Shown here piece after piece: positions 1 to 64,000 of a stretch of DNA of 64,000 nucleotides. The notes under the pieces were generated by a model. That model was not told the origin of the DNA. It searched no databases and worked only from the letters and a program-made list of their open reading frames with translations. The DNA comes from a virus. The translations under genes and the position numbers were made by a program. How positions within the stretch are numbered: position 1 is the first letter of the stretch; each line of letters begins with the position of its first letter. The stretch lies in the UHGV virus genome UHGV-1493261, one strand, 5' to 3'.

Positions 1-2
1 TC

Positions 3-614
3 TTTAAACCACCCGTCGTAAAGGGGATCTACCCAGCACGAGGGCAAATCTACTACGTCAAAGGCTCCAATGGTAGCGGTAAATCCACTGTGCCGTCTCA
101 GCTGGCGGAGAGGGATCCTCAGGCGTATGTCGTGACCCATAACGGCAAGGTAATGCTGACTGTCTGTCCTTCGTTCAACGTGGTCTGTATCGGTAAATAT
201 GACAAGTCGAAGTCCAAGGGGGTTGATTCCCTGAAGGACACTGAGCAGATGTTGTTCGCGTTGTCTATTGCTGACCAACCAGAATACTTGAAATATGATG
301 TGATTTTCGAAGGTATCATTCCATCCACATTATTGAGTTCTTGGATCCCCCGTCTGACACGCCCACCACGTGAATTGGTTGTGCTCTTTATGGACACTCC
401 TCTTGAAACGTGTATCACCCGCGTTAAATCACGTAACGGCGGTGTGGACTTCAATGAAAGTCTGGTGGTCGAGAAGTGGGAGAGAGTTCATGACCATCGT
501 CAACGACATAAAGACTTGTTCCCTACGGTGGCTGCGGGTATGATGAAGTCTCACGGCCTAACAGTAGACCAGGCTGTGATGGCATTCCTCTGTCGTGATT
601 TTGGGAGTATCTGA
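3..614 (+). CDS. P-loop NTPase/kinase, 5'-partial at window edge; candidate kinase of the thymidine-modification pathway
   Basis: Frame is open from nt 3; Walker A GSNGSGKST lies upstream of the first in-window Met. Stop overlaps the start of the next gene (TGATG). Confidence 0.55.
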   Translation, partial: FKPPVVKGIYPARGQIYYVKGSNGSGKSTVPSQLAERDPQAYVVTHNGKVMLTVCPSFNVVCIGKYDKSKSKGVDSLKDTEQMLFALSIADQPEYLKYDVIFEGIIPSTLLSSWIPRLTRPPRELVVLFMDTPLETCITRVKSRNGGVDFNESLVVEKWERVHDHRQRHKDLFPTVAAGMMKSHGLTVDQAVMAFLCRDFGSI

Positions 615-1660
615 TGGAAATCAAAGCAATAAACAACAATGACATGCTGAAACAGGCTGTCTTGGCTATCCGTGAATTCGGGATCGAATCTGATCCTGGT
701 AATGCTGAAATCAATACTGATAGCACCCGCTTCCTTGATGGCGTGACCATAACCGTCGCCGACATCCGTGACCGCTGGCTATCCGTTGAAGGTCGTAACT
801 CATCGGCTATCGCCGCCATCGGCGAGACCTTCTGGGTTCTGTCCGGGCGCGATGACGTTCGCTTCCTGTCCCGCGTGTTGCCCCGCGCCGCCAACTTTTC
901 CGACAACGGCCACACATGGCGAGCTGCTTATGGTCCGCGTCTGTACGCTCATGGTCAGCTGGATAGCGTTATCAACCGCCTGCGCAAGAATCCAAACACT
1001 CGCCAGGCGTACCTCACCATCTATGATCCGGCTCTGGATTCAGATGCTGGTCTGGCGAAGTTCAGTGAGAGTGGCGAAGCAAAGACCAAGGACATGGTGT
1101 GTAACCTGGCTCTGTTGTTCGCCATCGTTGAAGGTCGCCTGAACCTGACGGTTATCAATCGCTCACAGGATGTTCTGTGGGGTATGAGTTCAATCAACTT
1201 CATTGAGTTCTCTATTCTTCAGGAAGTGATTGCTCGGGTGTTGGATGTTGACGTCGGCCAGTACAAGCTCTTCTCCAACAATCTTCATTACTACAACAAT
1301 GAAGTCAGCCAGAAGCAGCTGGGCAAGATCACGAAGGACACCAAAGTAGAAGCTGGGTTCATCAACTCCATGATCCACTTCACGAACGTGACCAACCAGA
1401 ACCATATCCGCGATCTGTTCACTGGCGTGCTTGTTCATTGTGACTTCGGTAGCCCTTGGGAAACTGTTGTTGCCTTCCTGAAGGAGTATGATGCGGATCG
1501 CGGTCTGATTGTGCAGATGGCATACTGCCTGCACTGCAAATTGAATAACAAGCTCATTAACCTGGACCTGATTCAGGATCATGGATTGAACACCGCGCTC
1601 ACCCATTCTCCGGTTGACCGCAAGATCGTTGATCCTAAGTTCCTGGAAGGTGTAGTATGA
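614..1660 (+). CDS. Thymidylate synthase-fold pyrimidine hydroxymethylase (candidate dUMP hydroxymethylase)
   Basis: 348 aa. The segment DMVCNLALLFAIVEGRLNLTVINRSQDVLWGMSSINFIEFSILQ parallels the ThyA / dCMP-hydroxymethylase catalytic core (Cys nucleophile followed by the Q-R-S-x-D-V/F-x-G motif); TRQAYLTIYDP resembles the ThyA R-R-x-I motif. Confidence 0.65.
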   Translation: MEIKAINNNDMLKQAVLAIREFGIESDPGNAEINTDSTRFLDGVTITVADIRDRWLSVEGRNSSAIAAIGETFWVLSGRDDVRFLSRVLPRAANFSDNGHTWRAAYGPRLYAHGQLDSVINRLRKNPNTRQAYLTIYDPALDSDAGLAKFSESGEAKTKDMVCNLALLFAIVEGRLNLTVINRSQDVLWGMSSINFIEFSILQEVIARVLDVDVGQYKLFSNNLHYYNNEVSQKQLGKITKDTKVEAGFINSMIHFTNVTNQNHIRDLFTGVLVHCDFGSPWETVVAFLKEYDADRGLIVQMAYCLHCKLNNKLINLDLIQDHGLNTALTHSPVDRKIVDPKFLEGVV

Positions 1661-2226
1661 TGTACCCAAATCTTGAATTCTTTACGGGGCGCAAGCGTTC
1701 CGGTAAGGACTTCTGTTTGGAGTCCCTCATCAGATATCACCAACTACAGGGTGATATGGACATCCAGCGCCTTTCGTTCTCAGATGAACTGCGCCGGGTT
1801 GCCAACTTCATCTATCCATGGCTGCCAGCGGAGGTAGAGGATGCCGTGAAGGACGTTCCTTACGACCACCCTGATAACCCCAAGGGCTTAACCCCACGGC
1901 AGATCTGGCTTCATCTAGGCAGCGATACGGGCTTACGTTACGTACAACCCGATCTGTTCCTGGCGTTCTTCAAGCGCTTCCAGCTTCCTCTGGTAGAGCA
2001 GAACCCCCACGTCCATTATATCGTGAGCGATCTGCGTACCCCTCAGGAATATGAATGGGCGCTGAGTACGAAATGTCCTATCACCCGTATTTCAAAGGCC
2101 GATCGTGCTGGTATCATAGAGGACGATATAGAGGCTTTCATTGACCAAATGAAAGTGGACTACGAATTCCTCAATCCATTTGATGGTTGGGAACCGTTCG
2201 TTAAATTCTACGGAGAACGTAAATGA
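1657..2226 (+). CDS. Deoxynucleoside monophosphate kinase (T4 gp1-like)
   Basis: 189 aa. N-terminal FTGRKRSGKD matches the gp1 dNMP kinase P-loop (GxKRSGKD). ATGA overlap with the upstream gene. Confidence 0.6.
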   Translation: MMYPNLEFFTGRKRSGKDFCLESLIRYHQLQGDMDIQRLSFSDELRRVANFIYPWLPAEVEDAVKDVPYDHPDNPKGLTPRQIWLHLGSDTGLRYVQPDLFLAFFKRFQLPLVEQNPHVHYIVSDLRTPQEYEWALSTKCPITRISKADRAGIIEDDIEAFIDQMKVDYEFLNPFDGWEPFVKFYGERK

Positions 2227-2777
2227 TCACAGCAGGGCATATCAAAAGCCTGCTCGAACTCCAAAAGGCCACTAACGTGGCCTACTTTGGGGAAGAGTGG
2301 AAGAATGTATGGAGTCAGAACGCAGTTATCAACTCCATCTATCGTGAGTGGGCAGAGTTCCTTGATGAAACCACCCGTGACTGGAAGGTCTATGGCAACG
2401 ACATCGGGTTTGACCATACGAACGCAGTTTATGAACTGGTGGACGTGGTACACTTCATGTTGTGCTTCATCCTTGTGGACCGCACCAAAGGTGAGATCGA
2501 AGAAGAATTTGAAGTCCTGAGTAATCGCGAATTCACCCCATCTGCTTTGGGTGTTGTAGGGCATCGCAATGTTACGTACCGCCTTGGGCAATTCATGAAC
2601 GATCCTTGCGTTGAGACTCTCATGTTCTTCCTGTCGTCTGCGTGTTCTTATATGGAGATCGACATTGAGACTTACATACTGGCGCACAAACGCAAGAACG
2701 ATCGCAATCGTCTGCGTGCTTCTGGTGGTGCGGATTACGACAAGTCCGCAGAAACCCCTCTGACCCTGGAGTTCTAA
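2223..2777 (+). CDS. All-alpha NTP pyrophosphohydrolase (dCTPase/dUTPase gp56-like or MazG-like)
   Basis: 184 aa. Helical, acidic patches (EWAEFLDE, ELVDVVHF) typical of dimeric dUTPase/MazG-type NTP-PPases. Overlapping start couples it to the kinase. Confidence 0.45.
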   Translation: MITAGHIKSLLELQKATNVAYFGEEWKNVWSQNAVINSIYREWAEFLDETTRDWKVYGNDIGFDHTNAVYELVDVVHFMLCFILVDRTKGEIEEEFEVLSNREFTPSALGVVGHRNVTYRLGQFMNDPCVETLMFFLSSACSYMEIDIETYILAHKRKNDRNRLRASGGADYDKSAETPLTLEF

Positions 2778-3319
2778 TGTTTACAGTCGTCGTTTCATAC
2801 CATGCGGAGAACGCTGCTCAGGCATCCTCCAAATTCGCCGAGCACATCATCGGCGGCGGCCATAATGTATTCCTTACCGAATACAACAGGCCTGTTAAAC
2901 CGGGCGACGGTCTTTCGGCGACTGTTACGCATAAGATCGCCAGCGAGCAACCAGAGTCTCTGTTCAGAATGATCGAAGAGTATGCCAGTGGTGGCATCAA
3001 GATACCAGATGAACTGGTAGACGTTTATTTTGAAGGCTCGATCTATTATATCCACGCTATGCCAAAGGATGTAACCATTGAACAGATGATGTATATCCTG
3101 AATATAGCACTGAACACTGCGTGCATCAACCGCACGAACTACAACAATCTGCGCAATATGTACCTAACCGACCGACATAATGAAGCACCGTCACCTATTG
3201 AGACGATGTCCCTGAAGAGCATCCAAGAGGCGGTTAACATTTTGTCCCAGAAGGTTATGGGTGTAGACTTACTAACGACGATTAACAACAAAGAGGAAGT
3301 GAAATGGCCAGTTCATTAA
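2777..3319 (+). CDS. Hypothetical protein
   Basis: 180-aa ORF, co-directional; start overlaps the upstream stop. Confidence 0.5.
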   Translation: MFTVVVSYHAENAAQASSKFAEHIIGGGHNVFLTEYNRPVKPGDGLSATVTHKIASEQPESLFRMIEEYASGGIKIPDELVDVYFEGSIYYIHAMPKDVTIEQMMYILNIALNTACINRTNYNNLRNMYLTDRHNEAPSPIETMSLKSIQEAVNILSQKVMGVDLLTTINNKEEVKWPVH

Positions 3320-4389
3320 TGGACCGCATGCTGAAGGTTGCTAAGAAACACGATGACCAGGCTTCAGTGCTGTCCCAATCAGACGCTCTGGAACCGTCTA
3401 TCATCTGTTCTACTGGTATTCCCCTGATCGACATCGCATGGTCTGGGCGTATTGACGGCGGCCTGATCTCCGGTATCAAGATGATGGTGGGTGATTCCCG
3501 TACCTTCAAAACGATGTTCGGTCTGGTGGACGTCAAGGCGTACATGGACAAGTTCCCTGACGCTATCTGTGTATTTGCTGACTCGGAAAAGGGTGCCAAC
3601 GCCGATTACTGGACCTCTATGGGCATTGACATGGACCGCGTCCTGTACGTACCGATCGACAACGTTGAACAGACCAAGATCCGCTTGCTGCAGATCCTAC
3701 AGGAAGTCAAGAAAGGCGACCATGTTATAATCTTCATCGACTCTATCAGCCAACTTCCCTCCACCAAGGAAGTTGAAGATGCGATCAAAGGGAACGACAC
3801 TCAAGACATGACCCGCGCCCGTGCCCTCAACAGCTTCTGGCGTGTCATGACTCCCGAAATCAACAGCAAAAATCTCGTGTGTGTTTGGATCAACTCCTAT
3901 TACGATGAGATCGGCAACCAATATGCCGAGCCTAACATCAAAGGTGGCAAACAGGGCTTCTTATCCTCCAACTTGATCTGGTTTATCACCCGTTCTCAGG
4001 TGAAGGAAGACAAAGATCTGCTGGGCTGGAACTTCAACATAAGCATCATGAAAGGTCGCCATGTCAAAGAGAAAGCCAAGCTCCCTGTGACGGTACTGTA
4101 CAACGGTGGTATTGATCGCTGGAGCGGCCTGCTTGAGATCGCTCGTGCTCTGGGTTATGTTGATATGCCGTCTTCCGGCTGGTATGTGCGTACAGCCAAG
4201 GGTGGTTTCGATCCTGAGAAGGAAAAGAAATATCAGAAGCGTCAGATGGGTGATGATTTCTGGTATCCGCTGCTGGAGAATGTCAACTTCGCCGATGACG
4301 TGAAGAAAATGTTCGGTGTTTCTAACGGTACTGTTATGCCTGCTAACATGCTGGAGCAAATGGACCATGTTATTAACACAAGCGAATAA
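3304..4389 (+). CDS. uvsX: UvsX RecA-like recombinase
   Basis: 361 aa. Collinear with T4 UvsX: VCVFADSEKG vs VCLFYDSEFG; FIDSISQLPSTKEVEDAIKGNDTQDMTRARALNSFWRVMTPEINSKN vs FIDSLGNLASKKETEDALNEKVVSDMTRAKTMKSLFRIVTPYFSTKN. Confidence 0.92.
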   Translation: MASSLMDRMLKVAKKHDDQASVLSQSDALEPSIICSTGIPLIDIAWSGRIDGGLISGIKMMVGDSRTFKTMFGLVDVKAYMDKFPDAICVFADSEKGANADYWTSMGIDMDRVLYVPIDNVEQTKIRLLQILQEVKKGDHVIIFIDSISQLPSTKEVEDAIKGNDTQDMTRARALNSFWRVMTPEINSKNLVCVWINSYYDEIGNQYAEPNIKGGKQGFLSSNLIWFITRSQVKEDKDLLGWNFNISIMKGRHVKEKAKLPVTVLYNGGIDRWSGLLEIARALGYVDMPSSGWYVRTAKGGFDPEKEKKYQKRQMGDDFWYPLLENVNFADDVKKMFGVSNGTVMPANMLEQMDHVINTSE

Positions 4390-4696
4390 CAGTGGAGGGG
4401 GAGGAGACTCCCCCAATAACTACACAATCATCGACCCTGGTGCTGATCAGCTGGCGATTATCAAGATCACTTCTGGCAAATTCCGTGGAGTTCAATTCCG
4501 GTTCGGCAAGGTGGCCATCAACGAAGTGGACGGCGAACCCCGCCTGTCTTTCGTGACTGATATATTGAAGAAACCATTGCGTCTGATGTTTGTGAATTTG
4601 AAAGAAAATGACTTGTTCACTGAGGTGTCAGGGGATATCCTTGTAGATCTCATGCAGCGTAATGCTCAGGAATATAATAAATTTTTGGTGGGGTAG
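4367..4696 (+). CDS. Hypothetical protein (start uncertain)
   Basis: ORF-track frame begins with GTG at 4316 inside uvsX; first ATG at 4367. Contains a GGGGGAG-GAGA-CTCCCCC hairpin near its 5' end. Confidence 0.35.
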   Translation: MLLTQANNSGGGGDSPNNYTIIDPGADQLAIIKITSGKFRGVQFRFGKVAINEVDGEPRLSFVTDILKKPLRLMFVNLKENDLFTEVSGDILVDLMQRNAQEYNKFLVG

Positions 4697-4702
4697 TGGC
4701 CA

Positions 4703-6127
4703 ATGTTACTCGAATCTGTCGTGCTTTCACAGTTGATTTACAATGAAGATTACCAAAGAAAGATCCTGCCGTACCTGAAAGCCGATTATTTTGACAACGA
4801 AGGCGAAAAGGTCATCTTTGGTCTGATTGACAGTTATACCTCAGAGTACAATGCCCGCCCGTCTGTCGAAGCACTATCTATAATTCTTGAACGGACAAAG
4901 CTGAACGAATATGTGTTTGACCAGGCGGTATCTGCCCTGGAGAACATCAACGACAACACCTTCAATGAAGAGTGGCTGGCGAAGGAAACCGAGGCTTGGG
5001 CGCGGCAAAAGGCCGTACACAACGCAATCAAGACCGCCGTCAACATCTACGGTGACGAGAAGCGCAAGGACGAGATGAACAACATCCCGACCATGTTGCA
5101 GGAAGCCCTGGCGATCCGGTTTGATTCATACCTCGGTCACATCTATTGGGAGATGGCGGCAGAGCAGTATGACCACATGAACTCCAACGAGGCCAAGATC
5201 CCGTTCGCAGTTGAGATATTCAATAAGGCGACACGTGGTGGCGTTGGTAAGAAGACACTGAACATCGTAACAGGCGCGATCAACGCAGGTAAGACCACAA
5301 CGCTGATTGACCTGACCGCAGGGTACTCGGAGCAGGGGCTGAACGTCTTTGTCTTCACCCTTGAAGTGGCTGAGAACGTCTGGCGACACCGCCTTGATGC
5401 CCGTATCATGCGTCGCGACTTTGAGTCTTTAGAGAAACTCACAAGGCACGAGTATATTGCAACGATAGAGAAGCTCCGCAGTCGCCAAGATGGTGCGCCC
5501 AAGGGTGATATCGTCATCAAGGAATATCCTTCCGGTACTGGACACACAGGTTTATTCCGCCGCGATATCCTTGAGTACATCCAGGCAACTGGTCGTGCTC
5601 CCGATGTTATCGTTATTGACTATCTTGGCGAAGCTGCTTCCTCGCGCCTGCCTGCCCACCTGATGCAGAACACGAACGTCTATTACACGTCTGTGGCTCG
5701 TGAGTTTCGTGCGCTGGGATTTGAGTTTGATGTCCCTGTATGGACTGGTATGCAGTTCAATCGTGAGAATCAGAATAGCACTGATGGCGGAATCAGTGAT
5801 TTGGCAGATGCTATCGGTATTCCGAAGGTGGCCGACTTCATCATGGCATTCTATGCTCCTGACGAACTGGCGGCGGTCAAGAAAGCCCGAGCCTCAATAC
5901 TCAAGAACCGTTATGCCAACAAGCAGAAGCTGAAATCATTCCTGTTTGGTATGGACCAAGACAAACAGATCCTGTTTGACCTGGACTGGAATGAAGTTAA
6001 GAAGGACCTGACTGAGGCTGAGGCCAAATATGTCGAAAACGTACACATCAAACATGACCTCAACAAGTCCGGGGCTGCTGCCAGCGATGAGCAGAAAGCC
6101 CAAACAGTCAATAATTGGAAATTCTAG
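4703..6127 (+). CDS. Replicative DnaB-like DNA helicase (T4 gp41-like)
   Basis: 474 aa. Walker A GAINAGKTT; N- and C-termini collinear with T4 gp41 (MLLESVVLSQLIYNEDYQRKILPYLKADYF vs MVEIILSHLIFDQAYFSKVWPYMDSEYF; ends NNWKF vs ANELKF). Confidence 0.9.
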   Translation: MLLESVVLSQLIYNEDYQRKILPYLKADYFDNEGEKVIFGLIDSYTSEYNARPSVEALSIILERTKLNEYVFDQAVSALENINDNTFNEEWLAKETEAWARQKAVHNAIKTAVNIYGDEKRKDEMNNIPTMLQEALAIRFDSYLGHIYWEMAAEQYDHMNSNEAKIPFAVEIFNKATRGGVGKKTLNIVTGAINAGKTTTLIDLTAGYSEQGLNVFVFTLEVAENVWRHRLDARIMRRDFESLEKLTRHEYIATIEKLRSRQDGAPKGDIVIKEYPSGTGHTGLFRRDILEYIQATGRAPDVIVIDYLGEAASSRLPAHLMQNTNVYYTSVAREFRALGFEFDVPVWTGMQFNRENQNSTDGGISDLADAIGIPKVADFIMAFYAPDELAAVKKARASILKNRYANKQKLKSFLFGMDQDKQILFDLDWNEVKKDLTEAEAKYVENVHIKHDLNKSGAAASDEQKAQTVNNWKF

Positions 6128-6130
6128 GCA

Positions 6131-6160
6131 ATTCAATAAAGCGGGTCATAGGGTATAATT
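6131..6160 (+). promoter_or_regulatory. Sigma70-like early promoter candidate
   Basis: TTCAAT (6132-6137), 16-nt spacer, TATAAT (6154-6159); AGGAG RBS and ATG at 6192. Confidence 0.35.
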
Positions 6161-6191
6161 CTATGATCTGAATGTAAACCAGGAGCACATC

Positions 6192-6527
6192 ATGTCACAC
6201 AATGATTTTATGGCTGGCCTGGTGCAGGCCGCCAAACAGGTGTGCCACACCAAACAAGCGATTGAGCTGAGTCCGGAGCAGACTCTGGAGTTCTTCAACA
6301 ATCGTAAAATCTGGGAGGAATATGGAATTGGTATGATATGCCAAGAGGGTGAACTCGTACAGCTGGATCTGCCGTCATTTCCCCTTCCAGTGCGCACCAA
6401 CACAGTGGAATGGTATACGACGGAAGATGGTGTAGAGATCATCCCGAAGTTCCAGTATCACTCAATCGTAAACTTCTTTTTACGCCGTTGCGGGACTAAT
6501 CTGATCCCACAAGGTATGAGATCTTAA
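6192..6527 (+). CDS. Hypothetical protein
   Basis: 111 aa; AGGAG RBS 6 nt upstream; TATAAT box at 6154-6159. Confidence 0.55.
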   Translation: MSHNDFMAGLVQAAKQVCHTKQAIELSPEQTLEFFNNRKIWEEYGIGMICQEGELVQLDLPSFPLPVRTNTVEWYTTEDGVEIIPKFQYHSIVNFFLRRCGTNLIPQGMRS

Positions 6528-6542
6528 CAAGAGGAACACCAA

Positions 6543-6857
6543 ATGTCTGTAGAACAAATCGGCTTTTATGTACTACCATCTGATCCTGAATCCCGTCGCA
6601 AGCTGATAGGTGCGATTGAAAACTGTCGTGCCGCCCAAGTCCGCATCAAGTCGGAACAGACTTTCATTACTGAGACTCTGGCCGAGCTGGCGAAAGACAC
6701 GGGTATCAAGGCCAGCGACTTGCGCAAGGTTGTATCCGACCGCGCCAATGGAACTTACCATAAGACGATCGAAACGAGCGAGAAATATCAAGACTTATAC
6801 GAGTCTCTATTCCCGAACGCCAAGCCCGATCGAGATCCGAATGCCAGTGGCGAATAA
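6543..6857 (+). CDS. Hypothetical protein
   Basis: 104 aa; followed by an intrinsic terminator. Confidence 0.55.
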   Translation: MSVEQIGFYVLPSDPESRRKLIGAIENCRAAQVRIKSEQTFITETLAELAKDTGIKASDLRKVVSDRANGTYHKTIETSEKYQDLYESLFPNAKPDRDPNASGE

Positions 6858-6875
6858 ATCAATAGAACACCAAGA

Positions 6876-6900
6876 AGCCCAGTCAAGTACTGGGCTTTTT
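6876..6900 (+). terminator. Intrinsic terminator
   Basis: AGCCCAGT-CAAGT-ACTGGGCT followed by TTTTT, after the stop at 6857. Confidence 0.65.
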
Positions 6901-6972
6901 AACTTCAATAACTTTACTTTCAAGAAATAATCGCCTAATATTTAATCTGTATTGAAGAGTTACAACTACATC

Positions 6973-8178
6973 ATGAGGCTGGAAATGAACGTCAAAACAT
7001 TCAATATTCCGATCGACAATGAAGGGTTGGTAGTTGAGCGACTGAAGAAGCTCGAGCGCACTGCCGAAAGGTTGGGTGTTCCGTTTCCGACTGTGACTTA
7101 TGGTGAACCCTTCAAAACCCACACCCGCGACTTCACTGGTGAGATCCTTACTCACTGGTGGAAACCTGTCACTCTCGAAGGCGAAGGCATTGACCACCCC
7201 ATCTCTTATGGTGGCTGGAAGATCATCGGTCAGTTCAATCACGAATATCCAAAGGTTATTCTTAACCGCCTGTCCGACAACATCAATCCTGACTTCATCC
7301 GTCGCTTCGAGACAGAGAACGTCTCTTGGTGTCAGCATTGCAATCTAGCCATCCGTCGCAAGAACACGTATGTGATTGAAAATGAGGAAACGCATACCCA
7401 GATGCTGATTGGTAGCACCTGTATGCATCATTATGTGCCTCATCAGAAATCGCTTGACGCGATTATGTCTTACTATCTGGAAATCCAAGAGTTCTTCATG
7501 CCAGACGAGGACGACCCAGAGGGTATATATCGCGTCCAAAATGAGCGCTTCACCGACACCCACAGTTACCTGCGCGCATGCTTCCAGGTGATGCTGGCAG
7601 GCGTGGATATCAAGTCTGAACTGTTTGACAAAGTACTGGGCTATGTCCGGTCTCATCAGAAACCAAAAGCAGGTTCCGATGAAGAGTATTTCGTAAACAA
7701 GGCACACGAATACCGTGAAGATGCCGAGTCGGAAATGTACCATATGAAGCTTTTCATCAGTGCGCTGTCCGAATCTAATGAGTTCAATGTTCGCCTGAAA
7801 CGCATGTGTGAACCCGGCTATCACCTCATCAAGGATAACAACACAGTCTGCTGGGGTGCCAAGAAGTATTACGATTACATCCATCGTCCTCGTACTGACC
7901 GCAAGGCGGAGAACAAATGGGTGGGTGAAGTCAGTGAAATGCTGGAAGTGCAAGTCAGATTCGACAAGCGCACCTTCCTCTTCTCCAATGAATATGGTGA
8001 TAGTTACCTGTTTACTTTCAAAACAGCAGAAGGCAATACAATTACCTGGAAGACCTCTTATATGGATACAGAGTTCTTGCAGGGCGATATGATCATCCGT
8101 GGTCGTGTCAAAGAACTGACTGAGTACAACGGCGTTAAACAAACTCAGGTCACCAGAGCCAAATTGAGGAAATTATGA
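6973..8178 (+). CDS. Hypothetical protein with Cys/His clusters
   Basis: ORF-track start 6952 is TTG; first ATGs are at 6973 and 6985. Contains CQHCN and STCMHH motifs. Confidence 0.5.
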   Translation: MRLEMNVKTFNIPIDNEGLVVERLKKLERTAERLGVPFPTVTYGEPFKTHTRDFTGEILTHWWKPVTLEGEGIDHPISYGGWKIIGQFNHEYPKVILNRLSDNINPDFIRRFETENVSWCQHCNLAIRRKNTYVIENEETHTQMLIGSTCMHHYVPHQKSLDAIMSYYLEIQEFFMPDEDDPEGIYRVQNERFTDTHSYLRACFQVMLAGVDIKSELFDKVLGYVRSHQKPKAGSDEEYFVNKAHEYREDAESEMYHMKLFISALSESNEFNVRLKRMCEPGYHLIKDNNTVCWGAKKYYDYIHRPRTDRKAENKWVGEVSEMLEVQVRFDKRTFLFSNEYGDSYLFTFKTAEGNTITWKTSYMDTEFLQGDMIIRGRVKELTEYNGVKQTQVTRAKLRKL

Positions 8179-8288
8179 ATTTGATTGAGTTTGTTCTGAA
8201 GTCGTTCGCCTTTGGTCTGATAGCATGTGGGATGATTACAGCTATGCTTCTCGTCATAGCCCTGGTCATCCCCTTTAAGAGGAAATAG
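8175..8288 (+). CDS. Small hydrophobic peptide (37 aa, single predicted TM helix)
   Basis: Not in ORF track (below 60 aa). ATG overlaps the upstream stop (ATGA), GAGGAAA RBS; sequence MNLIEFVLKSFAFGLIACGMITAMLLVIALVIPFKRK. Confidence 0.4.
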   Translation: MNLIEFVLKSFAFGLIACGMITAMLLVIALVIPFKRK

Positions 8289-8290
8289 AG

Positions 8291-8491
8291 ATGAAACGTG
8301 AAATCATGGATGTGTACGAGCCAGGATCTTGTTGTCCTGGCCATGACAAGTATCCATCCGATACTTACAAGAATCGACGTTCCAAAGCGCAACGCTCCAA
8401 GAGCATTAAGAAGGAGCATCGCCACGCTCGTCGTGTCAAGCGTCTGGGGCTGAAATCTGACCTGAATACCATTACGCGGGAGGACTTTTGA
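8291..8491 (+). CDS. Hypothetical small basic protein
   Basis: 66 aa, Lys/Arg-rich; AGAGGAAA RBS. Confidence 0.5.
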   Translation: MKREIMDVYEPGSCCPGHDKYPSDTYKNRRSKAQRSKSIKKEHRHARRVKRLGLKSDLNTITREDF

Positions 8492-8703
8492 TGGAATGTT
8501 CATGCGGAGGGCAGGGCACAAGTGCCTACATGCCATTCACCACTGTGAAGGAAGCCGAAGCCGCTGGATTTGCCGTGGACAAGGCTCCCTGTGTAATCGC
8601 CACGAAGGATTGCCCGTGCTGTAAGAGGCACTCTCAGGACGTCTTCTACGCCCCTGATGCGCGTCCGGCTACGGTCAACCTGCTCTCACTGATGAGGAAG
8701 TGA
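8488..8703 (+). CDS. Hypothetical Cys-rich small protein
   Basis: 71 aa with CSCGG and CPCC motifs; ATGA overlap with the upstream gene. Confidence 0.45.
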   Translation: MMECSCGGQGTSAYMPFTTVKEAEAAGFAVDKAPCVIATKDCPCCKRHSQDVFYAPDARPATVNLLSLMRK

Positions 8704-8826
8704 CATGATAAAGTTTATCGACTGGTTGTTCTGTATACCGCCGCTGAGTGCTGAGATCCGTTCCCTGATAATATATTGAAGTCTCTGGGGTTATAATAGC
8801 ATCACATATAACCCTGGAGACACCAC

Positions 8827-10257
8827 ATGATCCCTATCCTTGAAACAGTCCACCGACTTCGCGAAACCAAAGGCAGCAATGCGAAGAAAGCCGTGCTGAC
8901 CGAAGCATTCAAGAACAACCCAGACTTGGCAGACTTCCTGCAGTATGTCTATGACCCAATGACGTCGTTCTATCGGACTGAGTTGAAGCTCAGCGCGTAC
9001 CCTCGCATGCTCGTCCGTGAGAAGACCGATGACATTAGCGAAGTCTATGGCGTCCTCGACCAGATGGCGCAGCGCCTTGTCGGTGGCCAAAAGGCTGATG
9101 CCCTGTTGGCCTCTGTCGCCCTGAAGATGGATCCCCAATACCACGAACTCATTCAGATGATCCTAGACCGTGATATCAAGGCGGGTATCGCTGAGAAGGG
9201 CATCAATGCAGCGTTCAAAGCAGCGGGTGGCACAGGCCGACTGATCAACATTCTTCCGTATCATCGTTATGACAACATGACGATTGACCTGCTGAAGAAG
9301 ATGGACTTCAAGCGTGGTGTCTACAGCCAGCTGAAGTCAGACGGTATGTTCGCCAACATCATATGTCGGTACAATAAAGAGCCTGAGATTCGCTCTCGAT
9401 CCGGTTCCCTTATCGCAGGCGGTTCGGTTGACAACCTGTCACTGGTGTTCAAGGACATCATCTACGATGCGGGGATTGGTGAGAGTGTGTTCCATGGTGA
9501 ACTTCTCGTTGTTGACCTCAAGTCGAATACCATCCTGCCTCGTGCTGTCGGTAACGGTAAACTCAACAGCGTGATTCAGACAGGAGAACCCCTAGAAGAT
9601 CGTTATCGGGTGATCTACCGGGTGTGGGATGTTGTGCCGTATGAACAATGGTTCAACGCCCAGCGCGTGGATACCCCGTATGAGCGCCGCTTCGATATCA
9701 TCCAGCAACTGTTTGATGAAGACGACGGTCTGGTTCAGGTTCAGGAAACTCGTGTTGTTCACTCATTTGCCGAAGCCGTCGACCACTTCAAAGACGCGCT
9801 GGCTCGCAAAGAAGAAGGCACGATATGTAAGGCCGCAGACATGCCGTGGGAAGATGGTACTTCTTCTGAAGGTCTGAAGCTGAAGATGGAGGTTGAGTGT
9901 GACCTTGAAATCGTGGGCTTCAACGAGGCCGACAAGAAGGGTAAACACGCCAAGACTTTTGGCTCACTGATTTGTAAAACTTCCGACAGCCTGCTTGTTG
10001 TTGGCGTATCAGGGATCTCAGATGAGCTGAGACGCCATATGTGGGAGAACCAGGGCGATTACATTGGCAAGATCGCCGCAGTGCTCTCCAATGGCGTACA
10101 GGACAAGACAGACGATGCGATGAAGTCTTTGTTCCTACCTCGCCTTGTAGAAGTCCGCATTGACAAGAAAGTGGCCAACACACTGGATGAAGTCTATGCG
10201 ATACAGAAAGCGTACATCGAAAACATCGCATTCCTGTTGGAGAAGGGAAATGGGTGA
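8827..10257 (+). CDS. ATP-dependent DNA ligase (T4 gp30-like)
   Basis: 476 aa. Adenylation motif I KSDG (K-x-D-G); motif IV-like EEGTICK; motif V-like LKLK. Confidence 0.8.
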   Translation: MIPILETVHRLRETKGSNAKKAVLTEAFKNNPDLADFLQYVYDPMTSFYRTELKLSAYPRMLVREKTDDISEVYGVLDQMAQRLVGGQKADALLASVALKMDPQYHELIQMILDRDIKAGIAEKGINAAFKAAGGTGRLINILPYHRYDNMTIDLLKKMDFKRGVYSQLKSDGMFANIICRYNKEPEIRSRSGSLIAGGSVDNLSLVFKDIIYDAGIGESVFHGELLVVDLKSNTILPRAVGNGKLNSVIQTGEPLEDRYRVIYRVWDVVPYEQWFNAQRVDTPYERRFDIIQQLFDEDDGLVQVQETRVVHSFAEAVDHFKDALARKEEGTICKAADMPWEDGTSSEGLKLKMEVECDLEIVGFNEADKKGKHAKTFGSLICKTSDSLLVVGVSGISDELRRHMWENQGDYIGKIAAVLSNGVQDKTDDAMKSLFLPRLVEVRIDKKVANTLDEVYAIQKAYIENIAFLLEKGNG

Positions 10258-10483
10258 GTACATGAGTTTCTGGTGGGCGAAGTTCTTGGTTGAACTTCAG
10301 ATATCCGGCATCGTCTTCTTGATCGCCGTGATCCTAGTTGCCCGTTCGGCGTTCAAGCAATGGCGCTGCAAACACAGCACCTATCGTGAGAACCATGCTT
10401 GCCATGCTATCTGCACCCATTGCGGGAAGGATCTTGGGTTTGTGGGCACTGTTCGCAAGATGAAGAATCACAAAGAGGTGTGA
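10250..10483 (+). CDS. Small membrane protein with C-terminal Cys/His cluster
   Basis: Internal ATG of ORF 10160-10483 with GGAGAAGGGAA RBS; hydrophobic helix then HACHAICTHC. Confidence 0.4.
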   Translation: MGEYMSFWWAKFLVELQISGIVFLIAVILVARSAFKQWRCKHSTYRENHACHAICTHCGKDLGFVGTVRKMKNHKEV

Positions 10484-10487
10484 TCTG

Positions 10488-10745
10488 ATGGACGAGCTAT
10501 TCGCATTGGTGATTGCATTAACGTTCTTACTGTCCTTGATTATCAGCTCGCTTGTGTTGTTGCTGGTGTGGATAGCTGTTCCCGAGATCAATAACCACAA
10601 GGCGCTCGTTGTCGTGATTATCCTAGGTCTGAGTGCTTCCCTTACTCTTCACTATTCCAAACAGGAGTATAATCCTAACAAATATTACAAGACATTAGCG
10701 GACAAGTATCATGAGTTTAAGAATGAAAGAGCTTCCGGTAAATGA
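10488..10745 (+). CDS. Hypothetical membrane protein
   Basis: 85 aa with two hydrophobic helices; AGAGGTG RBS. Confidence 0.5.
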   Translation: MDELFALVIALTFLLSLIISSLVLLLVWIAVPEINNHKALVVVIILGLSASLTLHYSKQEYNPNKYYKTLADKYHEFKNERASGK

Positions 10746-10965
10746 CAAGAAGTACATGTACAAGGTTCTGCTGAGCCTCGGGGTGTCACAATCTGGGCTG
10801 GCTCGTTTATTGGATTGTTCTAATGTTGTGAACTACTGGGCGAAGGGATATCGTGTTGTCCCCCGCTCATTCCGTCGCTTCATCCTGGTGTTACAGTTCA
10901 TCAAGAAGAAAGGGCTGATGGAAGAGTTATTGCAATTTATTAAAGAAGAGGAACGCAAATGCTAA
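10711..10965 (+). CDS. Small helix-turn-helix protein (start uncertain)
   Basis: HTH-like GVSQSGLARLLDCSNVVNYW; candidate ATGs at 10711, 10723, 10759. Confidence 0.4.
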   Translation: MSLRMKELPVNDKKYMYKVLLSLGVSQSGLARLLDCSNVVNYWAKGYRVVPRSFRRFILVLQFIKKKGLMEELLQFIKEEERKC

Positions 10966-11618
10966 CAGAGTGGCAGAAGATGGAGTTCGAGCGGGCGTTC
11001 AACGTTTACTGTGTCTTCATGGCGATCAAGCTGCACTTCACCACTAAGGACTTCGATTACAGCTTGTATGGACCTATGAATTACAAGTTCGAGACGTTCT
11101 TGGCGAAGGAGGCCGTGTGCAAACAGTTTGCTCGCCTTGCCCGTCGGTTCGAGTCGTCACAGGGTGAAGTGGTAGAGAACTACATCATTGCCAACTTCAT
11201 CAAATCACCCAAGACATGGGTGACGACATTGCTTACACGCCAGGCTCAGGCCAATTATGATGAATACCGTAAGCTGTACGAGAACTTCACATATAACTTC
11301 CTTGAGGAGTTCGAGCGGGAGATGATCCCTGCCATAAGGGAGCGCAACTGCACCTTCATTGAGTACATCAAGGGGACGGGTACAGGTCATCCACCGTTGC
11401 TAACAGACATCATCATCAAGAAGTTCCCGATTTGGTTCCTTGTCGGTCTGAACAAGATCGTTGGTTTCATTCATCTATACGATACGATTCTGCGTGATGA
11501 CATCTACTGGAACTCAGAGGCGTTCTTGCTCAGGAAGACGAATGCTGTGGTTCCGGATGAGGATACCACATATTCAAAACAGAGACTCCGTGAGCTAATA
11601 CAAGCCCACGGAATCTGA
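10959..11618 (+). CDS. Putative helicase loader (T4 gp59-like)
   Basis: 219 aa (T4 gp59 is 217 aa); lies between ligase and the hub block; weak remembered similarity only. Confidence 0.35.
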   Translation: MLTEWQKMEFERAFNVYCVFMAIKLHFTTKDFDYSLYGPMNYKFETFLAKEAVCKQFARLARRFESSQGEVVENYIIANFIKSPKTWVTTLLTRQAQANYDEYRKLYENFTYNFLEEFEREMIPAIRERNCTFIEYIKGTGTGHPPLLTDIIIKKFPIWFLVGLNKIVGFIHLYDTILRDDIYWNSEAFLLRKTNAVVPDEDTTYSKQRLRELIQAHGI

Positions 11619-13613
11619 TTACCATTCCCACAGGATGCGGGAATTATCTGTTTTGTTCTCAGGCTCAAGATATGAGCTGTTGAAGTTATTGGTCGTGTTG
11701 ATCCTCTTAGAAGCATCCACATTCTGCTGTACTGGCATCACGACGCTGGCTGGAGGCGGTGAATAGCCGCCTTGTACTTGCTCGATATTAGACAGCGCCC
11801 TCCCTTGTGATGGCATGGCCCCACCCAGAGTACCACCCCCGATAGAACCATACGCAGCTTTCAGCTGAGAGGTGCGGTCATTAGCCATATTCTTGTGATC
11901 TGAAGACACACCAGAAGGTATCGGAGTCAGCGTCTGTGGATCGTTGTTCGGTTTTGGATCGTTGTTCGGTTTTGGTGACGTCTGTGGATCGATGTTCGGT
12001 TGTGGTGACGTCTGTGGCTGCGAGGTCTCTGCCACATTAGGAGACGGATTCTCATCAGTGTCAATCAGCATAGACTGGCGAGCCTCATCCATCTTCTGCT
12101 TCGCAGCCTGTCCACCCAGAGCGTCAGGGATGATGCTGACGAACTTGTCAACGATATCGAACATCGCATTGGTGATTGTGTTCAGCATGTTGAAGAAAGG
12201 TTTCTTCACATTTTCGGCAAATCCCTTCTTGATTTCGTCAATAACCTTGTTGGCCACACCCATGCCCTCGTCGATCACACTACTGATACCCCCTGTGATC
12301 CAGTCTACCAGCTTCATCAATTCCGACTGAAGGTTGTCTGCCAGCTTGCCAGGGATATCCGTAAGAGACGTGTCTCTCCCGATCCCTGCAAACAAGTCGT
12401 TGCTAATCCAGTCGATAATACCATTCAGCCAACGAGCGGGAGCCTCGGTGATCATGAGGGTGTATTTGCGCAGGGTTTCTCCCGCCTCGGTATCAAAGCC
12501 AAAGATCTTGGACACCCAGTCAAATATATCACCAAATCCACCAACCAGTTCTGATATCCCCGCCCGTACTCGGTCAACTATCGTGACAGCACCTTTACCC
12601 AGGATCTCCTTCGCATCAATGAAGCCTTTACCGAAGTCCCAGATCATAGACAGGAGAGCCAGTGGACCGACTTTCAGGAACTTGAACACCTTCCCAAATG
12701 GGCCCAGAAGTTTGGTGATACCTTCTCCCAGCTTGGAGAACATGCCGAGGAAAGTCCCGACAACACCACCGATGATCTTGAACGGCTTGAGCAAGAAGCC
12801 CTTCAGTGCATTCAGGCCAAGCATGGCCGCCACAGCAGCCCCGATACCGGAGGAATCGTCTTTCTGGTCATCGTCTTTGGGTATAACAGAACCCGCCTGA
12901 GGATGACCACCCGTTTCTTTGTCGGTTTCCCCACGGCGCATCTCGTCCTTCTCACGCCACTTCTGGTCTTCATCAAAGATGCGTGTCAACACTCCAACGA
13001 TATGACCGCCCGTGCGTCCAATCTTGTTTTCAATGCTAGACAAGCGAGTAAGGGTGTCATCGGAGTTCTTTTTCAGTTCAGCAACATCGTCACGAACCTC
13101 GATCATCACTCCGTCGATCATGTTCAAGAATGATCCCACGCGGACCAGAGACACACTCTGCTCGTCCATGCGCTTGAGGGTGTCATCATTGGCAGACTTC
13201 AGCTGGTCTGAGATCAGGTTAAGATACTCCAGGGACGTGTCATCTGTTGGCATGCGGGTGATCTCACCGAGGCGGTCAATCTTGCCTGCGATATTCTCCA
13301 GTTCCCGATTGCCTTCGTTACCCACATCGACAGTATCCTTCATCCATACGCTGAAGTCGCGGGTGAAGATCGGAGACATGCGAGCGAATCCCATGACGAT
13401 CTCATTGACTGTCGGGATACGGATTTCAAATGGCTTGGACTCGGCCTTGGTGCCCTGTTTAGTGGCAGATTCCAGCTTGGCCAGATTCTTGTTCATCCGG
13501 TCAAGCTGTCTGTTGGTTTCATTCTGAGCGCGGAGTTGTTTGCGCTGCATCATCTCCGCCTTGATCTTGTCTAGAACTTTGACAACATCATTGTTCGTTG
13601 CTTCCTGTGCCAT
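11619..13613 (-). CDS. Putative tail tape-measure / baseplate hub protein (gp29-like)
   Basis: 664 aa. Coiled-coil N-terminus, Gly-rich hydrophobic centre, Pro-rich repeat linker (PQTSPQPNIDPQTSPKPNNDPKPNNDPQT). Position matches the T4 hub block. Confidence 0.4.
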   Translation of the reverse strand: MAQEATNNDVVKVLDKIKAEMMQRKQLRAQNETNRQLDRMNKNLAKLESATKQGTKAESKPFEIRIPTVNEIVMGFARMSPIFTRDFSVWMKDTVDVGNEGNRELENIAGKIDRLGEITRMPTDDTSLEYLNLISDQLKSANDDTLKRMDEQSVSLVRVGSFLNMIDGVMIEVRDDVAELKKNSDDTLTRLSSIENKIGRTGGHIVGVLTRIFDEDQKWREKDEMRRGETDKETGGHPQAGSVIPKDDDQKDDSSGIGAAVAAMLGLNALKGFLLKPFKIIGGVVGTFLGMFSKLGEGITKLLGPFGKVFKFLKVGPLALLSMIWDFGKGFIDAKEILGKGAVTIVDRVRAGISELVGGFGDIFDWVSKIFGFDTEAGETLRKYTLMITEAPARWLNGIIDWISNDLFAGIGRDTSLTDIPGKLADNLQSELMKLVDWITGGISSVIDEGMGVANKVIDEIKKGFAENVKKPFFNMLNTITNAMFDIVDKFVSIIPDALGGQAAKQKMDEARQSMLIDTDENPSPNVAETSQPQTSPQPNIDPQTSPKPNNDPKPNNDPQTLTPIPSGVSSDHKNMANDRTSQLKAAYGSIGGGTLGGAMPSQGRALSNIEQVQGGYSPPPASVVMPVQQNVDASKRINTTNNFNSSYLEPENKTDNSRILWEW
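11937..12024 (-). repeat. Intragenic tandem repeats encoding a Pro-rich linker
   Basis: Plus strand shows ggatcgttgttcggttttg twice, then gtgacgtctgtggatcg(a/t)tgttcggtt(t/g)tg twice. Confidence 0.6.
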
Positions 13614-13624
13614 GGGTCACCTCG

Positions 13625-15013
13625 TTAAACCTTCTGTGCTTGGCCTTTCTCAATCGCCTGAGGAGTAGTGGTGGAAGCAGTTGTCTGATTGGTCTGAGGT
13701 GGAAGCACCTGCTCCAGCAAACTGTCCTTGGCAATCTCAGCGATGCACTGATAATCTTTGGTCAGGCGGGAAATCTTGTGACGCACTTTGGTCACGATAT
13801 AGTGGCCTGTCGATAGCTTACTTAACTCTGCCAGGTTTTCGTTCTTCTTAGGACGGTTGGACTGGTCTTCGACGTAGAACACCTGACCGACGTTCAGGCG
13901 GTTATCACCAACGAGCAACACGCGCATCACAGTGCTGGCAAGACTGAAGTTGATAACACGACTAGCATAATCAATCTGCTCCGCTCCATCCGGCTGGGCT
14001 TCAATGTAACGGACGTTCTGACGATTGAATTCATCTGAGAACATCGGGAACGGATCAAGGTGAGCCGTCTCTGCAAACCACTCAGTATAGATGCGCTGTG
14101 TTGGGGTGACTGTCTTGGTCTCAAAGTCGTAGACGCGCTCGTTCACCGCCAGGACATCGCGGTAGTTTGCCATGAACTGGTCACGCGCCAGCTTCTTCTC
14201 TGCCTTGATGATCGTGCGCATAAAGCGCTCAGAGTTGAAGTTGTTATCCTGCATGAGCGGCGCGTCCTGAGGATCACGGAACAACTTGTTCTGTTGAGCT
14301 AGTTCCTGCTTCTCTTCTGCTGTCAATGACTGGCTACCCTGGTTGAACAACGTCGTCAGGCTCTTGAAGTGATAGCCATTGAAGTCTTCATAGAACACGA
14401 ATGGCATGAACAATTCGTCATAAGAACGGCTCGCCATATAATCAATAGATCGCAGCACAGGCCAGAGAGGGGTGGCGAACCGCTCTTGAATTCCATATGA
14501 CGGGTCGATGTCTTCGAACTTGGTGCGCGACTCCAGCTGATTGAAGATTGTCTTCGCCATGTCAGAATACGAACCGTCAAGACCGAGGGAGCATCGGATC
14601 ATGCTGTCCTTATAGGCATCGGTGGTCACCATGTGCAACCAGAATGCTTTCTTGGACGAGCTGTTGGACTCATCAGCTACGCGCCCAACACGCGCTACGC
14701 GCAGGGAGAGAGTGGTGTAATCCGAGGCCGCCGGACTCTTGAATGACACCACAACTTCTTCGCCACCCAAGATAGGCATTGTGTCAAGAATGTCCCACCC
14801 CTCTTTTATCAAGACATTGGCTGTAAGCGATGGAGATGACTTCCCTTCAAGACCCAGATCCTGGAAGACGTTGAACTCCTCAAACAACGCCGTCAGGTCA
14901 TATGGCGTTGGTGATCCGCCCTGGGGTGTATGAGGGAGTATCGCCATATACTTCAGGTCAAATGTTGTTGACGGTGTTACAATACCGTCTTGGGTCTCTC
15001 TGTTTTCGATCAT
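13625..15013 (-). CDS. Putative baseplate/tail assembly protein
   Basis: 462-aa ORF in the minus-strand structural operon; no diagnostic motif recognised. Confidence 0.45.
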   Translation of the reverse strand: MIENRETQDGIVTPSTTFDLKYMAILPHTPQGGSPTPYDLTALFEEFNVFQDLGLEGKSSPSLTANVLIKEGWDILDTMPILGGEEVVVSFKSPAASDYTTLSLRVARVGRVADESNSSSKKAFWLHMVTTDAYKDSMIRCSLGLDGSYSDMAKTIFNQLESRTKFEDIDPSYGIQERFATPLWPVLRSIDYMASRSYDELFMPFVFYEDFNGYHFKSLTTLFNQGSQSLTAEEKQELAQQNKLFRDPQDAPLMQDNNFNSERFMRTIIKAEKKLARDQFMANYRDVLAVNERVYDFETKTVTPTQRIYTEWFAETAHLDPFPMFSDEFNRQNVRYIEAQPDGAEQIDYASRVINFSLASTVMRVLLVGDNRLNVGQVFYVEDQSNRPKKNENLAELSKLSTGHYIVTKVRHKISRLTKDYQCIAEIAKDSLLEQVLPPQTNQTTASTTTPQAIEKGQAQKV

Positions 15014-15564
15014 TTCGCCAACTCCTGCTCCAGCTGATTGACAAACGAAGACACATAATCTGGGTCGAGTACTTGGATGTTCCGTTTGGCTTCATTCTTA
15101 CTGATTGCATCATCATGATATGAAACTGCCGTCAGACCATAGTTAGCAATTATGGACGGCTCATCCAGGTCTAGGTTATATGCAAATTTGATAGCACGGG
15201 CGTCGGTCACGTTGTTGAACTGGTCGACATAATAGGCTGTATCCCACATACCATCGATGCCGTAATCTGCAGTCAGTTCTTCAATAATACGGCGTTCCGG
15301 TTTCGGCCAGTCCTTATTGATGTCCATGATGCCGTTTATCAGACAAGGTATCCAAAACAACTCGAAGGATCCGTAAACGCGTTCTGCGAAAGACCTTGGG
15401 GTTTCCCCCTCTTGAATCGTATACGGCAGGAGAAGCCCTTCGATGTCCTTAATTTTCTGTAAGATCATCACCCGGCGCGTTAAGTTCTGTAACAGCACCT
15501 GATCATTCTCTTGGACATCTTGCAATTGATGCCAAACAAGTGGAAACTTCTCAAAATATTTCAT
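15010..15564 (-). CDS. Putative baseplate hub-associated protein
   Basis: 184 aa (T4 gp28 is 177 aa); overlapping start/stop with neighbours. Confidence 0.4.
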   Translation of the reverse strand: MKYFEKFPLVWHQLQDVQENDQVLLQNLTRRVMILQKIKDIEGLLLPYTIQEGETPRSFAERVYGSFELFWIPCLINGIMDINKDWPKPERRIIEELTADYGIDGMWDTAYYVDQFNNVTDARAIKFAYNLDLDEPSIIANYGLTAVSYHDDAISKNEAKRNIQVLDPDYVSSFVNQLEQELAK

Positions 15565-15575
15565 GGCATCCTCTC

Positions 15576-16544
15576 TTAGAAGCTATCGCCTTCGGTTTCA
15601 AAGCGCCCTTTATGCAGAGGCTCCAGTTCGATGAAGGTCATGTCAACCTGCGTGGACACGATACCATCATCTTTGTGAACCGCGTATGAACTGTCCGGCG
15701 TCTCGTTGACGAACATGTTGGAAAGTACACAAGTGGAGATGCGGTGCAGCCACTGGTTACGCTCCCCATTGACCATGAACGTAATGTCGAATGTTGAAGG
15801 ATGCAAGTAAAACGCGCTGGAATTCTTGTTGTACTTGTACTCTGGGTACATGTGCATCTTGAACATGCGGATGATCTCACGGACCATTTTGGCTTCCTTC
15901 TGAGATCGCGGCGTGAATTTGAATGTAAACGGAATCTCACGGTTGCGTACCCCCTGGAAGATCATCTCCACATACGGGTTGGTCATCGTACCAGTGAACA
16001 ACTCAAGGGTGTCATGAGCGTTGATGGTAGGCATGAACGGGATAGCCTCCGATGCAGACTGAATGGCCTTGGTCGCTGCAAATCGACCCATTTCCTTCCC
16101 GACGTTGAGCGCATCACCCAGTTTAAACTGAGTCATGTCTTGGGCGGCGCGGGAAAGGAACTGTGCCCCCATACCAGCCAGCCCCAGCTCGCTACCGTTC
16201 CAGCCAACGCCATAGTTGGTTGTAATGGACTCGGGCATACAAAGTACGATAGACTCGTTTGAACGAACGTGACGCGCCCATGCATATTTGGTGATGGAAC
16301 CAGACTTGGACCCATAGACCACAGGAGTATTCCCCAGAGGGTTCTGTATTGGGTTCTCGATAGTCTGAGTAGCCGTGTTGCCATAAGATGAACCGGAGAT
16401 GCGGTTGATGTTGAATAGGACATAGTGTCCCAAGGTCTTACCCCCAGTGACGTCTAGGGGATAAGACAATTGCTTCTGAGCCTGGGACAATCCCTTCGTG
16501 TTCAGAACCTTGATCTTATCGATTGTCTTTTTGAAGTCGGACAT
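15576..16544 (-). CDS. Putative baseplate/tail-tube initiator family protein
   Basis: 322-aa first gene of the minus-strand operon; assignment by position only. Confidence 0.4.
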   Translation of the reverse strand: MSDFKKTIDKIKVLNTKGLSQAQKQLSYPLDVTGGKTLGHYVLFNINRISGSSYGNTATQTIENPIQNPLGNTPVVYGSKSGSITKYAWARHVRSNESIVLCMPESITTNYGVGWNGSELGLAGMGAQFLSRAAQDMTQFKLGDALNVGKEMGRFAATKAIQSASEAIPFMPTINAHDTLELFTGTMTNPYVEMIFQGVRNREIPFTFKFTPRSQKEAKMVREIIRMFKMHMYPEYKYNKNSSAFYLHPSTFDITFMVNGERNQWLHRISTCVLSNMFVNETPDSSYAVHKDDGIVSTQVDMTFIELEPLHKGRFETEGDSF

Positions 16545-16594
16545 AGTCTCAGCCCTTAAATAGATAGAGTGTTATGGCTATTTAGGACTAGATT

Positions 16595-17209
16595 ATGAGC
16601 AACTATCTTCAGGGGAAGTACACCCCAGTTAATCCCAAGAAGTATCAGGGGAATGTGAATAACATCATCTTCCGCTCTTCGCTGGAGTTGGTGGCTTTCA
16701 AGTTCTGTGATATGAACTCCGCGATAGTGAAGTGGTCTAGTGAGGAGACCGTAATCCCTTACATTTCCCCAGTCGACGGGCGCACCCATCGTTACTTCAT
16801 GGACCTCAAGGTCTGGACGCGCCGTGAAGGGCAAGAGGAACTACAGGTCACCCTCATTGAGATCAAGCCCAAAGACCAGATCAAGCAGCCGAAGAAGACT
16901 CCGAACATGAAGGAGTCGACATTCAACAATGCGATGCGAACCTGGTTGGTCAATTCTGCCAAGTGGGAGGCCACCCGCGAACTGTGTGCCAAGAAGAACT
17001 GGAAGTTCATTATCTGGACCGAAGAGCATCTTGTTCCAGGTGAGGATCCGGATGTTCGTAAACAGTTTGAGCTGAAGTCGAAAAAGAAACGGGATATGGA
17101 GATGCAAGATCGCCGACATGCTGAGCGTGTCAGGGTGCTGAAGGAACAGATGCGGAAGGAGATTAAACCCGCCCCAACGGAGCGGGATGATGGACTTCTA
17201 TTACCTTAA
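16595..17209 (+). CDS. PD-(D/E)xK-like protein, possibly head-completion nuclease-like (gp4-like)
   Basis: 204 aa. D...E-x-K arrangement (PVDGRTHRYFMDL ... LIEIKPK); basic C-terminal tail; divergent from the hub operon. Confidence 0.3.
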   Translation: MSNYLQGKYTPVNPKKYQGNVNNIIFRSSLELVAFKFCDMNSAIVKWSSEETVIPYISPVDGRTHRYFMDLKVWTRREGQEELQVTLIEIKPKDQIKQPKKTPNMKESTFNNAMRTWLVNSAKWEATRELCAKKNWKFIIWTEEHLVPGEDPDVRKQFELKSKKKRDMEMQDRRHAERVRVLKEQMRKEIKPAPTERDDGLLLP

Positions 17210-17418
17210 CTTCTTTTGTGGCCAGGGGCGTAGCAGGTATGCCTGTCGCGCCCGATTTGCCAGCCGTCTGCTCGCGCCTGTTTGACACAATCACCCCAAG
17301 TCTCACCAGTGTATTGTTTGAACCCGCACTTGGGGTGATGCTCTTCCCAAGCCCAACTGCACGCCTTGCAATCTGAGCATTCACAATAAAGATCGATGGT
17401 GTAACCTGAAGTGATCAT
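17206..17418 (-). CDS. Hypothetical Cys-rich small protein
   Basis: 70 aa with 6 Cys (CECSDCKAC ... C). Confidence 0.45.
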   Translation of the reverse strand: MITSGYTIDLYCECSDCKACSWAWEEHHPKCGFKQYTGETWGDCVKQARADGWQIGRDRHTCYAPGHKRS

Positions 17419-17420
17419 AA

Positions 17421-17828
17421 TCAGTCTTCTAGGTGATCGTAGATCTTCTGACGGAACGCATTACCACCAGCACAACCCTTGGCCAGCAGGTGGGTGCCGC
17501 CCGTACCGATCACGCTGATTGTTGAGAAGCCCAAGATACGGCCTGTGATGGACTGATCAACCTTCACTGTCTCCACCTTACCGATGCGCAACTCATCAGC
17601 ATCACGACGGATGAAACCACGTTTGACGATGACGCGCTTGTTAGTCACAGCGAATTCAGTTGTCAATACATTTAAAATTGTTGGTATCAGAAATAACAAG
17701 CTGAATCCAAATGTTGGGATAAACGTTAAAATAACCAGAACGTAAATCCAAAAACCGCTCCACCAAGTCGGGCGGGTGAAGGCAATAACGTGCTCGTCTT
17801 TGCCGAGCATACGATCTACATAACGCAT
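17421..17828 (-). CDS. Membrane protein with bacterial PH (bPH_2/YdbT-like) domain
   Basis: 135 aa. Two N-terminal TM helices, then VTNKRVIVKRGFIRRDADELRIGKVETVKVDQSITGRILGFSTISV, typical of bPH domains. Confidence 0.55.
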   Translation of the reverse strand: MRYVDRMLGKDEHVIAFTRPTWWSGFWIYVLVILTFIPTFGFSLLFLIPTILNVLTTEFAVTNKRVIVKRGFIRRDADELRIGKVETVKVDQSITGRILGFSTISVIGTGGTHLLAKGCAGGNAFRQKIYDHLED

Positions 17829-17838
17829 GATAAATTCC

Positions 17839-18348
17839 TTATTTGTCAGGGTTCACTAAAACAGGGGTGGATACCAGTTCGCCGTTCTTCACAGAATGCT
17901 GGACTACAACAAACTGATCGACCATGCGATATACTTCAATTCCAGCAGCCAGCATGTCAATAATACCGTCTATGATACGATATGGTCGGTCATAGAACAC
18001 TTTAGCGATCTTGCCACTGTCGATAATACGACGGGTGCACTCTGGGCATGGACTATGAGTGACAAACATCACCAGGCCACAACAGTCTTCGGTGTGCTGG
18101 GGGAGTTTGCTCAGAGCATTCTCCTCGGCGTGGATAACACCAACCGATACCAGTTGACCGTCTACTTCCTTCTCACAGACATTAGGAGCGCCAGGAGCAG
18201 TCCCGTTCCAACCGATAGACAGGGGCTGGTCAACACGCGGGTCAACGATAACACAGCCGACCTTCAGGCGCTGGGCATAGCTGGACAGAGCGTATGCATG
18301 AGCCGAGCGCATATGCGCAAACAACATACGGGGTTTGATAGCCATCAC
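17839..18348 (-). CDS. dCMP deaminase (cytidine/deoxycytidylate deaminase family)
   Basis: 169 aa. Zinc-binding HAEENAL and PCPEC motifs. Confidence 0.85.
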   Translation of the reverse strand: MMAIKPRMLFAHMRSAHAYALSSYAQRLKVGCVIVDPRVDQPLSIGWNGTAPGAPNVCEKEVDGQLVSVGVIHAEENALSKLPQHTEDCCGLVMFVTHSPCPECTRRIIDSGKIAKVFYDRPYRIIDGIIDMLAAGIEVYRMVDQFVVVQHSVKNGELVSTPVLVNPDK

Positions 18349-18659
18349 ATCACCAGTTTCTTTTCAAGGAGGAAGATCATGTCGTCTTGGTCTGCACGAC
18401 CAAAGATCTGACCCATGGCGACCATCTGGTGGACTTCCCTGACAATGATTTCTTTGCCAGGAGTAACTTCATCCAGGTCCATGATAGTGCTGACGCGGTC
18501 TACCATGCGCGGCGGGTGATTAATGTAGCGCTGCAGGTACTTCTCACGAGTGGCGATCAGGTTGTTCAGCTCGGACAGCTCTGTCTCTTCTTCTGAGAAG
18601 CGCTTTTCCTTCGCCTGTAGTTCAGACAGACGCTCATACATTTCTTTTAATGGGGTCAT
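18345..18659 (-). CDS. Hypothetical coiled-coil protein
   Basis: 104 aa; overlapping stop/start with dCMP deaminase. Confidence 0.5.
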   Translation of the reverse strand: MTPLKEMYERLSELQAKEKRFSEEETELSELNNLIATREKYLQRYINHPPRMVDRVSTIMDLDEVTPGKEIIVREVHQMVAMGQIFGRADQDDMIFLLEKKLVM

Positions 18660-18728
18660 TTCCGGTTCCTCTTAATAAACGAAGGGAAGTATATACTCCC
18701 CCTTCTTCAATAACCGCTGAATCTTTAT

Positions 18729-19058
18729 TCAGAGATAAGATTTACCGAGTTCGGTCAGGCGATAGAACGTCACCTCAGTGTTCGGCCAGTTCACGTAAGA
18801 ACCGTCATGAACCATTGAGCCAGCTGGTTCAATCAACCCTTTGGACAACAGGGAAGCCCCAGTGCGGGGGTTGCCTTTGACGGAGGTGAAACCACCAGCG
18901 TTCGGGCATACCTGGAACGTCCAGACGGTGTTGCCCTTGTCATTGGTCCAGGATTTGGGATGAAAGTACCATTCACCATAACGGCAATGACCTTTCTCAA
19001 AGTTCAACATTCCTAAAAGGACGCAGAGTTGATGTCCTGTGATGCGTGGCTTTTTCAT
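18729..19058 (-). CDS. Hypothetical protein
   Basis: 109-aa ORF. Confidence 0.5.
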   Translation of the reverse strand: MKKPRITGHQLCVLLGMLNFEKGHCRYGEWYFHPKSWTNDKGNTVWTFQVCPNAGGFTSVKGNPRTGASLLSKGLIEPAGSMVHDGSYVNWPNTEVTFYRLTELGKSYL

Positions 19059-19255
19059 GACAATACTCCTTTCAGAGCTAAAACGGAAAGCACACCAATA
19101 ATCAACACAATCGGCCTGATATAATAACCCGTTTTAGTTTGCTTCAAGATACATGGAGAGGAGAAGCGCAGATATGGATCCCCTTTCCGGTAGCCTGTGA
19201 TTGTAACCTTCTGCACTTTATAAGGCACTTTTTGACCAGAAAAATAAATTTTCAT
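19055..19255 (-). CDS. Hypothetical small protein with C-terminal TM helix
   Basis: 66 aa; ends [18 protein letters not shown]. Confidence 0.45.
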
Positions 19256-19812
19256 ATTTCAATCCCCAGATTGGTGTATAACAACTCAGACAGGGTTACA
19301 GGGCGCTTGAATTGTTCCCAACTACAGTTCAGGTATTCACGTTCTTCACGCATTTCACTGTGAAGATGACCATGGATATTATACGCCCAGCGGTCTAATT
19401 GATAAGGAACGTGAGTGGTCAACACACGACCAACCGGAGTATCACGCTCATACATCGCACCAAAGGAGCTAATCCATCCCTCTTGATACAGCTGCATCAA
19501 CATCTTGAAGCTGTCATGGTTGCCTTGCGCCACCCTGATGATAAAGTTCGGACGCCAGTCATCGGGAACCGGGCGGCGCTTGAACTCATCAATATTCCTC
19601 TTGGCACCCTCGCGCATCAGGCGAATGAACCCCTCAGCCCCGATGAAGCAGATGTCCCCAGCCAGTTCAAGGACGTCTCGGGACTTCAGCCCCTGAAAGA
19701 TACTGTCGATAACTGCAGCATCATGTGCCTCTTGGGTATCGAACCCACGGGGATTGAAGATCTTCTTGTGCCCAAGGTGGGTGTCGCCCAGATACTTTAC
19801 AATTCCTGCCAT
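19252..19812 (-). CDS. Calcineurin-like metallophosphoesterase
   Basis: Motifs GDTHLG, GNHD, GHLH. Start set at the internal ATG (MAGIVKY) that overlaps the upstream stop by 1 nt. Confidence 0.7.
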
Positions 19813-20153
19813 TATGGTTTCCTCAACCATTCTAAAATCGGTACGTTCACAAACCCTTTATGCCAGCGATGGGGTTTATGGCCTCTGTTGTGTTCGAGCA
19901 AACACGTGTCCGGTGGGACACTGAAGTGGATGCCGTCGATGTCGTAGTAATGCCCATCAATCAGAGTATACACATGACCTTCGGTCTGACTGTAATGGAT
20001 CTCTGCTTGAGGGTACACGTGCTTCAACAACAGAGCGACCTGGTAACACTTCCCGTTCTTCCCCACATACTCGACATCCACCTGTTGTGGAAACACATCT
20101 TTGACAAGGTTTATCAATCTCGTGATGTCATTTACGACAACCGAACGTTTCAT
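19812..20153 (-). CDS. Hypothetical protein
   Basis: Start moved to the internal ATG (MKRSVVV) preceded by GGGAGAGGTGAT; 113 aa. Confidence 0.5.
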
Positions 20154-20205
20154 ATCACCTCTCCCGAGGATTCGTTGGTGAACCAATGATACTCTATCCC
20201 GGATA

Positions 20206-20228
20206 TAGAAAAGCCCCTCACGGGGCTT
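20206..20228 (-). terminator. Intrinsic terminator
   Basis: Minus strand reads AAGCCCC-GTGA-GGGGCTTTTCT; overlaps the stop of gene 20218-20520. Confidence 0.5.
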
Positions 20229-20520
20229 GATCGTCTTCATCAGGGAATATACGCCATCGACCTATTCCATACCACTCACCGATAGAGTTCCACGTCCTTT
20301 CCCCAGGCCAGCCACCGACCGAGTAGTAATGCGCCACCAGCCGCCAGTAAGGAAGAGAGGCCGTGTTCACGCCGCCGTCGGCCTTTAGGCAGGCCAAGTA
20401 CCAATTCGTGAGACTGAACGCCTGAAATAACGGATGAAGGAACATGAAGTACAGGTAGCCCAATATGGCTGTGAATACCCCAGCTGTTACGATCACACCG
20501 ATGACAGTGAATACAATCAT
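20218..20520 (-). CDS. Hypothetical membrane protein
   Basis: 100 aa with two hydrophobic helices. Confidence 0.5.
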   Translation of the reverse strand: MIVFTVIGVIVTAGVFTAILGYLYFMFLHPLFQAFSLTNWYLACLKADGGVNTASLPYWRLVAHYYSVGGWPGERTWNSIGEWYGIGRWRIFPDEDDQAP

Positions 20521-21149
20521 CCCACAACCTCCAGTCCCATCAGATCTTCCATGGTCTTCTGAATACGCAGCCAGTCAAGCGCAGCGTCATAACGAGGGTC
20601 GTGATAGACCATACCTTCCAGTTCCCACGCCTTGATGCCAGCATACCGATCCTGCTGTCCAACACCCTTCAGCCAACTCACGATGTCGAACGTGTGGTGG
20701 TAATCCCATGGCTCGTTGGAGTCCTGCTTACACGTCACTTCAATGATGTGCTGAGCCTTGCGTAGATCGAACAAGTTACGGTCACACCAGTCAACCGAGC
20801 GCGGGTCTACCCCAAGACGATGACAACCCTTGCGGATTTCATCGGCCAATTGGAAGATAGAGATGTCATCTTCCTTGGGATACAGACTGACGGCGCGAGC
20901 CGCATCACACGGGTTGCGCTTGCCCGTGCCCAGCCACCATTCAACTGTCCCAGCGTCCTTCACGCGACCAAGTTCGAGCTGCTCTTTGACATTCAGCTTA
21001 ATGAACGTCGTGCGCTCCTCAACCAGCTGCTGAAGAGTATAACGCTTGGTCAGGTCGGCGATGGTGTGTGCCCAAGACAGCATGACTGCATCATCCCAGC
21101 GCCCCAGGGTTTCGCTGTCGGCCACAGCCAAAAAATTTGATTTATACAT
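20517..21149 (-). CDS. DEDDh-type 3'-5' exonuclease (DexA-like)
   Basis: 210 aa. Exo I AVADSETLG (D-x-E); Exo III YHDPRYDAAL (H-x4-D). Confidence 0.6.
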   Translation of the reverse strand: MYKSNFLAVADSETLGRWDDAVMLSWAHTIADLTKRYTLQQLVEERTTFIKLNVKEQLELGRVKDAGTVEWWLGTGKRNPCDAARAVSLYPKEDDISIFQLADEIRKGCHRLGVDPRSVDWCDRNLFDLRKAQHIIEVTCKQDSNEPWDYHHTFDIVSWLKGVGQQDRYAGIKAWELEGMVYHDPRYDAALDWLRIQKTMEDLMGLEVVG

Positions 21150-21393
21150 GTTTATTCTCCCAACACTTTATTTTGGCTTTTACTGTATAATAATTTTCAT
21201 CAATGAACTTTTTGTTGACGCGCTTAATTTCTATCTCTGGGCAAAGTAACCCTATAGTTTCCCTCAAAATCTGGCTCACCCTGGCCTGTGAAATACAATA
21301 AATTTCTGATACTTCTTTCGAACTAGATCCAGACATGACAAGTTTTAGAATATTGACCTTTTTATAAAATTCTTGATCAAACGCGCATATCAT
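21142..21393 (-). CDS. Small HTH protein (sigma-70 region 4 / LuxR-type helix-turn-helix)
   Basis: 83 aa; SSKEVSEIYCISQARVSQILRE resembles sigma region 4.2 / LuxR HTH. Gene is markedly AT-rich versus its neighbours. Confidence 0.45.
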   Translation of the reverse strand: MICAFDQEFYKKVNILKLVMSGSSSKEVSEIYCISQARVSQILRETIGLLCPEIEIKRVNKKFIDENYYTVKAKIKCWENKHV

Positions 21394-21396
21394 TAT

Positions 21397-21996
21397 TCAC
21401 CCCTCCTCGTCGATGATTTCTTGCTCATCTTCGACAATCATGATACCTTCTGTGTCTAGATGAGAAAGTTCCATCAGATCATCATCGAATCCGTCTCCTT
21501 CCCTGATATAGAAGACTGGGACGACACGGCGGCGGGTCTCTTCATACACGCTTTCAGAGATTCGATTGATATGGCGCACTACACTGTAGAGGTTCAGGCC
21601 ACCAATACCACAGCCGATAGCAGGCAGGCCGACATAGACAGTTTCGTCTTTAGTTGCTTCCACAATTTCATGCACCTGCTCAAACAGGGTCTGAACAGAA
21701 CTGATGACTGACGGCATTCGAGCGTTCGGGCCTGGATAAAACTGAGTGTAGAGGTTCGCACCCCAGACACCAGTGCTATGGTCAAATGCATAGGACATGC
21801 CACCCAGGCGTTGCTCTGGACCACGAGGGTCGTTCGCATCGACTTCGCGCAGCGCTGGGAAGTTGTTGCCGATGTGCAGGGCAATACCCGCGCCCATGGT
21901 AGACCAACAGTTGGCACCGTGGGCAAAGATGTCGATCAGATTGAAGCTACAGGCGGCTTTCAGTAAATCGCCGCCATTGATTACATAGGCTGTCAT
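21397..21996 (-). CDS. Macro-domain (ADP-ribose-binding/processing) protein
   Basis: N-terminal INGGDLLKAACSFNLIDIFAHGANCWSTMGAGIA parallels the macro-domain GD-x7-DAIVNAAN-x5-GGG signature. Start set at the ATG forming an ATGA overlap with the upstream stop. Confidence 0.5.
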   Translation of the reverse strand: MTAYVINGGDLLKAACSFNLIDIFAHGANCWSTMGAGIALHIGNNFPALREVDANDPRGPEQRLGGMSYAFDHSTGVWGANLYTQFYPGPNARMPSVISSVQTLFEQVHEIVEATKDETVYVGLPAIGCGIGGLNLYSVVRHINRISESVYEETRRRVVPVFYIREGDGFDDDLMELSHLDTEGIMIVEDEQEIIDEEG

Positions 21997-22235
21997 GCGT
22001 ACTGTCTCCATTCAATAATGCTGTTGTCAACACATGACACCTGGATGATGCCTGTGCGGTGGTGATAATCAGTCATCTGCATGATAAAGTTGTTCCCATT
22101 GCGGATAATGGTGTTGACAACGATACCCTTGGCAGCAAGGCGTATTACAATGGCAGTGCAAAGGCGGTCCATGTAACCGGACACAGAACCTGGTTCGAAG
22201 CATCGCTCGAACAGATTTTCAAATTCTGGGCTCAT
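21993..22235 (-). CDS. Hypothetical protein
   Basis: 80-aa ORF translationally coupled to the macro-domain gene. Confidence 0.5.
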   Translation of the reverse strand: MSPEFENLFERCFEPGSVSGYMDRLCTAIVIRLAAKGIVVNTIIRNGNNFIMQMTDYHHRTGIIQVSCVDNSIIEWRQYA

Positions 22236-22253
22236 TTGATGTTACCAAACAAG

Positions 22254-22275
22254 GGGTCGAGGCGGTAATAATACC
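22254..22275 (+). terminator. Hairpin + T-run (plus-strand orientation)
   Basis: GGCGGTA-ATAA-TACCGCC followed by TTTTTCTTC on the plus strand, inside a minus-strand gene block. Confidence 0.35.
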
Positions 22276-22285
22276 GCCTTTTTCT

Positions 22286-22696
22286 TCAATAGAGGTCTTC
22301 TGAAAAGAGTTCGCGGAAAGGGGTTGTCTTCAGGCGCACCTGATTGATCTGCCCAGCTTCACGGGCTACGATGCATGCCTCTTCACGAGTGAGGAAGTTG
22401 CCCTGGTTGTCGATGAATCCCTGTTCGCGGGTATGGGTGGATTTAATGACGCCTGCTTCTTTCAGGATCTTGAGCTGGCTGTTCATGAATCGGCTGTGGT
22501 GACGGTCGGCAACGACGATTACATCACCATATTTGTTGGCAGCAGCGACCACACGGCGCTCCCAGGCACCTTCGACAGGAAGTTCACGAGTGTACAATGG
22601 AATCATCGTATCACCGATGTCATCCCCCTTCACCTGTGAGAACAACTTGCCTTCAGTGCCCGTTGGGAGTTCACGAAAATATCCCAGTAATTTCAT
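22286..22696 (-). CDS. Hypothetical protein
   Basis: 136-aa ORF. Confidence 0.5.
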   Translation of the reverse strand: MKLLGYFRELPTGTEGKLFSQVKGDDIGDTMIPLYTRELPVEGAWERRVVAAANKYGDVIVVADRHHSRFMNSQLKILKEAGVIKSTHTREQGFIDNQGNFLTREEACIVAREAGQINQVRLKTTPFRELFSEDLY

Positions 22697-22698
22697 AA

Positions 22699-22977
22699 TC
22701 TATTCAATCCAAATTTCAGGTTCAGAGATGTCAACCATATCCACTGTCTGGTTCTTCAGATCATGGAAACAGTCGCCGAGGAATTGTATTTTGCCGTCGG
22801 TCAGGAACAGATGGCAAATGATGCTGGATCAGTTGCATTCACCAGCAGGCTCGGTGTGAACGTAGGCTCAATAACATTGTTGTTCCACGACCACATCGGA
22901 CCTTGGGTTTCGCCCTTAATGCGATATAGATGAAGTATACCACACCCAGGACAATGAAAATACAAGGAATCATCCAT
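22699..22977 (-). pseudogene. Candidate frameshifted small Cys-containing gene (Zn-ribbon-like)
   Basis: 58-codon ORF (MDDSLYFHCPGCGILHLY...AICS, stop at 22801) is followed in the -1 frame by a 35-codon open stretch without a start (…LTDGKIQFLGDCFHDLKNQTVDMVDISEPEIWIE) ending 2 nt before the next gene. Confidence 0.3.
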
Positions 22978-23012
22978 AGACAGAAGTTTAGGGCTCAGAA
23001 GCTATGTTATGA

Positions 23013-23300
23013 TCAACCATCTACAGTGGCTTCAGGATCGTAGGGGCGCAGTTCACCAACCAGTTTCGGAAAGAGTGCAAGCCCGAACAGGTTGAAAGAA
23101 CGCATAGTGCCTACCATTGCAACATCTTCCCCTTCCTCGATATCTTTCAGGGCGCACATTGGATAATATTCATCGACCTCTGGGTCTTCCGTCTCACCAT
23201 AGAGACCAAACGCCACCTCCTCTTTGATAAAGCGAGGAACCAGGAAATCAAATAGGATAATGATGAATACTATAGGTGCTGCAGAACGGAAATAGAACAT
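23013..23300 (-). CDS. Hypothetical membrane protein
   Basis: 95 aa with N-terminal hydrophobic segment; GGAGGG RBS preceded by a GGAGGGG-CGAA-CCCCTCC hairpin. Confidence 0.5.
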   Translation of the reverse strand: MFYFRSAAPIVFIIILFDFLVPRFIKEEVAFGLYGETEDPEVDEYYPMCALKDIEEGEDVAMVGTMRSFNLFGLALFPKLVGELRPYDPEATVDG

Positions 23301-23341
23301 AGCACAACCCTCCAGGTGAGGAGGGGCGAACCCCTCCGATG

Positions 23342-24673
23342 CTATAGGCCAAGAGCCTTTTCAAGGTCATTAAGGTCTTCAGTGTAAAGATCGATGTCCT
23401 CTTTCTTACTTAATTCCTTGTGCTGTGCTTCAAGGTTCTCAATCTGCTTCAGTAGGCGCTCACGGGCGTCCAGAGTAATAGACGACAGAGGCATCTTGAA
23501 CAACTCGTCAAGATCACCACCAAAGTCCGGGTAGTCCTGCATGAACAGAGACTTCAGCACGTCAATCTTTTGGCGGAGATCAACACGCGTCGCCCATTCA
23601 ATGAACACCGCCCGGTCACCCAGCTTGCGGATCCTGTCTGCCATGTCCTTCAACAGATACTGGCGACGGTCTTCGTACCGTGACAGGCGATAATTGAAGA
23701 ACGGCAGCAACATGTCCCGCCAACCAGAATAACGATGAATAACACCGTCTTCATCCCAGGCCGTCCAAACAGGCTTGGTGGCTGAATACAGCTTGAACAT
23801 CTGCTCAACCTGCTCGTCACTCAGCTTAGAGAGTTCGCCGCGCTTAAACACAACCGTGATATCCCAGCCATCTTCGGTCGTGTCGTTGGCGTACTCGGTC
23901 AGGATACCTGCCTTATACAGAGGCAACAACACCTTGGTCTCATAAGTCTTGGCGAACCAACCCACTGGGACTTCGGTGATATGCAGGGTCGTGGCATTGA
24001 CCCGACGGAAGATACCGCGACTGTATGCTCTTCCTTCCTCAGTATAGCCTGTCTCCCCTTTGTAGCCGTTCCAGTACGGTTTTAAGTCTTTCGGGTCTTC
24101 GCCACGGAGAAGCGCTCTCAGGGCACTGAGCACGGACTTAACGCAATGACACGGGGTGTCGGTAGAATATCCGGTGCCGATACCATTGATCCCATTCACC
24201 AGGAACATGGGTAGGATGGGCAGAAAGAACTTCGGCTCCAGTCTTTCTTCACCAAGGTAGTTGTATTCCAAGATACCCTCATCCTCCTTACGGAAGATCT
24301 TGCGGATAACATCAGATACAGCGACGGATATGTATCGGGCAGATGAAGCATCACGCCCCATGATAGAACCAAACTGGCCATCGCGGTCAAAGTACGGGAT
24401 GTTGTTCGTGCCTGGGAACCCCTGAGCCATGTTCACGATAGTGCCGCTCATGTTCTCACCACCAGACTTGTAGTTGGTGCGAGCGGCGGCGAACATACCA
24501 AGGCGGTCAACGATCTCCTCCTTGTTGTACTCAAGAGCAGCAAAGAGGATCTTGCGCTGGCTTGGCTTGAGGCTGTCAATCAGCTGAGGGATTTGACGGA
24601 TGCTGTTGACCACAGAAAACTGCTTATGGTCAGTGTTGACAAAGTCCGTTACAGTAATGCTCTTGGCAACCAT
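23342..24673 (-). CDS. DNA topoisomerase II medium subunit (T4 gp52-like)
   Basis: Collinear with T4 gp52: LKPSQRKILFAAL vs FKPVQRFVIARAL; active-site Tyr context ARYISVAVS vs SRYIFARVS; KFFLPILPMFLVNGINGIGTGYST vs AFYLPIIPTVLLNGVSGIATGYAT. Start set at ATG 24673 (ORF-track TTG at 24736 not used). Confidence 0.85.
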   Translation of the reverse strand: MVAKSITVTDFVNTDHKQFSVVNSIRQIPQLIDSLKPSQRKILFAALEYNKEEIVDRLGMFAAARTNYKSGGENMSGTIVNMAQGFPGTNNIPYFDRDGQFGSIMGRDASSARYISVAVSDVIRKIFRKEDEGILEYNYLGEERLEPKFFLPILPMFLVNGINGIGTGYSTDTPCHCVKSVLSALRALLRGEDPKDLKPYWNGYKGETGYTEEGRAYSRGIFRRVNATTLHITEVPVGWFAKTYETKVLLPLYKAGILTEYANDTTEDGWDITVVFKRGELSKLSDEQVEQMFKLYSATKPVWTAWDEDGVIHRYSGWRDMLLPFFNYRLSRYEDRRQYLLKDMADRIRKLGDRAVFIEWATRVDLRQKIDVLKSLFMQDYPDFGGDLDELFKMPLSSITLDARERLLKQIENLEAQHKELSKKEDIDLYTEDLNDLEKALGL

Positions 24674-24674
24674 C

Positions 24675-25124
24675 TTACCCACGATAACCTCCCACTTCAT
24701 ATGGATCGACAATGTAGTCCACAATCCAAGTTTCAAGTTTTACCGCCAGAGGAGATTTGTCTTCTTCATCCAGGGTGTAATATCTTTTGCCAGTACCCTT
24801 CAGTGGGTCGTACACAACAAGTTTTTCATGACGAGTGTCTAAGATGATCTGGTGCAATAACCCTGGCGTTGCTGGACTTGGCACGCAAAGCAGATAAACA
24901 TAATCATGATAGATGGTGGCAGTTTGGTTGATCCCTTTCCCTTGCAAGAACGGAACCCCTTCCATACAAAGAACGTCACCAATCGTGGTTTCCCAATTCG
25001 CGAAACTTTCATGCCATATTTCAGCAACCTCGGCGACCGGACGCTCAAGTAACATCGCCAGGCACGTTGACATACACGTGTCTTTTGTTGGCTGCATCTG
25101 ATGAGTTAGTGGATATTCCATCAT
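24675..25124 (-). CDS. Hypothetical protein
   Basis: 149-aa ORF between the two topoisomerase subunit genes. Confidence 0.5.
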   Translation of the reverse strand: MMEYPLTHQMQPTKDTCMSTCLAMLLERPVAEVAEIWHESFANWETTIGDVLCMEGVPFLQGKGINQTATIYHDYVYLLCVPSPATPGLLHQIILDTRHEKLVVYDPLKGTGKRYYTLDEEDKSPLAVKLETWIVDYIVDPYEVGGYRG

Positions 25125-27031
25125 TCATCCTCGGTTTCAAATAGACAAACATCGCTAAACCAGGTTTTGCGGTAATCGGCGGCCTCATCACCGAAGCCAT
25201 TCTTCAGTGACTGTTGATAGCCATCGTCCAGCGTGACCGTCGTAGTATACGCATCCAGGTTGTTTAGAATACGCTTGAAGTCTTCAGTGCTGTTGCCACC
25301 CAGACCTTTCAGATATTTCTTCTTCGTGATCTTCTTGGCATCGGGGGTCTTCAGGAACTCCTCATACTCGGTGTTGTTCATGAACTCATGCATCACCTTA
25401 CCACACCACACGCGCATATAAGGAGTACGCAGCAGCTTCAGCCTGCCCTGACGGACGTACTCTGGCCAGAACGTACAATACAGGGTGATCAACAACCCAC
25501 GGATGTGAATGCCGTCGTCGTCCGCATCGGTAGCCACAACAGTCTGTGGGTAACGGCTGATGTCAAGGGGCTGGCCTGGTACTGCACCACCGTGGATGGT
25601 ACACAGATTCTTGAACTCTTCGTTTGCCATCACCTTTGAGCGCGGGGCGTTCAAACAGTTGATGAACTTACCACGAAGCGGGAACAACCCGATCTTCTTG
25701 GTGTCGCGGGCGTTCAGGATAGGATTGGAGGCACTATCACCCTCTGTCAGCAACAGGGAGCATCCGCTGCGGTCACCACGGGCGGTCGCCGGGTAATACT
25801 TCTCAATCTCACGATAATCCCGCTTGCTGATGTCCTTCTTGGCCTTTTCAAACTCAGCATCATCCTGCTCATTGCGCAGGGAAGCCAGTTCTTTACTCAG
25901 ACCAGCCGTAACGAACTCAAGCGCCTTGCGGATCAGTTTATCGCTGGGCTTGTACGACGTACCGAACTGGCTGACAGGAGTGGTCATGCGCTCCTTGGTC
26001 TGGCTGTCAAAGCGTGGGTTGTTGATGTCGGCAGCGATGAACAAGGACATGTGGTTCTTGATCATTGCTGGCTTCAGCTCGGTCTTGAACTTCTTCACCA
26101 GCTGGGGACGAATCGCTGCCACGATCTGGTCGGCAACATAATCAACGTGAGGACCACCGATGTGGGTGGCAATAGAGTTCACGTATGATGCGTGCATGAA
26201 CGTACCGGATGAAGGGGCTACAGCAACAGACCAATCCCCGGTTTCGTCAACAGCCGAGCCAGCATGGAAGTAATCAACGAAATGGCCAAAGCGGTCAATC
26301 CGGATTTGCTTCCCGTTGAGAACAATCTTCAGGCGCGGGTTACACGCAGCCACTTCAAACGCGCGGCGATAGATCATCAGCAGGTTGTTCTGGTCAAGTC
26401 CTTTGACGCCCAGGCGAGCATAGTCAGGGATCCAGGCGATGGATGTGCCAGGACTGTTCACGTTGCTGATGACTGGGTTAGATTTCTTGCTCATGTTATC
26501 TTCAAACGTCTGAGTATAAGACTTCTTGCCGTCATTAGTCGTGACGCGGAACCATTTGGAGAACACGTTGACGAGGGACGCCCCTTCGCCATTCTGACCA
26601 CCGGACTTCTGGTTGTTGTACTCTTCGTCTTCGTCGTTGAAGTTCGATCCCGCATATAGAGAGCCGAACAACATTTCAGGAAGCCACTCGTTGGTGACGC
26701 CATGCTTGACCACAGGGATACCCCCGTTGTCAGCAACGATGATTTGACCGTTCATCGGGGAAACTGTGACGGTGATTTCCGTCAGGGATTTGCCCTCAGG
26801 GGTCTTGCTGTGGTCAACACAGTTGGTGATGATTTCATCAAACTGTTTGATCAGCGCGGGGGAGTACTCAAAGTTGTCACGGAAGATGACTTTGTCCTTA
26901 GTTGGGTCATACACCCACACCGTCCCCACAGACGAACGAATACTGCCCAGATGACGCTCTGGGCGGAGTAGGATATGCTCAACGTGAGTGAGCTTCTTGT
27001 ACTTGCGTTCAATATCAATTTTGTTGGACAT
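25121..27031 (-). CDS. DNA topoisomerase II large subunit (gp39-like, GyrB-type ATPase + Toprim)
   Basis: 636 aa. GyrB-like N-terminus (LTHVEHILLRPERHLGS); Toprim LLTEGDSA. Confidence 0.88.
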   Translation of the reverse strand: MSNKIDIERKYKKLTHVEHILLRPERHLGSIRSSVGTVWVYDPTKDKVIFRDNFEYSPALIKQFDEIITNCVDHSKTPEGKSLTEITVTVSPMNGQIIVADNGGIPVVKHGVTNEWLPEMLFGSLYAGSNFNDEDEEYNNQKSGGQNGEGASLVNVFSKWFRVTTNDGKKSYTQTFEDNMSKKSNPVISNVNSPGTSIAWIPDYARLGVKGLDQNNLLMIYRRAFEVAACNPRLKIVLNGKQIRIDRFGHFVDYFHAGSAVDETGDWSVAVAPSSGTFMHASYVNSIATHIGGPHVDYVADQIVAAIRPQLVKKFKTELKPAMIKNHMSLFIAADINNPRFDSQTKERMTTPVSQFGTSYKPSDKLIRKALEFVTAGLSKELASLRNEQDDAEFEKAKKDISKRDYREIEKYYPATARGDRSGCSLLLTEGDSASNPILNARDTKKIGLFPLRGKFINCLNAPRSKVMANEEFKNLCTIHGGAVPGQPLDISRYPQTVVATDADDDGIHIRGLLITLYCTFWPEYVRQGRLKLLRTPYMRVWCGKVMHEFMNNTEYEEFLKTPDAKKITKKKYLKGLGGNSTEDFKRILNNLDAYTTTVTLDDGYQQSLKNGFGDEAADYRKTWFSDVCLFETEDE

Positions 27032-27080
27032 CGGCCTATCCCGTCAATGGTAAACACACAAGATTATGTATGGGGTCGGC

Positions 27081-27662
27081 TTATAGACCAAATTTGCTGC
27101 GCCACTTTTCAACCTTGTGTTCAATAGCGTGCTCCACTTTAATGCGAGTGGCCATCAAAGAGGAGCCACGGATCGCCCCTTCCCCACACCCCATGCGCGC
27201 AGCATGCTTGATTAGGTCATTGACAAGATGATCCAATCTGTCTTGACTGCGATAAGGCTGGTTGCACAATCGGATAATCCGGCCATGATAATGATGGATA
27301 AGATTCAGATGCTTTTGAGGATCACGATCAATCAGACGGAACCAGTCTTCTTCCAACAGATTAGAAGAAATATCGTTCACCGTCGCCATGTGGTTGATGA
27401 CAGAGTCGATCATTTCGACCTTGTTCAGAGAGCCGCGCATTTGGACGTCGTCATAATCCATGACGTACATAAGGTCAATGGCAGAGATAATGACATCAGC
27501 AACTTCGCCATTCAACGGCTCGGAAGATGCTATGCCATGAAACACATCAGACAGTTCACAGATCTCTTCACCTAGTTTGTTCAGAACAAACACAGGCGAA
27601 CGGTCTGGGGTATGAGCAGTGCAGTCATAAGAAGTGTCGACGATAGTGTGTAGAAATTTCAT
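27081..27662 (-). CDS. MazG-like nucleotide pyrophosphohydrolase
   Basis: 193 aa; LNKLGEEICELSDVF matches the MazG E-E-x-x-E-L core. Confidence 0.5.
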   Translation of the reverse strand: MKFLHTIVDTSYDCTAHTPDRSPVFVLNKLGEEICELSDVFHGIASSEPLNGEVADVIISAIDLMYVMDYDDVQMRGSLNKVEMIDSVINHMATVNDISSNLLEEDWFRLIDRDPQKHLNLIHHYHGRIIRLCNQPYRSQDRLDHLVNDLIKHAARMGCGEGAIRGSSLMATRIKVEHAIEHKVEKWRSKFGL

Positions 27663-28162
27663 TTCAAAGTTCCTTGTATGCGGAGACGATTAATGTGGGC
27701 AATGATATAGTCCATAGAGTTTTGAAAACTGTATTTCCCGTTCCGAACATATGCATGGATCAGGGGTAGGCGACTGTAAGCCAATCTGATCTTCAGACGT
27801 TCAGGCATTGTCTGGAGTTTCATGCTAGTTGCAAATAGGATATTGCGCTTGAATTCTTCGGTAGACGGGTCCAGGACAATGACGCGGGAAGCCGCCAATC
27901 CCTGTCCATATTGCTTGGCCTCATAACCGTCGAGCAGGCGCAGGTTGTCATCCCTATACTTCAGCCAATACCAGTACCCCTCCATGGAGTTAAACACACC
28001 ATGTTCATGGGTAGTCATTGGATGATGGGTAAAATGCGAGAGGAAGCGCCCGAGTTCCGTCTGGCTCCGGCTGTAGATGTTGAAGTGATTCTTACCCTCT
28101 GTTGCAGGGGTCATCTTGTTCTGTGGAACGTTCATTAACAGCATCATGATGTAGTTTCTCAA
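27659..28162 (-). CDS. Hypothetical protein
   Basis: 167-aa ORF. Confidence 0.5.
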   Translation of the reverse strand: MRNYIMMLLMNVPQNKMTPATEGKNHFNIYSRSQTELGRFLSHFTHHPMTTHEHGVFNSMEGYWYWLKYRDDNLRLLDGYEAKQYGQGLAASRVIVLDPSTEEFKRNILFATSMKLQTMPERLKIRLAYSRLPLIHAYVRNGKYSFQNSMDYIIAHINRLRIQGTLK

Positions 28163-28189
28163 ATCAAAGTATTGCTGTGTGCAGCCAGT

Positions 28190-28387
28190 TTATTTCTTCA
28201 CACACCCCAAATAGGAGCAGAGTAAACCGACAACAGAAAATATAATGGCAAGAAGGTAACGAGTTACCTGCATTTGTGGTGTTGTAAGCAGGCCGATAAC
28301 GCTTTCGAGCGCCAGGAACAAACACACCCCAGCGACTACACCGAATTTGAACGAATTACGTTCTCTGTTAATTCTGAACTTGTACAT
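28190..28387 (-). CDS. Small two-TM membrane protein
   Basis: 65 aa with two hydrophobic helices and a basic C-terminus. Confidence 0.45.
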   Translation of the reverse strand: MYKFRINRERNSFKFGVVAGVCLFLALESVIGLLTTPQMQVTRYLLAIIFSVVGLLCSYLGCVKK

Positions 28388-28409
28388 TGCGCACCTCCTG
28401 TTAGGGAAA

Positions 28410-28432
28410 TAGGGGAGGAAACTCCCCTGTAA
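28410..28432 (-). terminator. GNRA-tetraloop hairpin terminator
   Basis: GGGGAG-GAAA-CTCCCC; identical 17-mer to the one at 48901. Confidence 0.45.
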
Positions 28433-28436
28433 CTAT

Positions 28437-28937
28437 CTAGCCCAGAAACACTACTAAAGTCAAATTAGTGAGGGCGCTGCGACCTTCCCGCAGCATTTCA
28501 TGCGCAGATGCAAGGCGCTTGGGGTCATGCAACGTATCAGAGAACACGATGATGTTTGCTTTATCGATGTCCGTGCCCATGTAATGGGATATGGTTGTCG
28601 TGTGCTGTTTCTTGTCTACATCGGGCAATGATACATCCGCACCTGCTCGGGAGCGGAAGAAAGAATCGCGTTCACTAACGCTATGGAAGACACCCATGAT
28701 GTTGAGGTTGTTCTCTGTCTGGAAATCATAGGACAGAATCTTCTTCAGCGCGGCGGTGTGCCCAGTCTGGCGCAGCATGCGATAGTACAGTATGTTTCCA
28801 GGACAGGTGGGGTCCGTCACACCTCCCCTCGATTGGCGATCTTTCTGGATTTCATACGCATCCAGGATAAGTTGTTGGACCATTTCAATATGGGCAGTCA
28901 GGGAGATTTCGACTTTACGTTTGACCATGGATTTCAT
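28437..28937 (-). CDS. Hypothetical protein
   Basis: 166-aa ORF. Confidence 0.5.
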   Translation of the reverse strand: MKSMVKRKVEISLTAHIEMVQQLILDAYEIQKDRQSRGGVTDPTCPGNILYYRMLRQTGHTAALKKILSYDFQTENNLNIMGVFHSVSERDSFFRSRAGADVSLPDVDKKQHTTTISHYMGTDIDKANIIVFSDTLHDPKRLASAHEMLREGRSALTNLTLVVFLG

Positions 28938-29004
28938 TTGGTGTATCCTCAGTTAGGTTCCGCTCATGGGGAACGAGTCCATTATACACCGAATACCGGA
29001 AATG

Positions 29005-29029
29005 AAAAAGAGGCCGGAGCCTCTTTTGT
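29005..29029 (-). terminator. Intrinsic terminator (bidirectional shape)
   Basis: AAAAAGAGGC-CGGA-GCCTCTTTTG; A-run and T-run flank the hairpin. Confidence 0.55.
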
Positions 29030-29055
29030 TAACCCATGATCATCGCGTTCATGGC

Positions 29056-29313
29056 TCATTCCTCTTCGTATTTTCCTGTCCTGAAGTTCCACTTTCGCGC
29101 ATTCTTCAGGTCCAGGTCTTTGAAGATGTTTCCAAAGATCTTTTGGAAGGAGGTCTGCTCTTGTTCTTCCTCAAGATCCTTGGGCTTCTTGACAGGCTCT
29201 TTCACCATACCGCCTTCGGGTTTCCCCACATCGGCGGTCGTGGTTCCAGGGGCTGCCGAGTCTTCAAGGAAGTCCTGGAAGCATTTCATGATTAGACCGC
29301 AGCCATTTCGCAA
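29056..29313 (-). CDS. Hypothetical acidic/basic small protein
   Basis: 85-aa ORF; start may be the internal MKCFQDF. Confidence 0.4.
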   Translation of the reverse strand: MRNGCGLIMKCFQDFLEDSAAPGTTTADVGKPEGGMVKEPVKKPKDLEEEQEQTSFQKIFGNIFKDLDLKNARKWNFRTGKYEEE

Positions 29314-30113
29314 CGAGTAGAGGTCACAGAGTGGCCGTCAGCGTCTTCAACAACACACCAGTACTCACCCTCGTTTTCGGCAGCAACTGCAGTGATAACC
29401 AGGCTCGCAGTTGCAGCAGTGGGGTTAGTGCCAGCATCGATCACCTCACCTTCACCACCAGGGACATCAGAGAAGTACCAAGTATGTGTGTATGGGGTAG
29501 TGCCGCCTGTAGCAGCGATGGTGAAGGTTGCGGATTCACCTGTTGTTACATCCTGAGAAGCAGCCAGATCGGTAGACAGAGACAGAGCGCCAGCCACTGT
29601 GATGACGGTAGAGTCAGTGTGGTCACCTTCAATGGTTACACCGTATACAGTCACTGAACCCGGCGCCAGCAGCTTGAATTTACCACCACCGATGTGCACA
29701 GCTTTGGTCAGATCGCCAGAGTACCAGTTGACACCCTGGTAGGTCGCGTTCTCCGGAGCGACGGCCGCCTTCAGTTCAACAACCTGACCGACTTCACCAT
29801 TAGCAGTTTCAGGGGTGATGGTCAGGCCAGTGGTCAGCACAGCGCTTGGGTCGTGGATTTCATAAGACAGCTGGAAGCCAACGGGCTTGGTTGGATCCAC
29901 TTTGGTGACGCCATCGGCCTGCAAATTGCTCTTAGTCAGCAGTGCATCCAGACCTTTACACTCAGTCAGGATCTCGTCTGGGTCTTGGTTAAGACTGGTC
30001 TTTTCCCAACCACGAGCAGTACCTGTTACAGTGTGAAGACGCTCAGTTTCCGGTTTGTTGCGAACAACTTCCGGTGCTACTAATACAGTGATCGTTGGCA
30101 TGGTTTCCTCCAC
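29292..30113 (-). CDS. Ig-like domain protein (Hoc-like / Big_2-type)
   Basis: 273 aa, Thr/Val/Gly-rich beta-strand pattern; C-terminal Ig signature TFTIAATGG...YTHTWYF...GEYWCVVEDADGHSVTS (Y-x-C). Confidence 0.5.
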   Translation of the reverse strand: MEETMPTITVLVAPEVVRNKPETERLHTVTGTARGWEKTSLNQDPDEILTECKGLDALLTKSNLQADGVTKVDPTKPVGFQLSYEIHDPSAVLTTGLTITPETANGEVGQVVELKAAVAPENATYQGVNWYSGDLTKAVHIGGGKFKLLAPGSVTVYGVTIEGDHTDSTVITVAGALSLSTDLAASQDVTTGESATFTIAATGGTTPYTHTWYFSDVPGGEGEVIDAGTNPTAATASLVITAVAAENEGEYWCVVEDADGHSVTSTRCEMAAV

Positions 30114-30472
30114 TCATCCAAATCGTTGTTCAGAGCCATCATCAGCTCATTATCTGGTTCGTATGAACCGGAACATAAATCATCGCGCCATACGCCTAAT
30201 GTCAACAAAGCAGCCTTGAGGCGTGGCAACTGGGGCTTATCCACCTTCAAAACGAGCATACGGCAAGCGGCCTCTGTTTCGAACGTATTGAAGACAGTAA
30301 TCAATTGATTGAGAATCAACCGAGGACTCTTACCAGGGACAAATCTCTTCAATGATTGATTAATTAGCGAAATCCGCTGAATGTCTACCAACAGTTCATC
30401 CCACGAGACAGAATCTACAATATAATGCCTCAGTGCATAATCCATCAAGTTGCTTTCGTCAACGATAGGCAT
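30080..30472 (-). CDS. Hypothetical protein
   Basis: 130-aa ORF. Confidence 0.5.
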   Translation of the reverse strand: MPIVDESNLMDYALRHYIVDSVSWDELLVDIQRISLINQSLKRFVPGKSPRLILNQLITVFNTFETEAACRMLVLKVDKPQLPRLKAALLTLGVWRDDLCSGSYEPDNELMMALNNDLDEWRKPCQRSLY

Positions 30473-30502
30473 ATTGAATAAGTTCAGCTGTTGTACATCG
30501 GC

Positions 30503-30928
30503 TTATTTAATCTGCAATTTTTCGATCAGCTTCGCAATCAGCTGAATGCGATCTTCTTCTGTGATACCCAGCGGCGCAGCCAACAACTTGAGATCGTCAA
30601 CCCCCAACAGGTTCAGAGTCTCGGCTGTGATGTTGGTTTCAATCACAGCCCCGGTTTCAAACGGCTTACCGAACTTGTCGCGACCATAACGCTTGAGGGT
30701 CGCAGCCAGCCCTGGAAGCTCCTGGAGGAGTTCCTTCGTGCCGTCTTGGTATTCGCACACCCAACCGTACCCGCCAGCGTAGACGACGCCTCCGTCTCCC
30801 CCTGGAGGGATGTTATCGATGGCGCGTTGTAGGTAAGTGGGCAACACACCTTCCTCCTTCGCCTGGATGTCATCGACTGGGGCTTCGGTTTTGATTTCAA
30901 CTTTCTTGACTTCAGGTTTCTTCGCCAT
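30503..30928 (-). CDS. Hypothetical protein
   Basis: 141 aa; AGGAGA RBS. Confidence 0.5.
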   Translation of the reverse strand: MAKKPEVKKVEIKTEAPVDDIQAKEEGVLPTYLQRAIDNIPPGGDGGVVYAGGYGWVCEYQDGTKELLQELPGLAATLKRYGRDKFGKPFETGAVIETNITAETLNLLGVDDLKLLAAPLGITEEDRIQLIAKLIEKLQIK

Positions 30929-31152
30929 GTTTGGTTCTCCTATAGACTGTTACGTATTTACCACAGCAATTGCAACAGTATACGTGCATCGCGTATCCTT
31001 CGCCTGTGAAGTCGCAACCACCACAGCGACAGAACAATTTCACGAACTGTTGGTCATGAACTTCACGGGGAGGAAAGTTCTTGTGGGAGTATTCCCTGGT
31101 CTCGCCTTCGAACTGAAAGGAGGCCGGAGCCTCCTTGGTGGATGGGGTTTGG

Positions 31153-32718
31153 TTACTTGTACAGACCTGTCACGTCAATAGACTTGTGCTGGCGATTGTA
31201 CTCAGCAGTGTAGTCATCCAACACCAGGTATTCACAGCAGCGGATTTTGCTTGAACCAAAATCATCGGTGACCGACACGATGTCACGCGGGTTCAGCTTA
31301 CAGCGAACGACACGCTGTCCCACAGAACCGAAACACTCCTTCAGGTAGGCCAGGGAGCAAACGTGCAAACCGTATGAACACAGGTCAGAGTTGTTGTCGT
31401 TCACGAATGAGCGAGCCATCCGCACGATAGTGCCTGGGGCGTTGCTGATCGTGTTGCTGTGCTTGTCCATGTAGTTGCCGCGCACCGATTTGTAGAGGAT
31501 GATGTCACCATCGTCGTCAATTTCGATGTCAGAGTACGCCATGAACTCATAGATGCGCCCGGACTGAACCAGAGAAGCTGACGGGTTCTGGAACATTTTG
31601 TCCATAAACTTCGCCATGCGGTCCAGATTGTGGAAGTCACCCTTCAGCATCAGCGCCAGTACACGCTTGGCGATGGATGTGCCTGTGATGTCATGACCGG
31701 ACCAGCGGACACGGTTGTCAGACACGTCTACCAGACCAGCAGCGTACTTCGCGATGGCTTCACGAGGTCGCATCAGCGAGTAGGCCAGCTTCACGTCTTT
31801 GTCTTTGATCGCCTGTACGATGCGGTCGTAGGCCGGGTGTGAAGTGGTGATCGTTTCCGGCTTACCGTCAATCGCGATAACAACGCTGTCAGGCAGAATC
31901 AGGATCTGGTGTTCGTTCAGGAACACGTCCAGGTCTTTCGCACCGAAGTCCTGCTTGGTCTTCTTGTCATCAGCCACTTCTTCAACGTCTTTGACAGCGA
32001 CGGTGAATTCTACAGAAGACAGAGCCAGACGCAGGGTGCGACCGAGGATGCCATCAAAGTAACCAACACGGCGACGGGCATCCAAGGATCCACGGATAGG
32101 ATAGGTTTCCCCGTCAACCACAACGCTGATTTCAACGTTACTCGGAACTTTGTCCGCACCTTCTGACAGTGCCACAGAAATTTCTGCCATCTCGCCGATA
32201 GCTTCAACATCGAAAGCGCGACTATCACCTTCCACAGGAGTCAATTCAGACTTTTCAAAGAAAGCCCCTTTGAAATTGCCGTCGTTAGTGAGACACAGAT
32301 ACTTGTTGTGGTTCGGCAGATATGCCCCAACATACCATTCTGTGCCATCTTTGTCTTTGGCCGTGCCGCCCGGTTGGACCTCGAATACTTCCTGCTCTTC
32401 CGGCTTGATAGGAGAGATCACAGTTACCTTGTTTTTCTCCTCGGTAATCCGGACCAACAGGGCACGGGCGATCGTCTTGGCTGACACACCGTACACCTTG
32501 GCCAAGAATGCATTGCTGACATTACCTGCCGCCGAATCCCTTTGGATATTGGCGATCTGATCTGTTGTCAGGGATTTCAGCGAAGTAGGGTCAACACCGA
32601 GTTCCGTGTCGGAAACACGTTGTACAGTCGAGCGGGGTATGCCCAACAGAGTAGCAATTGCGCTCTGGCTTTTGCCTTCCTTCAAATACTTCAGGATCTT
32701 TTCGTCAATCTTGTTCAT
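31153..32718 (-). CDS. rIIB: RIIB protein
   Basis: C-terminal half collinear with T4 rIIB (DDDGDIILYKSVRGNYMDKHSNTISNAPGTIVRMARSFVNDNNSDLCSYGLHVCSLAY vs TEDGYFYAWKVVRSNYFDCHSNTFDNSPGKVVKMPRTRVNDDDTQTCSRGLHVCSKSY). Start set at internal MNKIDEK, which carries an N-terminal HTH as in T4. Confidence 0.85.
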   Translation of the reverse strand: MNKIDEKILKYLKEGKSQSAIATLLGIPRSTVQRVSDTELGVDPTSLKSLTTDQIANIQRDSAAGNVSNAFLAKVYGVSAKTIARALLVRITEEKNKVTVISPIKPEEQEVFEVQPGGTAKDKDGTEWYVGAYLPNHNKYLCLTNDGNFKGAFFEKSELTPVEGDSRAFDVEAIGEMAEISVALSEGADKVPSNVEISVVVDGETYPIRGSLDARRRVGYFDGILGRTLRLALSSVEFTVAVKDVEEVADDKKTKQDFGAKDLDVFLNEHQILILPDSVVIAIDGKPETITTSHPAYDRIVQAIKDKDVKLAYSLMRPREAIAKYAAGLVDVSDNRVRWSGHDITGTSIAKRVLALMLKGDFHNLDRMAKFMDKMFQNPSASLVQSGRIYEFMAYSDIEIDDDGDIILYKSVRGNYMDKHSNTISNAPGTIVRMARSFVNDNNSDLCSYGLHVCSLAYLKECFGSVGQRVVRCKLNPRDIVSVTDDFGSSKIRCCEYLVLDDYTAEYNRQHKSIDVTGLYK

Positions 32719-32749
32719 CTTGTAGTTCCCACGTTGGTTAACAGGACTA

Positions 32750-35506
32750 TTATGCCCTGATAATGGAATTTGAAATAACGTCCAAGTAATCCGAAGAATT
32801 TTCAATCGGGTTCAGGGCGCTTGGTTTGTAATTCTCTTTCAAGAACCGGACAACACGATGACGTTCTACGGTCATGCGGTTCGCCTTTTTCGCGTTCCGT
32901 GTTGGCGTCTTCAGTAAATCAAACGGTACGAATCCGTGAATCCTCAGAACTTCCGATGCGCGACTGAAGATTTGCAACATACGTTGTTCCGCGCGGAACA
33001 CCCTTTCATCCCGCTCATTGGTATACAGATTCAGATTCAGAGTGCTGATCGTATCCTGGAAATGTTTGAAGCGGCGAACCTCATGAAGAGAAACATTACG
33101 CTTCGACATCGCCTGATAATGGCGGATAGTTTGTTCGTCCAAGATATCGTCAACATAATCCAGCATTTGGTTATACCGATTAACCAGCTGATTATAACGC
33201 CCGTCTTCCCCTTCACCGAACGCCTGTTTTACCAGATGACACCCGTATTTCAGGCGATTAGAACCAAGATGAAGTCTCTGATGAGATTTCAGCAACTGTA
33301 TCGCGTTGTGGCGTTCCAGCATCGGCCTGGCATTCTCCAACATGATCTTCAGGATTTCATCGATCGGGATGAAGACCTCTGGGAACTTCTTCATCATTGG
33401 CACGGATTTACGGCGAGCCAAGAATATTCTGTCGTGAATGTTGAGCATGTCGCTGATATACACTGGCTTGCCTTCATCGTCGACACTGACTGCGTGCTCA
33501 TACAGAGATTTGCGAATACCCCGCGCCGCAGCTGTGGTCAACGTTCTGTCCATCACCTGATGGATACACTCATAGCCAGACACCTCAATATAGACGATGC
33601 GCTCGCCCTTGTTGATGATATCTGAGATCTGGTCGCCCGTCAGTTCTTCATACTGTTTTATGTCGAAGTTTCTGGACGTGAACGGAAACAGACCAGGGTC
33701 TTTGGTGACCGGAGGCGTGACATACGTCAGTTCGTTCATGAACTTAACTTCAGCAGGCTCCAGCACCGCACTCAGCCAATCGACGAACTTGTCGGCGAAG
33801 CACAGATAATCAACCGTCGTTTCTTCTTTACCAATCCAAGTTTCAAAGAAATCATAGAGAGCCTGAGAATTCTTGAACGCAGGGTTGTCCTTAGATTGGT
33901 TGCGCTTGGTGACATAGGATGTGTTCGGCTTGGCCACGATGACTATCGTCCCTGTATCTTTCAGCTGCTTGATCTTCAGGTTACGAGCACGAACACTATC
34001 TTCGATCACCACAGTAACATGCTGGCCGCGATCAATCCACTTCTGGATTTCTGAAATGGTCAGGGTACTGGACTCACCCCAGTCATAGAAGATCTCCATA
34101 GAGAACGGCGATGACAGCTCATTGAACGGCGCGGTATGGTCATAATCGCGATCAATCTCAACAGGCAGCGGGTAACGGTAATATGAATCGTGGAAGCGCT
34201 TGTCAGCCGGGTATTCCTTTTCAACCATCTTGCGGAACCCACTGCCGAACATTTCACTCAGTTTTACCTTCTCCATATACAGGGCAAGAGGACCGCGCTT
34301 ACACGCCAGCTCCAGGTCACGCATCTTTTCTGTCAAGATTGCATTGGCGGTGCCCTTAAACTCCTCAGAGAGCGTCTCACGCGTGAATTCGTCATACGAC
34401 AGGTCTTCACGCGACGGTGGTACGTTCAGCGAGCCAAGTTCAAAGAATGTATAAGACGACGGGAACTTACTCATGATAGAGGAAGTGTCTGGGTCGAGCT
34501 GATTCAGGTCAATCGGGTACGACACGCCACCCATTACAGCATAATGGATGTTCCCCTGGCCTTTCGGCTGGATGTACGTGTTGTTGACCTTGAAATCATA
34601 ACTGATATCTTCCCAGCTGAAGCGGTATGAAGCGTTCTCAACAATTGGACGTTGTTCAGGGCGCATAACACGACCAAGGCGAACCAGTTCATCGGAGAAT
34701 GCAGAGAAACGAGCGTTCTTCACCGGGATCTTCACCGTCATGCCGTTGAACTCATCGGTGTCTTCCGGCTTAGGATCACGGGTTTCAAGATCTTTGGTGA
34801 TCAGATCAACAGTCGGGATGCGCTTGGCATTCAGGTACATCAGGAAGCGATGGAGTTTACCGTCCATGCGGCTTTCCACAGTGAACGAATCCGATACCGC
34901 AAATGGTGATTTGGAGCCAAGACCGAATGCCCCAATCTGATCATCATCTTCTTCCTTCGTACTGTGGAAGAGGGTGGTATACAATCCAGGCGTACGAATG
35001 ATCTCGCCGTCTTCACGACGGAACACCAAAGACCCATTGTAGAACCCTGGAATGCCGATGACTCCGGCCGAATCGGGGATCTCATCTTCCTTGACCACCA
35101 TGTTTCCTTCCAGCAGCACCTCATCTTCCTGTGCTGGGATAGGCTCGCCAATGATCTTCTCAAGTGGCAGACCGATGCCGTAATCACGTATTTCCAGCCA
35201 TGGTTCAAAGTCATCAGGTAGATGCACAACAACCTGCTTACCCTTCGGTGCAAGGTATTTGCTATGGCGGGCAGGAGGCGGAGTGAGAGGCGCGTAGTGG
35301 GACGCCATCACACGGTGCATACGATCACGCATGCCATGGGAGTCGATGGCGTTACAGACGGTTTCGCGCAGGGCTGCAGCCTCTTTGTAACGATACAATG
35401 ATGAGAACAGAGTCTCAAACATCTTATCGTTCATCTTCACGTTGAACGCCTGCCCCTGAATGGAAGACGACGAGCGGATAAAGTGCTCGGACTTGCGCAT
35501 TTTCAT
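32750..35506 (-). CDS. rIIA: RIIA protein
   Basis: 918 aa. Matches T4 rIIA: [28 protein letters not shown] vs [49 protein letters not shown] vs [21 protein letters not shown]. Confidence 0.88.
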   Translation of the reverse strand: [918 protein letters not shown]

Positions 35507-35582
35507 AGTATAGAAATCCTATCAATGTCAAAGGGGAACATATTGGTTGAGTGGGTATAATACGGTGGGCGTCTTCAATTGA

Positions 35583-35606
35583 AAAAGCCCTCGGCTGAGG
35601 GCTTTG
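35583..35606 (-). terminator. Intrinsic terminator
   Basis: Minus strand AGCCCTC-AGCCG-AGGGCTTTTTC, downstream of gene 35613-35960. Confidence 0.55.
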
Positions 35607-35612
35607 TTCAGA

Positions 35613-35960
35613 TCAATCTTCAGTGGCAAATTGCGCCTGGAAGTTGAATGTCGGTCGGGTGGCACCAGGCTCAAGGGTTTCCTCAAGATAGCCCACGACC
35701 GTGCGGGTGACTGACACAGTCTCTTTGCGCGGTTTGACTGGAGTGGCCAGTGCGATGATAGATGCCTTCTCTTCTTCAGTGCGGGTATAATCCACGTTGA
35801 AATGATAACGGCTACCGAACGCTGCCACTTCCACTTTGGTGATCTGTAGATCTTTCAGTTCAGTGCTGTTCAGGGTTCCCACGTTCAACTGTGAGCGCAG
35901 GTGCTCAACAATATTGGAGTACACATACTGTGGGGTGATCAGCTGTTCAATAGAACTCAT
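35613..35960 (-). CDS. Hypothetical protein
   Basis: 115-aa ORF. Confidence 0.5.
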   Translation of the reverse strand: MSSIEQLITPQYVYSNIVEHLRSQLNVGTLNSTELKDLQITKVEVAAFGSRYHFNVDYTRTEEEKASIIALATPVKPRKETVSVTRTVVGYLEETLEPGATRPTFNFQAQFATED

Positions 35961-36101
35961 AACATATCCTCTACTTTTTGGGTTCGGTTTTACTTAATCG
36001 AGCGACCTCTGCTCGAAGGAAGATTATCTCGTCGGTCATCAAACATCACCCATGATCTGGCCAACTTTGAAGTGCCTGCAGAAAGATCCTTCAGGCACTC
36101 C

Positions 36102-36302
36102 TCACTTACGTTTGCGCTTGTTCTTTCCATAGGTCTTCGCCTTCTTCTTGCGGGTTACAGACGGGCGACCATGTCCCGGTTCGCCGGGTGTGCCACCCTG
36201 AGTGTAACGACGCCCCCACATGTCATCACCACGATGCGCGGCGACGATTTCCATTTCTGACAGCGCTAGCATAGCAGCAACAGCCGCAGATGATTTCTTC
36301 AT
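36102..36302 (-). CDS. Small protein with highly basic C-terminal tail
   Basis: 66 aa; hydrophobic N-terminus, ends RKKKAKTYGKNKRKRK. Confidence 0.4.
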   Translation of the reverse strand: MKKSSAAVAAMLALSEMEIVAAHRGDDMWGRRYTQGGTPGEPGHGRPSVTRKKKAKTYGKNKRKRK

Positions 36303-36754
36303 TTCGTTTCCCCCTTGGCAGCATAGGACAGTGCCTGAACAATCATTACAGCCAGATCGATCGGCGAGTAGGTGCTGTTCAGATCTTCTCGAACACTCTG
36401 CTCGATTTCTTCATCAGACTGGACCACAGGACAGTTCTTCCCCTGGCGACGGCGTTCTGCGTTGATCATATCACGCAGGAGCAGATCGGTGAAGGAGTAC
36501 TCATCAAAGTTTTCCAGATAATTCTGAATCCCAGTGGATACAGGGGTTGGCTCCGGCTCCTGTGCCCCAGGATCTTTCAGGGCAGCAACAGTGGCATCAA
36601 TATCCCACAGAGGGTTCATCAGTAACAGAAGATTAACTGTTTCTCCTGACTCTGAAGTCGGGTTATTTCCCAGCACCTTGTAAAGATTCTTCAGGGTGCT
36701 GTCAAAGGTCAGAACGGTCTGCGCCAGTTCTTCATAAGTTGGTTTGGTAGTCAT
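36299..36754 (-). CDS. Hypothetical protein
   Basis: 151-aa ORF; overlapping stop/start. Confidence 0.5.
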   Translation of the reverse strand: MTTKPTYEELAQTVLTFDSTLKNLYKVLGNNPTSESGETVNLLLLMNPLWDIDATVAALKDPGAQEPEPTPVSTGIQNYLENFDEYSFTDLLLRDMINAERRRQGKNCPVVQSDEEIEQSVREDLNSTYSPIDLAVMIVQALSYAAKGETK

Positions 36755-37116
36755 CAGCGTTTGCTCCGGCGTTTGTTCTTCATCTTAGTGGCCTGACGTT
36801 TGTGAGCAGCGGCTCCACGCAGGCGTGTGGGTTCTTGATAGCGGCGGTCGGCATAGAACTCCCGCATATCACATTCAGTGTCTCGTTGTTTAAGTTTGGC
36901 AATCAGAGCCTTGGTGTCCGGCATCTGTTCTAACTCGTCACAGATGATCATGCGCTCACCAGGCTCATTCCGACGCTTCGGGATATCATCGGGAGTGATG
37001 TGCACAACCTCAACTCCTGGTAGCTTCTCTTCCAGTAGAACTTTGATCAACCGAGAACCCAGTCCGGCTCCAACAATCACAATCTTTCTTGGCTTGTCTG
37101 TCATGTTCTTGTCCAC
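36754..37116 (-). CDS. Hypothetical protein with N-terminal GxGxxG motif
   Basis: 120 aa; KIVIVGAGLGSRL; basic C-terminus. Confidence 0.45.
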   Translation of the reverse strand: MDKNMTDKPRKIVIVGAGLGSRLIKVLLEEKLPGVEVVHITPDDIPKRRNEPGERMIICDELEQMPDTKALIAKLKQRDTECDMREFYADRRYQEPTRLRGAAAHKRQATKMKNKRRSKR

Positions 37117-37117
37117 G

Positions 37118-37155
37118 AAAAAGGGGATAGAGCAATAATACCCTATCCCCTTTTA
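37118..37155 (-). terminator. Intrinsic terminator (bidirectional shape)
   Basis: AAAAGGGGATAG-(13 nt loop)-CTATCCCCTTTT. Confidence 0.55.
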
Positions 37156-37166
37156 TTGAAGAACGA

Positions 37167-37580
37167 TTAGACTTCAGATTCTACTTTGCCGCCTCGTAGA
37201 TCCCGAACTGGTTTACCGTCCGGTGCCATCACATAAATGGTGTTGATTGTCTCAAACCAAGACAGCTGGTCAACACCCTCGGTGTATGGGGTCACCGGAA
37301 CAGAAGTCTTGACCTCTTTGCCTTTCGTGTTCGGATGTTCAACCACATCCAAGAACGCACATTTCCCGCTCGGAAGGATCACACCATCAGTAAACAGCAC
37401 GATCTTCTTGCGAGGGTTGCTGGCCTCACCCAGGCACACCACCAGATGATGGATCATCTCGGGGCGGGTAATCAACATGTCGTCTTTGATAATCCCTTGC
37501 TTGATAGCAGAGATCACCACTTCATCCAACAGAGCCTGCTGTTGGTCCAGTGTCAGGGATTCAGTGAGTTTCACGCTCAT
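37167..37580 (-). CDS. Hypothetical protein
   Basis: 137-aa ORF. Confidence 0.5.
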   Translation of the reverse strand: MSVKLTESLTLDQQQALLDEVVISAIKQGIIKDDMLITRPEMIHHLVVCLGEASNPRKKIVLFTDGVILPSGKCAFLDVVEHPNTKGKEVKTSVPVTPYTEGVDQLSWFETINTIYVMAPDGKPVRDLRGGKVESEV

Positions 37581-37584
37581 GACA

Positions 37585-38154
37585 TCAGCCTTTGAAGTTA
37601 ATCGGTTTCTGAATACCAGCGTCGAACGCGGCCTGGGTACGGGTATCGCTCACCACCTGGCAGGTCTTGTCAAGGTCGATGCGCGGGTAGCCGAACATGC
37701 CAGCAATCAACGAACCAGGGAACTGAGCCAGCTTGGTTTCGTATATTGTGCAGATATCCAGCTTCTTGGTCTGGCTGATGCGGAATTCATCACGCCCAGA
37801 ACTGATCACCACCTGGATCTCTTTGTACAGGCTGGAATCGAACTGAATATTCTGCTCCTGGATCCACTGCATGACGGCCTTGGAACCATCAGCGCCATAA
37901 CGCCCTTCGAACGTGCCTTTGATCACTTCCTTCAGGCCGTCTTTATACATGTCAGGAATCTGCGCCGTCTCTTGAACTTTGAGCGTGTAGTTGCTCAGGT
38001 AGTTCTCGGAGTCTTTGTTGAACTTCTTGACCTGCTGCTCAGTGCGGTTGAAGTCGTTGAAGTAGCTGATGACTGTACTGATGCCGAGAATCACTATACC
38101 CAGCAAAGCCAAACCAACTATCCAACCTGTTGCGATACCCTTAGATTGAGACAT
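37585..38154 (-). CDS. LemA-family membrane protein
   Basis: 189 aa. N-terminal TM helix; C-terminal YETKLAQFPGSLIAGMFGY resembles the LemA signature Y-N-x-x-I-x-x-FP-x-x-I-x-AGMFGF. Confidence 0.55.
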   Translation of the reverse strand: MSQSKGIATGWIVGLALLGIVILGISTVISYFNDFNRTEQQVKKFNKDSENYLSNYTLKVQETAQIPDMYKDGLKEVIKGTFEGRYGADGSKAVMQWIQEQNIQFDSSLYKEIQVVISSGRDEFRISQTKKLDICTIYETKLAQFPGSLIAGMFGYPRIDLDKTCQVVSDTRTQAAFDAGIQKPINFKG

Positions 38155-38172
38155 TCTTACTTCCTCTTTTGA

Positions 38173-39288
38173 TTAAAAATTAAACGGATAACGACGACGG
38201 CCACCATTGTACTCCATTCGCTGTAATATGAAAATTGCGGTGAACGGTAGACAGCCCAGCAGAACAACAATCACAACTTCCCAGGTCTTGAGTTCCCGCC
38301 ACTTCAGGTACTCCATTTCCTTCATCTCAACGCGGTTGTAGCCTTTGGTGATGTTAGCGACAACATCAGCCATGACACCGACACCCATGTCGTGGCCTGT
38401 GAGAGCCATACCATTGCGAGAATGGAGTTCACGGTTATGCATACCATCAGCGAACGAAGTGCTCTTACCCCAGTTGATCTTCATGTCTTTGTTGATGTCG
38501 GTCACGACGATAACGTCGTTCTTTTTACCACCATCCCAAGCATAGACCAAGCCCTGGAAGTATTCAACTGGCTGGCCGGAAGTCACAACCCAGACGATGT
38601 TCACCTGCTTGGCTGCGCCCAGCTTCTTCAGGACATCATTCAGATAGTCGTTCCAGTATGTGGTCGGTAACGCCAGACCAGACACATTCAGTACACGAGT
38701 GACGCGATAGTAGTCATAGACTTCGGGATACTTCGGAATCTTGTCTTTGAAGCGCTCAGCAAACTGCTGGTCTGAACGAGAGAACAGAGAGTCTTTGTTG
38801 CCCAGCACATAATTCATATATGAATGTTCACGTGCCGCAGGTTCCCCGATTTTAACTTGTGCCCAGCGCGGCGGTTGACCAAGACCACGACGATCAATAC
38901 GATCAATCGTCAGATTACCAACAGTCGTCAACACATCCCAGTCCACGTCATACGAATGCTCATAGCATGTGCTGCAATGGCGGGTGCGGGTACATGACTT
39001 GCTGCTACCGGAACCGGAACATGATGTGGTGTAGTAGCAGTTGCATTCATATGAATGCTCACAACTCACCTTATTCCGCTCCTTTGCAGTGACGTACCCG
39101 TTCAGGATCTCAACATCCCCAGAACTGCCAAGGGAGAACGCAGCATAAGTCCCCGCCTGAATCAGACAGGATAGCACCACTACAATCGCGGTCGCTATCA
39201 GAGTCTCTTTCGGCTCATGGGTCTTGCGGTGGTAGGTCACAAACAGGATAGCCAGTACCAATGGCACACCAAACAGGAGGTAGATCAT
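38173..39288 (-). CDS. Membrane protein with Cys-rich extracytoplasmic segment (possible LemA partner)
   Basis: 371 aa. N-terminal TM, C-terminal TM pair, Cys cluster CEHSYECNCYYTTSCSGSGSSKSCTRTRHCSTC. Confidence 0.45.
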   Translation of the reverse strand: MIYLLFGVPLVLAILFVTYHRKTHEPKETLIATAIVVVLSCLIQAGTYAAFSLGSSGDVEILNGYVTAKERNKVSCEHSYECNCYYTTSCSGSGSSKSCTRTRHCSTCYEHSYDVDWDVLTTVGNLTIDRIDRRGLGQPPRWAQVKIGEPAAREHSYMNYVLGNKDSLFSRSDQQFAERFKDKIPKYPEVYDYYRVTRVLNVSGLALPTTYWNDYLNDVLKKLGAAKQVNIVWVVTSGQPVEYFQGLVYAWDGGKKNDVIVVTDINKDMKINWGKSTSFADGMHNRELHSRNGMALTGHDMGVGVMADVVANITKGYNRVEMKEMEYLKWRELKTWEVVIVVLLGCLPFTAIFILQRMEYNGGRRRYPFNF

Positions 39289-39503
39289 TTGGATTCACCG
39301 ACGAGCTGCGCCTTGGTCATCCCAAGGAGTTGATCTTTATGCTCAGGATTGGCGCCGTTCTTTAACAACAAATCCCAACGCTCTTCATGGTACTGTGGGT
39401 CCAGTGCTTCATCAAATGTGATGTGGTGGCGGAACATAATAGTTGCCACTGAATGGACGCAGTGAGCGATTGCGCGCTTCATTGTTCGGGTATTCTTGAT
39501 CAT
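39285..39503 (-). CDS. Hypothetical protein
   Basis: 72-aa ORF overlapping the stop of the upstream gene. Confidence 0.45.
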   Translation of the reverse strand: MIKNTRTMKRAIAHCVHSVATIMFRHHITFDEALDPQYHEERWDLLLKNGANPEHKDQLLGMTKAQLVGESK

Positions 39504-39606
39504 TTGGATTCTCCCATGACGATAACGGAAGCACCAAAAGCCGCTTCCATGTTGAGTAGAGACATATCTTCAATTCGTTGCATTGCCATGATGTATATTC
39601 TTGCAA

Positions 39607-39648
39607 AAAGAAAGGGGAACGGGCTAATAATAACCCATTCCCCTTTAT
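39607..39648 (-). terminator. Intrinsic terminator
   Basis: Minus strand GGGGAATGGG-(loop)-CCCGTTCCCC followed by TTTCTTTTT. Confidence 0.5.
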
Positions 39649-39671
39649 TGAAGGAAGCAACCCCAGTCAGA

Positions 39672-39839
39672 TTACTTTTTCTTCAGCTCTTCCAGTTTGG
39701 CTTCGATTTGTTCTAGGATATCTTTACCCTTCTGAACAATCACTTCACCATCTTGCGCGTGTTTACGGAAGACCAAAGCACCAGCGATGAAGCCGACAAC
39801 CGCGCCAGGAAGCGCATAAACCAGCAGATCTTGTAACAT
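39672..39839 (-). CDS. Small TM protein (55 aa)
   Basis: Not in ORF track. GAGAGGA RBS before ATG; MLQDLLVYALPGAVVGFIAGALVFRKHAQDGEVIVQKGKDILEQIEAKLEELKKK; terminator directly downstream. Confidence 0.45.
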   Translation of the reverse strand: MLQDLLVYALPGAVVGFIAGALVFRKHAQDGEVIVQKGKDILEQIEAKLEELKKK

Positions 39840-39875
39840 GATAATATCCTCTCTTTATAGGCGAGGATATTTATA

Positions 39876-41111
39876 TCAGCGTTTCAAGAGTGCCATGAGG
39901 TTGACGCTGCTGGACTTCGGCTTGTCCTCAACCTTGCGCACAGGCATCTTCAGGTTCGTACATACCTCGGATGGTTCCCAGCGCGTACCCTTTTGCAGGT
40001 GCCAGATATGCAGAGGAACACCAGTCTCAAAGAACACAGGCATCTTCCACTTCTGGACGCCTGGAACGTGCCCTGCAGGAGCCTTTTCACATAACAGGGT
40101 ATCTGGCAGCCAGAGCGAACGGGCTTCCCAGAGCGCTGCGCAGGAGTATTCAGGCCAGACGCGTTCCATGTAGTCTATCTCATCCCAGGTACGCTCTGCG
40201 TCCCACCCGATGTAACGGGTATTCTTCAGTCGGAAGAATTTCTTCAGCCAACAAGCACCGGAGGTTTCAAAGTTCAGGCGGTTGATGAACGTCAGGTGCC
40301 CGAACTCAGCCACACAATCCTGGAACGCCTGCTCAAGGTCGGCCTCAAGGATGTCACACTCTTCATCCGTGATAGGACAACCGTTGATCTTTTTCTTCCC
40401 GTGCTTGGTCACCCAATCGTCACGGTTGGACAAGAACGCCGCACCGTTGCGGTTGGACTCGCTTCCATCACGATCACGCAGCATGAAGCCAGGGACGTCA
40501 ATGGTGTATTCGTTCCCGAAGACCATGTTCAGGGCTTCCAGGAAGTTCCAGGCGCTCAGGCGACCGAAGTATTTCCAGGACATCGCCGTGTCCCACAGCT
40601 GGGTGAATTGTTCTGTCTTATCGATGCACACCAACATCCCACGGAAAGCGTCATATTGAGTACGACCAGCCAGCCAGTCAATATAGGACTGAACACACGG
40701 AATCATCTTGGACTTGCGGTAGCGACAGTCAGTATCGAATCGCATGCGTTCAAAGTTCAGGTTGTACCAGTCTGAGAAGCGCTGCATCTCTTCCTTAGAC
40801 TGAGGCGGCACAGGGAACTCACTGTAGATAGTCCACGGCCCGACGGCGTTATAGCAACAACCCCACAGGAATGCCATCCAGATCTTGCGCTCGACTTTCT
40901 GTTCGAGGCTGATGCCTTCAGTGACTTCGATCGCATAGTCCATCAGACGCATCTGCTGGTTGTGCTCTTCTGTGTAGGACAGCGCCTCCACCCAAGCCTT
41001 GAGCAGGTACATGCGATTCTCAGGTTTACGGTAGTCAACAGCTAGGTCAATCGGGTACTTCCATTCAGTAGGAGGCGTATAGCCCGTCGGCATTTTAGAT
41101 AGATGCGTCAT
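39876..41111 (-). CDS. Hypothetical protein (candidate DNA-modification enzyme by neighbourhood)
   Basis: 411-aa ORF adjacent to a P-loop kinase; no motif recognised. Confidence 0.5.
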   Translation of the reverse strand: MTHLSKMPTGYTPPTEWKYPIDLAVDYRKPENRMYLLKAWVEALSYTEEHNQQMRLMDYAIEVTEGISLEQKVERKIWMAFLWGCCYNAVGPWTIYSEFPVPPQSKEEMQRFSDWYNLNFERMRFDTDCRYRKSKMIPCVQSYIDWLAGRTQYDAFRGMLVCIDKTEQFTQLWDTAMSWKYFGRLSAWNFLEALNMVFGNEYTIDVPGFMLRDRDGSESNRNGAAFLSNRDDWVTKHGKKKINGCPITDEECDILEADLEQAFQDCVAEFGHLTFINRLNFETSGACWLKKFFRLKNTRYIGWDAERTWDEIDYMERVWPEYSCAALWEARSLWLPDTLLCEKAPAGHVPGVQKWKMPVFFETGVPLHIWHLQKGTRWEPSEVCTNLKMPVRKVEDKPKSSSVNLMALLKR

Positions 41112-41586
41112 CTTTCGCTTCCTCTTCAGGAGCCAGCTGAATGTCTTCTGGTTTCACGAACCCCATCGGACGTTCCCACATATCGATAAAGCGACGGTCA
41201 GCGGTCACGAACCACAGACGGGCTGCAGTGTGGGTCTTACTCGAGATGAACATCTGAGCATTCGTCTGGGTACGGAACGGAGCAGCCTGCAACCACTTGC
41301 CGAAGTCTTTGGACGACGGGTTGGCGTTCAGCTGGAACTGAGGGATGACGCAGTTCTTTTCAGGAATCAGGCGCACGGCAGTAATGTGCTTGGCGTTTCC
41401 GGTGTAGTCAATCGCAACAGCCACAGCATCGCGAGGGATTTGAATTTTCATTTTGGTTCCTTGAATATTTTGTAACCAGCAGCGCCGATAGACATCACCG
41501 CGCCAATACAGTACATCACAGTCACGTTCAACTTCTCTGAGGTTGTTAAGTCCAGAGGGGTGAAATGATAAGCTAGGGCAGTACAC
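41095..41586 (-). CDS. Hypothetical protein
   Basis: 163-aa ORF. Confidence 0.5.
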   Translation of the reverse strand: MYCPSLSFHPSGLNNLREVERDCDVLYWRGDVYRRCWLQNIQGTKMKIQIPRDAVAVAIDYTGNAKHITAVRLIPEKNCVIPQFQLNANPSSKDFGKWLQAAPFRTQTNAQMFISSKTHTAARLWFVTADRRFIDMWERPMGFVKPEDIQLAPEEEAKDDASI

Positions 41587-41647
41587 ATTGAAACGGCTGC
41601 CATAACCAGACCAATGAACAACAGATAATTAGACAACCGTTTCATGA

Positions 41648-42565
41648 TCACCCCTTCTTCATCAGGTCAAGGAGAGAGCGCGACGCTGCCTTCGTTGCTT
41701 CTGGCTGGGCGCTCGCCTTGGTTTTAGTTTTGGATGCCTTCTGTGGCTTCTCAGGCACTCTGTGCGCCAAAGGATCCTGGCCGCCGATTTCACGAGTCAT
41801 CGGATTGGTTTCACAGTAGGCGTAAAAGTCTTTGGTGTCCATGTTAACTTCACGCAGTTCGGACCGTATCTGATGACAAATCGCATTACCCACAACCCAC
41901 AGCGGGGCGTCGTATGGGAGCACCGCCAACTCGGACTGCTGTTTGGTCGTGAACTCCTGGGTGTTGGTCTCTGGCGCTTTATACAGGATATCCTGTCCGC
42001 TGTAATCATCAACAGCCACAGTGAAGCCCAGCGCCAGCATTTCGGCCTTCGACTTCTCAAACTCCTTGGAGTAAGATTCGTTGCGCGACCAGCCGGAGTT
42101 CCCTGCTTCTTTACCAGAGCGACCACGGATACGAGCATCGTACTGATAGCGGTCGGGGTACGCAAAGTACAGCAGCGCCAATGATTCAATCGGATAGTTC
42201 TTGAACATCCATTCAGGACGCCATTTGTCCGATAGCATGAGGGGTTCTCCATCACACACCAGAGTGTAACCCTGAACCAACCAGCACTTGATTAGATCAC
42301 GAGCAATATCGCCTGAGCCTGTAGCAGCATGGATTGCATCCATTGAAGTCCAGGAAGCCAGGCCGGATTTGTTAGACACGGTGTACTGTCCAACGAAGAT
42401 TAACTTCAGCTCTCCGAACTTCAAGCCAAACGGGCGAGTCTTGTCACCAACGGTGTAGGTCAGTTCGGTAGGCTCCAGCTTAGTGCGCAGCCATTCGATG
42501 AACTGGACAACACGGGTGCCCTTACCCGTACCGCTGGTTCCTTTCACTACGATAATTTTTGCCAT
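41648..42565 (-). CDS. P-loop kinase (candidate 5-hydroxymethyl-dU DNA kinase)
   Basis: 305 aa. Walker A GTSGTGKGT at the N-terminus; Lys-rich C-terminal tail. Confidence 0.5.
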   Translation of the reverse strand: MAKIIVVKGTSGTGKGTRVVQFIEWLRTKLEPTELTYTVGDKTRPFGLKFGELKLIFVGQYTVSNKSGLASWTSMDAIHAATGSGDIARDLIKCWLVQGYTLVCDGEPLMLSDKWRPEWMFKNYPIESLALLYFAYPDRYQYDARIRGRSGKEAGNSGWSRNESYSKEFEKSKAEMLALGFTVAVDDYSGQDILYKAPETNTQEFTTKQQSELAVLPYDAPLWVVGNAICHQIRSELREVNMDTKDFYAYCETNPMTREIGGQDPLAHRVPEKPQKASKTKTKASAQPEATKAASRSLLDLMKKG

Positions 42566-42870
42566 TACACAGCATCCTCAATACGCCAGCTCACGCCGCC
42601 CAGCCAAGGTGCCCAGAACACAGCAACCTGTGGGCGGCCATTCTCTTCAAACTTAACTTTATACTGGTCGTCGAAGTTATAGAAGATTTCATCTGCTTCA
42701 GAGCGCTGGCCGATCTTCACCAGTACATCATGAAGAGCCTTGGCTGCACCGATAGGAGTTGGAGTCTCCTGCTGACGAATGAAGTTGTTCACATAGATAA
42801 TCACACCATCCATGTCGCTATCACCGGAATGCTTGTCTGGGGTTTCCCCAAACTTGGATTGTTCTTGCAC
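42565..42870 (-). CDS. Hypothetical protein
   Basis: 101-aa ORF; overlapping stop/start. Confidence 0.5.
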   Translation of the reverse strand: MQEQSKFGETPDKHSGDSDMDGVIIYVNNFIRQQETPTPIGAAKALHDVLVKIGQRSEADEIFYNFDDQYKVKFEENGRPQVAVFWAPWLGGVSWRIEDAV

Positions 42871-42879
42871 GATGTCCTC

Positions 42880-43659
42880 CTATCGGACGTATTGATAATG
42901 ACTAATCAGGCGGTTTACCACTTCGACAATATTGCGGTTCAGGAAGTCGAAGTGGTTCTGGCCTTCTACTGGTTTAATATAAAGCATATCTTCCGAATTC
43001 GAAAGATCCAGTTTTTCATAATTGCCCTGAGGAACAAAGATGACAAAGATGTTGTTCAGGCCACACGGCTCGACATACTTCGGATTGTCATCAATCAGGA
43101 CATCGCCAGCCAGCAGATGCTTTTCGTCGGTGCTGACAAACCCGTTGAAGATACCAGGGAACTTATCATAGACAAACTGACGCTTGCTGCGCTCGTGTTC
43201 CGGCTCGCACTTCGACACCGCGATGAATTCAACATTGTCGAAATCTTCAAGCAAGATCTCCTTCAGATTCACCAGGAACTCGTAAGCGCCGGGGAGCGGG
43301 TTCATCTTGGCGTACAGGTCAGGGCGACGCCACCAATCCATAGGATCGTTACCGCTTGGCACACGTTGTTTGTGCATCCCCAATTGGACTTCATGGTATA
43401 GCCACGCCGGATGCGCACGTTCACGCATCAGAATAGCCAGGTCGCCAGCATGGGACATATAACACTCTTTGGTGATCGGCTGGAACTGGTATGACTTATG
43501 TTCCCCCGTAGCGATAGCAGCGGCGGCGATGTTCTCTTCGTTGAACCACTGCACCCAAGGGGAGAGGCTGTCGACCAACGTCAGGTCAACATCCACGAGG
43601 ACGCGATACAGGCCACCGACCTTTGATTTCATATCATAGATACAAACCAGGTTGTTCAT
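42880..43659 (-). CDS. HAD-superfamily 5'(3')-deoxyribonucleotidase-like protein
   Basis: 259 aa; N-terminal LVDVDLTLVDS resembles HAD motif I (D-x-D-x-T). Confidence 0.45.
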   Translation of the reverse strand: MNNLVCIYDMKSKVGGLYRVLVDVDLTLVDSLSPWVQWFNEENIAAAAIATGEHKSYQFQPITKECYMSHAGDLAILMRERAHPAWLYHEVQLGMHKQRVPSGNDPMDWWRRPDLYAKMNPLPGAYEFLVNLKEILLEDFDNVEFIAVSKCEPEHERSKRQFVYDKFPGIFNGFVSTDEKHLLAGDVLIDDNPKYVEPCGLNNIFVIFVPQGNYEKLDLSNSEDMLYIKPVEGQNHFDFLNRNIVEVVNRLISHYQYVR

Positions 43660-43997
43660 TTGTCTTCCTCAACTTTATCGTAGCCTGTAGCAACACACTG
43701 TTCTTCGGTACAATCTGCATACAGAACGACGGAGGCCTGCTTCACGTAGGTGGTGCAGTGGTAAGTTTCGTCTTCCTGGATGGAATCGTCATAGTTGCAG
43801 ACAGTTTGGAGCGGACCCGGAGTAGTGTTGTCCAGTGCTGCATGCGCCTTGATGGTGTCTTCCATCTTGGACACGGCCTGCTCATTGGTGAACGTCGGCG
43901 CGTCAAGGTCTACAGTAGACGCAACGTCCAGAAGGGTGGAACACGCAGTGGTAGAGAAAGCCAGAGCACACACCAGAAGAATCTTATTGAGTTTCAT
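43656..43997 (-). CDS. Putative lipoprotein
   Basis: Start at MKLNKILL with AGGTGA RBS. Signal peptide ILLVCALAFSTTAC with a lipobox-like Cys, followed by 4 further Cys. Confidence 0.5.
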   Translation of the reverse strand: MKLNKILLVCALAFSTTACSTLLDVASTVDLDAPTFTNEQAVSKMEDTIKAHAALDNTTPGPLQTVCNYDDSIQEDETYHCTTYVKQASVVLYADCTEEQCVATGYDKVEEDK

Positions 43998-44026
43998 TTC
44001 AATCACCTGTTTGTCAAAGGGTTAAC

Positions 44027-44052
44027 AGGGGGAATTATATCCCCCTTTGGTT
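44027..44052 (-). terminator. Hairpin / putative terminator
   Basis: AGGGGGA-ATTATA-TCCCCCT with a T-rich flank; sits between the polymerase stop and the lipoprotein start. Confidence 0.4.
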
Positions 44053-44059
44053 TATTGAA

Positions 44060-45641
44060 TCAACCTTTCTTCTTTTGCATCATGGCAAGAAGGTTCACAC
44101 GGCGCTTGTGTGACCAGCCGACCACGTCGAGGATAGACTGAATCGGATCAATGAAGGACTTCTCAAAGGCCGCCTGATAATCCACCCATTTGCCCAGACC
44201 AAGCTCCTCAGGGAAGAACTCAGGATATGCGAAGTAATTCTGGCCGAATGGGTTGCCCGGCTTCAACAACACCATCTGTACCTTATCACCAGACTCGATC
44301 ATCGGTAGACCCAGATCTTCGTTCTTCTCAACCAGACGGTTGTAACCCACACAAGCCTTGGCAGCAAAATGAGCACCAGAGATGAACGATCCGTCAGCAG
44401 CCACACACTTCTCTATGTCGGACACGCCTGACGCCTTGGCGATATCGTCTACAGAGAGTTTCATGTACTCCTCTTTGTACTGGGAGATGAGCGTCTGCAC
44501 TTCCTCTTCGGTGCCGAGTAGGATCTTCTCATAGCACTTAACAAGACGCTCACGACACCATTCCGGCGTGGTGGACTTGCGGGCTTCCAGACCTTTGAAC
44601 TTGATCTTCGGCTTCTCGTACTTGATACCCTCACTGTCGTACACGGCCATGGCATACATCTTCTTGGCTCGCCAGACAGCGGCTGACGCAATGACCTCAC
44701 GCTCCCATACCATGCGCTGTTCAAATCCGTTCATGGTGTTACACAGAAGCTGTGCCCACTCATTGGTCTTCGGCTGGTAGTTGTCTTTGATCCATTGGTC
44801 GATATTATCAACCATAGCATGATGGTCAGTAACATCAGGCCACAACTGCTTGACAAGACGCTCAATGCAGATGTAGTTGGAGTCGGTATCCCCTGCGATG
44901 ACGAAGTCCTGGCCTGTTGTACCACACAGCTTGTTCAGATAGTCATCAGTGTAACGCTTGTTCCACTTGTTGATCAGCTGACCGGATGTGGTGATGGCTT
45001 CGGCAATGTTGAGGTTGAAGTACTCTTTGAACCAGACGTTCGAGATAGCGCCATAACCTGCGTTCATCAAGATCTTCAGACCTTGCTGTAGGGTGTCTTG
45101 AGCAACACCCAGATCTTCCCACTTCTTCATCACTTCGGTCAGGGCATCAAGATCAATGTTCTTGTGCTCTTCATACCACTCTGGGTCATAGTAGCGAGAC
45201 TTCATGGCAGACTCAAGATGGAAGTCGCCCTTCGACATCTCTTTACACCAGCCAGCCCACTGCTCATACTTCAGACCCTTGGCCTTCTCTACTTTACGGT
45301 CGCTGTAGATACCACGCATGATTTCAGACAGGAACGACATCTTCTCGTTGCTGAAGAATTGAACGTTCGGCGTGAACGACACGTTGTAGCGGCGCAGGGT
45401 TTCAAAGTGGAACTCACCCAGGGCAACCAACTCATCAACAACCTGCAGGCGTTCGTCAACCGCACGCAACAGCTTGTCGTGAAGGGCTTTCATCAACCGA
45501 CGTTTGTGCATCGGCGTTGCCATGTTATTCATCTGAGCAGCCAGCTCTTCACACATAGCCTCAATAATCTCACGGCGCTGGTGTTTGTCGCCAACGATAG
45601 TCTCTGGACCGAGGTTGTACTGCTGAATGATGTGTGGATAT
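44060..45641 (-). CDS. DNA polymerase (family B, T4 gp43-like), exon 2
   Basis: Begins YPHIIQQYNLGPETI (completes motif A; T4 SLYPSIIRQVNISPETI). Motif B KILMNAGYG; motif C VIAGDTDS. The first 16 codons of the ORF-track ORF are assigned to the intron. Confidence 0.8.
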
Positions 45642-46824
45642 CGCTTGTGTTCAGGGATGCTCGCTATTTCATCCCCCGTGTTCGTCATTCAGTTTACCGA
45701 ACACTGCTGTATGTCACCATACAGGCCAGACTATATCACAATCTCCAGAACTGTCTAGAGATTCTCTCCATTTCGAGGCGCTTGCCCCTACTCTACTCGC
45801 TTCAGATCAGACGCTTAGTCGTCGGTCTTGCTTTCGATAGTCGTTGAACCTTGTCACCCACTACTTCAAGGAAATCATCTGGGTTTAACCCAGCGTAACC
45901 AAAGAGTCGTTTGAAGTTTCTTGCCAACTTGCCCCACTCTACAGTCTTCTTACCTAAATCCTGTTGTGTCAAGCAATGAGCGGTTATTTCTTCCCCACTC
46001 ATTCTGGCAAACATTTCCTTCCTTTTCTCTAAAGAATCTTTAAATTTCTTCTTCGCTTTCGGATCGGCGTTTGGTCCCACCTGGCCTTTCTTTGCGCCTA
46101 TTATACATTTCAACTCACCACTCAAATATCTCGGGTCTTGCGTTGAAACTTTGATAACACTACCATCCAGGAGTCTTACGGGGACAGTGCCTTTGTGAAC
46201 AAGACTGGAATTGGCTTTAATTCTTTCAGCTGTTTCTTTATCAGCGCCGAAATAAGCCTTACCCTTCATATCTGCCCTTTTAACACCCTTCTTAGATTTG
46301 GATATCTTTCTTCTGACATCTTCCCTCTTCGAAGGATTCCCTTCTCCCGTCAACATTTCAACATTCTTTCTTCTCAATTCCTCACTTAGTTCCCCGTTAT
46401 GGGATTTCATCATGAAGTAGGCGAAGAACGCTGATTTATCTTCTGGTAATGCTTCATGCAATAGGCGATGAGCCTCCACATGATCTTTGTACAACAGGTT
46501 TACGATATTCCATTCTTCTTTAGAGAACTCAGGATAATGCGCCTGGGGCAGTATATGATGGTGCTCACTGTATTCATCACCATCATAACTGTGTTCCTCA
46601 CAGAACTTCAAATATTCTTCTATCTTAGATTCTTCAATTACCAAATCATTTCGATAGAACAGACTCTTGATTTCCTTCATGACCTTACTCCTTCACCGTG
46701 GTTACAGAGTATTTAGGTCTTCGTGGCCGACCTTGGCTGCTGATTATCTCTAAAGAGACTTCCCAGCAATTAAGAGAGTTATTCGATGGTTGTCGCCAAC
46801 CAAAGCCCCTATGCTGCTAACTTA
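45642..46824 (-). mobile_element. Group I intron (inferred) in the DNA polymerase gene, carrying an HNH homing endonuclease
   Basis: Exon 1 stops 5 codons after DLNSL; exon 2 resumes at YPHII. Boundaries placed so the 5' exon ends in U and the intron ends in G, giving DLNSLYPHII. GATATAGTC (S-element-like) lies near the 3' end. Confidence 0.6.
45802..46680 (-). CDS. HNH homing endonuclease (intron-encoded)
   Basis: 292 aa. HNH motif HHILPQAHYPEF...NIVNLLYKDHVEAH; Lys-rich C-terminal DNA-binding region. Confidence 0.75.
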   Translation of the reverse strand: MKEIKSLFYRNDLVIEESKIEEYLKFCEEHSYDGDEYSEHHHILPQAHYPEFSKEEWNIVNLLYKDHVEAHRLLHEALPEDKSAFFAYFMMKSHNGELSEELRRKNVEMLTGEGNPSKREDVRRKISKSKKGVKRADMKGKAYFGADKETAERIKANSSLVHKGTVPVRLLDGSVIKVSTQDPRYLSGELKCIIGAKKGQVGPNADPKAKKKFKDSLEKRKEMFARMSGEEITAHCLTQQDLGKKTVEWGKLARNFKRLFGYAGLNPDDFLEVVGDKVQRLSKARPTTKRLI

Positions 46825-48242
46825 AGGGAGTTCAAATCTTCCGAGAAGACCCAGAAGTAGATTCCTGGTGTCACATCCATGACGTATGCACCCTCAAAGT
46901 CGGTCGGACCATCGTATACACGCTGGATCTTAGGCACTATCCCCTTCTCATACAGGCGATAGTAGCACATGGCCAGCCACGGAGCCACAGTGCCCAGACC
47001 GTCTTCATAGTTGGACTTGGTGCGGTACGCAAGGACGAACATCAGCTGGAGCAGACGCAGCTTCTGTTCAAGTCGCCATACCAGCTTAACGTCTTTGATA
47101 CCATATCGGGTGTGTTTGCAGTAGTCGTTGAAGTACAGATCAAAGAGCGACTTGCTCTCACTGTAGTCCATCTTCTTCTCACCCAGCTCACAATACGCAA
47201 TCCAGTCAAGAGAGTAGCGTTCACGGGTGGTGTACGTGTGTTTCTTGTAGATCTGCATATAATCGAGCATAGGGCAACCCACGAACTGATACGTCGTGAT
47301 GTCACCCTTCTTATCACGGATGATGCGCTTCTTAATGATGCCCCAAGGACTGAGGCGCGACGTTTCAGCCTCACCCAGAACCTGATTCATGCGCTCAACA
47401 AGATAAGGGCTATCAAACGTCTCAATGTTCCAGCCAGTCCATCCGTCGAACTGACGCTGTGACCAGAAGTCTAGGAACGAGCGCAGCAGATCTTGTTCGG
47501 TGGTGAACTCCTGATAAACAACCTCAAGGCCGCCGATCTCTTTGTCTTCGGTGTCATATGCGAACTTATTGCGGTCTTTGGCACAGGGCATACCCCAGAC
47601 CATGAACTTATTGGTCGCCATATCCTGAAGCTGGATCAGGGTAATGGGGAACGCCGCATTCATGTCTTGGGTGATCTTGCCGTTGCTGTCAATGATAGGG
47701 AACTGATCAGTGACGTTGTTGCTGATGAAAGAACCAGGGAAGTGCTCACGGACAAAATCATGGTTGGCCAGCACTTGTTTATGGAAGCGGCGAATGCGCG
47801 CCTCATTCCCTTTGAACGTCTGCTGCTCAATGGTTGGGTGAGGGAATGGACCTTTGGTCATCTTTCCGTCTTTCCACCCGGCGGAGAACACTTCGATATC
47901 GAGGTTAGCAATATGGATGTTGGTGTAATCCGGCTCAATCTTTCCAGGAAAGCTATGGGCGATGAACTGGTATGCATAATCGGTCTGCCCGTAAATGGCA
48001 GCACCCTGGACTTCCTTGTACTCTTCAAGATAGTTGTCAGCGTCACGCATGGAAGGGAACTGCTTGGCTACCAGGGGTTCATTGAGCAGGCCGACCTTTT
48101 CAACATTTGAATAGTCAGCCGTGGGTAAATAGAGAGTAGGTTCGAATTTCTTTTTCAACAGACGGCGATTACCCATGTCATCTGCAATTCGAATCAACAG
48201 GTCATTGCCCCTGCGGGCAACGTTCGTATAGAAAACGGTCAT
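46825..48242 (-). CDS. DNA polymerase (family B, T4 gp43-like), exon 1
   Basis: N-terminal 3'-5' exonuclease domain (Exo I ANLDIEV); ends in the first half of motif A (DLNSL). Confidence 0.8.
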
Positions 48243-48321
48243 GTAATTCTCCAGGTTATCCGTGCCGTTAGCACGTGGGCATATTTAACCATAGAGCCAT
48301 TCATTGACCAAGGAGTTTATT

Positions 48322-48894
48322 ATGGCAATCCCCCTCGTTGGTATGATCCCAGGGGTGCTCAAGCAACTCTGGAACCTCGGGACTGATTTGATCCAATATA
48401 AGCGGGAAGTTGTACAGGCCAAACACGACGTCAAGCTGGAGGCCATCAAGTCCTCCTCAGATTGGGAGCTGTCTAAGATTACCGAAGTCGGCGGATCTTG
48501 GAAAGACGAATTCTGGACTATCGTGTTGGCCATACCCGCCATCCTCGTCATGACTGCTCCGGTTGTGGAACTGATTCTGTTCCCTGGTGAGTATCATAAA
48601 GGGGATTTCATCAAAGCAGTAATCGGTGGCCTTCAGGCACTAGATACCGCGCCTGAATGGTATACCTATTCGTTATTGACAGCAATTAGTGCATCATTCG
48701 GTATCAAAGGCTACAACCACTACAAAAGCAACAGGCGAAAAGCCCAAGCTATGGATGCTCTCAAGCAATTTGGGGTTCGGGTCGTACAGAAAGATCCCAC
48801 TGTTGTTACTCAGTCGGGTTCTCCCGATCTTGAGTCTGCTCCCCCAGCTGGGTCTACTGCGACCTCTGGTGCGTGGCCTGATCTGAAGAAATAA
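48322..48894 (+). CDS. Hypothetical membrane protein
   Basis: Start at ATG after AAGGAG (ORF-track TTG at 48304 not used); hydrophobic segments. Confidence 0.5.
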   Translation: MAIPLVGMIPGVLKQLWNLGTDLIQYKREVVQAKHDVKLEAIKSSSDWELSKITEVGGSWKDEFWTIVLAIPAILVMTAPVVELILFPGEYHKGDFIKAVIGGLQALDTAPEWYTYSLLTAISASFGIKGYNHYKSNRRKAQAMDALKQFGVRVVQKDPTVVTQSGSPDLESAPPAGSTATSGAWPDLKK

Positions 48895-48900
48895 GTTCAA

Positions 48901-48925
48901 GGGGAGGAAACTCCCCTTTCTTTTG
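48901..48925 (+). terminator. Intrinsic terminator (GNRA tetraloop)
   Basis: GGGGAG-GAAA-CTCCCC followed by TTTCTTTT, right after the stop at 48894. Confidence 0.65.
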
Positions 48926-48936
48926 GTGTTTAGGGA

Positions 48937-49149
48937 ATGAAAGTGGTAAACAAGAGATTGCTCGTCACCCAAGGCGGGGCGACGATAGTGCGCGGAAGGA
49001 TCTATGAACAGACACAGCTGGGTGATCACAAGACGCGCCTGACTGTCAAGGCTCCCGATGGTGGTTGGCCGACAAAGGTGATTGTCCCTGACGGTCTCAT
49101 AGAACGAGGGACGGCAACGTACAAGGGAGCAGAGTTCAAAATTTATTAA
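48937..49149 (+). CDS. Hypothetical protein
   Basis: 70-aa ORF. Confidence 0.45.
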   Translation: MKVVNKRLLVTQGGATIVRGRIYEQTQLGDHKTRLTVKAPDGGWPTKVIVPDGLIERGTATYKGAEFKIY

Positions 49150-49244
49150 AATATTTATTGAATAAAGTTTACTTCTTCAATAACTGGCGTATACTTCTAA
49201 TTGTAGTACGAACAAACAACAATCTGAAGAGAAGGAAATACATC

Positions 49245-49802
49245 ATGGCAATCGAAATTATCGCTCAATCCAAATCTGGCAAAACTGTAATGTACGGTAC
49301 TGAAGAAGGCCGCACAATCACCACTCTGGTCACAATTGACGGTTCCAACCCAGTGAAAGGTGGTCGCTACCTGGTTGAATACGGTTCACGCCTGCTGATG
49401 GTAAGCAAAGTCGATGGTCGTGAAATCATGATTCCCCGCAAAGAGTACTTCGACTCACGCATTGAAGCCATGAACTTCTTCCTTTTCCAGGAACGTCACG
49501 AACTGTTCGTTGAAGCGAAAGACGCAGGCCTGGACGATGCGACTGCCGAGCTGATTGCCGAAGGTAAAATGTCCCTCGAGGAAGCTCTGGGTGACATGGA
49601 TTGCGAAGCCGAAGCCCATTACATCGAATATTCCGCTTATCAGAATGAATGTGAAGACGATCTTGAAGATGACGGCTTCGACCCTGACCTTCACGGTGGC
49701 GAGGATGACAATACTCCTTCACTGGAAGTGATCATGGCAGGCGGTCAGGCCGCCTGGGAGTGGCAGAACGAAAAGAACGCCTGGCTGGATTCCCGCCTTT
49801 AA
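49245..49802 (+). CDS. Hypothetical protein with acidic C-terminus
   Basis: Start at internal ATG (MAIEIIAQSK) with AGAAGGAAA RBS; promoter-like TTTACT-16 nt-TATACT upstream. Confidence 0.5.
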   Translation: MAIEIIAQSKSGKTVMYGTEEGRTITTLVTIDGSNPVKGGRYLVEYGSRLLMVSKVDGREIMIPRKEYFDSRIEAMNFFLFQERHELFVEAKDAGLDDATAELIAEGKMSLEEALGDMDCEAEAHYIEYSAYQNECEDDLEDDGFDPDLHGGEDDNTPSLEVIMAGGQAAWEWQNEKNAWLDSRL

Positions 49803-49816
49803 TGTGAAGAAATAAA

Positions 49817-49842
49817 GAAAGGGGCTTAACGCCCCCTTTCTT
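49817..49842. terminator. Bidirectional intrinsic terminator between convergent genes
   Basis: AAAGGGGC-TTAAC-GCCCCCTTTCTT between the plus-strand stop (49802) and minus-strand stop (49841). Confidence 0.6.
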
Positions 49843-50299
49843 ATTCATCCCAGAAGTCGTCATCATCCCCGACAGCAGCCAGTTCCGTGTCAAGTTCTTC
49901 ATCAGTAAACGGTGGCAGCACCCCGTTCTGAATCAGATAATCCATCTCATCGTCTTCCAGCTGCAGATCAGTGGCAATATACAGCGCTCCACTGCCCTCT
50001 TCGTCCGTCTCGATGCTATACGAAGTGTATGGCACCCCATTCACCGTGATGATAATAGAGGTCGGATCCTCTTGATCTACGTGCGCCTCAAACGGTACGC
50101 CATCAATCGGCGCATCTTCCAAGAAGGTGGCAAGGGCTACTGCAGCACGAACAACATCAGTGCCTTCAACGCCTGCATAGATCTCTTCCGCACCCGTCTC
50201 TTCACGTTCAAACAACTCAATCGTGATACCGTCTTGAACACCAGTCCATACGGGGATGTCATTGGTGTATTCTGATTCAAACAATTTGGAGGTTGGCAT
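49841..50299 (-). CDS. Highly acidic protein
   Basis: 152 aa, extremely Asp/Glu-rich (ends DDDDFWDE); preceded by two copies of the CCTAAATACCCC motif. Confidence 0.5.
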   Translation of the reverse strand: MPTSKLFESEYTNDIPVWTGVQDGITIELFEREETGAEEIYAGVEGTDVVRAAVALATFLEDAPIDGVPFEAHVDQEDPTSIIITVNGVPYTSYSIETDEEGSGALYIATDLQLEDDEMDYLIQNGVLPPFTDEELDTELAAVGDDDDFWDE

Positions 50300-50444
50300 G
50301 TTAGGTTCCTCAGTGGGTTAGCCATATGGGGTATTTAGGCTTCCCGCTTGGCAAAGCCTGGTTTGTACAGGACGCATATCGGAAATGTTGGAGGAAGGTT
50401 TTCATAGATACCCCACACTGGTTGTATGGGGTATTTAGGAGGGA

Positions 50445-51659
50445 TCAGGAAGGGGTGAATTCGTTTACAGGCACTGCTTCGGGGATAGCCAGTTCAGGAC
50501 ATGCTGCCTTCATCGGCTCGATGTACGGCTTGCTACCCACAATCCAGAACAGAGTGTTCTCATTGAGCAACTCTGGCTTGTTCTGCTGGATCCAGGTCAT
50601 GACCTTGCCTTCATAGCGAGGATGCAACTCAATATCACCCCACTGATATTCCATCAGGTCATTGTAACGAACCCAATTAGTGGTGTGAAGATCCCAATGG
50701 TGTACCTCAAAGCGAGGAAGCACGACCTCTGGCTCTTCCTTCTGCCTGATACCACTTAGGAGGCCAGCCAGAGAAACGCTCTTAGAGGCATGCTGAAGCT
50801 CCTTCTTACCGTGTACATAGTCTGGGTTGTCGTGATAACGACGAGTGAAGTCGACAATGTGTGGCAGATTCGCCTGTTTACCGATGATGCGCAGGCGGCT
50901 CTCGATAAAGTCAAGGCGGTTAGGACCGATGCCGATCAGATACACACGCTTCAGATTAGGTTTAGGGTGCATCGCCAGTCCAGTCAGAATGCTTGTGCAT
51001 GAGTTGCAGGATCCAGCAGGGATAATCAGATCGGTAATATGGTCAGGGATGTTGGCAACCTGCTCGCCACCCAGCATATGGAACCCAGCAATCCTCTCAG
51101 GGGAGTGGGTTGTATGGTCGAGAGTGATACCATACTCCAGATAATACGCCTTTGGATTCTGTTGTTCGATCAACTTCTTACAGCGCGGCTGGATGGTGCT
51201 GTTGTATCCCGATCCGACGAAGTTGAACTCACTACCAAACCAGGCCGACATTGCCACCATGTCGTGGTTCATACATGTCGTGGGTTTGGTCGCGCCGAGT
51301 ACAGTAGTTGTGTGGCCACCGAAGTGCCGAGAGACTGCTGTCGCCATAGGGGACTGTGGACTACCAACGACAGTGCCGTGGATGATGTCGGGGGAGCCTC
51401 CGGCCTTGAGGTGCTCAACCATCAGCCAGATGGCCTGACGGAGTTTGCTGCCGTTGATACCCTGTTGGCCATTCGCGTAATTGGACAACGGTGCGAAGTA
51501 ATCTTCACGCTTGAACCAGACCTGCTGGTTGGTTTCGGGATTGACGACAAGTTCACACGGGGTGTGCTTGTAGAGATAGTCTTCCCAGTGAACCAGATTG
51601 CGGTCGAGGGAAAGGGTATCGAAAATGGTCTTGTTCATTCTATTTTCTCCTGTAGACAT
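50445..51659 (-). CDS. PLP-dependent fold-type II enzyme (ACC deaminase / D-cysteine desulfhydrase-like)
   Basis: 404 aa. FKREDYF ... GINGSKLRQAIWLM ... GTVVGSPQSPMATAVSRHFGGHTTTVLG parallels the ACC-deaminase pattern KRDD ... GGNKTRKLE ... TAGGIQSNHARQTAA with the PLP Lys in N-G-S-K. Confidence 0.55.
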   Translation of the reverse strand: MSTGENRMNKTIFDTLSLDRNLVHWEDYLYKHTPCELVVNPETNQQVWFKREDYFAPLSNYANGQQGINGSKLRQAIWLMVEHLKAGGSPDIIHGTVVGSPQSPMATAVSRHFGGHTTTVLGATKPTTCMNHDMVAMSAWFGSEFNFVGSGYNSTIQPRCKKLIEQQNPKAYYLEYGITLDHTTHSPERIAGFHMLGGEQVANIPDHITDLIIPAGSCNSCTSILTGLAMHPKPNLKRVYLIGIGPNRLDFIESRLRIIGKQANLPHIVDFTRRYHDNPDYVHGKKELQHASKSVSLAGLLSGIRQKEEPEVVLPRFEVHHWDLHTTNWVRYNDLMEYQWGDIELHPRYEGKVMTWIQQNKPELLNENTLFWIVGSKPYIEPMKAACPELAIPEAVPVNEFTPS

Positions 51660-51708
51660 TGGCTTATCATAGTGTATCTACAGGAGTATAGAAAAGGAGA
51701 ATCTCGGC

Positions 51709-52371
51709 TTATTTCTTGAATAAACGAAGGAACTTCATCATGTTGTCCATGAAAGTCGGCTTCTTGACCTTTTGTTTTACCGGAGCGCCCTGATCATTCA
51801 GAACACGACTGACCGGAGGAGTAGGCGGTGTCGGCGCTTTCGTTTCACAGGCCGGAACGATGTTCACGTCATGATGAGAAGACTCAGCTGTAGTGTTAAC
51901 AACATTGTTCTCCTGGACGACGACAGGCTTGACGAGATTCTTTTCATACTCGCGAGCCATGGCCTGGTACTTCCGATTCTCTGCGTCAAAGTCCATAGAA
52001 ACGACTTTACGACGGCGGCGCGTCGCGCTCTCATCACCATAGAAATCGTATCCGTTCTTGACCAGCCAGTGTACAGCTTGGACAAATGAATGGAAGATCA
52101 TGAACGGCTGGCCATTACCCTCTTCAGCAGCGGTGATGCCGGTGTAGCCCATGAGCACAACCTGACCCTTTACGTCGAGGTCAAAGGATGTACATTCACC
52201 GTGCTGGTTCAGATCACGCGGAGCCAGCTGGGAATCACGATGGATATAATTCGGCGACAAAAACTCATTCAGAGTTCGTTTGTTGCCTTTGTATTCAAAC
52301 AGACGAATACAGATGGGAGTTGTCAGTTCATGCCATTCGGCATCGTTGACCCAGATAGAAACATTACGCAT
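51709..52371 (-). CDS. Hypothetical protein
   Basis: 220-aa ORF; Pro/Thr-rich linker and basic C-terminus. Confidence 0.5.
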   Translation of the reverse strand: MRNVSIWVNDAEWHELTTPICIRLFEYKGNKRTLNEFLSPNYIHRDSQLAPRDLNQHGECTSFDLDVKGQVVLMGYTGITAAEEGNGQPFMIFHSFVQAVHWLVKNGYDFYGDESATRRRRKVVSMDFDAENRKYQAMAREYEKNLVKPVVVQENNVVNTTAESSHHDVNIVPACETKAPTPPTPPVSRVLNDQGAPVKQKVKKPTFMDNMMKFLRLFKK

Positions 52372-52471
52372 CGGTGTATCCTCAAATCAATGGATAGGGG
52401 TTTAACGGTTAAATTTTAAACCATTCTATCTCATTGAACAAATACAGAATGGGAAGGATGGACAAAAGAAA

Positions 52472-52500
52472 GCCGGATAAGGACATCCGGCTATACCACA
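52472..52500 (-). terminator. Intrinsic terminator
   Basis: Minus strand AGCCGGAT-GTCCTT-ATCCGGCTTTCTTTTG, downstream of the tRNA island. Confidence 0.55.
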
Positions 52501-52709
52501 TCGATGGGATGGGTTGAAAGACTACACGCTTGCACTGGTACTGCCTTATGGGAGAGCGCGTCAGGAGTCGAACCTGAAGTCGTAAGCGTAGAGAAAGCTA
52601 TTTGCATTTCACTATCCCCGCTCCGATTTTCTTAACTTCCTAAACACCCCGATTACGAGAGAGTCGACATGCACATCTTCTAACTCTTCAGGAAGTCACG
52701 CCCGTAATT

Positions 52710-52798
52710 TGGCGGAAGGTGAAGGATTCGAACCTTCGGGGGCTAAAAGCCCCACTCGATTAGCAGTCGAGTCCCTTAAACCTCTCGGGCAACCTTCC
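52710..52798 (-). tRNA. tRNA-Ser (anticodon GCT)
   Basis: Manual cloverleaf: acceptor GGAAGGT/ACCTTCC, anticodon loop CTGCTAA, long variable arm GGGGCTTTTAGCCCC, T-loop GGTTCGAATCC, encoded CCA. Confidence 0.7.
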
Positions 52799-53016
52799 AA
52801 TTTGGACGGGCTTCGCACCCGATTGAGCATTTGATCTGCCGTAGCCCAACTCCCCGCGCTTCACAGCGCCGATTGGTTAACTGGTGACCAGTGCCTTCTG
52901 GTTAGATCCCCTGGAACTTTACAGGCTTCGCGCCCAACCATTTCTGGAAGTTGAGGCATCGTTTCCGATGTGGAGTCCCCTCATTTTACACAGCTGGCTG
53001 CAACGCTTACCGTGTT

Positions 53017-53100
53017 TGGTGTGAGTGGATGGATTCGAACCACCGCGCTGTTACGGGGAGATTTACAGTCTCCTGCATTCGACCGCTCTGCCACACTCAC
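53017..53100 (-). tRNA. tRNA-Tyr (anticodon GTA)
   Basis: Acceptor GTGAGTG/CACTCAC, anticodon stem GGAGA/TCTCC with loop CTGTAAA, 12-nt variable arm, T-arm GGTGG-TTCGAAT-CCATC, encoded CCA. Confidence 0.65.
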
Positions 53101-53216
53101 ATTTGGTGGGTGTTACTATCGTCGTCTTCGGATTCCGTTCGGCTATTGGACGTCGCTTCAAGAGCTTGTCGGTCGCGTACTTCTTGCCTATTCACTTTCG
53201 TTCACACCCATAATTC

Positions 53217-53291
53217 TGGCGGTGCCTCAAGGACTCGAACCTTGCTATCACGGATTAACAGTCCGCCGCTTCACCATTTAGCTAAAGCACC
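53217..53291 (-). tRNA. tRNA-Asn (anticodon GTT)
   Basis: Acceptor GGTGCTT/AGGCACC (one G-U), anticodon loop CTGTTAA, T-arm CAAGG-TTCGAGT-CCTTG, discriminator G, CCA. Confidence 0.7.
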
Positions 53292-53299
53292 TGAATATT

Positions 53300-53375
53300 T
53301 GGCATGCCCTCCAGGACTCGAACCTGGGTTGTACGGTTTTGGAGACCGACCTCATAGCCGCCAGATCAAGGGCAC
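53300..53375 (-). tRNA. tRNA-Trp (anticodon CCA)
   Basis: 76 nt with canonical numbering: T-arm CCAGG-TTCGAGT-CCTGG, anticodon loop CTCCAAA, acceptor GTGCCCT/AGGGCAT, CCA. Confidence 0.7.
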
Positions 53376-53443
53376 ACACCTTACAACGAACTATACTGTA
53401 TAAAGGTTATTGAAACAAACGTTTATTTTATTCAACCATAATA

Positions 53444-53520
53444 TGGTGATCCTGATTGGGTTTGAACCAATGACCAATGAATTATGAGTTCACTGCTCTA
53501 ACCGACTGAGCTACAGGACC
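53444..53520 (-). tRNA. tRNA with CAT anticodon (elongator Met or Ile-lysidine type)
   Basis: Acceptor GGTCCTG/CAGGATC, canonical D-arm TAGCTCAGTCGGTTAGAGC, anticodon loop CTCATAA, T-arm ATTGG-TTCAAAC-CCAAT, CCA. Anticodon stem lacks initiator features. Confidence 0.7.
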
Positions 53521-53736
53521 AAATTATTGTGTGACCAACCAAGGACTGTCAACCCTTTATCCCGTTTGTGCATGATCGGTTCATGCAGGCCTCTTTGTGC
53601 TGCCTCACGGCATGCGCTTCTGTTGGTCATTGGCTTACACTGTGGCCTCACAACAGGCGTTTATTTTTCCAGGGCTTTCCACTTGCAAGTCTTGACCATA
53701 CAGGGATACGGGCTTGCAAGATCGGGTTGGACACAA

Positions 53737-53811
53737 CTTTGATGGCTCTGGTATTAAAGATCCCGCGTCACCCATAGACATGGTTTATAAATCCAGAGCC
53801 ATCAAAGTTGC
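53737..53811. repeat. 18-bp perfect inverted repeat around a ~39-nt AT-rich spacer
   Basis: CAACTTTGATGGCTCTGG (53737-53754) and its exact reverse complement CCAGAGCCATCAAAGTTG (53794-53811). Confidence 0.7.
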
Positions 53812-55490
53812 AACCAATGTCGTAACTCGCAGCTTCCATACAGAAGCAACTTGTCCTCTAACACTCGGACCAAACGAGGCTGGCTGGTTGATTCAGAGCC
53901 GCTGGTTGATTCAGCAAGCATGGGTTGATAGCCCGGCAACATAGAATCACCCAATGCTCTCTCAAGTTCATAAATCGAAGTGCCCTGACTCAACAGTATG
54001 GCCCAATATGCTGTTATCGTCCACCGGATTGGCCGCCCAATTTGTAGATCAACCTTTGGGTTTAAGATAAATTGCCAAGGCACTTCGATTTGTGTGCCCT
54101 TCACCTGCCAGGGATCAGGGCTGATGGCAAGACTTCGCTCACATCTTTCAAGATACTCGTGAGAATATCCTCAAAGATGTGGTGCCGTTTTAGGGAGTCG
54201 AACCCAAATGTTCGGCCAGCGCTGACCTTACATCCCATCTGACTTAGGCAACCCACCTCTGCTTACTCAGGAGCTTATCCCCTTTGGACAGTCAGATGTA
54301 ACGGCATTTTATTTAACAATTCATTCAACTGATAACTTCAGGGGACCACTCTCATCTCCCCACATTTCGACCGCCCGGGACGGTTTAGTGGTACGTCACT
54401 TGGTCTGTTACATGGTAGGAGCCGATTCTCCCTCGAATTACCTCTTGTTCGTATGCCTACAAACAATTTCACAGATTGCTGACAAGTTATCATGTGAATG
54501 AATTGTCATTGTATGCCCTGACTTATTAATCACATCTCAGGGCCGCGATGCGCCAGATTCTGTTACAGGGAACTGGAATACCCCGCTGACTTATAGGCTA
54601 TTACGCCGCCATCAGAACTTCGGAATCATTAGCAGTTATTTGCTTGGTCAGTTTCTAAAAACCCGCAAAGTCACGCACAACGAAAACGAAAACCTGTTTG
54701 AGTCCTAAACGTACCTGTCTTAGTCTCACAACGCTATGAGTGGCCAGGACTCAAACAGCTTGCCGTTCAGTAGGTTAACTATACTTTGTAACCCGTTATT
54801 GATAAAACTTTTTATTTTGTTGGCGAGGGTGTCACCATCGATTTACCGGAACTTACGCATCCGGCCTCGCCTGTTGGTGCTCCTTCGAATCCGGGAAGAT
54901 CAGTAGGAACTATGAATCAAGTTAATTCAACCAACAGGAACCTTGTTGCCCTTTGACGCAACATTATGAACCCTCTGTGAAGACTCATAATGTTGTCGGC
55001 GTGATGGAGATTAGCGCCCCCGACCTCCCCTTGTGTTGGTGTCGACTTGCCAACGGGGTGCTCTCTGATTCTGAGCTAATCACGCTACAACAGGGAGTTT
55101 CGTTCTCCGACGGTCAAGTGCGTCCACTGACACCATGCAAGGTGGATATTGACTTATGGAGCCGGAGTCCTCGTCCTAGGACTGTGCTTGGCCTCAGCCT
55201 TTACACCGCTGGTAGCCCGACTCTTTACACCATAAAATTTACTATACTACAGCCCAACTAATTTGAAAAGTCCTCTCCTCTTTGAGCTACACTGCCCACA
55301 GCAGTGCGGACGAACCTGAACTCAAAACCGGATGCGCCGAAGTGGGCGCCTGTTTACCGGACTGATCGGGTCGACCCAGGAGAGAGCAGGTAATCCCGAT
55401 CAGAAGGATGAGGAGTAACATCATGTAAAACATAGTGTTCCCTCCCTTCCATGCAAATAACTTTACTGCAATTATTTATTGAATAAAGCG

Positions 55491-56060
55491 TTATTTTAAC
55501 ACTTCTAACTTCACAATACGACGCAGAAGGTAAACATATTCGCCAGCAGCTTCATGCGTCATATAATGGGTAGAAGGTGTGGAATGAGTGTTCTGGGTTT
55601 CTTTTAATCCAACGCGTTCAGCCCAACCATTAATAGAGTTCCCATAGAAACCGATAATCGCGCCAAAATAAATGCGCCCGCTTTCTGGCTCTAAAACATA
55701 GTTGACAGTGAAGCAAATGTCAGAACGAATAGACTCCAGTTTCATACCAACACGACCTTCAGAGAATTCGTTACGAACATATAAATGACGGAAGCGATCG
55801 CGCCGTGCTTGTGATGATTCTTCCAATTCTTGTCGAAGTGAAGAAGTTATGTCAATATTAAATGAAAATGTTGGATTTCGTAAATCAGAACGGGCCAACT
55901 CTAACGCAGATTCAATAACGCGACGGAAATTGATACTTTTACCTGTCAGGCGTTTCACTTCATCGGTGATTGTTCCAAAAGGGATTTTCGTGGCGTGTTC
56001 CCCTTCGTATTTTGCTAACAAAGGAATAATGTGTTTCATGATTGCTGTGTTAATGTGCAT
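55491..56060 (-). CDS. Hypothetical protein (AT-rich gene)
   Basis: 189-aa ORF in an AT-rich segment between the RNA island and the late structural genes. Confidence 0.45.
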   Translation of the reverse strand: MHINTAIMKHIIPLLAKYEGEHATKIPFGTITDEVKRLTGKSINFRRVIESALELARSDLRNPTFSFNIDITSSLRQELEESSQARRDRFRHLYVRNEFSEGRVGMKLESIRSDICFTVNYVLEPESGRIYFGAIIGFYGNSINGWAERVGLKETQNTHSTPSTHYMTHEAAGEYVYLLRRIVKLEVLK

Positions 56061-56425
56061 TCCGGAGCCTCACTCGATTGATTAAATGTCTCCGTTATTA
56101 TATTGGAGGTATGTTTATTGAATATAAACACAGGAATGACCAATAAAATAATGACAGTGATTATTAATAGGTAAAAACTACTTTTCTACAACATCAAGAA
56201 ACTGTATCCTAACGCAGTGCCCTTCGAGTTGTGAGTGTTAACGAACAACGAGAAGCAGCCTCCATGGCTGTGGAATGGTGCTGCCCGCACAGGGCGGTGT
56301 TACGAGCGAGGGCGTCAGCCCCCTCGCGAGTTATATTCGAATAAATTAAACGCGCGCGAGCGTTTTGATTCCCGTTGGCTAAATATCTTCAACACCATAT
56401 TCAAACTCAGGTGATGGAGATTATC

Positions 56426-58204
56426 ATGGCCACGCAAACAGTCCCTTCACTCGATGTCAGGGCTTTCGAGTATCTTATCAAGAAGCGCATGAAAGCTGAT
56501 CCAACTTTCAAGGATTATGACTTTGAAGGTTCTGGTCTCAGTGCAATCGTGCGTATCTTGGCCTCGGATGCCAACTCTATCGGGTTCATGCAGAACATGC
56601 TGAATGGCGAAAGCCATCTTCACTCTGCTCAACAGCGTTCTAATGTCGGTCTGGCGGCGGGGTTCTTATCTTACACCCCTCACAACTACCAGGCGGCGTA
56701 CCTGTACGCAAACGTCACAGTCACTCCATATGACGCCAGCACGGCTCCGGACACGATTATAATGGATCGCCGCGCGATGTTCATTGGGGCGAAGGATGGC
56801 AAATCCTACAACTTCACGGTTGAACAACCTGTGAGTGCCTCTCTTGTAGACGGCTCTTACAAGTTCGAGAACATCAAACTCGTACAGGGCAACTGGCTAT
56901 ACAAGTCCTATGACGTGGAAGGCAGCGCGATCTCTACCTATGTGATCCCATCTTCTTCCGTGGACATCGACCATATGGTGGTGCAGGTGCAGGAATCTGA
57001 GACATCTGACGTGCGGTCTACCTTCTCACGATATGTCAGCCCGTTCGATTTGAGCCAGTATGCGCAACTCTACTTCGTTGAGCTGGGGTTGGACGGGATG
57101 TACACGTTCGAATTCGGTGATGGGTATATCTGTAAGCGAGTAGAAGACGGGAACGTCGTGTACCTCCAGTATCTGGAGACAGCTGGTGCAGACGGCAATG
57201 ATATCACTGCCTTGTCCTCCGCGTCTTCCATCGGGGGATTCAACCTTGTGGATGTTGAGCTGGTGTCAGAACGTTCTTCCGGCGGTGCGGACCCGGAGAG
57301 CATTGAGGACATCAAGCGCCTTGCTCCGCTGGCTTATCAGGCTGAGGGTGCGGCAGTGGCCGAAGTCGATTATGCTGTGTTGACCGAGCGTCTGTTCTCC
57401 AACGTCTCCCGCGCCAAAGCATATGGCGGCGACACGCTCTCTCCGCCTGACTCCGGATACGTTTACATTGCTGTGATACCTTCTGTTGGTGAGGCGCTCT
57501 CGGACGCTGAGAAGGCAGATATCGTGGCGACGTTAGACAAGTACAATGTGGGCACGATCACACCCAAGATTGTCGACGCTGAACTGACTTATGTTGATGT
57601 CACCACCCGCGTGTTCTGGGATCCGACTTCCACGTCCTATACCGAAGAGCAGTTGAAGACAGTCGTGAAGAACGGTGTTGTCAACTGGGGCTTGGGGAAC
57701 CTAGAAGGATTCGACGAACTGTTCGATAAAGAGCAATTACAGTCGGCCATCACCGACATGGACAGATCTATAGTGTCAAACATCACTTCTGTGAAGTACA
57801 AGCGCCATTTCAAGCCAGACTATGGGGTACTGGACAGCTTCACATTCGATTTTGGGCGCTCGATTGCGTCTGGTTCTGTGCGTATCAGTGGGTTTAAGCC
57901 GCTTCCGGCCGAGGTCGAATTCACTTACTATATACGCGACGTCAGTGGTGTCCTGAATATGTACAAGGTGAGTACAACAGACACAACCAAGGAATATCTG
58001 GTACAAGCTGTTGGAACGGTTGATTATGCGACTGGCGTTGTTGAACTCCAGCGTATCATAGTATCCAACTACAACACTGAGGGTGTGACAATAATTGTGT
58101 CTCCAGACGGTCTTGACCAGAACATTCAGGCCACACAGAATCAGGTGCTCCGCATCGGTGCTGTAACTGTGGAGCCGGAGGTGCGTTATGTCCAAAGATC
58201 TTAA
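56426..58204 (+). CDS. Baseplate wedge protein (gp6 / Baseplate_J-like)
   Basis: Start at ATG with GGAG 8 nt upstream (ORF-track start 56375). Large beta-rich protein heading the plus-strand late block; assignment by size and position. Confidence 0.5.
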   Translation: MATQTVPSLDVRAFEYLIKKRMKADPTFKDYDFEGSGLSAIVRILASDANSIGFMQNMLNGESHLHSAQQRSNVGLAAGFLSYTPHNYQAAYLYANVTVTPYDASTAPDTIIMDRRAMFIGAKDGKSYNFTVEQPVSASLVDGSYKFENIKLVQGNWLYKSYDVEGSAISTYVIPSSSVDIDHMVVQVQESETSDVRSTFSRYVSPFDLSQYAQLYFVELGLDGMYTFEFGDGYICKRVEDGNVVYLQYLETAGADGNDITALSSASSIGGFNLVDVELVSERSSGGADPESIEDIKRLAPLAYQAEGAAVAEVDYAVLTERLFSNVSRAKAYGGDTLSPPDSGYVYIAVIPSVGEALSDAEKADIVATLDKYNVGTITPKIVDAELTYVDVTTRVFWDPTSTSYTEEQLKTVVKNGVVNWGLGNLEGFDELFDKEQLQSAITDMDRSIVSNITSVKYKRHFKPDYGVLDSFTFDFGRSIASGSVRISGFKPLPAEVEFTYYIRDVSGVLNMYKVSTTDTTKEYLVQAVGTVDYATGVVELQRIIVSNYNTEGVTIIVSPDGLDQNIQATQNQVLRIGAVTVEPEVRYVQRS

Positions 58205-59042
58205 TAACGGACACAATGGGGTGAAATATGAAACCCCATTGTTCTACCAGAATGAATTCCCAGTATTCATCGAGTTCATGGATACGTTCTTCAACTGGTT
58301 GTATCGCCAGCAGGGATTCACCGAAGAGGAGATCTTGGCGTATCTGGCAGACACTGGTGGTTGGGTGAACCCAAATACGGATCAGTCTCCTATTGAGCAG
58401 TTGATTGACATCAAGAAGCGCAAGACGCCAGGTACTGAGGCCAAAGACTTCTTGGAAGACAAGTTCCTGACGCGCACGTTTGAGAACATGATGGCGCTAG
58501 ACTTCGAAAAATTGCTGGATGTAGATGGTCGGCCATTAATCTCAGTAGAAGACAAGAACGAACGCATCGACGATTGGTATGCTGATTTTGGATTCCAGAG
58601 AACGGTTGATAAGTCCTTCCTGGAGTTCGGGAAGTTTGTGCCAGTTGGTTCAGACAGTTTGGTGACTTCAGACGGAGACACACTCTCTGTGTATGTCGAG
58701 GGAACTGAACGCCGGACGCTGGACCATGTACGCTGGTTGAAGTTACTTAAACACATTTATCGCATTCGCGGGACGAAGAAAGCGATTGAATTGTTCTTCT
58801 GGATTTACTTTGGTTGCCCAGTGAGTGTGTATTATCCCAAGGAAGAAATTGGTGGCCTGGATGACAACTTTGAATGTGACGGCGCGACAGGAATGCGTGA
58901 CGATTACTACTATGATGAATTCACGTATGTGATAAGAGTTCCTGGCAACGTATCTGATTTTGAAGGTGTGTTTGATCGCGTCTTCCGTCAGCATTTCCAT
59001 CCTGCTGGGTTTACTGTATTCCTAGAAAGTACAAGGAGTTAA
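58188..59042 (+). CDS. Baseplate structural protein
   Basis: 284 aa; start overlaps the upstream gene end. Confidence 0.45.
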   Translation: MSKDLNNGHNGVKYETPLFYQNEFPVFIEFMDTFFNWLYRQQGFTEEEILAYLADTGGWVNPNTDQSPIEQLIDIKKRKTPGTEAKDFLEDKFLTRTFENMMALDFEKLLDVDGRPLISVEDKNERIDDWYADFGFQRTVDKSFLEFGKFVPVGSDSLVTSDGDTLSVYVEGTERRTLDHVRWLKLLKHIYRIRGTKKAIELFFWIYFGCPVSVYYPKEEIGGLDDNFECDGATGMRDDYYYDEFTYVIRVPGNVSDFEGVFDRVFRQHFHPAGFTVFLESTRS

Positions 59043-59044
59043 AA

Positions 59045-60235
59045 ATGGCCGATTTTCTGAGTCAATACACAGGTCAGCAGATTGATGCAATCCTTTCTTC
59101 TGTTGACGATAAAGTAAGTAAGTCTGATGTTGTCAACGATTTCTCTGTTGATGACCCGTTGTTCCCTCCGTCAGCTCATTTGACATACGAGCTGAAGCGT
59201 TCTGTGGATAATATCTACGACACACTGGAAAACAAAGTGATCCGCACCGACGGCGGTGAACAAACGATCAACGGGAGAAAGACTTTTGTTGCGTTGTTGA
59301 CCGCCAACGGCGGCCTGACTGTTCCGGCTGGAAAGAAACTGTCTATCGCGGATGAGCCTACGATAGCGACAGATGGTGTTAACCTGAGCATGTTGAGAAA
59401 GCATGGTGTCAGTGAAGACACTACCCCACCTGGTTCTGGTTTGGCTGGGGAGTTGTTGACATCCGGATATTACAAATTCAATTTGGATTTCACCAAATTG
59501 TCTGCGTATACCGGATCAACGTTGCCGACTTCAGTTCCAGTACAAACAGATTCTGGAGCGCGTTATTGGACAATGACTGCATTTTTTGATGCGTTGTTTG
59601 CAGACAACCGATTTAATGGATATGTGGCAACGACAGCGTATGATGCAGATATGCTGAGTTTAGAGTCCCAGATTAATAACATCAACACATCGTTGAACGG
59701 GAAAGTCAACACCTCGACTTACAACACGAAGATGGCGTCATTGGATTTGAGTATCTCCAATATCAATACGTCTCTGGGTAATAAAGTCGAGGTTAGCACG
59801 TACAACACGAAGATGACATCTCTGGATAACAGCATCAGTTCTCTTTCCAGTGATAAAGTTAGTGTATCAACGTATAATGCCAAGATGACCTCTGTCGACA
59901 ATAGTTTAGGGAACGCCGTTTATCGTACCAAAACGAATTTGTCTTCTTACACGGTTTCGGCTTCTGGGACGACGGCTCTTCCAGATTTTGATTTGGTGAA
60001 CCTTTGTCAAATACTGGTAACTGCGCAATGGGGGACAGGTAACGTTGTTGATACATATCGAGTAACCATAACTCGTGACGGAACGATCAAATCAGAGTTG
60101 TTGGTTCAGAAAAGTACGAGCGGTACAGTGACGTTCACAGGGGCTGTGGTGGGTGGTAAATTGAGAATTTCCGTTGTTAATGCGAATACAACAACTGCCT
60201 GTTCGGTCGATTATTCTATTGTAGCTTCTTTCTAA
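59045..60235 (+). CDS. Tail fiber protein with internal 21-aa tandem repeats
   Basis: 396 aa. Repeats NINTSLNGKVNTSTYNTKMASLDLSIS / NINTSLGNKVEVSTYNTKMTSLDNSIS / ...VSVSTYNAKMTSVDNSLGN. Confidence 0.6.
   Translation: MADFLSQYTGQQIDAILSSVDDKVSKSDVVNDFSVDDPLFPPSAHLTYELKRSVDNIYDTLENKVIRTDGGEQTINGRKTFVALLTANGGLTVPAGKKLSIADEPTIATDGVNLSMLRKHGVSEDTTPPGSGLAGELLTSGYYKFNLDFTKLSAYTGSTLPTSVPVQTDSGARYWTMTAFFDALFADNRFNGYVATTAYDADMLSLESQINNINTSLNGKVNTSTYNTKMASLDLSISNINTSLGNKVEVSTYNTKMTSLDNSISSLSSDKVSVSTYNAKMTSVDNSLGNAVYRTKTNLSSYTVSASGTTALPDFDLVNLCQILVTAQWGTGNVVDTYRVTITRDGTIKSELLVQKSTSGTVTFTGAVVGGKLRISVVNANTTTACSVDYSIVASF
59682..59915 (+). repeat. ~63-nt tandem repeats within the tail fiber gene
   Basis: About three diverged copies encoding the STYNTKM-containing heptad-like unit. 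Confidence 0.6.
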
Positions 60236-60236
60236 A

Positions 60237-60280
60237 ACTAAATACCCCCTAGATGACATGAATACATTTAGGGGTATTAC
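60237..60280 (+). promoter_or_regulatory. Promoter-like CTAAATACCCC motif with hairpin leader upstream of the tail spike gene
   Basis: CTAAATACCCCCTA...TAGGGGTATT inverted repeat ending 5 nt before the ATG at 60283; same architecture at 63485-63523 and, on the minus strand, at 50326-50439. Confidence 0.4.
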
Positions 60281-60282
60281 AA

Positions 60283-63200
60283 ATGGCCAACAAACCAACA
60301 CAGCCTCTTTTCCCTTTGGGTTTAGAAACTTCTGAGTCTTCGAATATAAAAGGCTTCAACAACTCCGGCACTATTGAGCATTCCCATGGTGCCGTAATGA
60401 CATTTCCTGAAGATACTGAAGTTACAGGTCTTCCATCTTCTGTACGTTACAATCCTGATAGTGATGAATTCGAAGGTTATTACGAAAATGGTGGTTGGTT
60501 GCCGCTGGGTGGCGGTGGCATCCGCTGGGAAGTCCTTCCGCATGCCTCTACGGCAACGCTCACTGAAGGGCGAGGCTATCTCATTAATAATACCACAGGG
60601 GCATCTACAGTGGTTCTCCCTTCCCCTACGCGTATTGGGGATTCCGTTACTATTTGTGACGCTTATGGGAAATTTGCCACTTACCCATTGACCGTGTCTC
60701 CTTCTGGAAATAATTTGTATGGCTCCACTGAAGACATGGCTATAACAACTGATAACGTATCAGCAACGTTCACTTGGTCTGGACCTGAACAAGGTTGGAT
60801 TATTACATCCGGCGTCGGTCTTGGCCAAGGTCGTGTCTACAGTCGTGAAATCTTTACAAAAATTTTGGCGTCTGAAACAAGTTCTGTCGCTCTCAATACC
60901 CCACCAACAATCGTGGACGTGTATGCTGATGGAAAACGTCTTGCGGAATCCAAATATTCACTAGATGGGAATGTAATCATTTTCAGTCCTTCTTTGCCAG
61001 CCAGCACAGAACTTCAGGTGATTGAATATACTCCTATTCAATTGGGTATTGGGGATGGTTCTGGCTCTTCCACGATTACCTGGGTCTATAATGGGGGTTC
61101 AGCGATTGGTGGTGAAACCGAAATCACGTTGGACGTCGTTGTTGATGATGTTCCGGCCATTGATATAAACGGAAGTCGCCAGTATAAAAATCTGGGATTC
61201 ACATTCGATCCATTAACCAGTAAAATCTCTCTTGCACAAGAACTGGAACCAGAGGATGAAGTTGTTGTAATTATCAATGGAACACCAAACATCTATAATC
61301 AAATTGATTATACTTTGCGGGAAGTTGCTCGTGTAACCAATGTTAAAGATACAGAGGTCGTTTATTTTAGTGTTGGTGCTGCGTTAAGTGGGTATAAAGT
61401 TATTTATGACAAGGAGACGCAAAGGGCTTATCCCTTGCCTGCTGATATTGTCCCTGGTACTACTGCTGTCAGTCTTAGTTCTTCCGCTGTACTTGTACAT
61501 TCAGCGGGTTCTGTAGATCTCGGGGAATTGGCTGTATCTCGTGAAGAGTACGTCACATTGTCCGGGTCATTTGATACCGGTGTAACAGTTAATACCAAGA
61601 ATGAACTGGTTGTCTTTACTGACGGCAAGTACCGTTGGGATGGGGTGTTGCCTAAAGAAGTTTCTGCTGGTTCAACCCCTTCGACAACTGGTGGAATTGG
61701 TTTAGGGAAGTGGGTTAGTGTTGGCGATGCATCACTTAGATCAGAGTTGTCAAAAAGTGATGGTTTTTTATTGATTGGTGGACTGAAAGAAACATTTTAT
61801 CGAACATTTGATAACATCCAAATCATGAAGTCAGATGATAATCTAAAAGATGGGGATGTAGTTTCAACCAAGGGGTTTTATACAAAAGGTGATTTAGGTG
61901 GTTCGACATACCGAATAACAGCATCTGCTACGGCGGATGGTTGTAATGTGATTGCATTAGATAACGGTTTGTTCGCAGTTAACACTAAAACCCGCGTGCG
62001 TATCCAAGAGTTGGGGGTAGTAGATAACCCATCCGTGGATCAGTCTGCAATATTTAACACAGCTATGTCATACGCTGGTGGGGAAGTTATCATTGATGGT
62101 ATCTCAATTTTACTTACAGCAACCGTAACAGTTGCACGGTCTATGCATTGCGTGAACGGGGGGAAACTAATAACTACCTCAAGTACATACGCAAATATTG
62201 TGAGGATTTCAAAGGATAACGGATTTTTCACTTTAAACATAGACGCTAATAAAGCGGCGTGTATGCCAGTCAGGGTGACAGGGAACGGTAATAAATTTAC
62301 AGCAATTTCCATTACTGGACTTTATGCACCTTCTGGTTCCGGGACGGGAGTTATTGGAGTCCAGTTTCAGGGGTCTAATAATGTCGTGGATTCTATTGTT
62401 GGTTCTGACTGTGTAAACACCGGAAACACAAACGCGTCAATGCCGCAGTTGTTTATGTTCTATGATGGTTCTAAGAATAACTACATAGGGTCTGTGTATG
62501 CCTCTGGGTGCTGCTCTATTTTAAACTCAGCACAAGATATAGAAGTTACGGTGGGCAGGATGTATCTTGTTGACTGCCAGGACAATGGGATATATGGCGG
62601 TGGGCGTATTCATGTCGATTACTTCCATTACGATGGTAGTGAGGAAGCAATCGCTGGCTCATCCCTAGCGGACCTTACCATAACTTACGCAGAAGTTGGT
62701 GGTGAAGGGCTTGGTGCAGTTTCGTATGCCGATATGACCCGTATGAGCATAGACCATTTGCACATATTTAGGGGTACGGATGGGGATACCCCAAAATCAG
62801 TGGTAAATGCCCGAACAGTCGTCACAACGGCTGGCGTATTATCTATTGGGCGTTTAACAGGTGAGATTGAAGGTGTACGTCTTTTTTCATGCGACAAAGG
62901 TATGTTAAATCAGTTTATTCTTGGGGCGTGCGATATTTTGTTTGTATATAACGCTTCCCGTATGAACGAGCGGATAGCCGACATACGCAACGTCAGGTCG
63001 TTTCGTATCGGCGACATGAGCGTGAGATTTTGGGATAAAGGTAATGCTTTGGCTAGTACATCCCTTAATGTACCCTTTGATTTCCCTGTTTCCCCGTCAG
63101 CACCGAGCACATTAAACAGTCTTAACTTCATCGGTTTGATGGTTGACCAGGCAACACCTCAGCCGAATGTAACATTTCAAGGGCGCGGTCTGAGAAACTC

Positions 63201-63423
63201 TAATGTATATGTCAGACACGGTTTATGGCAGACAAATATTGGGCCATACCTGCGAGAAATGACTTATTCGCTAGGCTACAACGGGGATAATGGGATACAA
63301 CAAACACCGACAACGGGATACTGGCGTAAAGGTGAAGATTTTGCACTCATAAACGCTACTGCGGCTCCATTCCGGTTAAGGTGCACCGTATCTGGCACAC
63401 CAGGTACTTTTGTTGCCTATTAA
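60283..63423 (+). CDS. Tail spike protein (long form with N-terminal anchor domains and C-terminal beta-helix)
   Basis: 1046 aa. Residues ~360-490 are near-identical to the N-terminus of the next gene; C-terminal half is beta-helix-like and Gly/Asn/Val-rich. Confidence 0.65.
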   Translation: MANKPTQPLFPLGLETSESSNIKGFNNSGTIEHSHGAVMTFPEDTEVTGLPSSVRYNPDSDEFEGYYENGGWLPLGGGGIRWEVLPHASTATLTEGRGYLINNTTGASTVVLPSPTRIGDSVTICDAYGKFATYPLTVSPSGNNLYGSTEDMAITTDNVSATFTWSGPEQGWIITSGVGLGQGRVYSREIFTKILASETSSVALNTPPTIVDVYADGKRLAESKYSLDGNVIIFSPSLPASTELQVIEYTPIQLGIGDGSGSSTITWVYNGGSAIGGETEITLDVVVDDVPAIDINGSRQYKNLGFTFDPLTSKISLAQELEPEDEVVVIINGTPNIYNQIDYTLREVARVTNVKDTEVVYFSVGAALSGYKVIYDKETQRAYPLPADIVPGTTAVSLSSSAVLVHSAGSVDLGELAVSREEYVTLSGSFDTGVTVNTKNELVVFTDGKYRWDGVLPKEVSAGSTPSTTGGIGLGKWVSVGDASLRSELSKSDGFLLIGGLKETFYRTFDNIQIMKSDDNLKDGDVVSTKGFYTKGDLGGSTYRITASATADGCNVIALDNGLFAVNTKTRVRIQELGVVDNPSVDQSAIFNTAMSYAGGEVIIDGISILLTATVTVARSMHCVNGGKLITTSSTYANIVRISKDNGFFTLNIDANKAACMPVRVTGNGNKFTAISITGLYAPSGSGTGVIGVQFQGSNNVVDSIVGSDCVNTGNTNASMPQLFMFYDGSKNNYIGSVYASGCCSILNSAQDIEVTVGRMYLVDCQDNGIYGGGRIHVDYFHYDGSEEAIAGSSLADLTITYAEVGGEGLGAVSYADMTRMSIDHLHIFRGTDGDTPKSVVNARTVVTTAGVLSIGRLTGEIEGVRLFSCDKGMLNQFILGACDILFVYNASRMNERIADIRNVRSFRIGDMSVRFWDKGNALASTSLNVPFDFPVSPSAPSTLNSLNFIGLMVDQATPQPNVTFQGRGLRNSNVYVRHGLWQTNIGPYLREMTYSLGYNGDNGIQQTPTTGYWRKGEDFALINATAAPFRLRCTVSGTPGTFVAY

Positions 63424-63429
63424 AACTAA

Positions 63430-63455
63430 CCCCGCTTTGGCGGGGTTCTTATTAT
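63430..63455 (+). terminator. Intrinsic terminator
   Basis: AACCCCGC-TTTG-GCGGGGTT followed by CTTATT. Confidence 0.55.
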
Positions 63456-63484
63456 ACCTTTGTTCATAAATTTTATTAGTTCAG

Positions 63485-63523
63485 CCTAAATACCCCATAT
63501 TGGTCATCCTTTATGGGGTATTA
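63485..63523 (+). promoter_or_regulatory. Promoter-like CCTAAATACCCC motif with hairpin leader upstream of the second tail spike gene
   Basis: CCTAAATACCCCAT-(14 nt)-ATGGGGTATT, then ATG at 63526. Confidence 0.4.
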
Positions 63524-63525
63524 TC

Positions 63526-64000
63526 ATGATTTCTCAATTCAATCAACCACGCGGCTCCACTTCCATAGAAGTTAACAAACAATCTATCGCTCGAAATTTC
63601 GGTGTCAAAGAAGACGAAGTCATTTATTTCACTGCTGGTATTGATCTCAGCGGATTTAAAGTAATTTATGATGAGTCTACCCAACGGGCTTATTCTCTTC
63701 CTTCAGGTATTGTTTCAGGAACCACTGCTGTTAGTCTTAGTGCTGACGCTGTTCTTGTGCACTCAGCTGGTTCTATAGACCTCGGAGAATTAGCCGTATC
63801 CCGTGAGGAATATGTTACATTGCCCGGGTCCTTTAATTCTGGTGCTACGCTTAATGCTAAAAATGAAATACTTACCCATACAACAGGAAAATATCGTTGG
63901 GATGGTGAATTACCTAAAATAGTGCCTGCTGGTTCAACTCCAGATAGTACTGGCGGTGTTAAATTAGGAGCATGGGTTAGTGTTGGTGATGCATCACTGC
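63526..64000 (+). CDS. Tail spike protein (second paralog), 3'-partial at window edge
   Basis: N-terminus MISQFNQ...VIYDESTQRAYSLPSGIVSGTTAVSLSADAVLVHSAGSIDLGELAVSREEYVTLPGSF...GKYRWDGELPK...WVSVGDASL duplicates the internal module of the upstream spike. Confidence 0.65.
   Translation, partial: MISQFNQPRGSTSIEVNKQSIARNFGVKEDEVIYFTAGIDLSGFKVIYDESTQRAYSLPSGIVSGTTAVSLSADAVLVHSAGSIDLGELAVSREEYVTLPGSFNSGATLNAKNEILTHTTGKYRWDGELPKIVPAGSTPDSTGGVKLGAWVSVGDASL

Follow-up and report, generated by a model that had tools for sequence, protein, structure and literature searches.

G-run hairpins of a ViI-like Ackermannviridae phage, including an identical 17-mer at two sites, as probable transcript punctuation

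Results

The repeated 17-mer and its setting

The DNA analysed here (the window, a stretch of 64,000 nt) is part of an Ackermannviridae phage genome of the ViI-like type, approximately 97-99% identical to Escherichia phage AV101. At 28412-28428 it carries a short hairpin which begins 8 nt past the stop codon of a histone-like gene (28437-28937) and ends 24 nt ahead of the AUG of a gene encoding a 65-aa membrane protein (28190-28387). The corresponding 17-mer, GGGGAGGAAACTCCCCT, had been reported from two sites, and the proposed genome-wide count of it, run on the window, confirmed exactly two exact copies (shuffles predict 0.01 matches), at 48901-48917 and at 28412-28428, the latter having been placed one base off at 28411-28427; a further copy with two mismatches lies at 4398-4414. 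The broader pattern GGGGAG-N3-8-CTCCCC occurs three times in the window, versus 0.02 expected, and five times in the whole AV101 genome, versus approximately 0.05 expected.

The minus strand carries most of the genes from 11.6 to 48.2 kb, and so the hairpin set has to be read strand by strand. The ten hairpins of the initial annotation, with an alternative fold at one of them and three additional hairpins, are as follows.

28412-28428, minus strand: the focal hairpin, mRNA AGGGGAG-UUUC-CUCCCCU
48899-48926, plus strand: predicted classical intrinsic terminator, AAGGGGAG-GAAA-CUCCCCUU then UCUUUUGG
29006-29027, minus strand: predicted terminator, AAAAGAGGC-UCCG-GCCUCUUUU then UCAUUU
31117-31136, minus strand: predicted terminator after rIIB, AAGGAGGC-UCCG-GCCUCCUU then UCAGUUCG
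37119-37154, minus strand: predicted long terminator with a 16-bp stem, AAAAGGGGAUAGGGUA-UUAU-UGCUCUAUCCCCUUUU then UCG
39611-39646, minus strand: apparent paralogue of the 37119 hairpin, AAAGGGGAAUGGGUUA-UUAU-UAGCCCGUUCCCCUUU then CUUUUU
49815-49842, both strands: predicted bidirectional terminator, AAGAAAGGGG-loop-CCCCUUUCUU, with U-tracts in both directions
4397-4414, plus strand: hairpin without a U-tract, GGGGGAG-GAGA-CUCCCCC
23320-23337, minus strand: intercistronic hairpin without a U-tract, GGAGGGG-UUCG-CCCCUCC
23308-23325, minus strand: alternative hairpin, CCCUCC-UCACCU-GGAGGG
44027-44046, minus strand: hairpin without a U-tract, AGGGGGA-UAUAAU-UCCCCCU
22259-22280, minus strand: a broadly similar intergenic hairpin, AAGGCGGUA-UUAU-UACCGCCUC, with TATTAT at its apex
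35584-35605, minus strand: terminator-like hairpin, AAAGCCCUC-AGCC-GAGGGCUUU then UUC
63428-63447, plus strand: predicted terminator after a gene for a 1046-aa tail-fibre-like protein, AACCCCGC-UUUG-GCGGGGUU then CUUAUU

All ten hairpins listed in the initial annotation are present, and each is a stable, GC-rich structure (sense-strand folds of about -14 to -26.5 kcal/mol), but stems, extents or strand needed correction at several. The two long hairpins, given as 37122-37151 and 39614-39643, are real and extend to 37119-37154 and 39611-39646; that given as 23309-23327 exists, but it competes with a stronger hairpin, 23320-23337, with which it is mutually exclusive. Stems of the form GGGG(A/G)...CCCC, polyG followed by polyC, are found at 4397, 28412, 37119, 39611, 44027, 48901 and 49815, but those at 29009 (AGAGGC, our 29006-29027 hairpin) and 31117 (GGAGGC) do not fit the GGGG...CCCC description first applied to them. 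Because their flanking genes lie on the minus strand, the loops at 28412, 23320, 29009 and 31117 have to be complemented; they had been read on the wrong strand, and their mRNA loops are UUUC, UUCG, UCCG and UCCG. Of the ten, only 4397 (GAGA) and 48901 (GAAA) thus have a GNRA loop in the mRNA, a type at first taken to characterise the set. T-runs, said to follow most of the hairpins, follow six of the ten on the transcribed strand (one of them, at 31117, degraded) and are lacking at 4397, 23320, 28412 and 44027: the 8 nt past the stem hold five to seven U at 48901, at 49815-49842 in both directions, and at 37119, 39611, 29006 and the degraded 31117, and one to four U at the other four sites. 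The hairpins begin 4-28 nt past stop codons, as terminators would, and the description of them as gene-end terminators is borne out in their placement and in that about half resemble classical intrinsic terminators; as a set, however, they are functionally mixed. The practical lesson is that a hairpin loop has to be interpreted from the strand that is transcribed.

Hairpins followed by a U-tract

The second copy of the 17-mer lies in the hairpin at 48899-48926, which begins 4 nt past the stop of a 190-aa gene (48322-48894) and whose U-tract (tail UUUCUUUU, seven of eight U) ends 10 nt ahead of the next start codon (48937); it is probably an attenuator within an operon. Its orthologues are identical in AV101 and SKML-39, Vi01 has GGGAG-GAAA-CUCCC, and a Klebsiella phage has GGGGC-UUCG-GCCCC with the same U-tract. 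At 49815-49842 the hairpin lies between the convergent genes 49245-49802 (plus strand) and 49841-50299 (minus strand), with folding z scores of -3.9 and -4.2.

The hairpin at 37119 folds at -25.5 kcal/mol in the sense direction (z = -6.6) and at -17.8 kcal/mol in the antisense direction, the latter being weaker because two G.U pairs form on the minus strand only; its tail on the transcribed strand is UUUUUCGU, and a TTCAATAAA box lies 11 nt upstream of the TATTAT at its apex. This TTCAATAAA-N11-TATTAT spacing recurs at 39611 (sense -26.5 versus antisense -18.0 kcal/mol), which has the tail UUUCUUUU. The 29006 hairpin (sense -16.5 versus antisense -12.9 kcal/mol), with the tail UUUUUCAU on the transcribed strand, has a U-tract that overlaps a promoter-like TTTTCA-N16-TATAAT (29008-28981) upstream of the histone-like gene. 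G.U pairs are restricted to the sense strand at 37119, 39611 and 29006. At 31117 the U-tract is degraded compared with relatives (UUUCAGUU); in the orthologues of LIMEstone1, SKML-39, CBA120, Maynard and the Klebsiella phage the loop is UUCG and the tail is of the UUUUCUUU type, and some relatives have a G.U pair that exists on the sense strand only. In the records of relatives, the orthologue of the 31117 hairpin (LIMEstone1, Maynard) and that of the 29009 hairpin (Maynard) are annotated as terminators, the LIMEstone1 paper having listed 31 rho-independent terminators predicted by TransTermHP or Mfold (PMC3296691).

Two of the additional hairpins widen the set: that at 35584-35605, 7 nt past a stop codon and upstream of rIIA, has a C-first stem, so that the set is not confined to GGGG...CCCC, and that at 63428 belongs to a second recurrent stem family, AACCCCGC, with three copies in AV101.

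Hairpins without a U-tract

The tail of the focal hairpin, UAUUUCCC, is weakly U-rich, with four U in eight and no run exceeding three, which does not amount to a U-tract, and the CBA120 and Maynard orthologues have the tail AUUUGAAU; the site would be a weak terminator at best. Its position and stem are kept in AV101, LIMEstone1, SKML-39, CBA120 and Maynard while the loops differ, and the Klebsiella phage has AGGGGC-UUUG-GCCCCU; the loops across orthologues are UUUC, UUUCC, GAAA, AGAA and UUUG. Judged from this comparison, the loop is evidently flipped relative to SKML-39 and Maynard, via reverse complementation within the palindrome, and because of this flip the more stable fold in this lineage is that of the plus (antisense) strand (-19.9 versus -16.3 kcal/mol for the sense strand). 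That the plus-strand 17-mers of the two sites are identical is in part accidental; convergence on a favoured hairpin, together with a loop flip, can produce an exact short repeat.

The hairpin at 4397-4414 (-17 kcal/mol, z = -3.4) begins 8 nt past a uvsX-like stop (4387-4389) and, as the initial annotation had it, lies inside a coding region, namely codons 11-16 of a conserved 109-aa ORF (4367-4696). All 18 of its 18 nt are identical in CBA120, third codon positions included, whereas the flanking codons differ. The hairpin at 23320-23337 begins 4 nt past the stop of a topoisomerase subunit gene and its pairing is kept in relatives, CBA120 and Maynard having GGAGGG-UGAAUU-CCCUCC and the Klebsiella phage, with compensatory changes, GGGGGC-CAAAA-GCCCCC. 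The alternative hairpin at 23308-23325 reuses the 3′ arm of the former and pairs with the Shine-Dalgarno sequence of the gene starting at 23300; this element, earlier placed in a 5′ leader, does cover the Shine-Dalgarno sequence of that gene. Its orthologue in the AV101 census folds at -13.1 kcal/mol and it is poorly conserved beyond the closest relatives. The hairpin at 44027-44046 begins 13 nt past the DNA polymerase stop and its loop is the -10 hexamer of a conserved promoter-like TTGATT-N18-TATAAT (44063-44034). Unlike the loops elsewhere, which vary, this one is the same in AV101, SKML-39, Vi01 and the Klebsiella phage, as are the stem and the upstream TTGATTCAATAA.

Placement, conservation and recurrence

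We took a census of hairpins in AV101 over bases 1896-146799 (bases 1-1895 and 146800-156759 lay outside it). Perfect-stem hairpins with dG of -12 or lower have an approximately 17-fold higher density in intergenic DNA than in coding DNA, and the hairpins (n = 44) lie at a median of 13 nt past the upstream stop and 32 nt ahead of the next start. The four-base sense loops (n = 29) include eight UNCG (six UUCG, two UCCG) and five GNRA. Identical 6-mer stems are shared by 22 pairs versus 2.0 expected, under a position-independent null that ignores G-run and C-run classes. The five GGGGAG copies of AV101 have unrelated flanking sequences and the loops GAAA, UUUC, ACAA, GAGA and GAGA; when seven hairpin regions were aligned, mean column identity was 47%, and only 37119 and 39611 look paralogous.

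Hairpin sites keep their position from Aglimvirinae to Kuttervirus and the Klebsiella phage. What orthologous sites retain is the pairing and not the loop: at the third GGGGAG site (site E) the loop is ACAA, UUUC or AACC, and the Klebsiella phage swaps whole stems, to GGGGC/GCCCC or, at 23320, GGGGGC/GCCCCC. Compensatory changes are clear by eye but, on these alignments, not statistically strong; RNAalifold on six sequences gave one compensatory pair per site, with indels shifting the Klebsiella and LIMEstone1 rows out of register. Beyond this family, more than 120 unrelated viral contigs of IMG/VR contain the exact 17-mer, with unrelated flanks, and 65 contain its arm-swapped counterpart, both being raw counts uncalibrated against non-hairpin 17-mers; at least five T occur in the next 8 nt in 59 of 94 copies of the 17-mer.

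A scan of the entire window at Rfam gathering thresholds returned five tRNAs only, with no known RNA family at any hairpin. Pfam searches of the ORFs flanking both 17-mer sites, and of the ORF within the polymerase insert, gave DUF7231 (36754-37116) as the sole informative match. The literature that we searched contained no transcriptomic, Term-seq or transcript 3′-end data for Ackermannviridae.

Promoter-like motifs and genome rearrangement

Promoter-like boxes are found at a subset of the sites only: at 29006 (TTTTCA-16-TATAAT), at 44027 (TTGATT-18-TATAAT), and at 37119 and 39611 (TATTAT with the TTCAATAAA box). The arrangement TTCAATAAA-N11-TATWAT has four exact occurrences in the window versus 0.21 expected even allowing two mismatches, and in three of the four the spacer is a G-rich hairpin arm. 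TATWAT boxes lie at 37135, 39627, 44034 and 56097. It is conserved in Agtrevirus-like, Kuttervirus and Klebsiella phages, and in CBA120 a UUCG hairpin stands immediately ahead of the TTCAATAAA box. The end of the -10 box lies approximately 30-40 nt upstream of a start codon in most instances checked, and 18 and 123 nt upstream at two window sites. Neither 17-mer site has a promoter-like match, there being 24 and 18 nt left to the next start codon.

Eight indels distinguish the window from AV101. One, a difference in gene content, begins 28 nt past the hairpin at 39611, and another is a deletion within an ORF near 37119; the rest are insertions of the homing-endonuclease type. We found no convincing association of indel breakpoints with hairpins in this comparison. 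Two candidate flanking motifs were also dropped: TGAAGAA, seen ahead of several hairpins, is frequent in coding sequence, and ATTTGAA, which follows some AV101 and CBA120 hairpins, is not enriched in the window.

Discussion

We propose that these sites are, in all likelihood, hairpins of the ordinary kind that punctuates the transcripts of a T4-like, ViI-type (Ackermannviridae) phage, acting at the RNA level on the transcribed strand. Their structures, strand, position, conservation and convergent recurrence are observed; from these we infer termination and RNA stabilisation. The U-tract hairpins at 48899-48926, 49815-49842, 37119-37154, 39611-39646, 29006-29027 and, weakly, 31117-31136 would serve as intrinsic terminators or attenuators for host RNA polymerase. 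Those at 28412-28428, 4397-4414 and 23320-23337, lying within operons at 4-8 nt past a stop, are most likely weak attenuators or barriers to 3′-to-5′ exonucleases that would set the relative amounts of upstream and downstream cistrons. The hairpin at 44027-44046 encloses the -10 box of a conserved promoter-like site in its loop. The likeness of the sequences probably reflects convergent design, with a purine-rich G-run 5′ arm, a C-rich 3′ arm leading into the U-tract and stable GNRA or UNCG four-base loops, and with such a design a shared trans-acting factor is unnecessary; convergence accounts for the clustering of stems only qualitatively. Any T4-like phage would be expected to carry intrinsic terminators and intercistronic stem-loops, and the finding of a hairpin family as first stated matters little, the orthologues of two sites being already annotated as terminators in relatives.

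The initial annotation had suggested a common RNA-binding factor or processing signal. A dedicated RNA-binding protein or nuclease, recognising the GGGGAG/CUCCCC stem or a GNRA loop and so defining a regulon or a set of processing sites, would suit the recurrence of the stem (five per genome versus approximately 0.05 expected) and its retention at an orthologous site in phages ranging from Aglimvirinae to Kuttervirus. GGAG, which forms the core of RegB sites in T4 (PMC3014915), also lies within the stem. However, loops differ or flip between orthologues and two of five copies are non-GNRA on the mRNA, so that conserved recognition nucleotides are not seen; the GGAG is base-paired in the stem, and secondary structure protects against RegB (PMC3014915). 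In CBA120, Kutter et al. identified no translation/RNA-level orthologues other than those of RNase H, and by implication RegB is absent. The GGGGC stems at both 17-mer sites of the Klebsiella phage might have pointed to concerted evolution or a co-evolving factor, but its third site keeps GGGGGAG, on which ground we rejected the idea, there being no coordinated switch. RNase III requires stems longer than 6-8 bp. With loops varying freely, flanks unrelated, the 17-mer common in more than 120 unrelated contigs and the sites functionally mixed, we regard such a factor as very unlikely. Somewhat less improbable, though still doubtful, is translational control, in which the C/U-rich 3′ arm (CCUCC/CCCUCC, anti-Shine-Dalgarno-like) would pair with the Shine-Dalgarno sequence of the next gene while a terminating ribosome holds the 5′ arm, coupling or uncoupling the cistrons. 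At 23308-23337 two exclusive hairpins (-13.2 and -13.1 kcal/mol) do share CCCUCC, the second sequestering the GGAGGG Shine-Dalgarno sequence; a predicted fold at 28412 pairs AUUUCC with GGAGGU of the next gene; and hairpins beginning 4-8 nt past stops are inside the ribosome footprint. The alternative pairing is, however, weak or absent in Kuttervirus and the Klebsiella phage, and the flipped loop of SKML-39 and Maynard removes CCUCC at 28412, yet the site is kept.

We consider it extremely improbable that the sites are DNA-level palindromes, be they binding sites for a dimeric protein or cruciform/recombination signals, and not RNA elements: they are perfect short palindromes, identical on both strands, and the loop flip at 28412 indicates a DNA-level event such as template switching, but only the coding strand offers G.U pairs and U-tracts, placement past stop codons is tight and the loops are of RNA-stabilising classes. 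A possible, if unlikely, reading is that the hairpins are the stem-loop halves of promoter-plus-terminator cassettes like the PeSLs (promoter-early stem-loops) of other T4-like phages, in which recurrent stems and promoter boxes provide both regulation and short homologies for exchange. The promoter-like boxes that abut the 29006 hairpin and form the loop at 44027, the excess of TTCAATAAA-N11-TATWAT, mostly with a hairpin arm as its spacer, the CBA120 hairpin ahead of the box, the falling of stems into families and the gene-content difference just past 39611 all favour it. Against it, both 17-mer sites are without room for a promoter and are positionally conserved across genera, not mobile; the flanks of same-stem copies are unrelated (47% identity over the seven regions) versus PeSL conservation over approximately 100 bp; the AV101 deletion near 37119 is inside an ORF and not bounded by hairpins; and most other indels are homing-endonuclease insertions.

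Returning to transcript punctuation as our preferred reading, we would add only tentatively, thinking it rather unlikely, an Ackermannviridae-wide scheme comparable to PeSLs, which joins the recurrent G-run stems to a new promoter class with the TTCAATAAA box at about -30, 11 nt upstream of TATWAT. With a hairpin lying in the spacer or across the -10 box, upstream termination would be coupled to re-initiation. Early and middle promoters were not found in ViI-like phages, which lack MotA and AsiA, by Kutter et al. (2011); if the scheme is true, TTCAATAAA-N11-TATWAT could represent the promoters that were missed. The stem families, the -10-like apex hexamers and this arrangement could also aid transcription-unit annotation in Ackermannviridae.

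Comparison with known systems

The closest likeness to PeSLs, described in the T4-like phages RB49, phi1, PST and nt-1 (Arbiol et al. 2010, PMC2839356; Comeau et al. 2014, PMC4122927), is at 29006, 37119, 39611 and 44027, which share the look of intergenic polyG-polyC stem-loops upstream of, or overlapping, sigma70-like -35/-10 boxes near small ORFs of unknown function. Unlike PeSLs, the copies here show no conservation over approximately 100 bp and a promoter is lacking at the 17-mer sites; in place of a canonical -35 there is a TTCAATAAA box at about -30, and we found no evidence for mini-circles or hairpin-bounded exchange. REP/BIME elements are similarly intergenic palindromes able to shield upstream mRNA from 3′ exonucleases, with the same stem recurring within one genome, but they are imperfect palindromes of 35-40 nt, clustered, with a consensus that includes the flanks, whereas only stems of 6-7 bp are shared here; unrelated flanks and positionally conserved sites do not fit a mobile palindrome of the REP or MITE kind.

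With the lambdoid boxB/N system there is in common a short GC stem with a purine-rich GNRA-like loop, although this holds for 48901 and 4397 only. That system needs conserved loop bases and an adjacent boxA in a nut site near promoters, whereas here loops vary or flip and sites follow stop codons; we know of no N-like system in ViI-like phages. Extra-stable C(UUCG)G and GNRA tetraloop hairpins were reportedly first noted in T4 intercistronic regions, by Tuerk and colleagues in 1988, and UUCG is the commonest four-base loop of AV101 (6 of 29, with GNRA at 5 of 29), the rIIB terminator of relatives being a textbook C(UUCG)G hairpin; many loops here are nevertheless of neither type (UUUC, ACAA, UUAU, UAAU) and loop class is not conserved at orthologues. 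Finally, the sites resemble the intrinsic terminators of enterobacteria and their phages in the GC-rich stem with G-rich 5′ and C-rich 3′ arms, the short stable loop, the preceding A-tract, the following U-tract and the place past stops or between convergent genes; they differ in that four of the ten, the focal site included, have no proper U-tract, and in that the 4397 hairpin lies inside the first codons of an ORF.

Gene orientation and the hairpin sites

Over the 5 kb surrounding the finding, sequence identity to Escherichia phage AV101 (Ackermannviridae, Aglimvirinae) is 98.9%, and there are matches to some 270 further ViI-like phages, whose hosts are Salmonella, Klebsiella, Escherichia and Dickeya; the AV101 alignment spans nearly the entire window at 91-98.6% identity, with eight indels. 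When AV101 proteins are mapped onto the window, the plus strand carries the genes of 1-11.6 kb and of 48.3-49.8 kb, and the minus strand nearly all of those in 11.6-48.2 kb, an orientation that is essential to the reading of the hairpins. All ten hairpins listed in the initial annotation are present, folding at -14 to -26.5 kcal/mol, and on the transcribed strand they read as follows:

4397-4414, hairpin without a convincing U-tract, 8 nt past the uvsX-like stop
23320-23337, hairpin without a convincing U-tract, UUCG loop
28412-28428, minus, focal hairpin, without a convincing U-tract
29006-29027, minus, terminator with U-tract, UCCG loop
31117-31136, degraded terminator after rIIB, UCCG loop, U-tract degraded here and good in relatives
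37119-37154, minus, terminator with U-tract, 16-bp stem
39611-39646, minus, terminator with U-tract, 16-bp stem
44027-44046, hairpin without a convincing U-tract, its loop UAUAAU being the -10 hexamer of TTGATT-N18-TATAAT
48899-48926, plus, terminator with U-tract, GAAA loop, UUUCUUUU
49815-49842, bidirectional terminator with U-tract, convergent genes on either side

The extents of the two long hairpins (37119-37154 and 39611-39646) correct those first drawn, and the GGGG...CCCC description of the stems fails for 29009 (AGAGGC) and 31117 (GGAGGC). The 17-mer GGGGAGGAAACTCCCCT does occur exactly at two sites, 28412-28428 (one base from the coordinate first given) and 48901-48917, with a third copy bearing two mismatches at 4398-4414; shuffles give a chance expectation of 0.01 matches. 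For the wider pattern GGGGAG-N3-8-CTCCCC the window has three matches where 0.02 would be expected, and the AV101 genome has five.

Gene-content differences from AV101 adjoin the two long hairpins (36787-37081 and 39504-39582; 14269-14692 in the AV101 record): most of the DUF7231 ORF found at 36754-37116 in the window has been lost from AV101, and AV101 has two additional small genes directly 3′ of the 39611 hairpin, a place taken by 79 nt in the window. A 1.18-kb insertion (45641-46824) absent from AV101 divides the DNA polymerase gene into ORFs 46809-48242 and 44060-45688. The inserted 292-aa ORF (45802-46680, minus) has no Pfam match, Rfam finds no group I intron at the insertion, and relatives have ‘DNA polymerase (x2)’ and homing endonucleases annotated there.

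Structure of the hairpins in RNA

In mRNA the focal hairpin is AGGGGAG-UUUC-CUCCCCU, with the tail UAUUUCCC, and it is flanked by a histone-like gene and the gene of a 65-aa membrane protein. When loops are read strand-aware, the GNRA tetraloop ascribed to the family exists on mRNA only at 4397 and 48901, the focal loop being UUUC. A census of perfect stems (dG <= -12 kcal/mol) over 145 kb of AV101, with 192 annotated CDS, gave 3.85 hairpins per kb in intergenic sequence vs 0.23 per kb in coding sequence; the median distance is 13 nt from the preceding stop codon to the hairpin and 32 nt from the hairpin to the next start. Among the 29 four-base sense-strand loops, UUCG accounts for six, UCCG for two and GNRA for five. 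At 37119-37154, 39611-39646 and 29006, G.U pairs form on the coding strand only, and sense vs antisense folding is -25.5/-17.8, -26.5/-18.0 and -16.5/-12.9 kcal/mol respectively. Placement between genes, loop class and coding-strand G.U pairs are all evidence that these elements work at the level of RNA. The focal site is the exception in its folding, its antisense strand being the more stable (-19.9 vs -16.3 kcal/mol for sense) because the loop has been flipped within the palindrome.

The hairpin at 4397-4414 (-17 kcal/mol) lies within codons 11-16 (GGGDSP) of ORF 4367-4696, a conserved reading frame of 109 aa that overlaps the uvsX-like gene at the latter's end. Phage CBA120 has the identical 18 nt, synonymous positions included, but differs in adjacent codons, and this pattern suggests an RNA-structure constraint within coding sequence.

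At 23308-23337 (minus) two mutually exclusive hairpins of near-equal predicted stability have a CCCUCC segment in common; the GGAGGG Shine-Dalgarno of the gene starting at 23300 is free in one and sequestered in the other. The initially reported 23309-23327 is the alternative, sequestering form, and 23320-23337 the stronger. The pair could be a translational switch, but it is poorly conserved beyond the closest relatives.

Conservation among relatives

From Aglimvirinae to Kuttervirus the orthologue of 28412 retains the GGGGAG/CUCCCC stem and varies in its loop: UUUC in the window and AV101, UUUCC in LIMEstone1, GAAA in SKML-39 and Maynard, and AGAA in CBA120, the whole hairpin being AGGGGC-UUUG-GCCCCU in a Klebsiella phage. 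The four loop bases at 28418-28421 are the exact reverse complement of the SKML-39 (and Maynard) loop and are the sole difference from SKML-39, whose flanks are identical. This implies that the loop was inverted inside the palindrome and not altered by point mutations, template switching being the probable route; that the two 17-mers match on the plus strand is therefore in part an accident of the flip.

Other sites vary likewise. Orthologues of 48901 are GGGAG-GAAA-CUCCC in Vi01 and GGGGC-UUCG-GCCCC, with the U-tract unchanged, in the Klebsiella phage, where two compensatory changes make the 23320 orthologue GGGGGC-CAAAA-GCCCCC. Beyond the window lies a third GGGGAG site, with the loop ACAA in AV101; CBA120 has AACC there and the stem GGGGGA, whereas in the Klebsiella phage the loop is UUUC and the stem GGGGGAG. 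On this comparison pairing is under selection, loop identity is not, and stem identity is so only weakly. Counterparts of 31117 and 29009 are already marked as terminators in the LIMEstone1 and Maynard records; the LIMEstone1 paper counts 31 rho-independent terminators.

A shared factor or convergence

The shared stem had been taken to hint at a common RNA-binding factor, and stems do cluster: 48 AV101 hairpins yield 22 pairs with identical inner 6-mers against 2.0 expected from column shuffling, an excess overstated because this null is blind to G-first and C-first classes. The families include GGGGAG (five copies), GGGGTA (three), CCCCGC (three) and others such as GGCGGG and AGAGGC. The five GGGGAG copies have no flanking sequence in common and so are not parts of a larger repeat. 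In IMG/VR the exact 17-mer is present in at least 120 contigs of very diverse sizes and unrelated flanks, 59 of the 94 copies among the matches listed having at least five T in the 8 nt directly after it; the arm-swapped CTCCCC-GAAA-GGGGAG occurs in 65 contigs. Its recurrence, mostly with T-rich tails, speaks for convergence upon a terminator design that is favoured, in which a purine-only 5′ arm would be unable to mispair with itself and a C-rich 3′ arm would lead into the U-tract, with a stable tetraloop between. A lineage-specific factor is not needed, and neither a common RNA-binding factor nor GNRA recognition is supported, since loops vary, flanks are unrelated and the 17-mer recurs in unrelated contigs.

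A RegB-like nuclease acting at GGAG is unlikely; the GGAG is base-paired, structure protects against RegB, and Kutter et al. reported no function of this type in CBA120.

The reading of these sites as terminators holds for about half of them. Together they are most probably intrinsic terminators and intercistronic stabiliser hairpins, a known kind of element, and the observation is a real but ordinary one.

Promoter-like sequences and comparison with T4-like phages

Sigma70-like promoter matches in 40001-60000 number 41 vs 23.1 +/- 5.0 in shuffles, most densely at 53.4-56.8 kb (minus), where small ORFs run from the tRNA cluster to the baseplate genes; this stretch may be early or hyperplastic. 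The cluster (52710-53520, minus) holds five tRNAs (Ser-GCU, Tyr-GUA, Asn-GUU, Trp-CCA and Met-CAU), with a near-consensus TTGACA-N18-AATAAT directly upstream at 53552-53523. Hexamers resembling a -10 box (TATAAT, GATAAT, TATGAT, TATTAT, TATATA) also occur on the sense strand at the apices of many intergenic hairpins, at 44027-44046, 22259-22280, 37119-37154, 39611-39646 and 18682-18703 and in AV101 hairpins L001, L012 and L013.

For a subset of sites the closest named analogue is the promoter-early stem-loop (PeSL) of T4-like phages: 29006 adjoins TTTTCA-N16-TATAAT, and 44027-44046 holds a -10 box in a loop that, with the rest of the site, does not vary among four relatives belonging to three genera. 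Unlike PeSL, the 17-mer sites have no promoter and the copies lack conservation over ~100 bp; indel breakpoints relative to AV101 show no clear tie to the hairpins. PeSL membership is for these reasons not established.

The sole lead worth pursuing is TTCAATAAA-N11-TATWAT, often fused with hairpins; its interest lies in the early and middle promoters of ViI-like phages, which Kutter et al. could not find. Four exact copies lie on the minus strand (37135-37160, 39627-39652, 44034-44059 and 56097-56122), where 0.21 would be expected even at two mismatches, and the motif recurs in CBA120, Vi01, SKML-39, AV101 and the Klebsiella phage; after the CBA120 ligase gene a UUCG hairpin stands immediately ahead of it. 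For most of the copies checked in CBA120, Vi01 and the Klebsiella phage, the -10 box ends ~30-40 nt ahead of a start codon; in the window this is so for two of the four copies, the gap being 18 nt at 37135 and 123 nt at 39627. The motif may represent a promoter class not recognised before: its geometry, with one box near -30 and another at -10, is like that of T4 middle promoters, yet these phages are without MotA and AsiA.

Follow-up and report, generated by a model that had tools for sequence, protein, structure and literature searches.

An open reading frame for a beta-rich, immunoglobulin (Ig)-like protein lies among the early-type genes on the minus strand of the virus genome UHGV-1493261, and not with the late structural genes, which raises the questions of whether its product belongs to the virion, to which part of the particle it would attach, and how it could be expressed from such a position. 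The original prediction for this locus had proposed either a Hoc-like virion decoration protein expressed from its own promoter or a secreted adhesin. Our analysis of the window (the whole stretch of DNA under study, 64,000 nucleotides in length) confirmed that the gene is located in a replication-gene block: it is part of a long co-oriented series with the genes for DNA polymerase, rIIA, rIIB, a histone-like protein, topoisomerase II, DexA and dCMP deaminase, and the main capsid and tail module is found elsewhere, apart from the Ig gene. The evidence assembled below indicates that the protein is very probably an accessory virion-surface Ig-display protein of the Ackermannviridae (Vi1-like phages), a member of PHROG 215 with a putative N-terminal anchor that would be expressed late as part of a small cassette (Table 1).

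The start codon of the gene was revised. The six-frame ORF list contained a minus-strand frame of 273 aa that opens with GTG (29292..30113), and the original prediction had used this start at 30113. A reading of the sequence revealed an ATG at 30101, 12 nt downstream of the GTG, with GGAGG 5 nt before it, and the GTG itself falls within the ribosome-binding site of this ATG. In addition, an 810-nt coding sequence is used in all annotated relatives, including those of phages AV101, LIMEstone1 and selz. For these reasons we took the ATG as the start of the coding sequence; it is almost certainly the true start, giving a protein of 269 aa, and the GTG lies 12 nt too far upstream. The composition of the protein (Thr 14.5%, Val 10.8%, Ala 10.8% and Gly 9.7%, together 45.7%) and a Y-W-C motif at residues 247-249 agree with the earlier description of a Thr/Gly/Val-rich sequence with a terminal Y-x-C signature. 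The N-terminus showed no signal peptide (net charge 0 in the first 25 residues), and its single hydrophobic stretch is TITVLVAP.

Table 1. Coordinates of the Ig gene, its domains, the neighboring cassette genes and the predicted transcription signals in the window.
Feature	Position	Strand	Remarks
Hairpin after rIIB, AAGGAGGC-UCCG-GCCUCCUU	31111..31136	minus	Upstream cassette boundary; annotated as a terminator in LIMEstone1
TAAATA, late-promoter-like -10 core	30955..30960	minus	26 nt before the DUF7440 start codon
Cassette gene 1, DUF7440 protein	30503..30928	minus	141 aa; C-terminal helices SAP-like
Second TAAATA, candidate internal late promoter	30504..30509	minus	Overlaps the DUF7440 stop codon; 31 nt before the DUF7207 start
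Cassette gene 2, DUF7207 protein	30080..30472	minus	130 aa; Pfam PF23837, 2.4e-26
Shine-Dalgarno sequence GGAGG of the Ig gene	30107..30111	minus	Within the 3' end of the upstream gene; sequence read
Ig-domain virion protein, coding sequence	29292..30101	minus	269 aa plus stop codon; 810 nt
N-terminal segment, residues 1-85	29847..30101	minus	Best-conserved part; putative virion-attachment anchor
Big_2 domain, residues 86-172	29586..29846	minus	Pfam 8.5e-6; PDB 7quz Big_2 3.9e-10; pLDDT 83-93
I-set/Ig_3 domain with Y-W-C, residues 173-269	29295..29585	minus	Pfam; N4 gp17 match; distal swappable module
Cassette gene 4, 77-aa protein, phrog_4805	29056..29289	minus	PHROG match 5.6e-47
Intrinsic terminator, AAAAGAGGC-UCCG-GCCUCUUUU then UCAUUU	29000..29027	minus	Downstream cassette boundary

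The Ig domains in this protein are far beyond chance, and the prediction of a beta-rich Ig-like or Big_2 protein was upheld both by Pfam and by structure prediction. Pfam placed Big_2 at residues 95-162, above its curated cut-off, and Ig_3 (1.5e-9), I-set (3.1e-7) and V-set (1.6e-6) at residues 187-263, likewise above their curated cut-offs; with the model named ig included, the ig-type matches span residues 187-265 and E values from 1.5e-9 to 5e-6. An AlphaFold2 model, built on a 20-sequence family alignment, predicted two beta-sandwiches of Ig type in residues 85-269 (pLDDT 83-95), in keeping with tandem Ig structures in the PDB, and in the model the chain stops 5 residues past the last strand of the Ig domain. 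Residues 6-81 were modeled with pLDDT below 50, a low score that the shallow, near-identical alignment may explain, and neither Pfam nor the model gave any Ig-like character to residues 1-85. Foldseek comparison of the full model with the PDB returned generic tandem-Ig matches alone (Big_2-CBM56, titin, NCAM and scFv), which confirmed the fold and taught us nothing more. At the sequence level, the Big_2 domain matched a Paenibacillus Big_2-CBM56 structure and lambda gpV, and the best PDB match of the I-set domain was 9e99_J (1.4e-10), followed by T5 pb10 (1.2e-6 to 1.4e-6). The '32 kDa protein' of PDB entry 9e99 was identified as phage N4 gp17 via PMC11768535. The PDB sequence search for a solved member of the family returned Ig-domain matches only.

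The protein belongs to a family that is already well represented among sequenced phages. Over positions 25000-36000, the DNA identity of the window is 97.7% with Escherichia phage AV101 (Ackermannviridae, Aglimvirinae; Agtrevirus-like) and 86-95% with other phages of the Ag3-like and Limestone-like groups. The Ig protein matched PHROG 215, 'structural protein with Ig domain', with an E value of 9.6e-75 over residues 2-273 of the ORF. A tblastn search with the whole protein yielded homologues in 317 phage records; in 270 of these the match was full length, covering 80% or more of the query. A search with the N-terminal segment alone found 283 records, nearly all of them genomes of Ackermannviridae size. 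Orthologues in about 280 sequenced phages are 83-99% identical, the closest at 99.3% and those of Kuttervirus, Limestonevirus and Taipeivirus at about 83-90%. Known members are LIMEstone1 ORF006, selz/SenALZ1 GP94 (SeLz1_93), the 'putative tail fibre' of ViI, Ag3 orf00006 and, probably, Sajous1 gp83. They share with the window gene the length of 269 aa, the three-part architecture, the gene position, the small flanking genes and the terminator. Apart from a 101-bp deletion upstream of the cassette, nothing of substance distinguishes the window and AV101 lineage from the other PHROG 215 loci. The GenBank labels of the orthologues disagree, and include tail fiber, tail protein, tail tube protein, Ig-like virion protein, putative hoc protein and unknown structural protein.

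Conservation is unevenly distributed along the protein. In an alignment of 20 cluster representatives, residues 1-85 were nearly invariant, and mean pairwise identity was 0.88 for this N-terminal segment, 0.63 for Big_2 and 0.71 for the Ig domain. Relatives of about 339 aa form a second lineage, in which the N-terminal segment (0.78 identity) and the first Big_2 domain (0.37) are retained and two further Big_2 domains stand in place of the I-set domain. An exhaustive phmmer search of 1.84 billion representative sequences with the 89-residue N-terminus as the query found only 9 genuine clusters (at 50% identity). In all of them the segment is N-terminal, with either one to three Big_2 domains or a Big_2 and an Ig domain behind it. 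Three more phmmer matches (P0061, P0065 and P0066) were set aside as artefacts of repeat summation, P0061 being a SpaA-repeat adhesin that was matched in 8 partial stretches, and P0065 and P0066 being repetitive sequences. An attachment anchor with exchangeable display domains would be expected to show such a pattern, a constant N-terminus joined to Ig modules that vary in number and kind, and on this pattern residues 1-85 would fasten the protein to the virion.

As a separate observation, residues 15-65 of the Ig protein gave sub-threshold matches to the first half of Pfam DUF7440 (PF24224) and to phrog_3795, both of them families of the first cassette gene product, encoded two genes upstream. 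The DUF7440 match scored 21.0 bits (E 4e-4; profile positions 3-52 of 110) against a gathering threshold of 25 bits, and three divergent relatives scored 24.4, 20.9 and 18.5 bits at the same positions. Alignment of the anchor with DUF7440 by hhalign covered 70 columns with an E value of 0.024 and a probability of 2%, and BLASTP of the anchor against the DUF7440 neighbor found no significant match. We dropped the assignment of the Ig protein to DUF7440, since the score is below the gathering threshold, BLASTP was null and hhalign marginal. At most, the anchor and the N-terminal half of the DUF7440 protein are possibly distant, partial tandem paralogues, as judged from these profile scores.

Published experiments on orthologues establish that the PHROG 215 family of the Ackermannviridae is virion-associated, as the original prediction had supposed for the window protein. 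In LIMEstone1, mass spectrometry (MS) of virions identified ORF006 (ORF6), which is 88.6% identical to the window protein, by 4 peptides with 21.9% coverage, and the LIMEstone1 record calls it a 'confirmed structural protein'. Tryptic peptides of 7-35 aa cover 93 of the 269 residues (35%) of the window protein, residues 144-263 of which form one 120-residue tryptic peptide; if ORF6 is digested in the same way, its coverage amounts to about 60% of the detectable sequence. The same LIMEstone1 analysis also detected the non-structural proteins rIIB, ligase and PhoH at low level. In the Salmonella phage selz (MH709121; Kuttervirus), GP94 was assigned two domains, residues 92-171 and 172-269, and GP94 with an N-terminal Avi-tag was seen by western blot on CsCl-purified particles (PMC10654057). 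This protein corresponds to the GenBank coding sequence SeLz1_93 and is 83% identical to the window protein; the reverse complement of primer 94_cpp_P2 from that study encodes MPTITVLVAPEG, in agreement with the N-terminus of the family to residue 11. The same study reported that cell-penetrating peptides fused to the N-terminus of GP94 left plaques and burst size unchanged, and that a gold-binding peptide on GP94 put gold on the tail and not on the head (PMC10654057). In CsCl-purified virions of the Kuttervirus Sajous1, gp83, a 'putative tail fiber protein', was represented by 43 spectra; the tail tube and the sheath gave 52 and 89, respectively. The rII genes of Sajous1 are gp87 and gp88, and from the conserved gene order gp83 is probably the orthologue, a match made by gene order only. 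We also considered deriving a copy number from MS coverage or spectra and dropped it, since 35% of the sequence is detectable and the counts for portal, tube and sheath do not track copy numbers. The DUF7440 and DUF7207 proteins do not appear in the available parts of the LIMEstone1 and Sajous1 proteome tables. Among other publications, the S117 tailocin paper contains neither MS nor SDS-PAGE, the PP35 paper contains no virion proteomics, and a 2024 review of the Ackermannviridae makes no mention of the Ig protein.

The Ig gene is the third of a four-gene cassette. The order rIIA-rIIB-DUF7440-DUF7207-Ig-small ORF-histone-like-topo II is the same in the window, LIMEstone1, AV101 and selz, and the location of the gene is not anomalous for the PHROG 215 family. 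The genes are closely packed: the last 22 nt of the DUF7207 gene overlap the start of the Ig gene, and the ATG of the 77-aa ORF lies 2 nt past the Ig stop codon. NCBIfam contained a model for none of the four cassette proteins.

The regions that border the cassette contain sequences resembling late promoter and terminator signals. In LIMEstone1, a putative late promoter with the -10 sequence TAAATA is annotated 26 nt upstream of the DUF7440 gene, and this TAAATA is invariant in AV101, LIMEstone1 and selz and the same in the window. The late promoters annotated in the LIMEstone1 structural region have in common a (C)TAAATA core that precedes the start codons by 25-50 nt; the core ahead of the window cassette reads gTAAATA, and the LIMEstone1 structural genes mostly have CTAAATA. 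Of the 21 TAAATA sites of the window, 10 precede an ORF with a Shine-Dalgarno sequence and ATG by 10-70 nt, where 8.6% would be expected (P = 3e-6); one example is the divergent pair located between the head-completion and baseplate genes. The relaxed TAAATA core was used for this analysis, after the exact T4 late promoter TATAAATA was found once in the window, far from the Ig gene and not enriched. The second TAAATA in the cassette, which overlaps the DUF7440 stop codon, was not associated with a Shine-Dalgarno sequence by the criterion used and has weaker support than the first. A sigma-70 scan upstream of the cassette found nothing convincing, and a literature search found no transcriptome data for Ackermannviridae.

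At the downstream boundary, the predicted intrinsic terminator (-16.3 kcal/mol, z -2.3) is kept in AV101, LIMEstone1 and Kuttervirus selz, and beyond it the next gene has a TATAAT box that is likewise conserved. The GC-rich hairpin at the upstream boundary has the same folding energy (-16.3 kcal/mol) with a z score of -1.43, not clearly better than shuffled sequences, and the alignment showed that the 101-bp deletion in the window phage and AV101 degrades the T-run of this hairpin and truncates ORF003. Read-through from rII transcripts into the cassette is possible, because the rIIB terminator of the window phage is without its T-run. A predicted late promoter for the cassette is plausible from the sequence, and together the TAAATA core and the intrinsic terminator would allow the Ig gene to be made late even though it is located among replication genes. 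The proposal that the gene has its own promoter is, therefore, most plausibly right in the sense that a predicted late-type promoter would serve the small cassette, separately from the replication genes around it.

We compared the protein with the known Ig-containing decoration and tail proteins of other phages. Like T4 Hoc, it has tandem Ig-like domains, in this case two, and the matches to Hoc-like PHROG families are confined to residues 172-270 of the ORF. In Hoc of T4 and RB49, however, the capsid-binding domain is C-terminal and follows the Ig domains, whereas the order is reversed in the window protein, with an Ig domain last; a further feature of T4 Hoc is that one copy sits at the centre of each hexamer of the major capsid protein. 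As judged from domain order and sequence, the window protein is not a Hoc orthologue. T5 pb10 (5lxk, 8zvi) has the same layout as the window protein, i.e., a small part for attachment at the N-terminus and, C-terminal to it, one or more Ig-like domains exposed to the solvent, but it combines one Ig domain with a folded capsid-binding domain, while the window protein has two Ig domains and an anchor that was modeled with pLDDT below 50, and the sequence match to pb10 covers the Ig domain alone (8zvi residues 70-154). Residues 177-267 of the window protein align to residues 89-180 of N4 gp17 (9e99; E 1.4e-10). The gene for N4 gp17 is located outside the late structural block, as the window gene is. 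In N4, three Ig-like domains of gp17 lie flat on the capsid around the quasi-2-fold axes, with the anchoring domain DI at the quasi-3-fold axes (PMC11768535), and gp17 has no counterpart of the 85-residue non-Ig segment that precedes the two Ig domains of the window protein. Finally, lambda gpV and T5 pb6 carry a C-terminal Big_2 domain fused to a tail-tube fold, and the window protein is without a tube domain.

The two published statements on the attachment site differ, one paper calling the protein a Hoc by similarity and the other placing it on the tail by a single labelling experiment. A head decoration like T5 pb10 or T4 Hoc, whose N-terminus would sit on a gp23-like capsid lattice, e.g., at hexamer centres, with the Ig domains pointing outward, is a serious possibility that we hold only tentatively. 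It is consistent with the finding that the best solved Ig relatives are head decorations (N4 gp17 at 1.4e-10 and T5 pb10 at 1.2e-6), with the scores of the PHROG families named 'Hoc-like head decoration' (1.7e-16 and 2.3e-10), with the T4 gp23-like major capsid protein of the family and with the pb10-like layout of an N-terminal anchor and C-terminal Ig domains; a PDB search with the kuttervirus major capsid protein returned T4 gp23-type entries only and no Ackermannviridae capsid structure. The Sajous1 gp83 count, reached in spite of few detectable peptides and set against those of tube and sheath, points the same way. Yet the likeness to head decorations is restricted to the promiscuous Ig domain and excludes the anchor, equally good Big_2 matches occur in major tail proteins (phrog_41, 158 and 341; lambda gpV), and the sole direct localisation, with the gold-binding peptide on selz GP94, gave the tail. 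The same result makes a tail-associated Ig protein, i.e., a decoration with a gene of its own that sits on the sheath, neck or baseplate region, quite conceivable, although here too we would not commit ourselves; the gold was on the tail (PMC10654057), but this was seen in a single negative-stain panel, apparently without quantification, and gold-binding peptides are prone to indirect binding. The widespread 'tail fiber' labels lend this placement little, since they come from Ig-domain similarity and not from experiment. The Ig domains of tails normally form part of a tube or fibre protein (lambda gpV, T5 pb6, SPP1 gp17.1*) and are not separately encoded, which counts against a tail site. On the whole, the proposal of a Hoc-like virion decoration held as far as Ig folds and the presence of orthologues in the virion are concerned, and lacked support as to membership of the Hoc family, in view of the similarity confined to the Ig domain, the N-terminal position of the non-Ig part and the gold on the tail.

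Two further readings account for less of the evidence. Many records call the protein 'tail fiber', 'tail fiber protein' or 'putative tail fibre', from which one might suppose a receptor-binding protein that sets host range. We regard this as very unlikely: identity remains at 83-99% across phages of Escherichia, Salmonella, Shigella, Dickeya, Enterobacter and Klebsiella, so that the sequence does not track the host among these six genera, and the protein has no coiled-coil, beta-helix or fibrous shaft, Pfam and AlphaFold2 showing 269 aa with two Ig domains. Bulky fusions to the N-terminus had no effect on the plaque morphology or burst size of selz, and in the available part of the literature the host range of Ackermannviridae is credited to a branched tailspike complex, which also counts against a fibre. 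A protein foreign to the virion, either a secreted adhesin or an early protein that stays inside the cell and contaminates virion preparations, would fit the position among early/middle genes, and the non-structural rIIB, ligase and PhoH were likewise detected at low level in the LIMEstone1 virions. Nevertheless, the absence of a signal peptide together with recovery from purified virions led us to abandon the secreted adhesin of the original prediction, and the reading as a whole is highly improbable, because purified virions from at least two laboratories were positive with coverage or spectra like those of true structural proteins, and because the tagged protein was accessible on CsCl-purified particles. 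A more specific combination of the data, an Ig-display protein that is encoded separately and sits on the contractile tail, with an anchor that is perhaps a diverged copy of the DUF7440/SAP-like N-terminal module, appears rather unlikely to us. If it were true, a protein foreign to the virion, which probably binds nucleic acids, would have supplied a module for virion attachment through tandem duplication, and phage Ig display would have a new attachment module, unlike those of Hoc, pb10 and gp17.

For the accessory virion-surface Ig-display protein, which we prefer, the following mechanism may be proposed. The cassette between rIIB and the histone-like gene would be transcribed from the TAAATA core ahead of it to the conserved terminator at its end. 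Residues 1-85, a segment without a confident fold on its own, would attach to a conserved component of the virion, and from this anchor the Big_2 domain and then the I-set Ig domain would project into the solvent. The distal module is exchangeable in evolution, being an I-set Ig domain in some lineages and two more Big_2 domains in others. By analogy to other phage-displayed Ig domains, the Ig domains may make weak contacts with carbohydrates of bacterial surfaces or mucus, and such display may raise the rate of encounter with hosts, with host range being set otherwise. We infer anchoring by the N-terminus, late timing and glycan adherence, and the selz fusions are slightly awkward for the anchor if its extreme N-terminus is buried, as N-terminally fused GP94 was still incorporated and burst size was the same.

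The value of this locus as a discovery is small: the family is a known and ordinary one, annotated in hundreds of genomes, found in virions by published proteomics and already used for peptide display in Kuttervirus. Of the public names, 'structural protein with Ig domain' is the defensible label, and 'tail fiber', 'tail tube protein', 'hoc' and 'Ig-like virion protein' are inconsistent and mostly unfounded. Whether the site is on the head or on the tail matters to anyone who uses an Ig protein for display or phage engineering, and the invariant N-terminus and exchangeable Ig modules suggest that C-terminal, distal fusions may be the ones to make, whereas the published fusions are N-terminal.

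The four genes of the Ig cassette (DUF7440, DUF7207, the Ig gene and a 77-aa ORF) are tightly packed. The end of the DUF7207 gene overlaps the start of the Ig gene by 22 nt, the Shine-Dalgarno sequence of the Ig gene sits within the DUF7207 gene, and the 77-aa ORF starts 2 nt past the Ig stop codon. This arrangement suggests that translation is coupled along the cassette. Residues 144-263 of the Ig protein contain neither Lys nor Arg and form a single 120-residue tryptic peptide, which takes in the last part of Big_2 and nearly the whole Ig domain. The display domain is therefore invisible to trypsin-based virion proteomics, and the abundance of the protein is underestimated by coverage.

Upstream, between rIIB and the DUF7440 gene, the window phage and Escherichia phage AV101 share a 101-bp deletion relative to LIMEstone1 and the Kuttervirus selz (SenALZ1), both ends of which lie in the direct repeat CTCCTTTC. 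Through this deletion the Cys-rich ORF003 (phrog_3805) has lost its start codon and about 30 codons, and in the rIIB terminator the T-run was replaced (UUUCUUUU became UUUCAGUU).

Past the cassette terminator comes a sigma-70-like promoter; after it, the leader of the histone-like gene carries a small hairpin, GTTCCCCATGAGCGGAAC. Both elements are kept in AV101, LIMEstone1 and selz; the hairpin may have a regulatory role. Elsewhere, two divergent genes, matched by correspondence with AV101 to a head-completion gp4-like and a baseplate gp48-like gene, are each preceded 32-34 nt upstream by a TAAATA core. This pair looks like a bidirectional late-promoter region, and such regions are annotated at similar places in LIMEstone1.

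Positions of the features in the window
Feature	Position	Strand	Remark
TAAATA core pair	16557; 16584	+; -	back to back, 27 nt apart
Histone-like gene	28437..28937		hairpin in leader
Sigma-70-like promoter, TTTTCA-16-TATAAT, and small hairpin	within 28956-29008	-	promoter directly past cassette terminator
Ig gene	29292-30101	-	269-aa protein
Lys/Arg-free peptide	29295-29732		Ig protein
DUF7207/Ig overlap	30080-30101	-	
Remnant of ORF003	30912..31043	-	43-aa ORF left after deletion
Deletion region	30925-31160	-	between rIIB and DUF7440 gene

GenBank records label the same Ig protein variously as tail fiber, tail protein, tail tube protein, hoc, Ig-like virion protein, unknown structural protein and hypothetical protein; among the records compared, none of the location-specific names is based on localisation data. 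Furthermore, in the region 32396-33430 of GenBank MH709121 (Salmonella phage selz), the protein that PMC10654057 describes as GP94 has the locus tag SeLz1_93, and SeLz1_94 is a 73-aa ORF downstream of it. Anyone who goes by the accession alone when reusing the GP94 display scaffold would choose the wrong gene.

Follow-up and report, generated by a model that had tools for sequence, protein, structure and literature searches.

A conserved phage gene pair that resembles the bacterial LemA-TPM membrane module

The closest described relatives of the phage gene pair analyzed here are bacterial loci in which lemA is followed by a gene for a TPM-domain protein. A PF04536 gene is located immediately after lemA in Thermotoga (where LemA, TM0961 of Thermotoga maritima, is the very protein of the structure 2ETD), Neobacillus, Carboxydocella and Brevibacillus, and in Thermincola the gene after lemA is TPM-like but lacks a Pfam record; overall, the adjacency is present in 4-5 of the six genomes that were looked up. 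The first-pass annotation had described LemA pairs as a bacterial membrane module, and in these neighborhoods the LemA-TPM pairing is indeed seen directly. LemA-like bundles, for which a long first helix is given as a characteristic trait, have been proposed to serve as membrane-associated scaffolds (bioRxiv 10.64898/2026.07.15.738315), and TPM proteins have been proposed to help assemble membrane-linked complexes (bioRxiv 10.1101/2025.01.14.632903). In a Flavobacterium mutant under envelope stress, lemA and a TPM gene are induced together (PMC13236525); a survey of the Psp system makes no mention of LemA or TPM. The C-terminal domain of LemA is predicted to be extracytoplasmic, and MamQ, a member of the LemA family, is required for magnetosome membrane formation (PMC3905215). 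Among the relatives of LemA, MamQ alone has a clear phenotype, the inner membrane not being reshaped without it, and it provides the basis for the analogy with scaffolds and membrane remodeling. According to the literature, on which the comparison is based, it resembles the phage protein described below in being a single-pass, LemA-type protein with a helical domain on the non-cytoplasmic side, but it acts within the magnetosome gene set and without a TPM partner.

The phage pair was found in the window, that is, the whole 64,000-nucleotide stretch of the UHGV virus genome UHGV-1493261 that was analyzed, which belongs to a ViI-like phage (Table 1). The two ORFs occupy positions 37585-39288 of the minus strand exactly as noted in the first-pass annotation, which also correctly described them as co-directional; however, it listed the LemA-like gene first, whereas the minus-strand orientation puts the gene for the 371-aa partner ahead. 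Both predicted proteins are full-length members of phage families (PHROG 1383, E 6e-86, for the LemA-like protein and PHROG 2087, E 1e-163, for the partner), and because of these matches and the hundreds of homologs, the two ORFs are, judging from sequence comparison, genuine genes rather than chance reading frames. As in the bacterial module, the genes are adjacent, co-directional and often overlapping: the overlap amounts to 4 nt in RaK2, 14 nt in Desertfox and 29 nt in DU_PP_V, and a 1-nt gap is present in an Acinetobacter phage. Compared with bacteria, the gene order is reversed, with the TPM-like gene in the first position; the exceptions are Tenacibaculum phage PTm5 and one MAG contig. 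The transcription unit in the window includes two additional ORFs for small soluble proteins that are lineage-specific and do not belong to the conserved pair; no homolog of the 72-aa ORF adjoins the pair in six other lineages. The unit is delimited by two intrinsic terminators. The upstream one closes the preceding late transcription unit, and for the downstream one, the LIMEstone1 annotation includes a terminator at the equivalent site. A promoter search of the stretch from the upstream terminator to the first ORF revealed no convincing site of the sigma-70, T4-late or MotA type.

Table 1. Features of the gene pair and its surroundings in the window
Feature	Coordinates	Strand	Description
LemA-like gene	37585..38154	-	189-aa ORF, downstream member of the pair; PHROG 1383
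Intergenic spacer	38155..38172	-	18 nt; Shine-Dalgarno-like GAGGAA ahead of the LemA-like start codon; sequence read directly
Partner gene	38173..39288	-	371-aa ORF, upstream member of the pair; PHROG 2087
TPM-fold alpha/beta domain of the partner	38299..38694	-	about aa 199-330; motif KQVNIV...W-x-GGKKNDV
Cys/His-rich beta-hairpin domain of the partner	38815..39120	-	aa 57-158
72-aa soluble ORF	39285..39503	-	PHROG 16350; co-transcribed; stop overlaps partner start (ATGA)
137-aa soluble ORF	37167..37580	-	PHROG 4236; co-transcribed, directly after the LemA-like gene
Upstream intrinsic terminator	39611..39646	-	16-bp stem, then T run; -27.4 kcal/mol, z -6.3; upstream edge of the unit
Downstream intrinsic terminator	37119..37154	-	hairpin, -27.6 kcal/mol, z -6.75, then UUUUU; after the 137-aa ORF, downstream edge of the unit
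rIIA	32750..35506		2.1 kb downstream of the pair
rIIB	31153..~32720		downstream of the pair

The smaller protein fits the LemA architecture, with a short N-terminus, one transmembrane (TM) segment, a helical bundle of ~150 aa and the C-terminal motif FPxxxxAxxFG[FY], and, like bacterial LemA, it is predicted to be a single-pass protein in the N-in/C-out orientation. The two features by which the first-pass annotation described this protein are both present, namely, a single hydrophobic segment at the N-terminus (aa 4-35) and, at aa 144-155, the motif FPGSLIAGMFGY, which aligns with FPGVIFAKMFGF of 2ETD. The AF2 model (pLDDT 81) is all-helical (helices 7-63, 68-82, 87-100 and 107-143) and includes the long first helix. 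Pfam alone does not yield the assignment: the match to PF04011 (LemA) covers only aa 125-158 and, at 13.7 bits (E 0.055), falls under the curated gathering threshold of 26.2 bits. Nevertheless, sub-threshold matches to LemA are detected in 8 of the 37 homologs (best E 0.0016), and LemA is the only family that recurs in this manner. Profile-profile comparison, in contrast, clearly links the family to 25 PF04011 proteins (HHalign probability 96.8%, E 2.8e-10, over 142 columns that take in the TM helix) and, less strongly, to 2ETD alone (71.9%, E 3.4e-5). When the family profile was run against the PDB, 2ETD ('lemA protein') was the best match among 177,635 sequences (E 4.5e-4), with the alignment spanning nearly the full length (query 32-160, chain 10-155). 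Furthermore, some of the MAG-borne homologs are matched by both the phage LemA-like HMM and the bacterial LemA HMM. By the measure of these comparisons, the LemA homology of the 189-aa protein is real but remote and is detectable by profile methods only.

This assignment is at odds with the current label of the family. PHROG 1383 carries the annotation 'virion structural protein' (category 'head and packaging'), which recurs in many RefSeq records, and PHROG 2087 is listed as unknown; neither label reflects the kinship with LemA or TPM. Taken at face value, the label would make the LemA-like protein a part of the virion, which we consider highly improbable. The original GenBank records name the gene hypothetical. 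The virion proteome of LIMEstone1, which encodes a 96% identical homolog, consists of 39 proteins identified by ESI-MS/MS and includes neither ORF195 nor ORF194 (PMC3296691); the proteins of the pair are also missing from the virion analysis of phiSboM-AG3, in which only the six strongest gel bands were covered. In addition, the gene is located outside the structural gene modules, and the TM anchor, the predicted periplasmic disulfides, the polytopic membrane partner and the bacterial LemA ancestry all argue against a virion component. Attempts to trace the label to its source were unsuccessful; the Agrican357-group study analyzed crude lysates, and its gene numbering does not permit mapping. 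Altogether, the label is not supported.

The 371-aa partner is, as originally described, a membrane protein with a dense cysteine cluster: it contains three hydrophobic segments (TM1, aa 1-21; TM2, aa 27-54; C-terminal TM, aa 333-358) and seven cysteines within aa 76-108. Homologs of this protein were found in large numbers (445). In the AF2 model (pLDDT 88, pTM 0.76), the region between TM2 and the C-terminal helix includes a Cys/His-rich beta domain, in which C76, H78, C82, C90, C99, C108 and H111 are conserved and C84 and C105 form a co-varying pair, and an alpha/beta domain with the TPM fold. The TPM relationship that was to be checked according to the first-pass annotation is thus apparent in the fold but not in Pfam searches or in profile-profile comparison. 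The partner itself has no match to PF04536, although sub-threshold matches are detected in 7 of the 40 homologs (best E 1.8e-4); HHalign gives a probability of 30% (E 5.5e-4, 46 columns) against the Thermotoga TPM protein and no significant match (2%, E 0.023) to six bacterial LemA-adjacent TPM proteins, and the partner profile retrieves no PDB sequences. Because the HHalign comparison with bacterial TPM proteins is not significant, the TPM call is based on the fold combined with the recurrent weak Pfam matches. Similarly to the bacterial TPM partner, the phage protein is predicted to be membrane-anchored, with an extracytoplasmic TPM-fold domain. It differs in having two N-terminal TM helices where the bacterial protein has a signal peptide and an extra Cys/His-rich beta domain of ~100 aa with no detectable relative, and in lacking the Gly-rich C-terminal tail; moreover, unlike bacterial LemA and TPM, both phage proteins fall under the Pfam thresholds. 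The TPM accessory proteins AtTLP18.3/Psb32 of photosystem II share 11-16% sequence identity with the phage domain, which, unlike these proteins, is flanked by a Cys-rich domain and a C-terminal TM helix and has no known client complex. The sequence similarity to characterized TPM proteins is insufficient for the transfer of active sites, and in a recent analysis of sequence and structure, TPM is judged an unlikely phosphatase (bioRxiv 10.1101/2025.01.14.632903). It is therefore quite improbable that the TPM-like domain is a periplasmic phosphatase that, aided by a Cys/His metal site, would act on an envelope precursor or a periplasmic nucleotide, with the LemA-like protein as its membrane adaptor.

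The membrane topology can be predicted from two features. A positive-inside charge bias is common to the LemA-like protein, the partner and bacterial LemA: the net charge of the LemA-like protein is +1.2 before the TM segment and -1.2 after it, and the bias in the partner (+0.6 in the loop, +1.2 in the C-tail) fits an arrangement with the N-terminus out, the loop in, the ectodomain out and the C-terminus in. Cysteine pairs co-vary perfectly in both ectodomains, which is the pattern expected of periplasmic disulfides; Cys135 and Cys165 of the LemA-like family are both present in 23 homologs and both absent in 14, and the ectodomain of the partner contains five more conserved cysteines besides its co-varying pair. 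Taken together, the charge bias and the cysteine pairs suggest that both domains are periplasmic and that both contain disulfides. In one metagenomic ORF (P0250), the two genes are fused in frame, with a topology consistent with the periplasmic location of both domains; this fusion is represented by one contig only and could be an assembly error.

Membrane proteins with this layout bring to mind lysis regulators, such that the pair could be envisaged as antiholin-like or spanin-like periplasmic sensors that control the moment of holin firing or the mode of envelope breach. In architecture, the LemA-like protein, with one TM pass, a helical domain predicted to be periplasmic and putative disulfide cysteines, resembles i-spanins and T4 RI, an endolysin gene is located three to four genes upstream of the pair in DU_PP_V and phiW-14, and the rII genes are nearby in the window phage. 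However, the helical protein is homologous to LemA rather than to spanins or RI, the partner is a three-TM TPM protein that is neither an outer-membrane lipoprotein nor a holin, and the proximity to endolysin or rII genes is missing in the other lineages examined, so that a lysis-timing function appears very unlikely. A two-component spanin was specifically rejected: the partner consists of 371 aa with three TM segments and the TPM fold, and starts with MIYLLFGVPLVLAILFVTYHRK, with no cysteine among the first 40 residues and, therefore, no lipobox.

The pair is widespread among phages. In tblastn searches of 50,697 phage records, 486 contained the partner and 498 the LemA-like protein, and the two counts were nearly the same for each host genus; about 1% of the records contain the pair. 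The carriers are large lytic genomes that include Ackermannviridae, T5-like phages, ICP1, T4-like phages and jumbo phages. The pair was originally thought to be unexpected in a phage; this view does not hold, considering its presence in ~490 phage records and the existence of the corresponding PHROG families. No description of the two-gene module was found in the literature on phage LemA and TPM. Adjacency of the two genes holds in each of the seven lineages examined, as well as in phiW-14, and in 15 of the 19 evaluable genome or MAG loci. No other gene is common to the seven loci: all-against-all BLASTP of the window and six other lineages identified no third conserved neighbor. The candidates that were ruled out in this analysis are a ~200-aa upstream gene of ICP1, RaK2, Desertfox and the Acinetobacter phage, for which no shared homology was detected, and the 72-aa and 137-aa ORFs of the window. 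A scan of 185,579 species genomes yielded only 21 loci, mostly in MAG contigs, and the locus in Achromobacter, with a YqaJ recombinase and RecA among its neighbors, is not clearly cellular; for these reasons, a recent host origin of the pair was rejected.

The first-pass annotation placed the pair beside rIIA and rIIB, which would suggest a functional link to these genes. The rII genes are indeed located in the same region but they are separated from the pair by 2.1 kb that contain five other ORFs and a strong terminator. In ICP1, DU_PP_V, RaK2, Desertfox, the Acinetobacter phage and phiAS5, the genes annotated up to 3.5 kb from the pair do not include rII, and the pair is the only element that these regions share with the corresponding region of the window. 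With the pair retained in six other lineages that have no rII genes nearby, a link is not supported; as judged by gene order, the rII neighborhood is lineage-specific.

The conservation pattern is also relevant to a possible role in superinfection exclusion or immunity, in which a periplasm-facing complex would block genome entry or cell-wall penetration by later phages, analogously to T4 Imm/Sp or T5 Llp. The predicted location of the two ectodomains, in the periplasm and anchored to the inner membrane, is where incoming phage DNA crosses, and several lineages place the pair among non-structural genes (nucleotide metabolism, tRNA and small hypothetical genes). The exclusion proteins known so far, however, are small, fast-evolving and lineage-specific, whereas among phages that infect Vibrio, Acinetobacter, Enterobacteria, Delftia and Aeromonas, the pair retains 30-50% identity and a large number of its polar residues do not vary; such wide conservation points to a conserved host target rather than to rival phages. 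The descent from a cellular housekeeping-type module also counts against exclusion. Scans of both window proteins against Pfam, NCBIfam and PADLOC produced no match above the threshold; among the PADLOC defense models, the LemA-like protein shows only a weak match to LeoBC (aa 9-112, E 4e-4, 17.6 bits) and the partner shows none. An exclusion function thus seems decidedly unlikely.

Considering all these observations, the pair is very likely the bacterial LemA-TPM module in a strongly diverged form adapted to phages. The missed Pfam thresholds, the null HHalign result for the partner and the reversed gene order count against this identity. The partner would be a three-pass inner-membrane protein with a large loop facing the periplasm, which would consist of the phage-specific Cys/His-rich beta domain followed by the TPM-fold domain, and the single-pass LemA-like protein, in the N-in/C-out orientation, would expose its helical bundle to the same compartment. 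The two proteins, presumably made from one transcript, probably form a single heteromeric, periplasm-facing complex in the inner membrane. Such a complex would act on the host cell envelope during infection rather than on DNA or the virion, as suggested by the perception of LemA as a membrane scaffold or remodeling bundle (e.g., MamQ) and of TPM as an extracytoplasmic assembly helper. An envelope- or periplasm-directed role in general is favored by the present evidence, which does not discriminate among superinfection exclusion, lysis timing and manipulation of envelope stress, the guesses offered by the first-pass annotation. The leading candidate for a specific role would be to hold or reorganize some conserved structure of the host inner membrane or periplasm and thereby keep the membrane working up to the time of lysis; such envelope maintenance or scaffolding is possible but rather doubtful. 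The bacterial module itself has no assigned function and, therefore, the analogy carries little mechanistic weight. As a whole, the interpretation of the pair as a diverged, envelope-directed phage LemA-TPM membrane module has, in our estimate, an even chance of being correct.

A bolder and, on balance, unlikely extension is that the pair is a widespread 'envelope take-over' module that docks on a universally conserved host machine of the inner membrane or periplasm. Under this scenario, the Cys/His-rich periplasmic domain would be a phage invention grafted onto a captured LemA-TPM scaffold, and the candidate docking targets in Gram-negative hosts would be the respiratory, Tol-Pal, Sec/YidC and peptidoglycan-synthesis complexes. 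Throughout the long latent period, the rewired machine might keep the cell energized or seal it off from competitors and from abortive-infection systems that target the membrane. If that were the case, the phage proteins would offer the first handle on the role of the bacterial LemA-TPM module.

The results presented here amount to a solid annotation and a testable lead rather than a surprise of principle. A mis-annotation that has been propagated as 'virion structural protein' is corrected, and the tractable phages that carry the module, such as ICP1, ViI/CBA120-type phages, LIMEstone, T5-like phages and the jumbo phage RaK2, in all of which it went unrecognized as such, become relevant for its study. 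In phages employed for therapy and biocontrol, the putative conserved complex facing the periplasm might be relevant to membrane integrity, exclusion or lysis. Bacteria very commonly encode LemA and TPM proteins, and the same module appears in a streamlined, strongly conserved form in ~490 sequenced phages, so that deletion in a phage combined with pull-down would be a practical route to the function of the LemA-TPM module.

The interval 37585-39288, in which the first-pass annotation placed a co-directional gene pair, is occupied exactly by two ORFs separated by an 18-nt gap with a GAGGAA ribosome-binding site; both belong over their full length to PHROG families and thus are genuine genes. 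The proposed extents and shared direction hold, but not the order with the LemA-like gene first: the pair lies on the minus strand, so that the Cys-rich partner comes first in transcription. The LemA-like protein contains a single hydrophobic segment (aa 4-35), in agreement with the N-terminal TM helix described initially, and reads FPGSLIAGMFGY at aa 144-155. The partner contains three such segments (aa 1-21, 27-54 and 333-358) and the dense Cys cluster ascribed to it, with seven cysteines within residues 76-108.

Features of the gene pair and its surroundings
Feature	Position	Strand	Remarks
rIIB	31153..~32720		
rIIA	32750..35506		
Downstream terminator	37154..37119	minus	about -27 kcal/mol, z -6.8
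LemA-like ORF, 189 aa	38154..37585	minus	PHROG 1383, E 6e-86
Partner ORF, 371 aa	39288..38173	minus	PHROG 2087, E 1e-163
29-aa ORF	39500-39588	minus	overlaps start of 72-aa ORF
Upstream terminator	39646..39611	minus	about -27 kcal/mol, z -6.3
55-aa single-TM ORF	39672-39839	minus	PHROG 3879; own terminator; immediately precedes the unit with the pair
T4-type late promoter consensus TATAAATA	39875..39868	minus	29 nt upstream of 55-aa ORF
Amino-acid:DNA transferase	39876..41111	minus	PF18724, E 4.5e-60
P-loop nucleotide kinase	41648..42565	minus	
Five clustered tRNA genes (Ser-GCT, Tyr-GTA, Asn-GTT, Trp-CCA, Met-CAT)	52710-53520	minus	

The region is 95-97% identical at the DNA level to Escherichia, Enterobacter and Salmonella phages of the Aglimvirinae (Ackermannviridae) and ~90% identical to Dickeya phage LIMEstone1, a placement with which the neighboring rIIA, rIIB, transferase and kinase genes agree. 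The rIIB ORF as listed mechanically (31153-32805, minus strand) has a TTG start and a 56-nt overlap with the 3' end of rIIA; its PHROG match starts only at residue 30, which places the probable true start near 32718. The transferase and kinase belong to the thymidine-hypermodification genes known from ViI-like phages and have no relation to the pair. The pair belongs to a five-ORF unit (29-aa remnant ORF, 72-aa ORF overlapping the start of the partner gene, partner, LemA-like gene and 137-aa ORF), with the same layout in the LIMEstone1 annotation. The site of the 29-aa ORF is a local indel hot spot; the close relatives RPN242, vB_CECAV_050 and LIMEstone1 have one or two longer small ORFs instead. 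The unit is flanked by two strong, similar hairpin terminators with a 16-bp stem and the pattern CAATAAA(A)GGGGA..GGGT(T)ATTATT..CCCCTTT. Both loops carry TATTAT, flagged by the LIMEstone1 annotators as a possible -10 element, and the terminators may therefore double as promoters; no convincing promoter was found for the unit itself.

The 189-aa protein is a remote LemA homolog by family-level evidence, though not by Pfam alone. The LemA assignment made at the first pass fails against PF04011 (13.7 bits, below the 26.2-bit cut-off) but is recovered with family profiles. In a search of all PDB sequences, a profile of 37 homologs ranks 2ETD, the LemA crystal structure from Thermotoga, best (E 4.5e-4, residues 32-160 matched), and its HHalign comparison with 25 bona fide PF04011 proteins yields 96.8% probability (E 2.8e-10) over 142 columns spanning the TM helix and the FP...FG motif. 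LemA is the only family that recurs among sub-threshold Pfam matches of the homologs (8/37), and several MAG-borne homologs are matched by the phage LemA HMM as well as by its bacterial counterpart. The AF2 model (pLDDT 81) consists of helices only, the first of them very long, as also described for LemA-like bundles (bioRxiv 10.64898/2026.07.15.738315). Structure searches were too noisy to be given weight in this identification.

Searches of Pfam, NCBIfam and PDB sequences returned no match for the partner in the window. Its AF2 model, a confident one (pLDDT 88, pTM 0.76), predicts two TM helices at the N terminus and one at the C terminus; between them lie a domain rich in beta-hairpins (aa 57-158) and, after it, an alpha/beta domain (about aa 199-330). 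The TPM affinity considered for this protein at the outset is echoed in sub-threshold Pfam matches of 40 homologs, where TPM_phosphatase alone recurs (7/40, best E 1.8e-4), and the conserved W-x-GGKKNDV motif aligns to a motif, WGIGQKEKNNGVL, in one bacterial TPM protein. Profile-profile comparison with bacterial TPM proteins was not significant, and the alpha/beta domain is accordingly described as a predicted TPM-fold domain outside PF04536. The Cys/His-rich beta domain, with no detectable relatives, conserves C76, H78, C82, C90, C99, C108 and H111 along with the co-varying C84/C105.

The gene neighborhoods around six bona fide LemA proteins bear out the initial view of LemA pairs as a bacterial module. 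In four of the six genomes (Thermotoga, with the 2ETD protein itself, Neobacillus, Carboxydocella and Brevibacillus), a PF04536 gene directly follows, and often overlaps, lemA; in Thermincola (L015 3893-5573), lemA is followed by a TPM-like gene and then by NfeD and FloA (flotillin), and the Fervidobacterium lemA has no adjacent TPM gene. Given this adjacency, the phage pair is an order-reversed variant of the bacterial LemA-TPM module, with the TPM-like partner first whereas lemA is first in bacteria. The bacterial order is retained in Tenacibaculum phage PTm5 (L042 2839-4559) and one MAG contig (L020 356-1995). The megaphage Lak-B4 of Prevotella (L041 2836-3375) encodes a LemA-like protein, with no partner detected within 3 kb by the partner-family HMM. 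In RaK2 (L005 1550-3426), the genes immediately before the pair encode a T5p085-like metallopeptidase and a TelA-like protein of the 'toxic anion resistance' type; the neighbors in RaK2 and Thermincola are both membrane-stress or microdomain-themed.

Such a pair, initially considered unexpected in a phage, is far from rare: among 50,697 phage records, tblastn gives 486 with the partner and 498 with the LemA-like protein, and the counts per host genus are nearly identical. Carriers include Ackermannviridae, T5-like Demerecviridae (DU_PP_V), T4-like Aeromonas phages, phiW-14 and Sinorhizobium phages, several other phages of 104-130 kb (ICP1, Vibrio phage phi 3, Providencia phage PSTCR5, Aeromonas phage AhSzq-1 and Acinetobacter phages) and many jumbo phages (RaK2, GAP32/PBECO4, the Ea35-70 group, XacN1, Atu_ph07 and PaBG). 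In all-against-all BLASTP of seven lineages, the two genes always adjoin and nothing else is held in common, so that the rII surroundings are specific to this phage family; even here, 'beside rIIA/rIIB' is a loose description. Searched with a profile, 1.84 billion representative proteins yielded 1,516 members; 185,579 species genomes contain only 21 loci, mostly MAG contigs, with the two genes adjoining in 15 of 19 evaluable cases. In a JGI metagenome contig (L013:1012-2673), a 553-aa protein (P0250) joins the two in frame and in the order of the separate genes: residues 1 to about 365 correspond to the partner and residues about 371-552 to the LemA-like protein. This fusion is either an artifact of assembly in a single contig or a Rosetta-stone hint that the two interact physically.

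The LemA-like family has a net charge of +1.2 before and -1.2 after the TM helix, as does bacterial LemA, whose C-terminal domain is predicted to be extracytoplasmic (PMC3905215); the partner carries a net positive charge in its C-tail and in the loop between TM1 and TM2. C135/C165 of the LemA-like protein co-vary perfectly (both present in 23 sequences, both absent in 14), as do C84/C105 of the partner (31 and 9), the pattern that periplasmic disulfides would be expected to leave. P0250 is topologically compatible with a periplasm-facing arrangement, adjacency is strict and start/stop overlap is frequent. Together, these features suggest, as the most economical reading, that the two proteins would form a heteromeric inner-membrane complex facing the periplasm.

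Among relatives, MamQ of the LemA family is essential for magnetosome membrane formation (PMC3905215), a membrane-associated scaffold role has been proposed for LemA-like bundles (bioRxiv 10.64898/2026.07.15.738315), TPM domains are argued to aid assembly of membrane-linked complexes rather than act as phosphatases (bioRxiv 10.1101/2025.01.14.632903), and a Flavobacterium mutant under envelope stress induces lemA together with a TPM gene (PMC13236525). The strong conservation of the pair among phages with very dissimilar hosts suggests that it targets something conserved in the host envelope and not rival phages, which makes superinfection exclusion by the pair rather unlikely and tentatively favors, by analogy, a role as an envelope scaffold or maintenance device acting on the host envelope. 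That the two proteins control lysis timing, or constitute a periplasmic enzyme, appears in either case improbable. It is very doubtful that the LemA-like protein is a virion component, although its family currently is labeled 'virion structural protein' in RefSeq/PHROG: the LIMEstone1 virion proteome (39 proteins by mass spectrometry) lacks both ORF195 (LemA-like) and ORF194 (PMC3296691), the gene is annotated as hypothetical in the original GenBank entries, and a search for the origin of the label found none. The label is thus not supported by the evidence checked.

Automatic annotation pipelines now and then name the small protein 'LemA', and no paper was found that describes a LemA-TPM module in phages, recognizes the partner as TPM-like or reports the conservation of the pair. 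The phage LemA-TPM pair is no categorical surprise and is most fittingly regarded as a phage-specific variant, new in itself, of a bacterial module that is known but functionally obscure; its main interest lies in the tractable way that it offers into the function of this module and in the correction of annotation.
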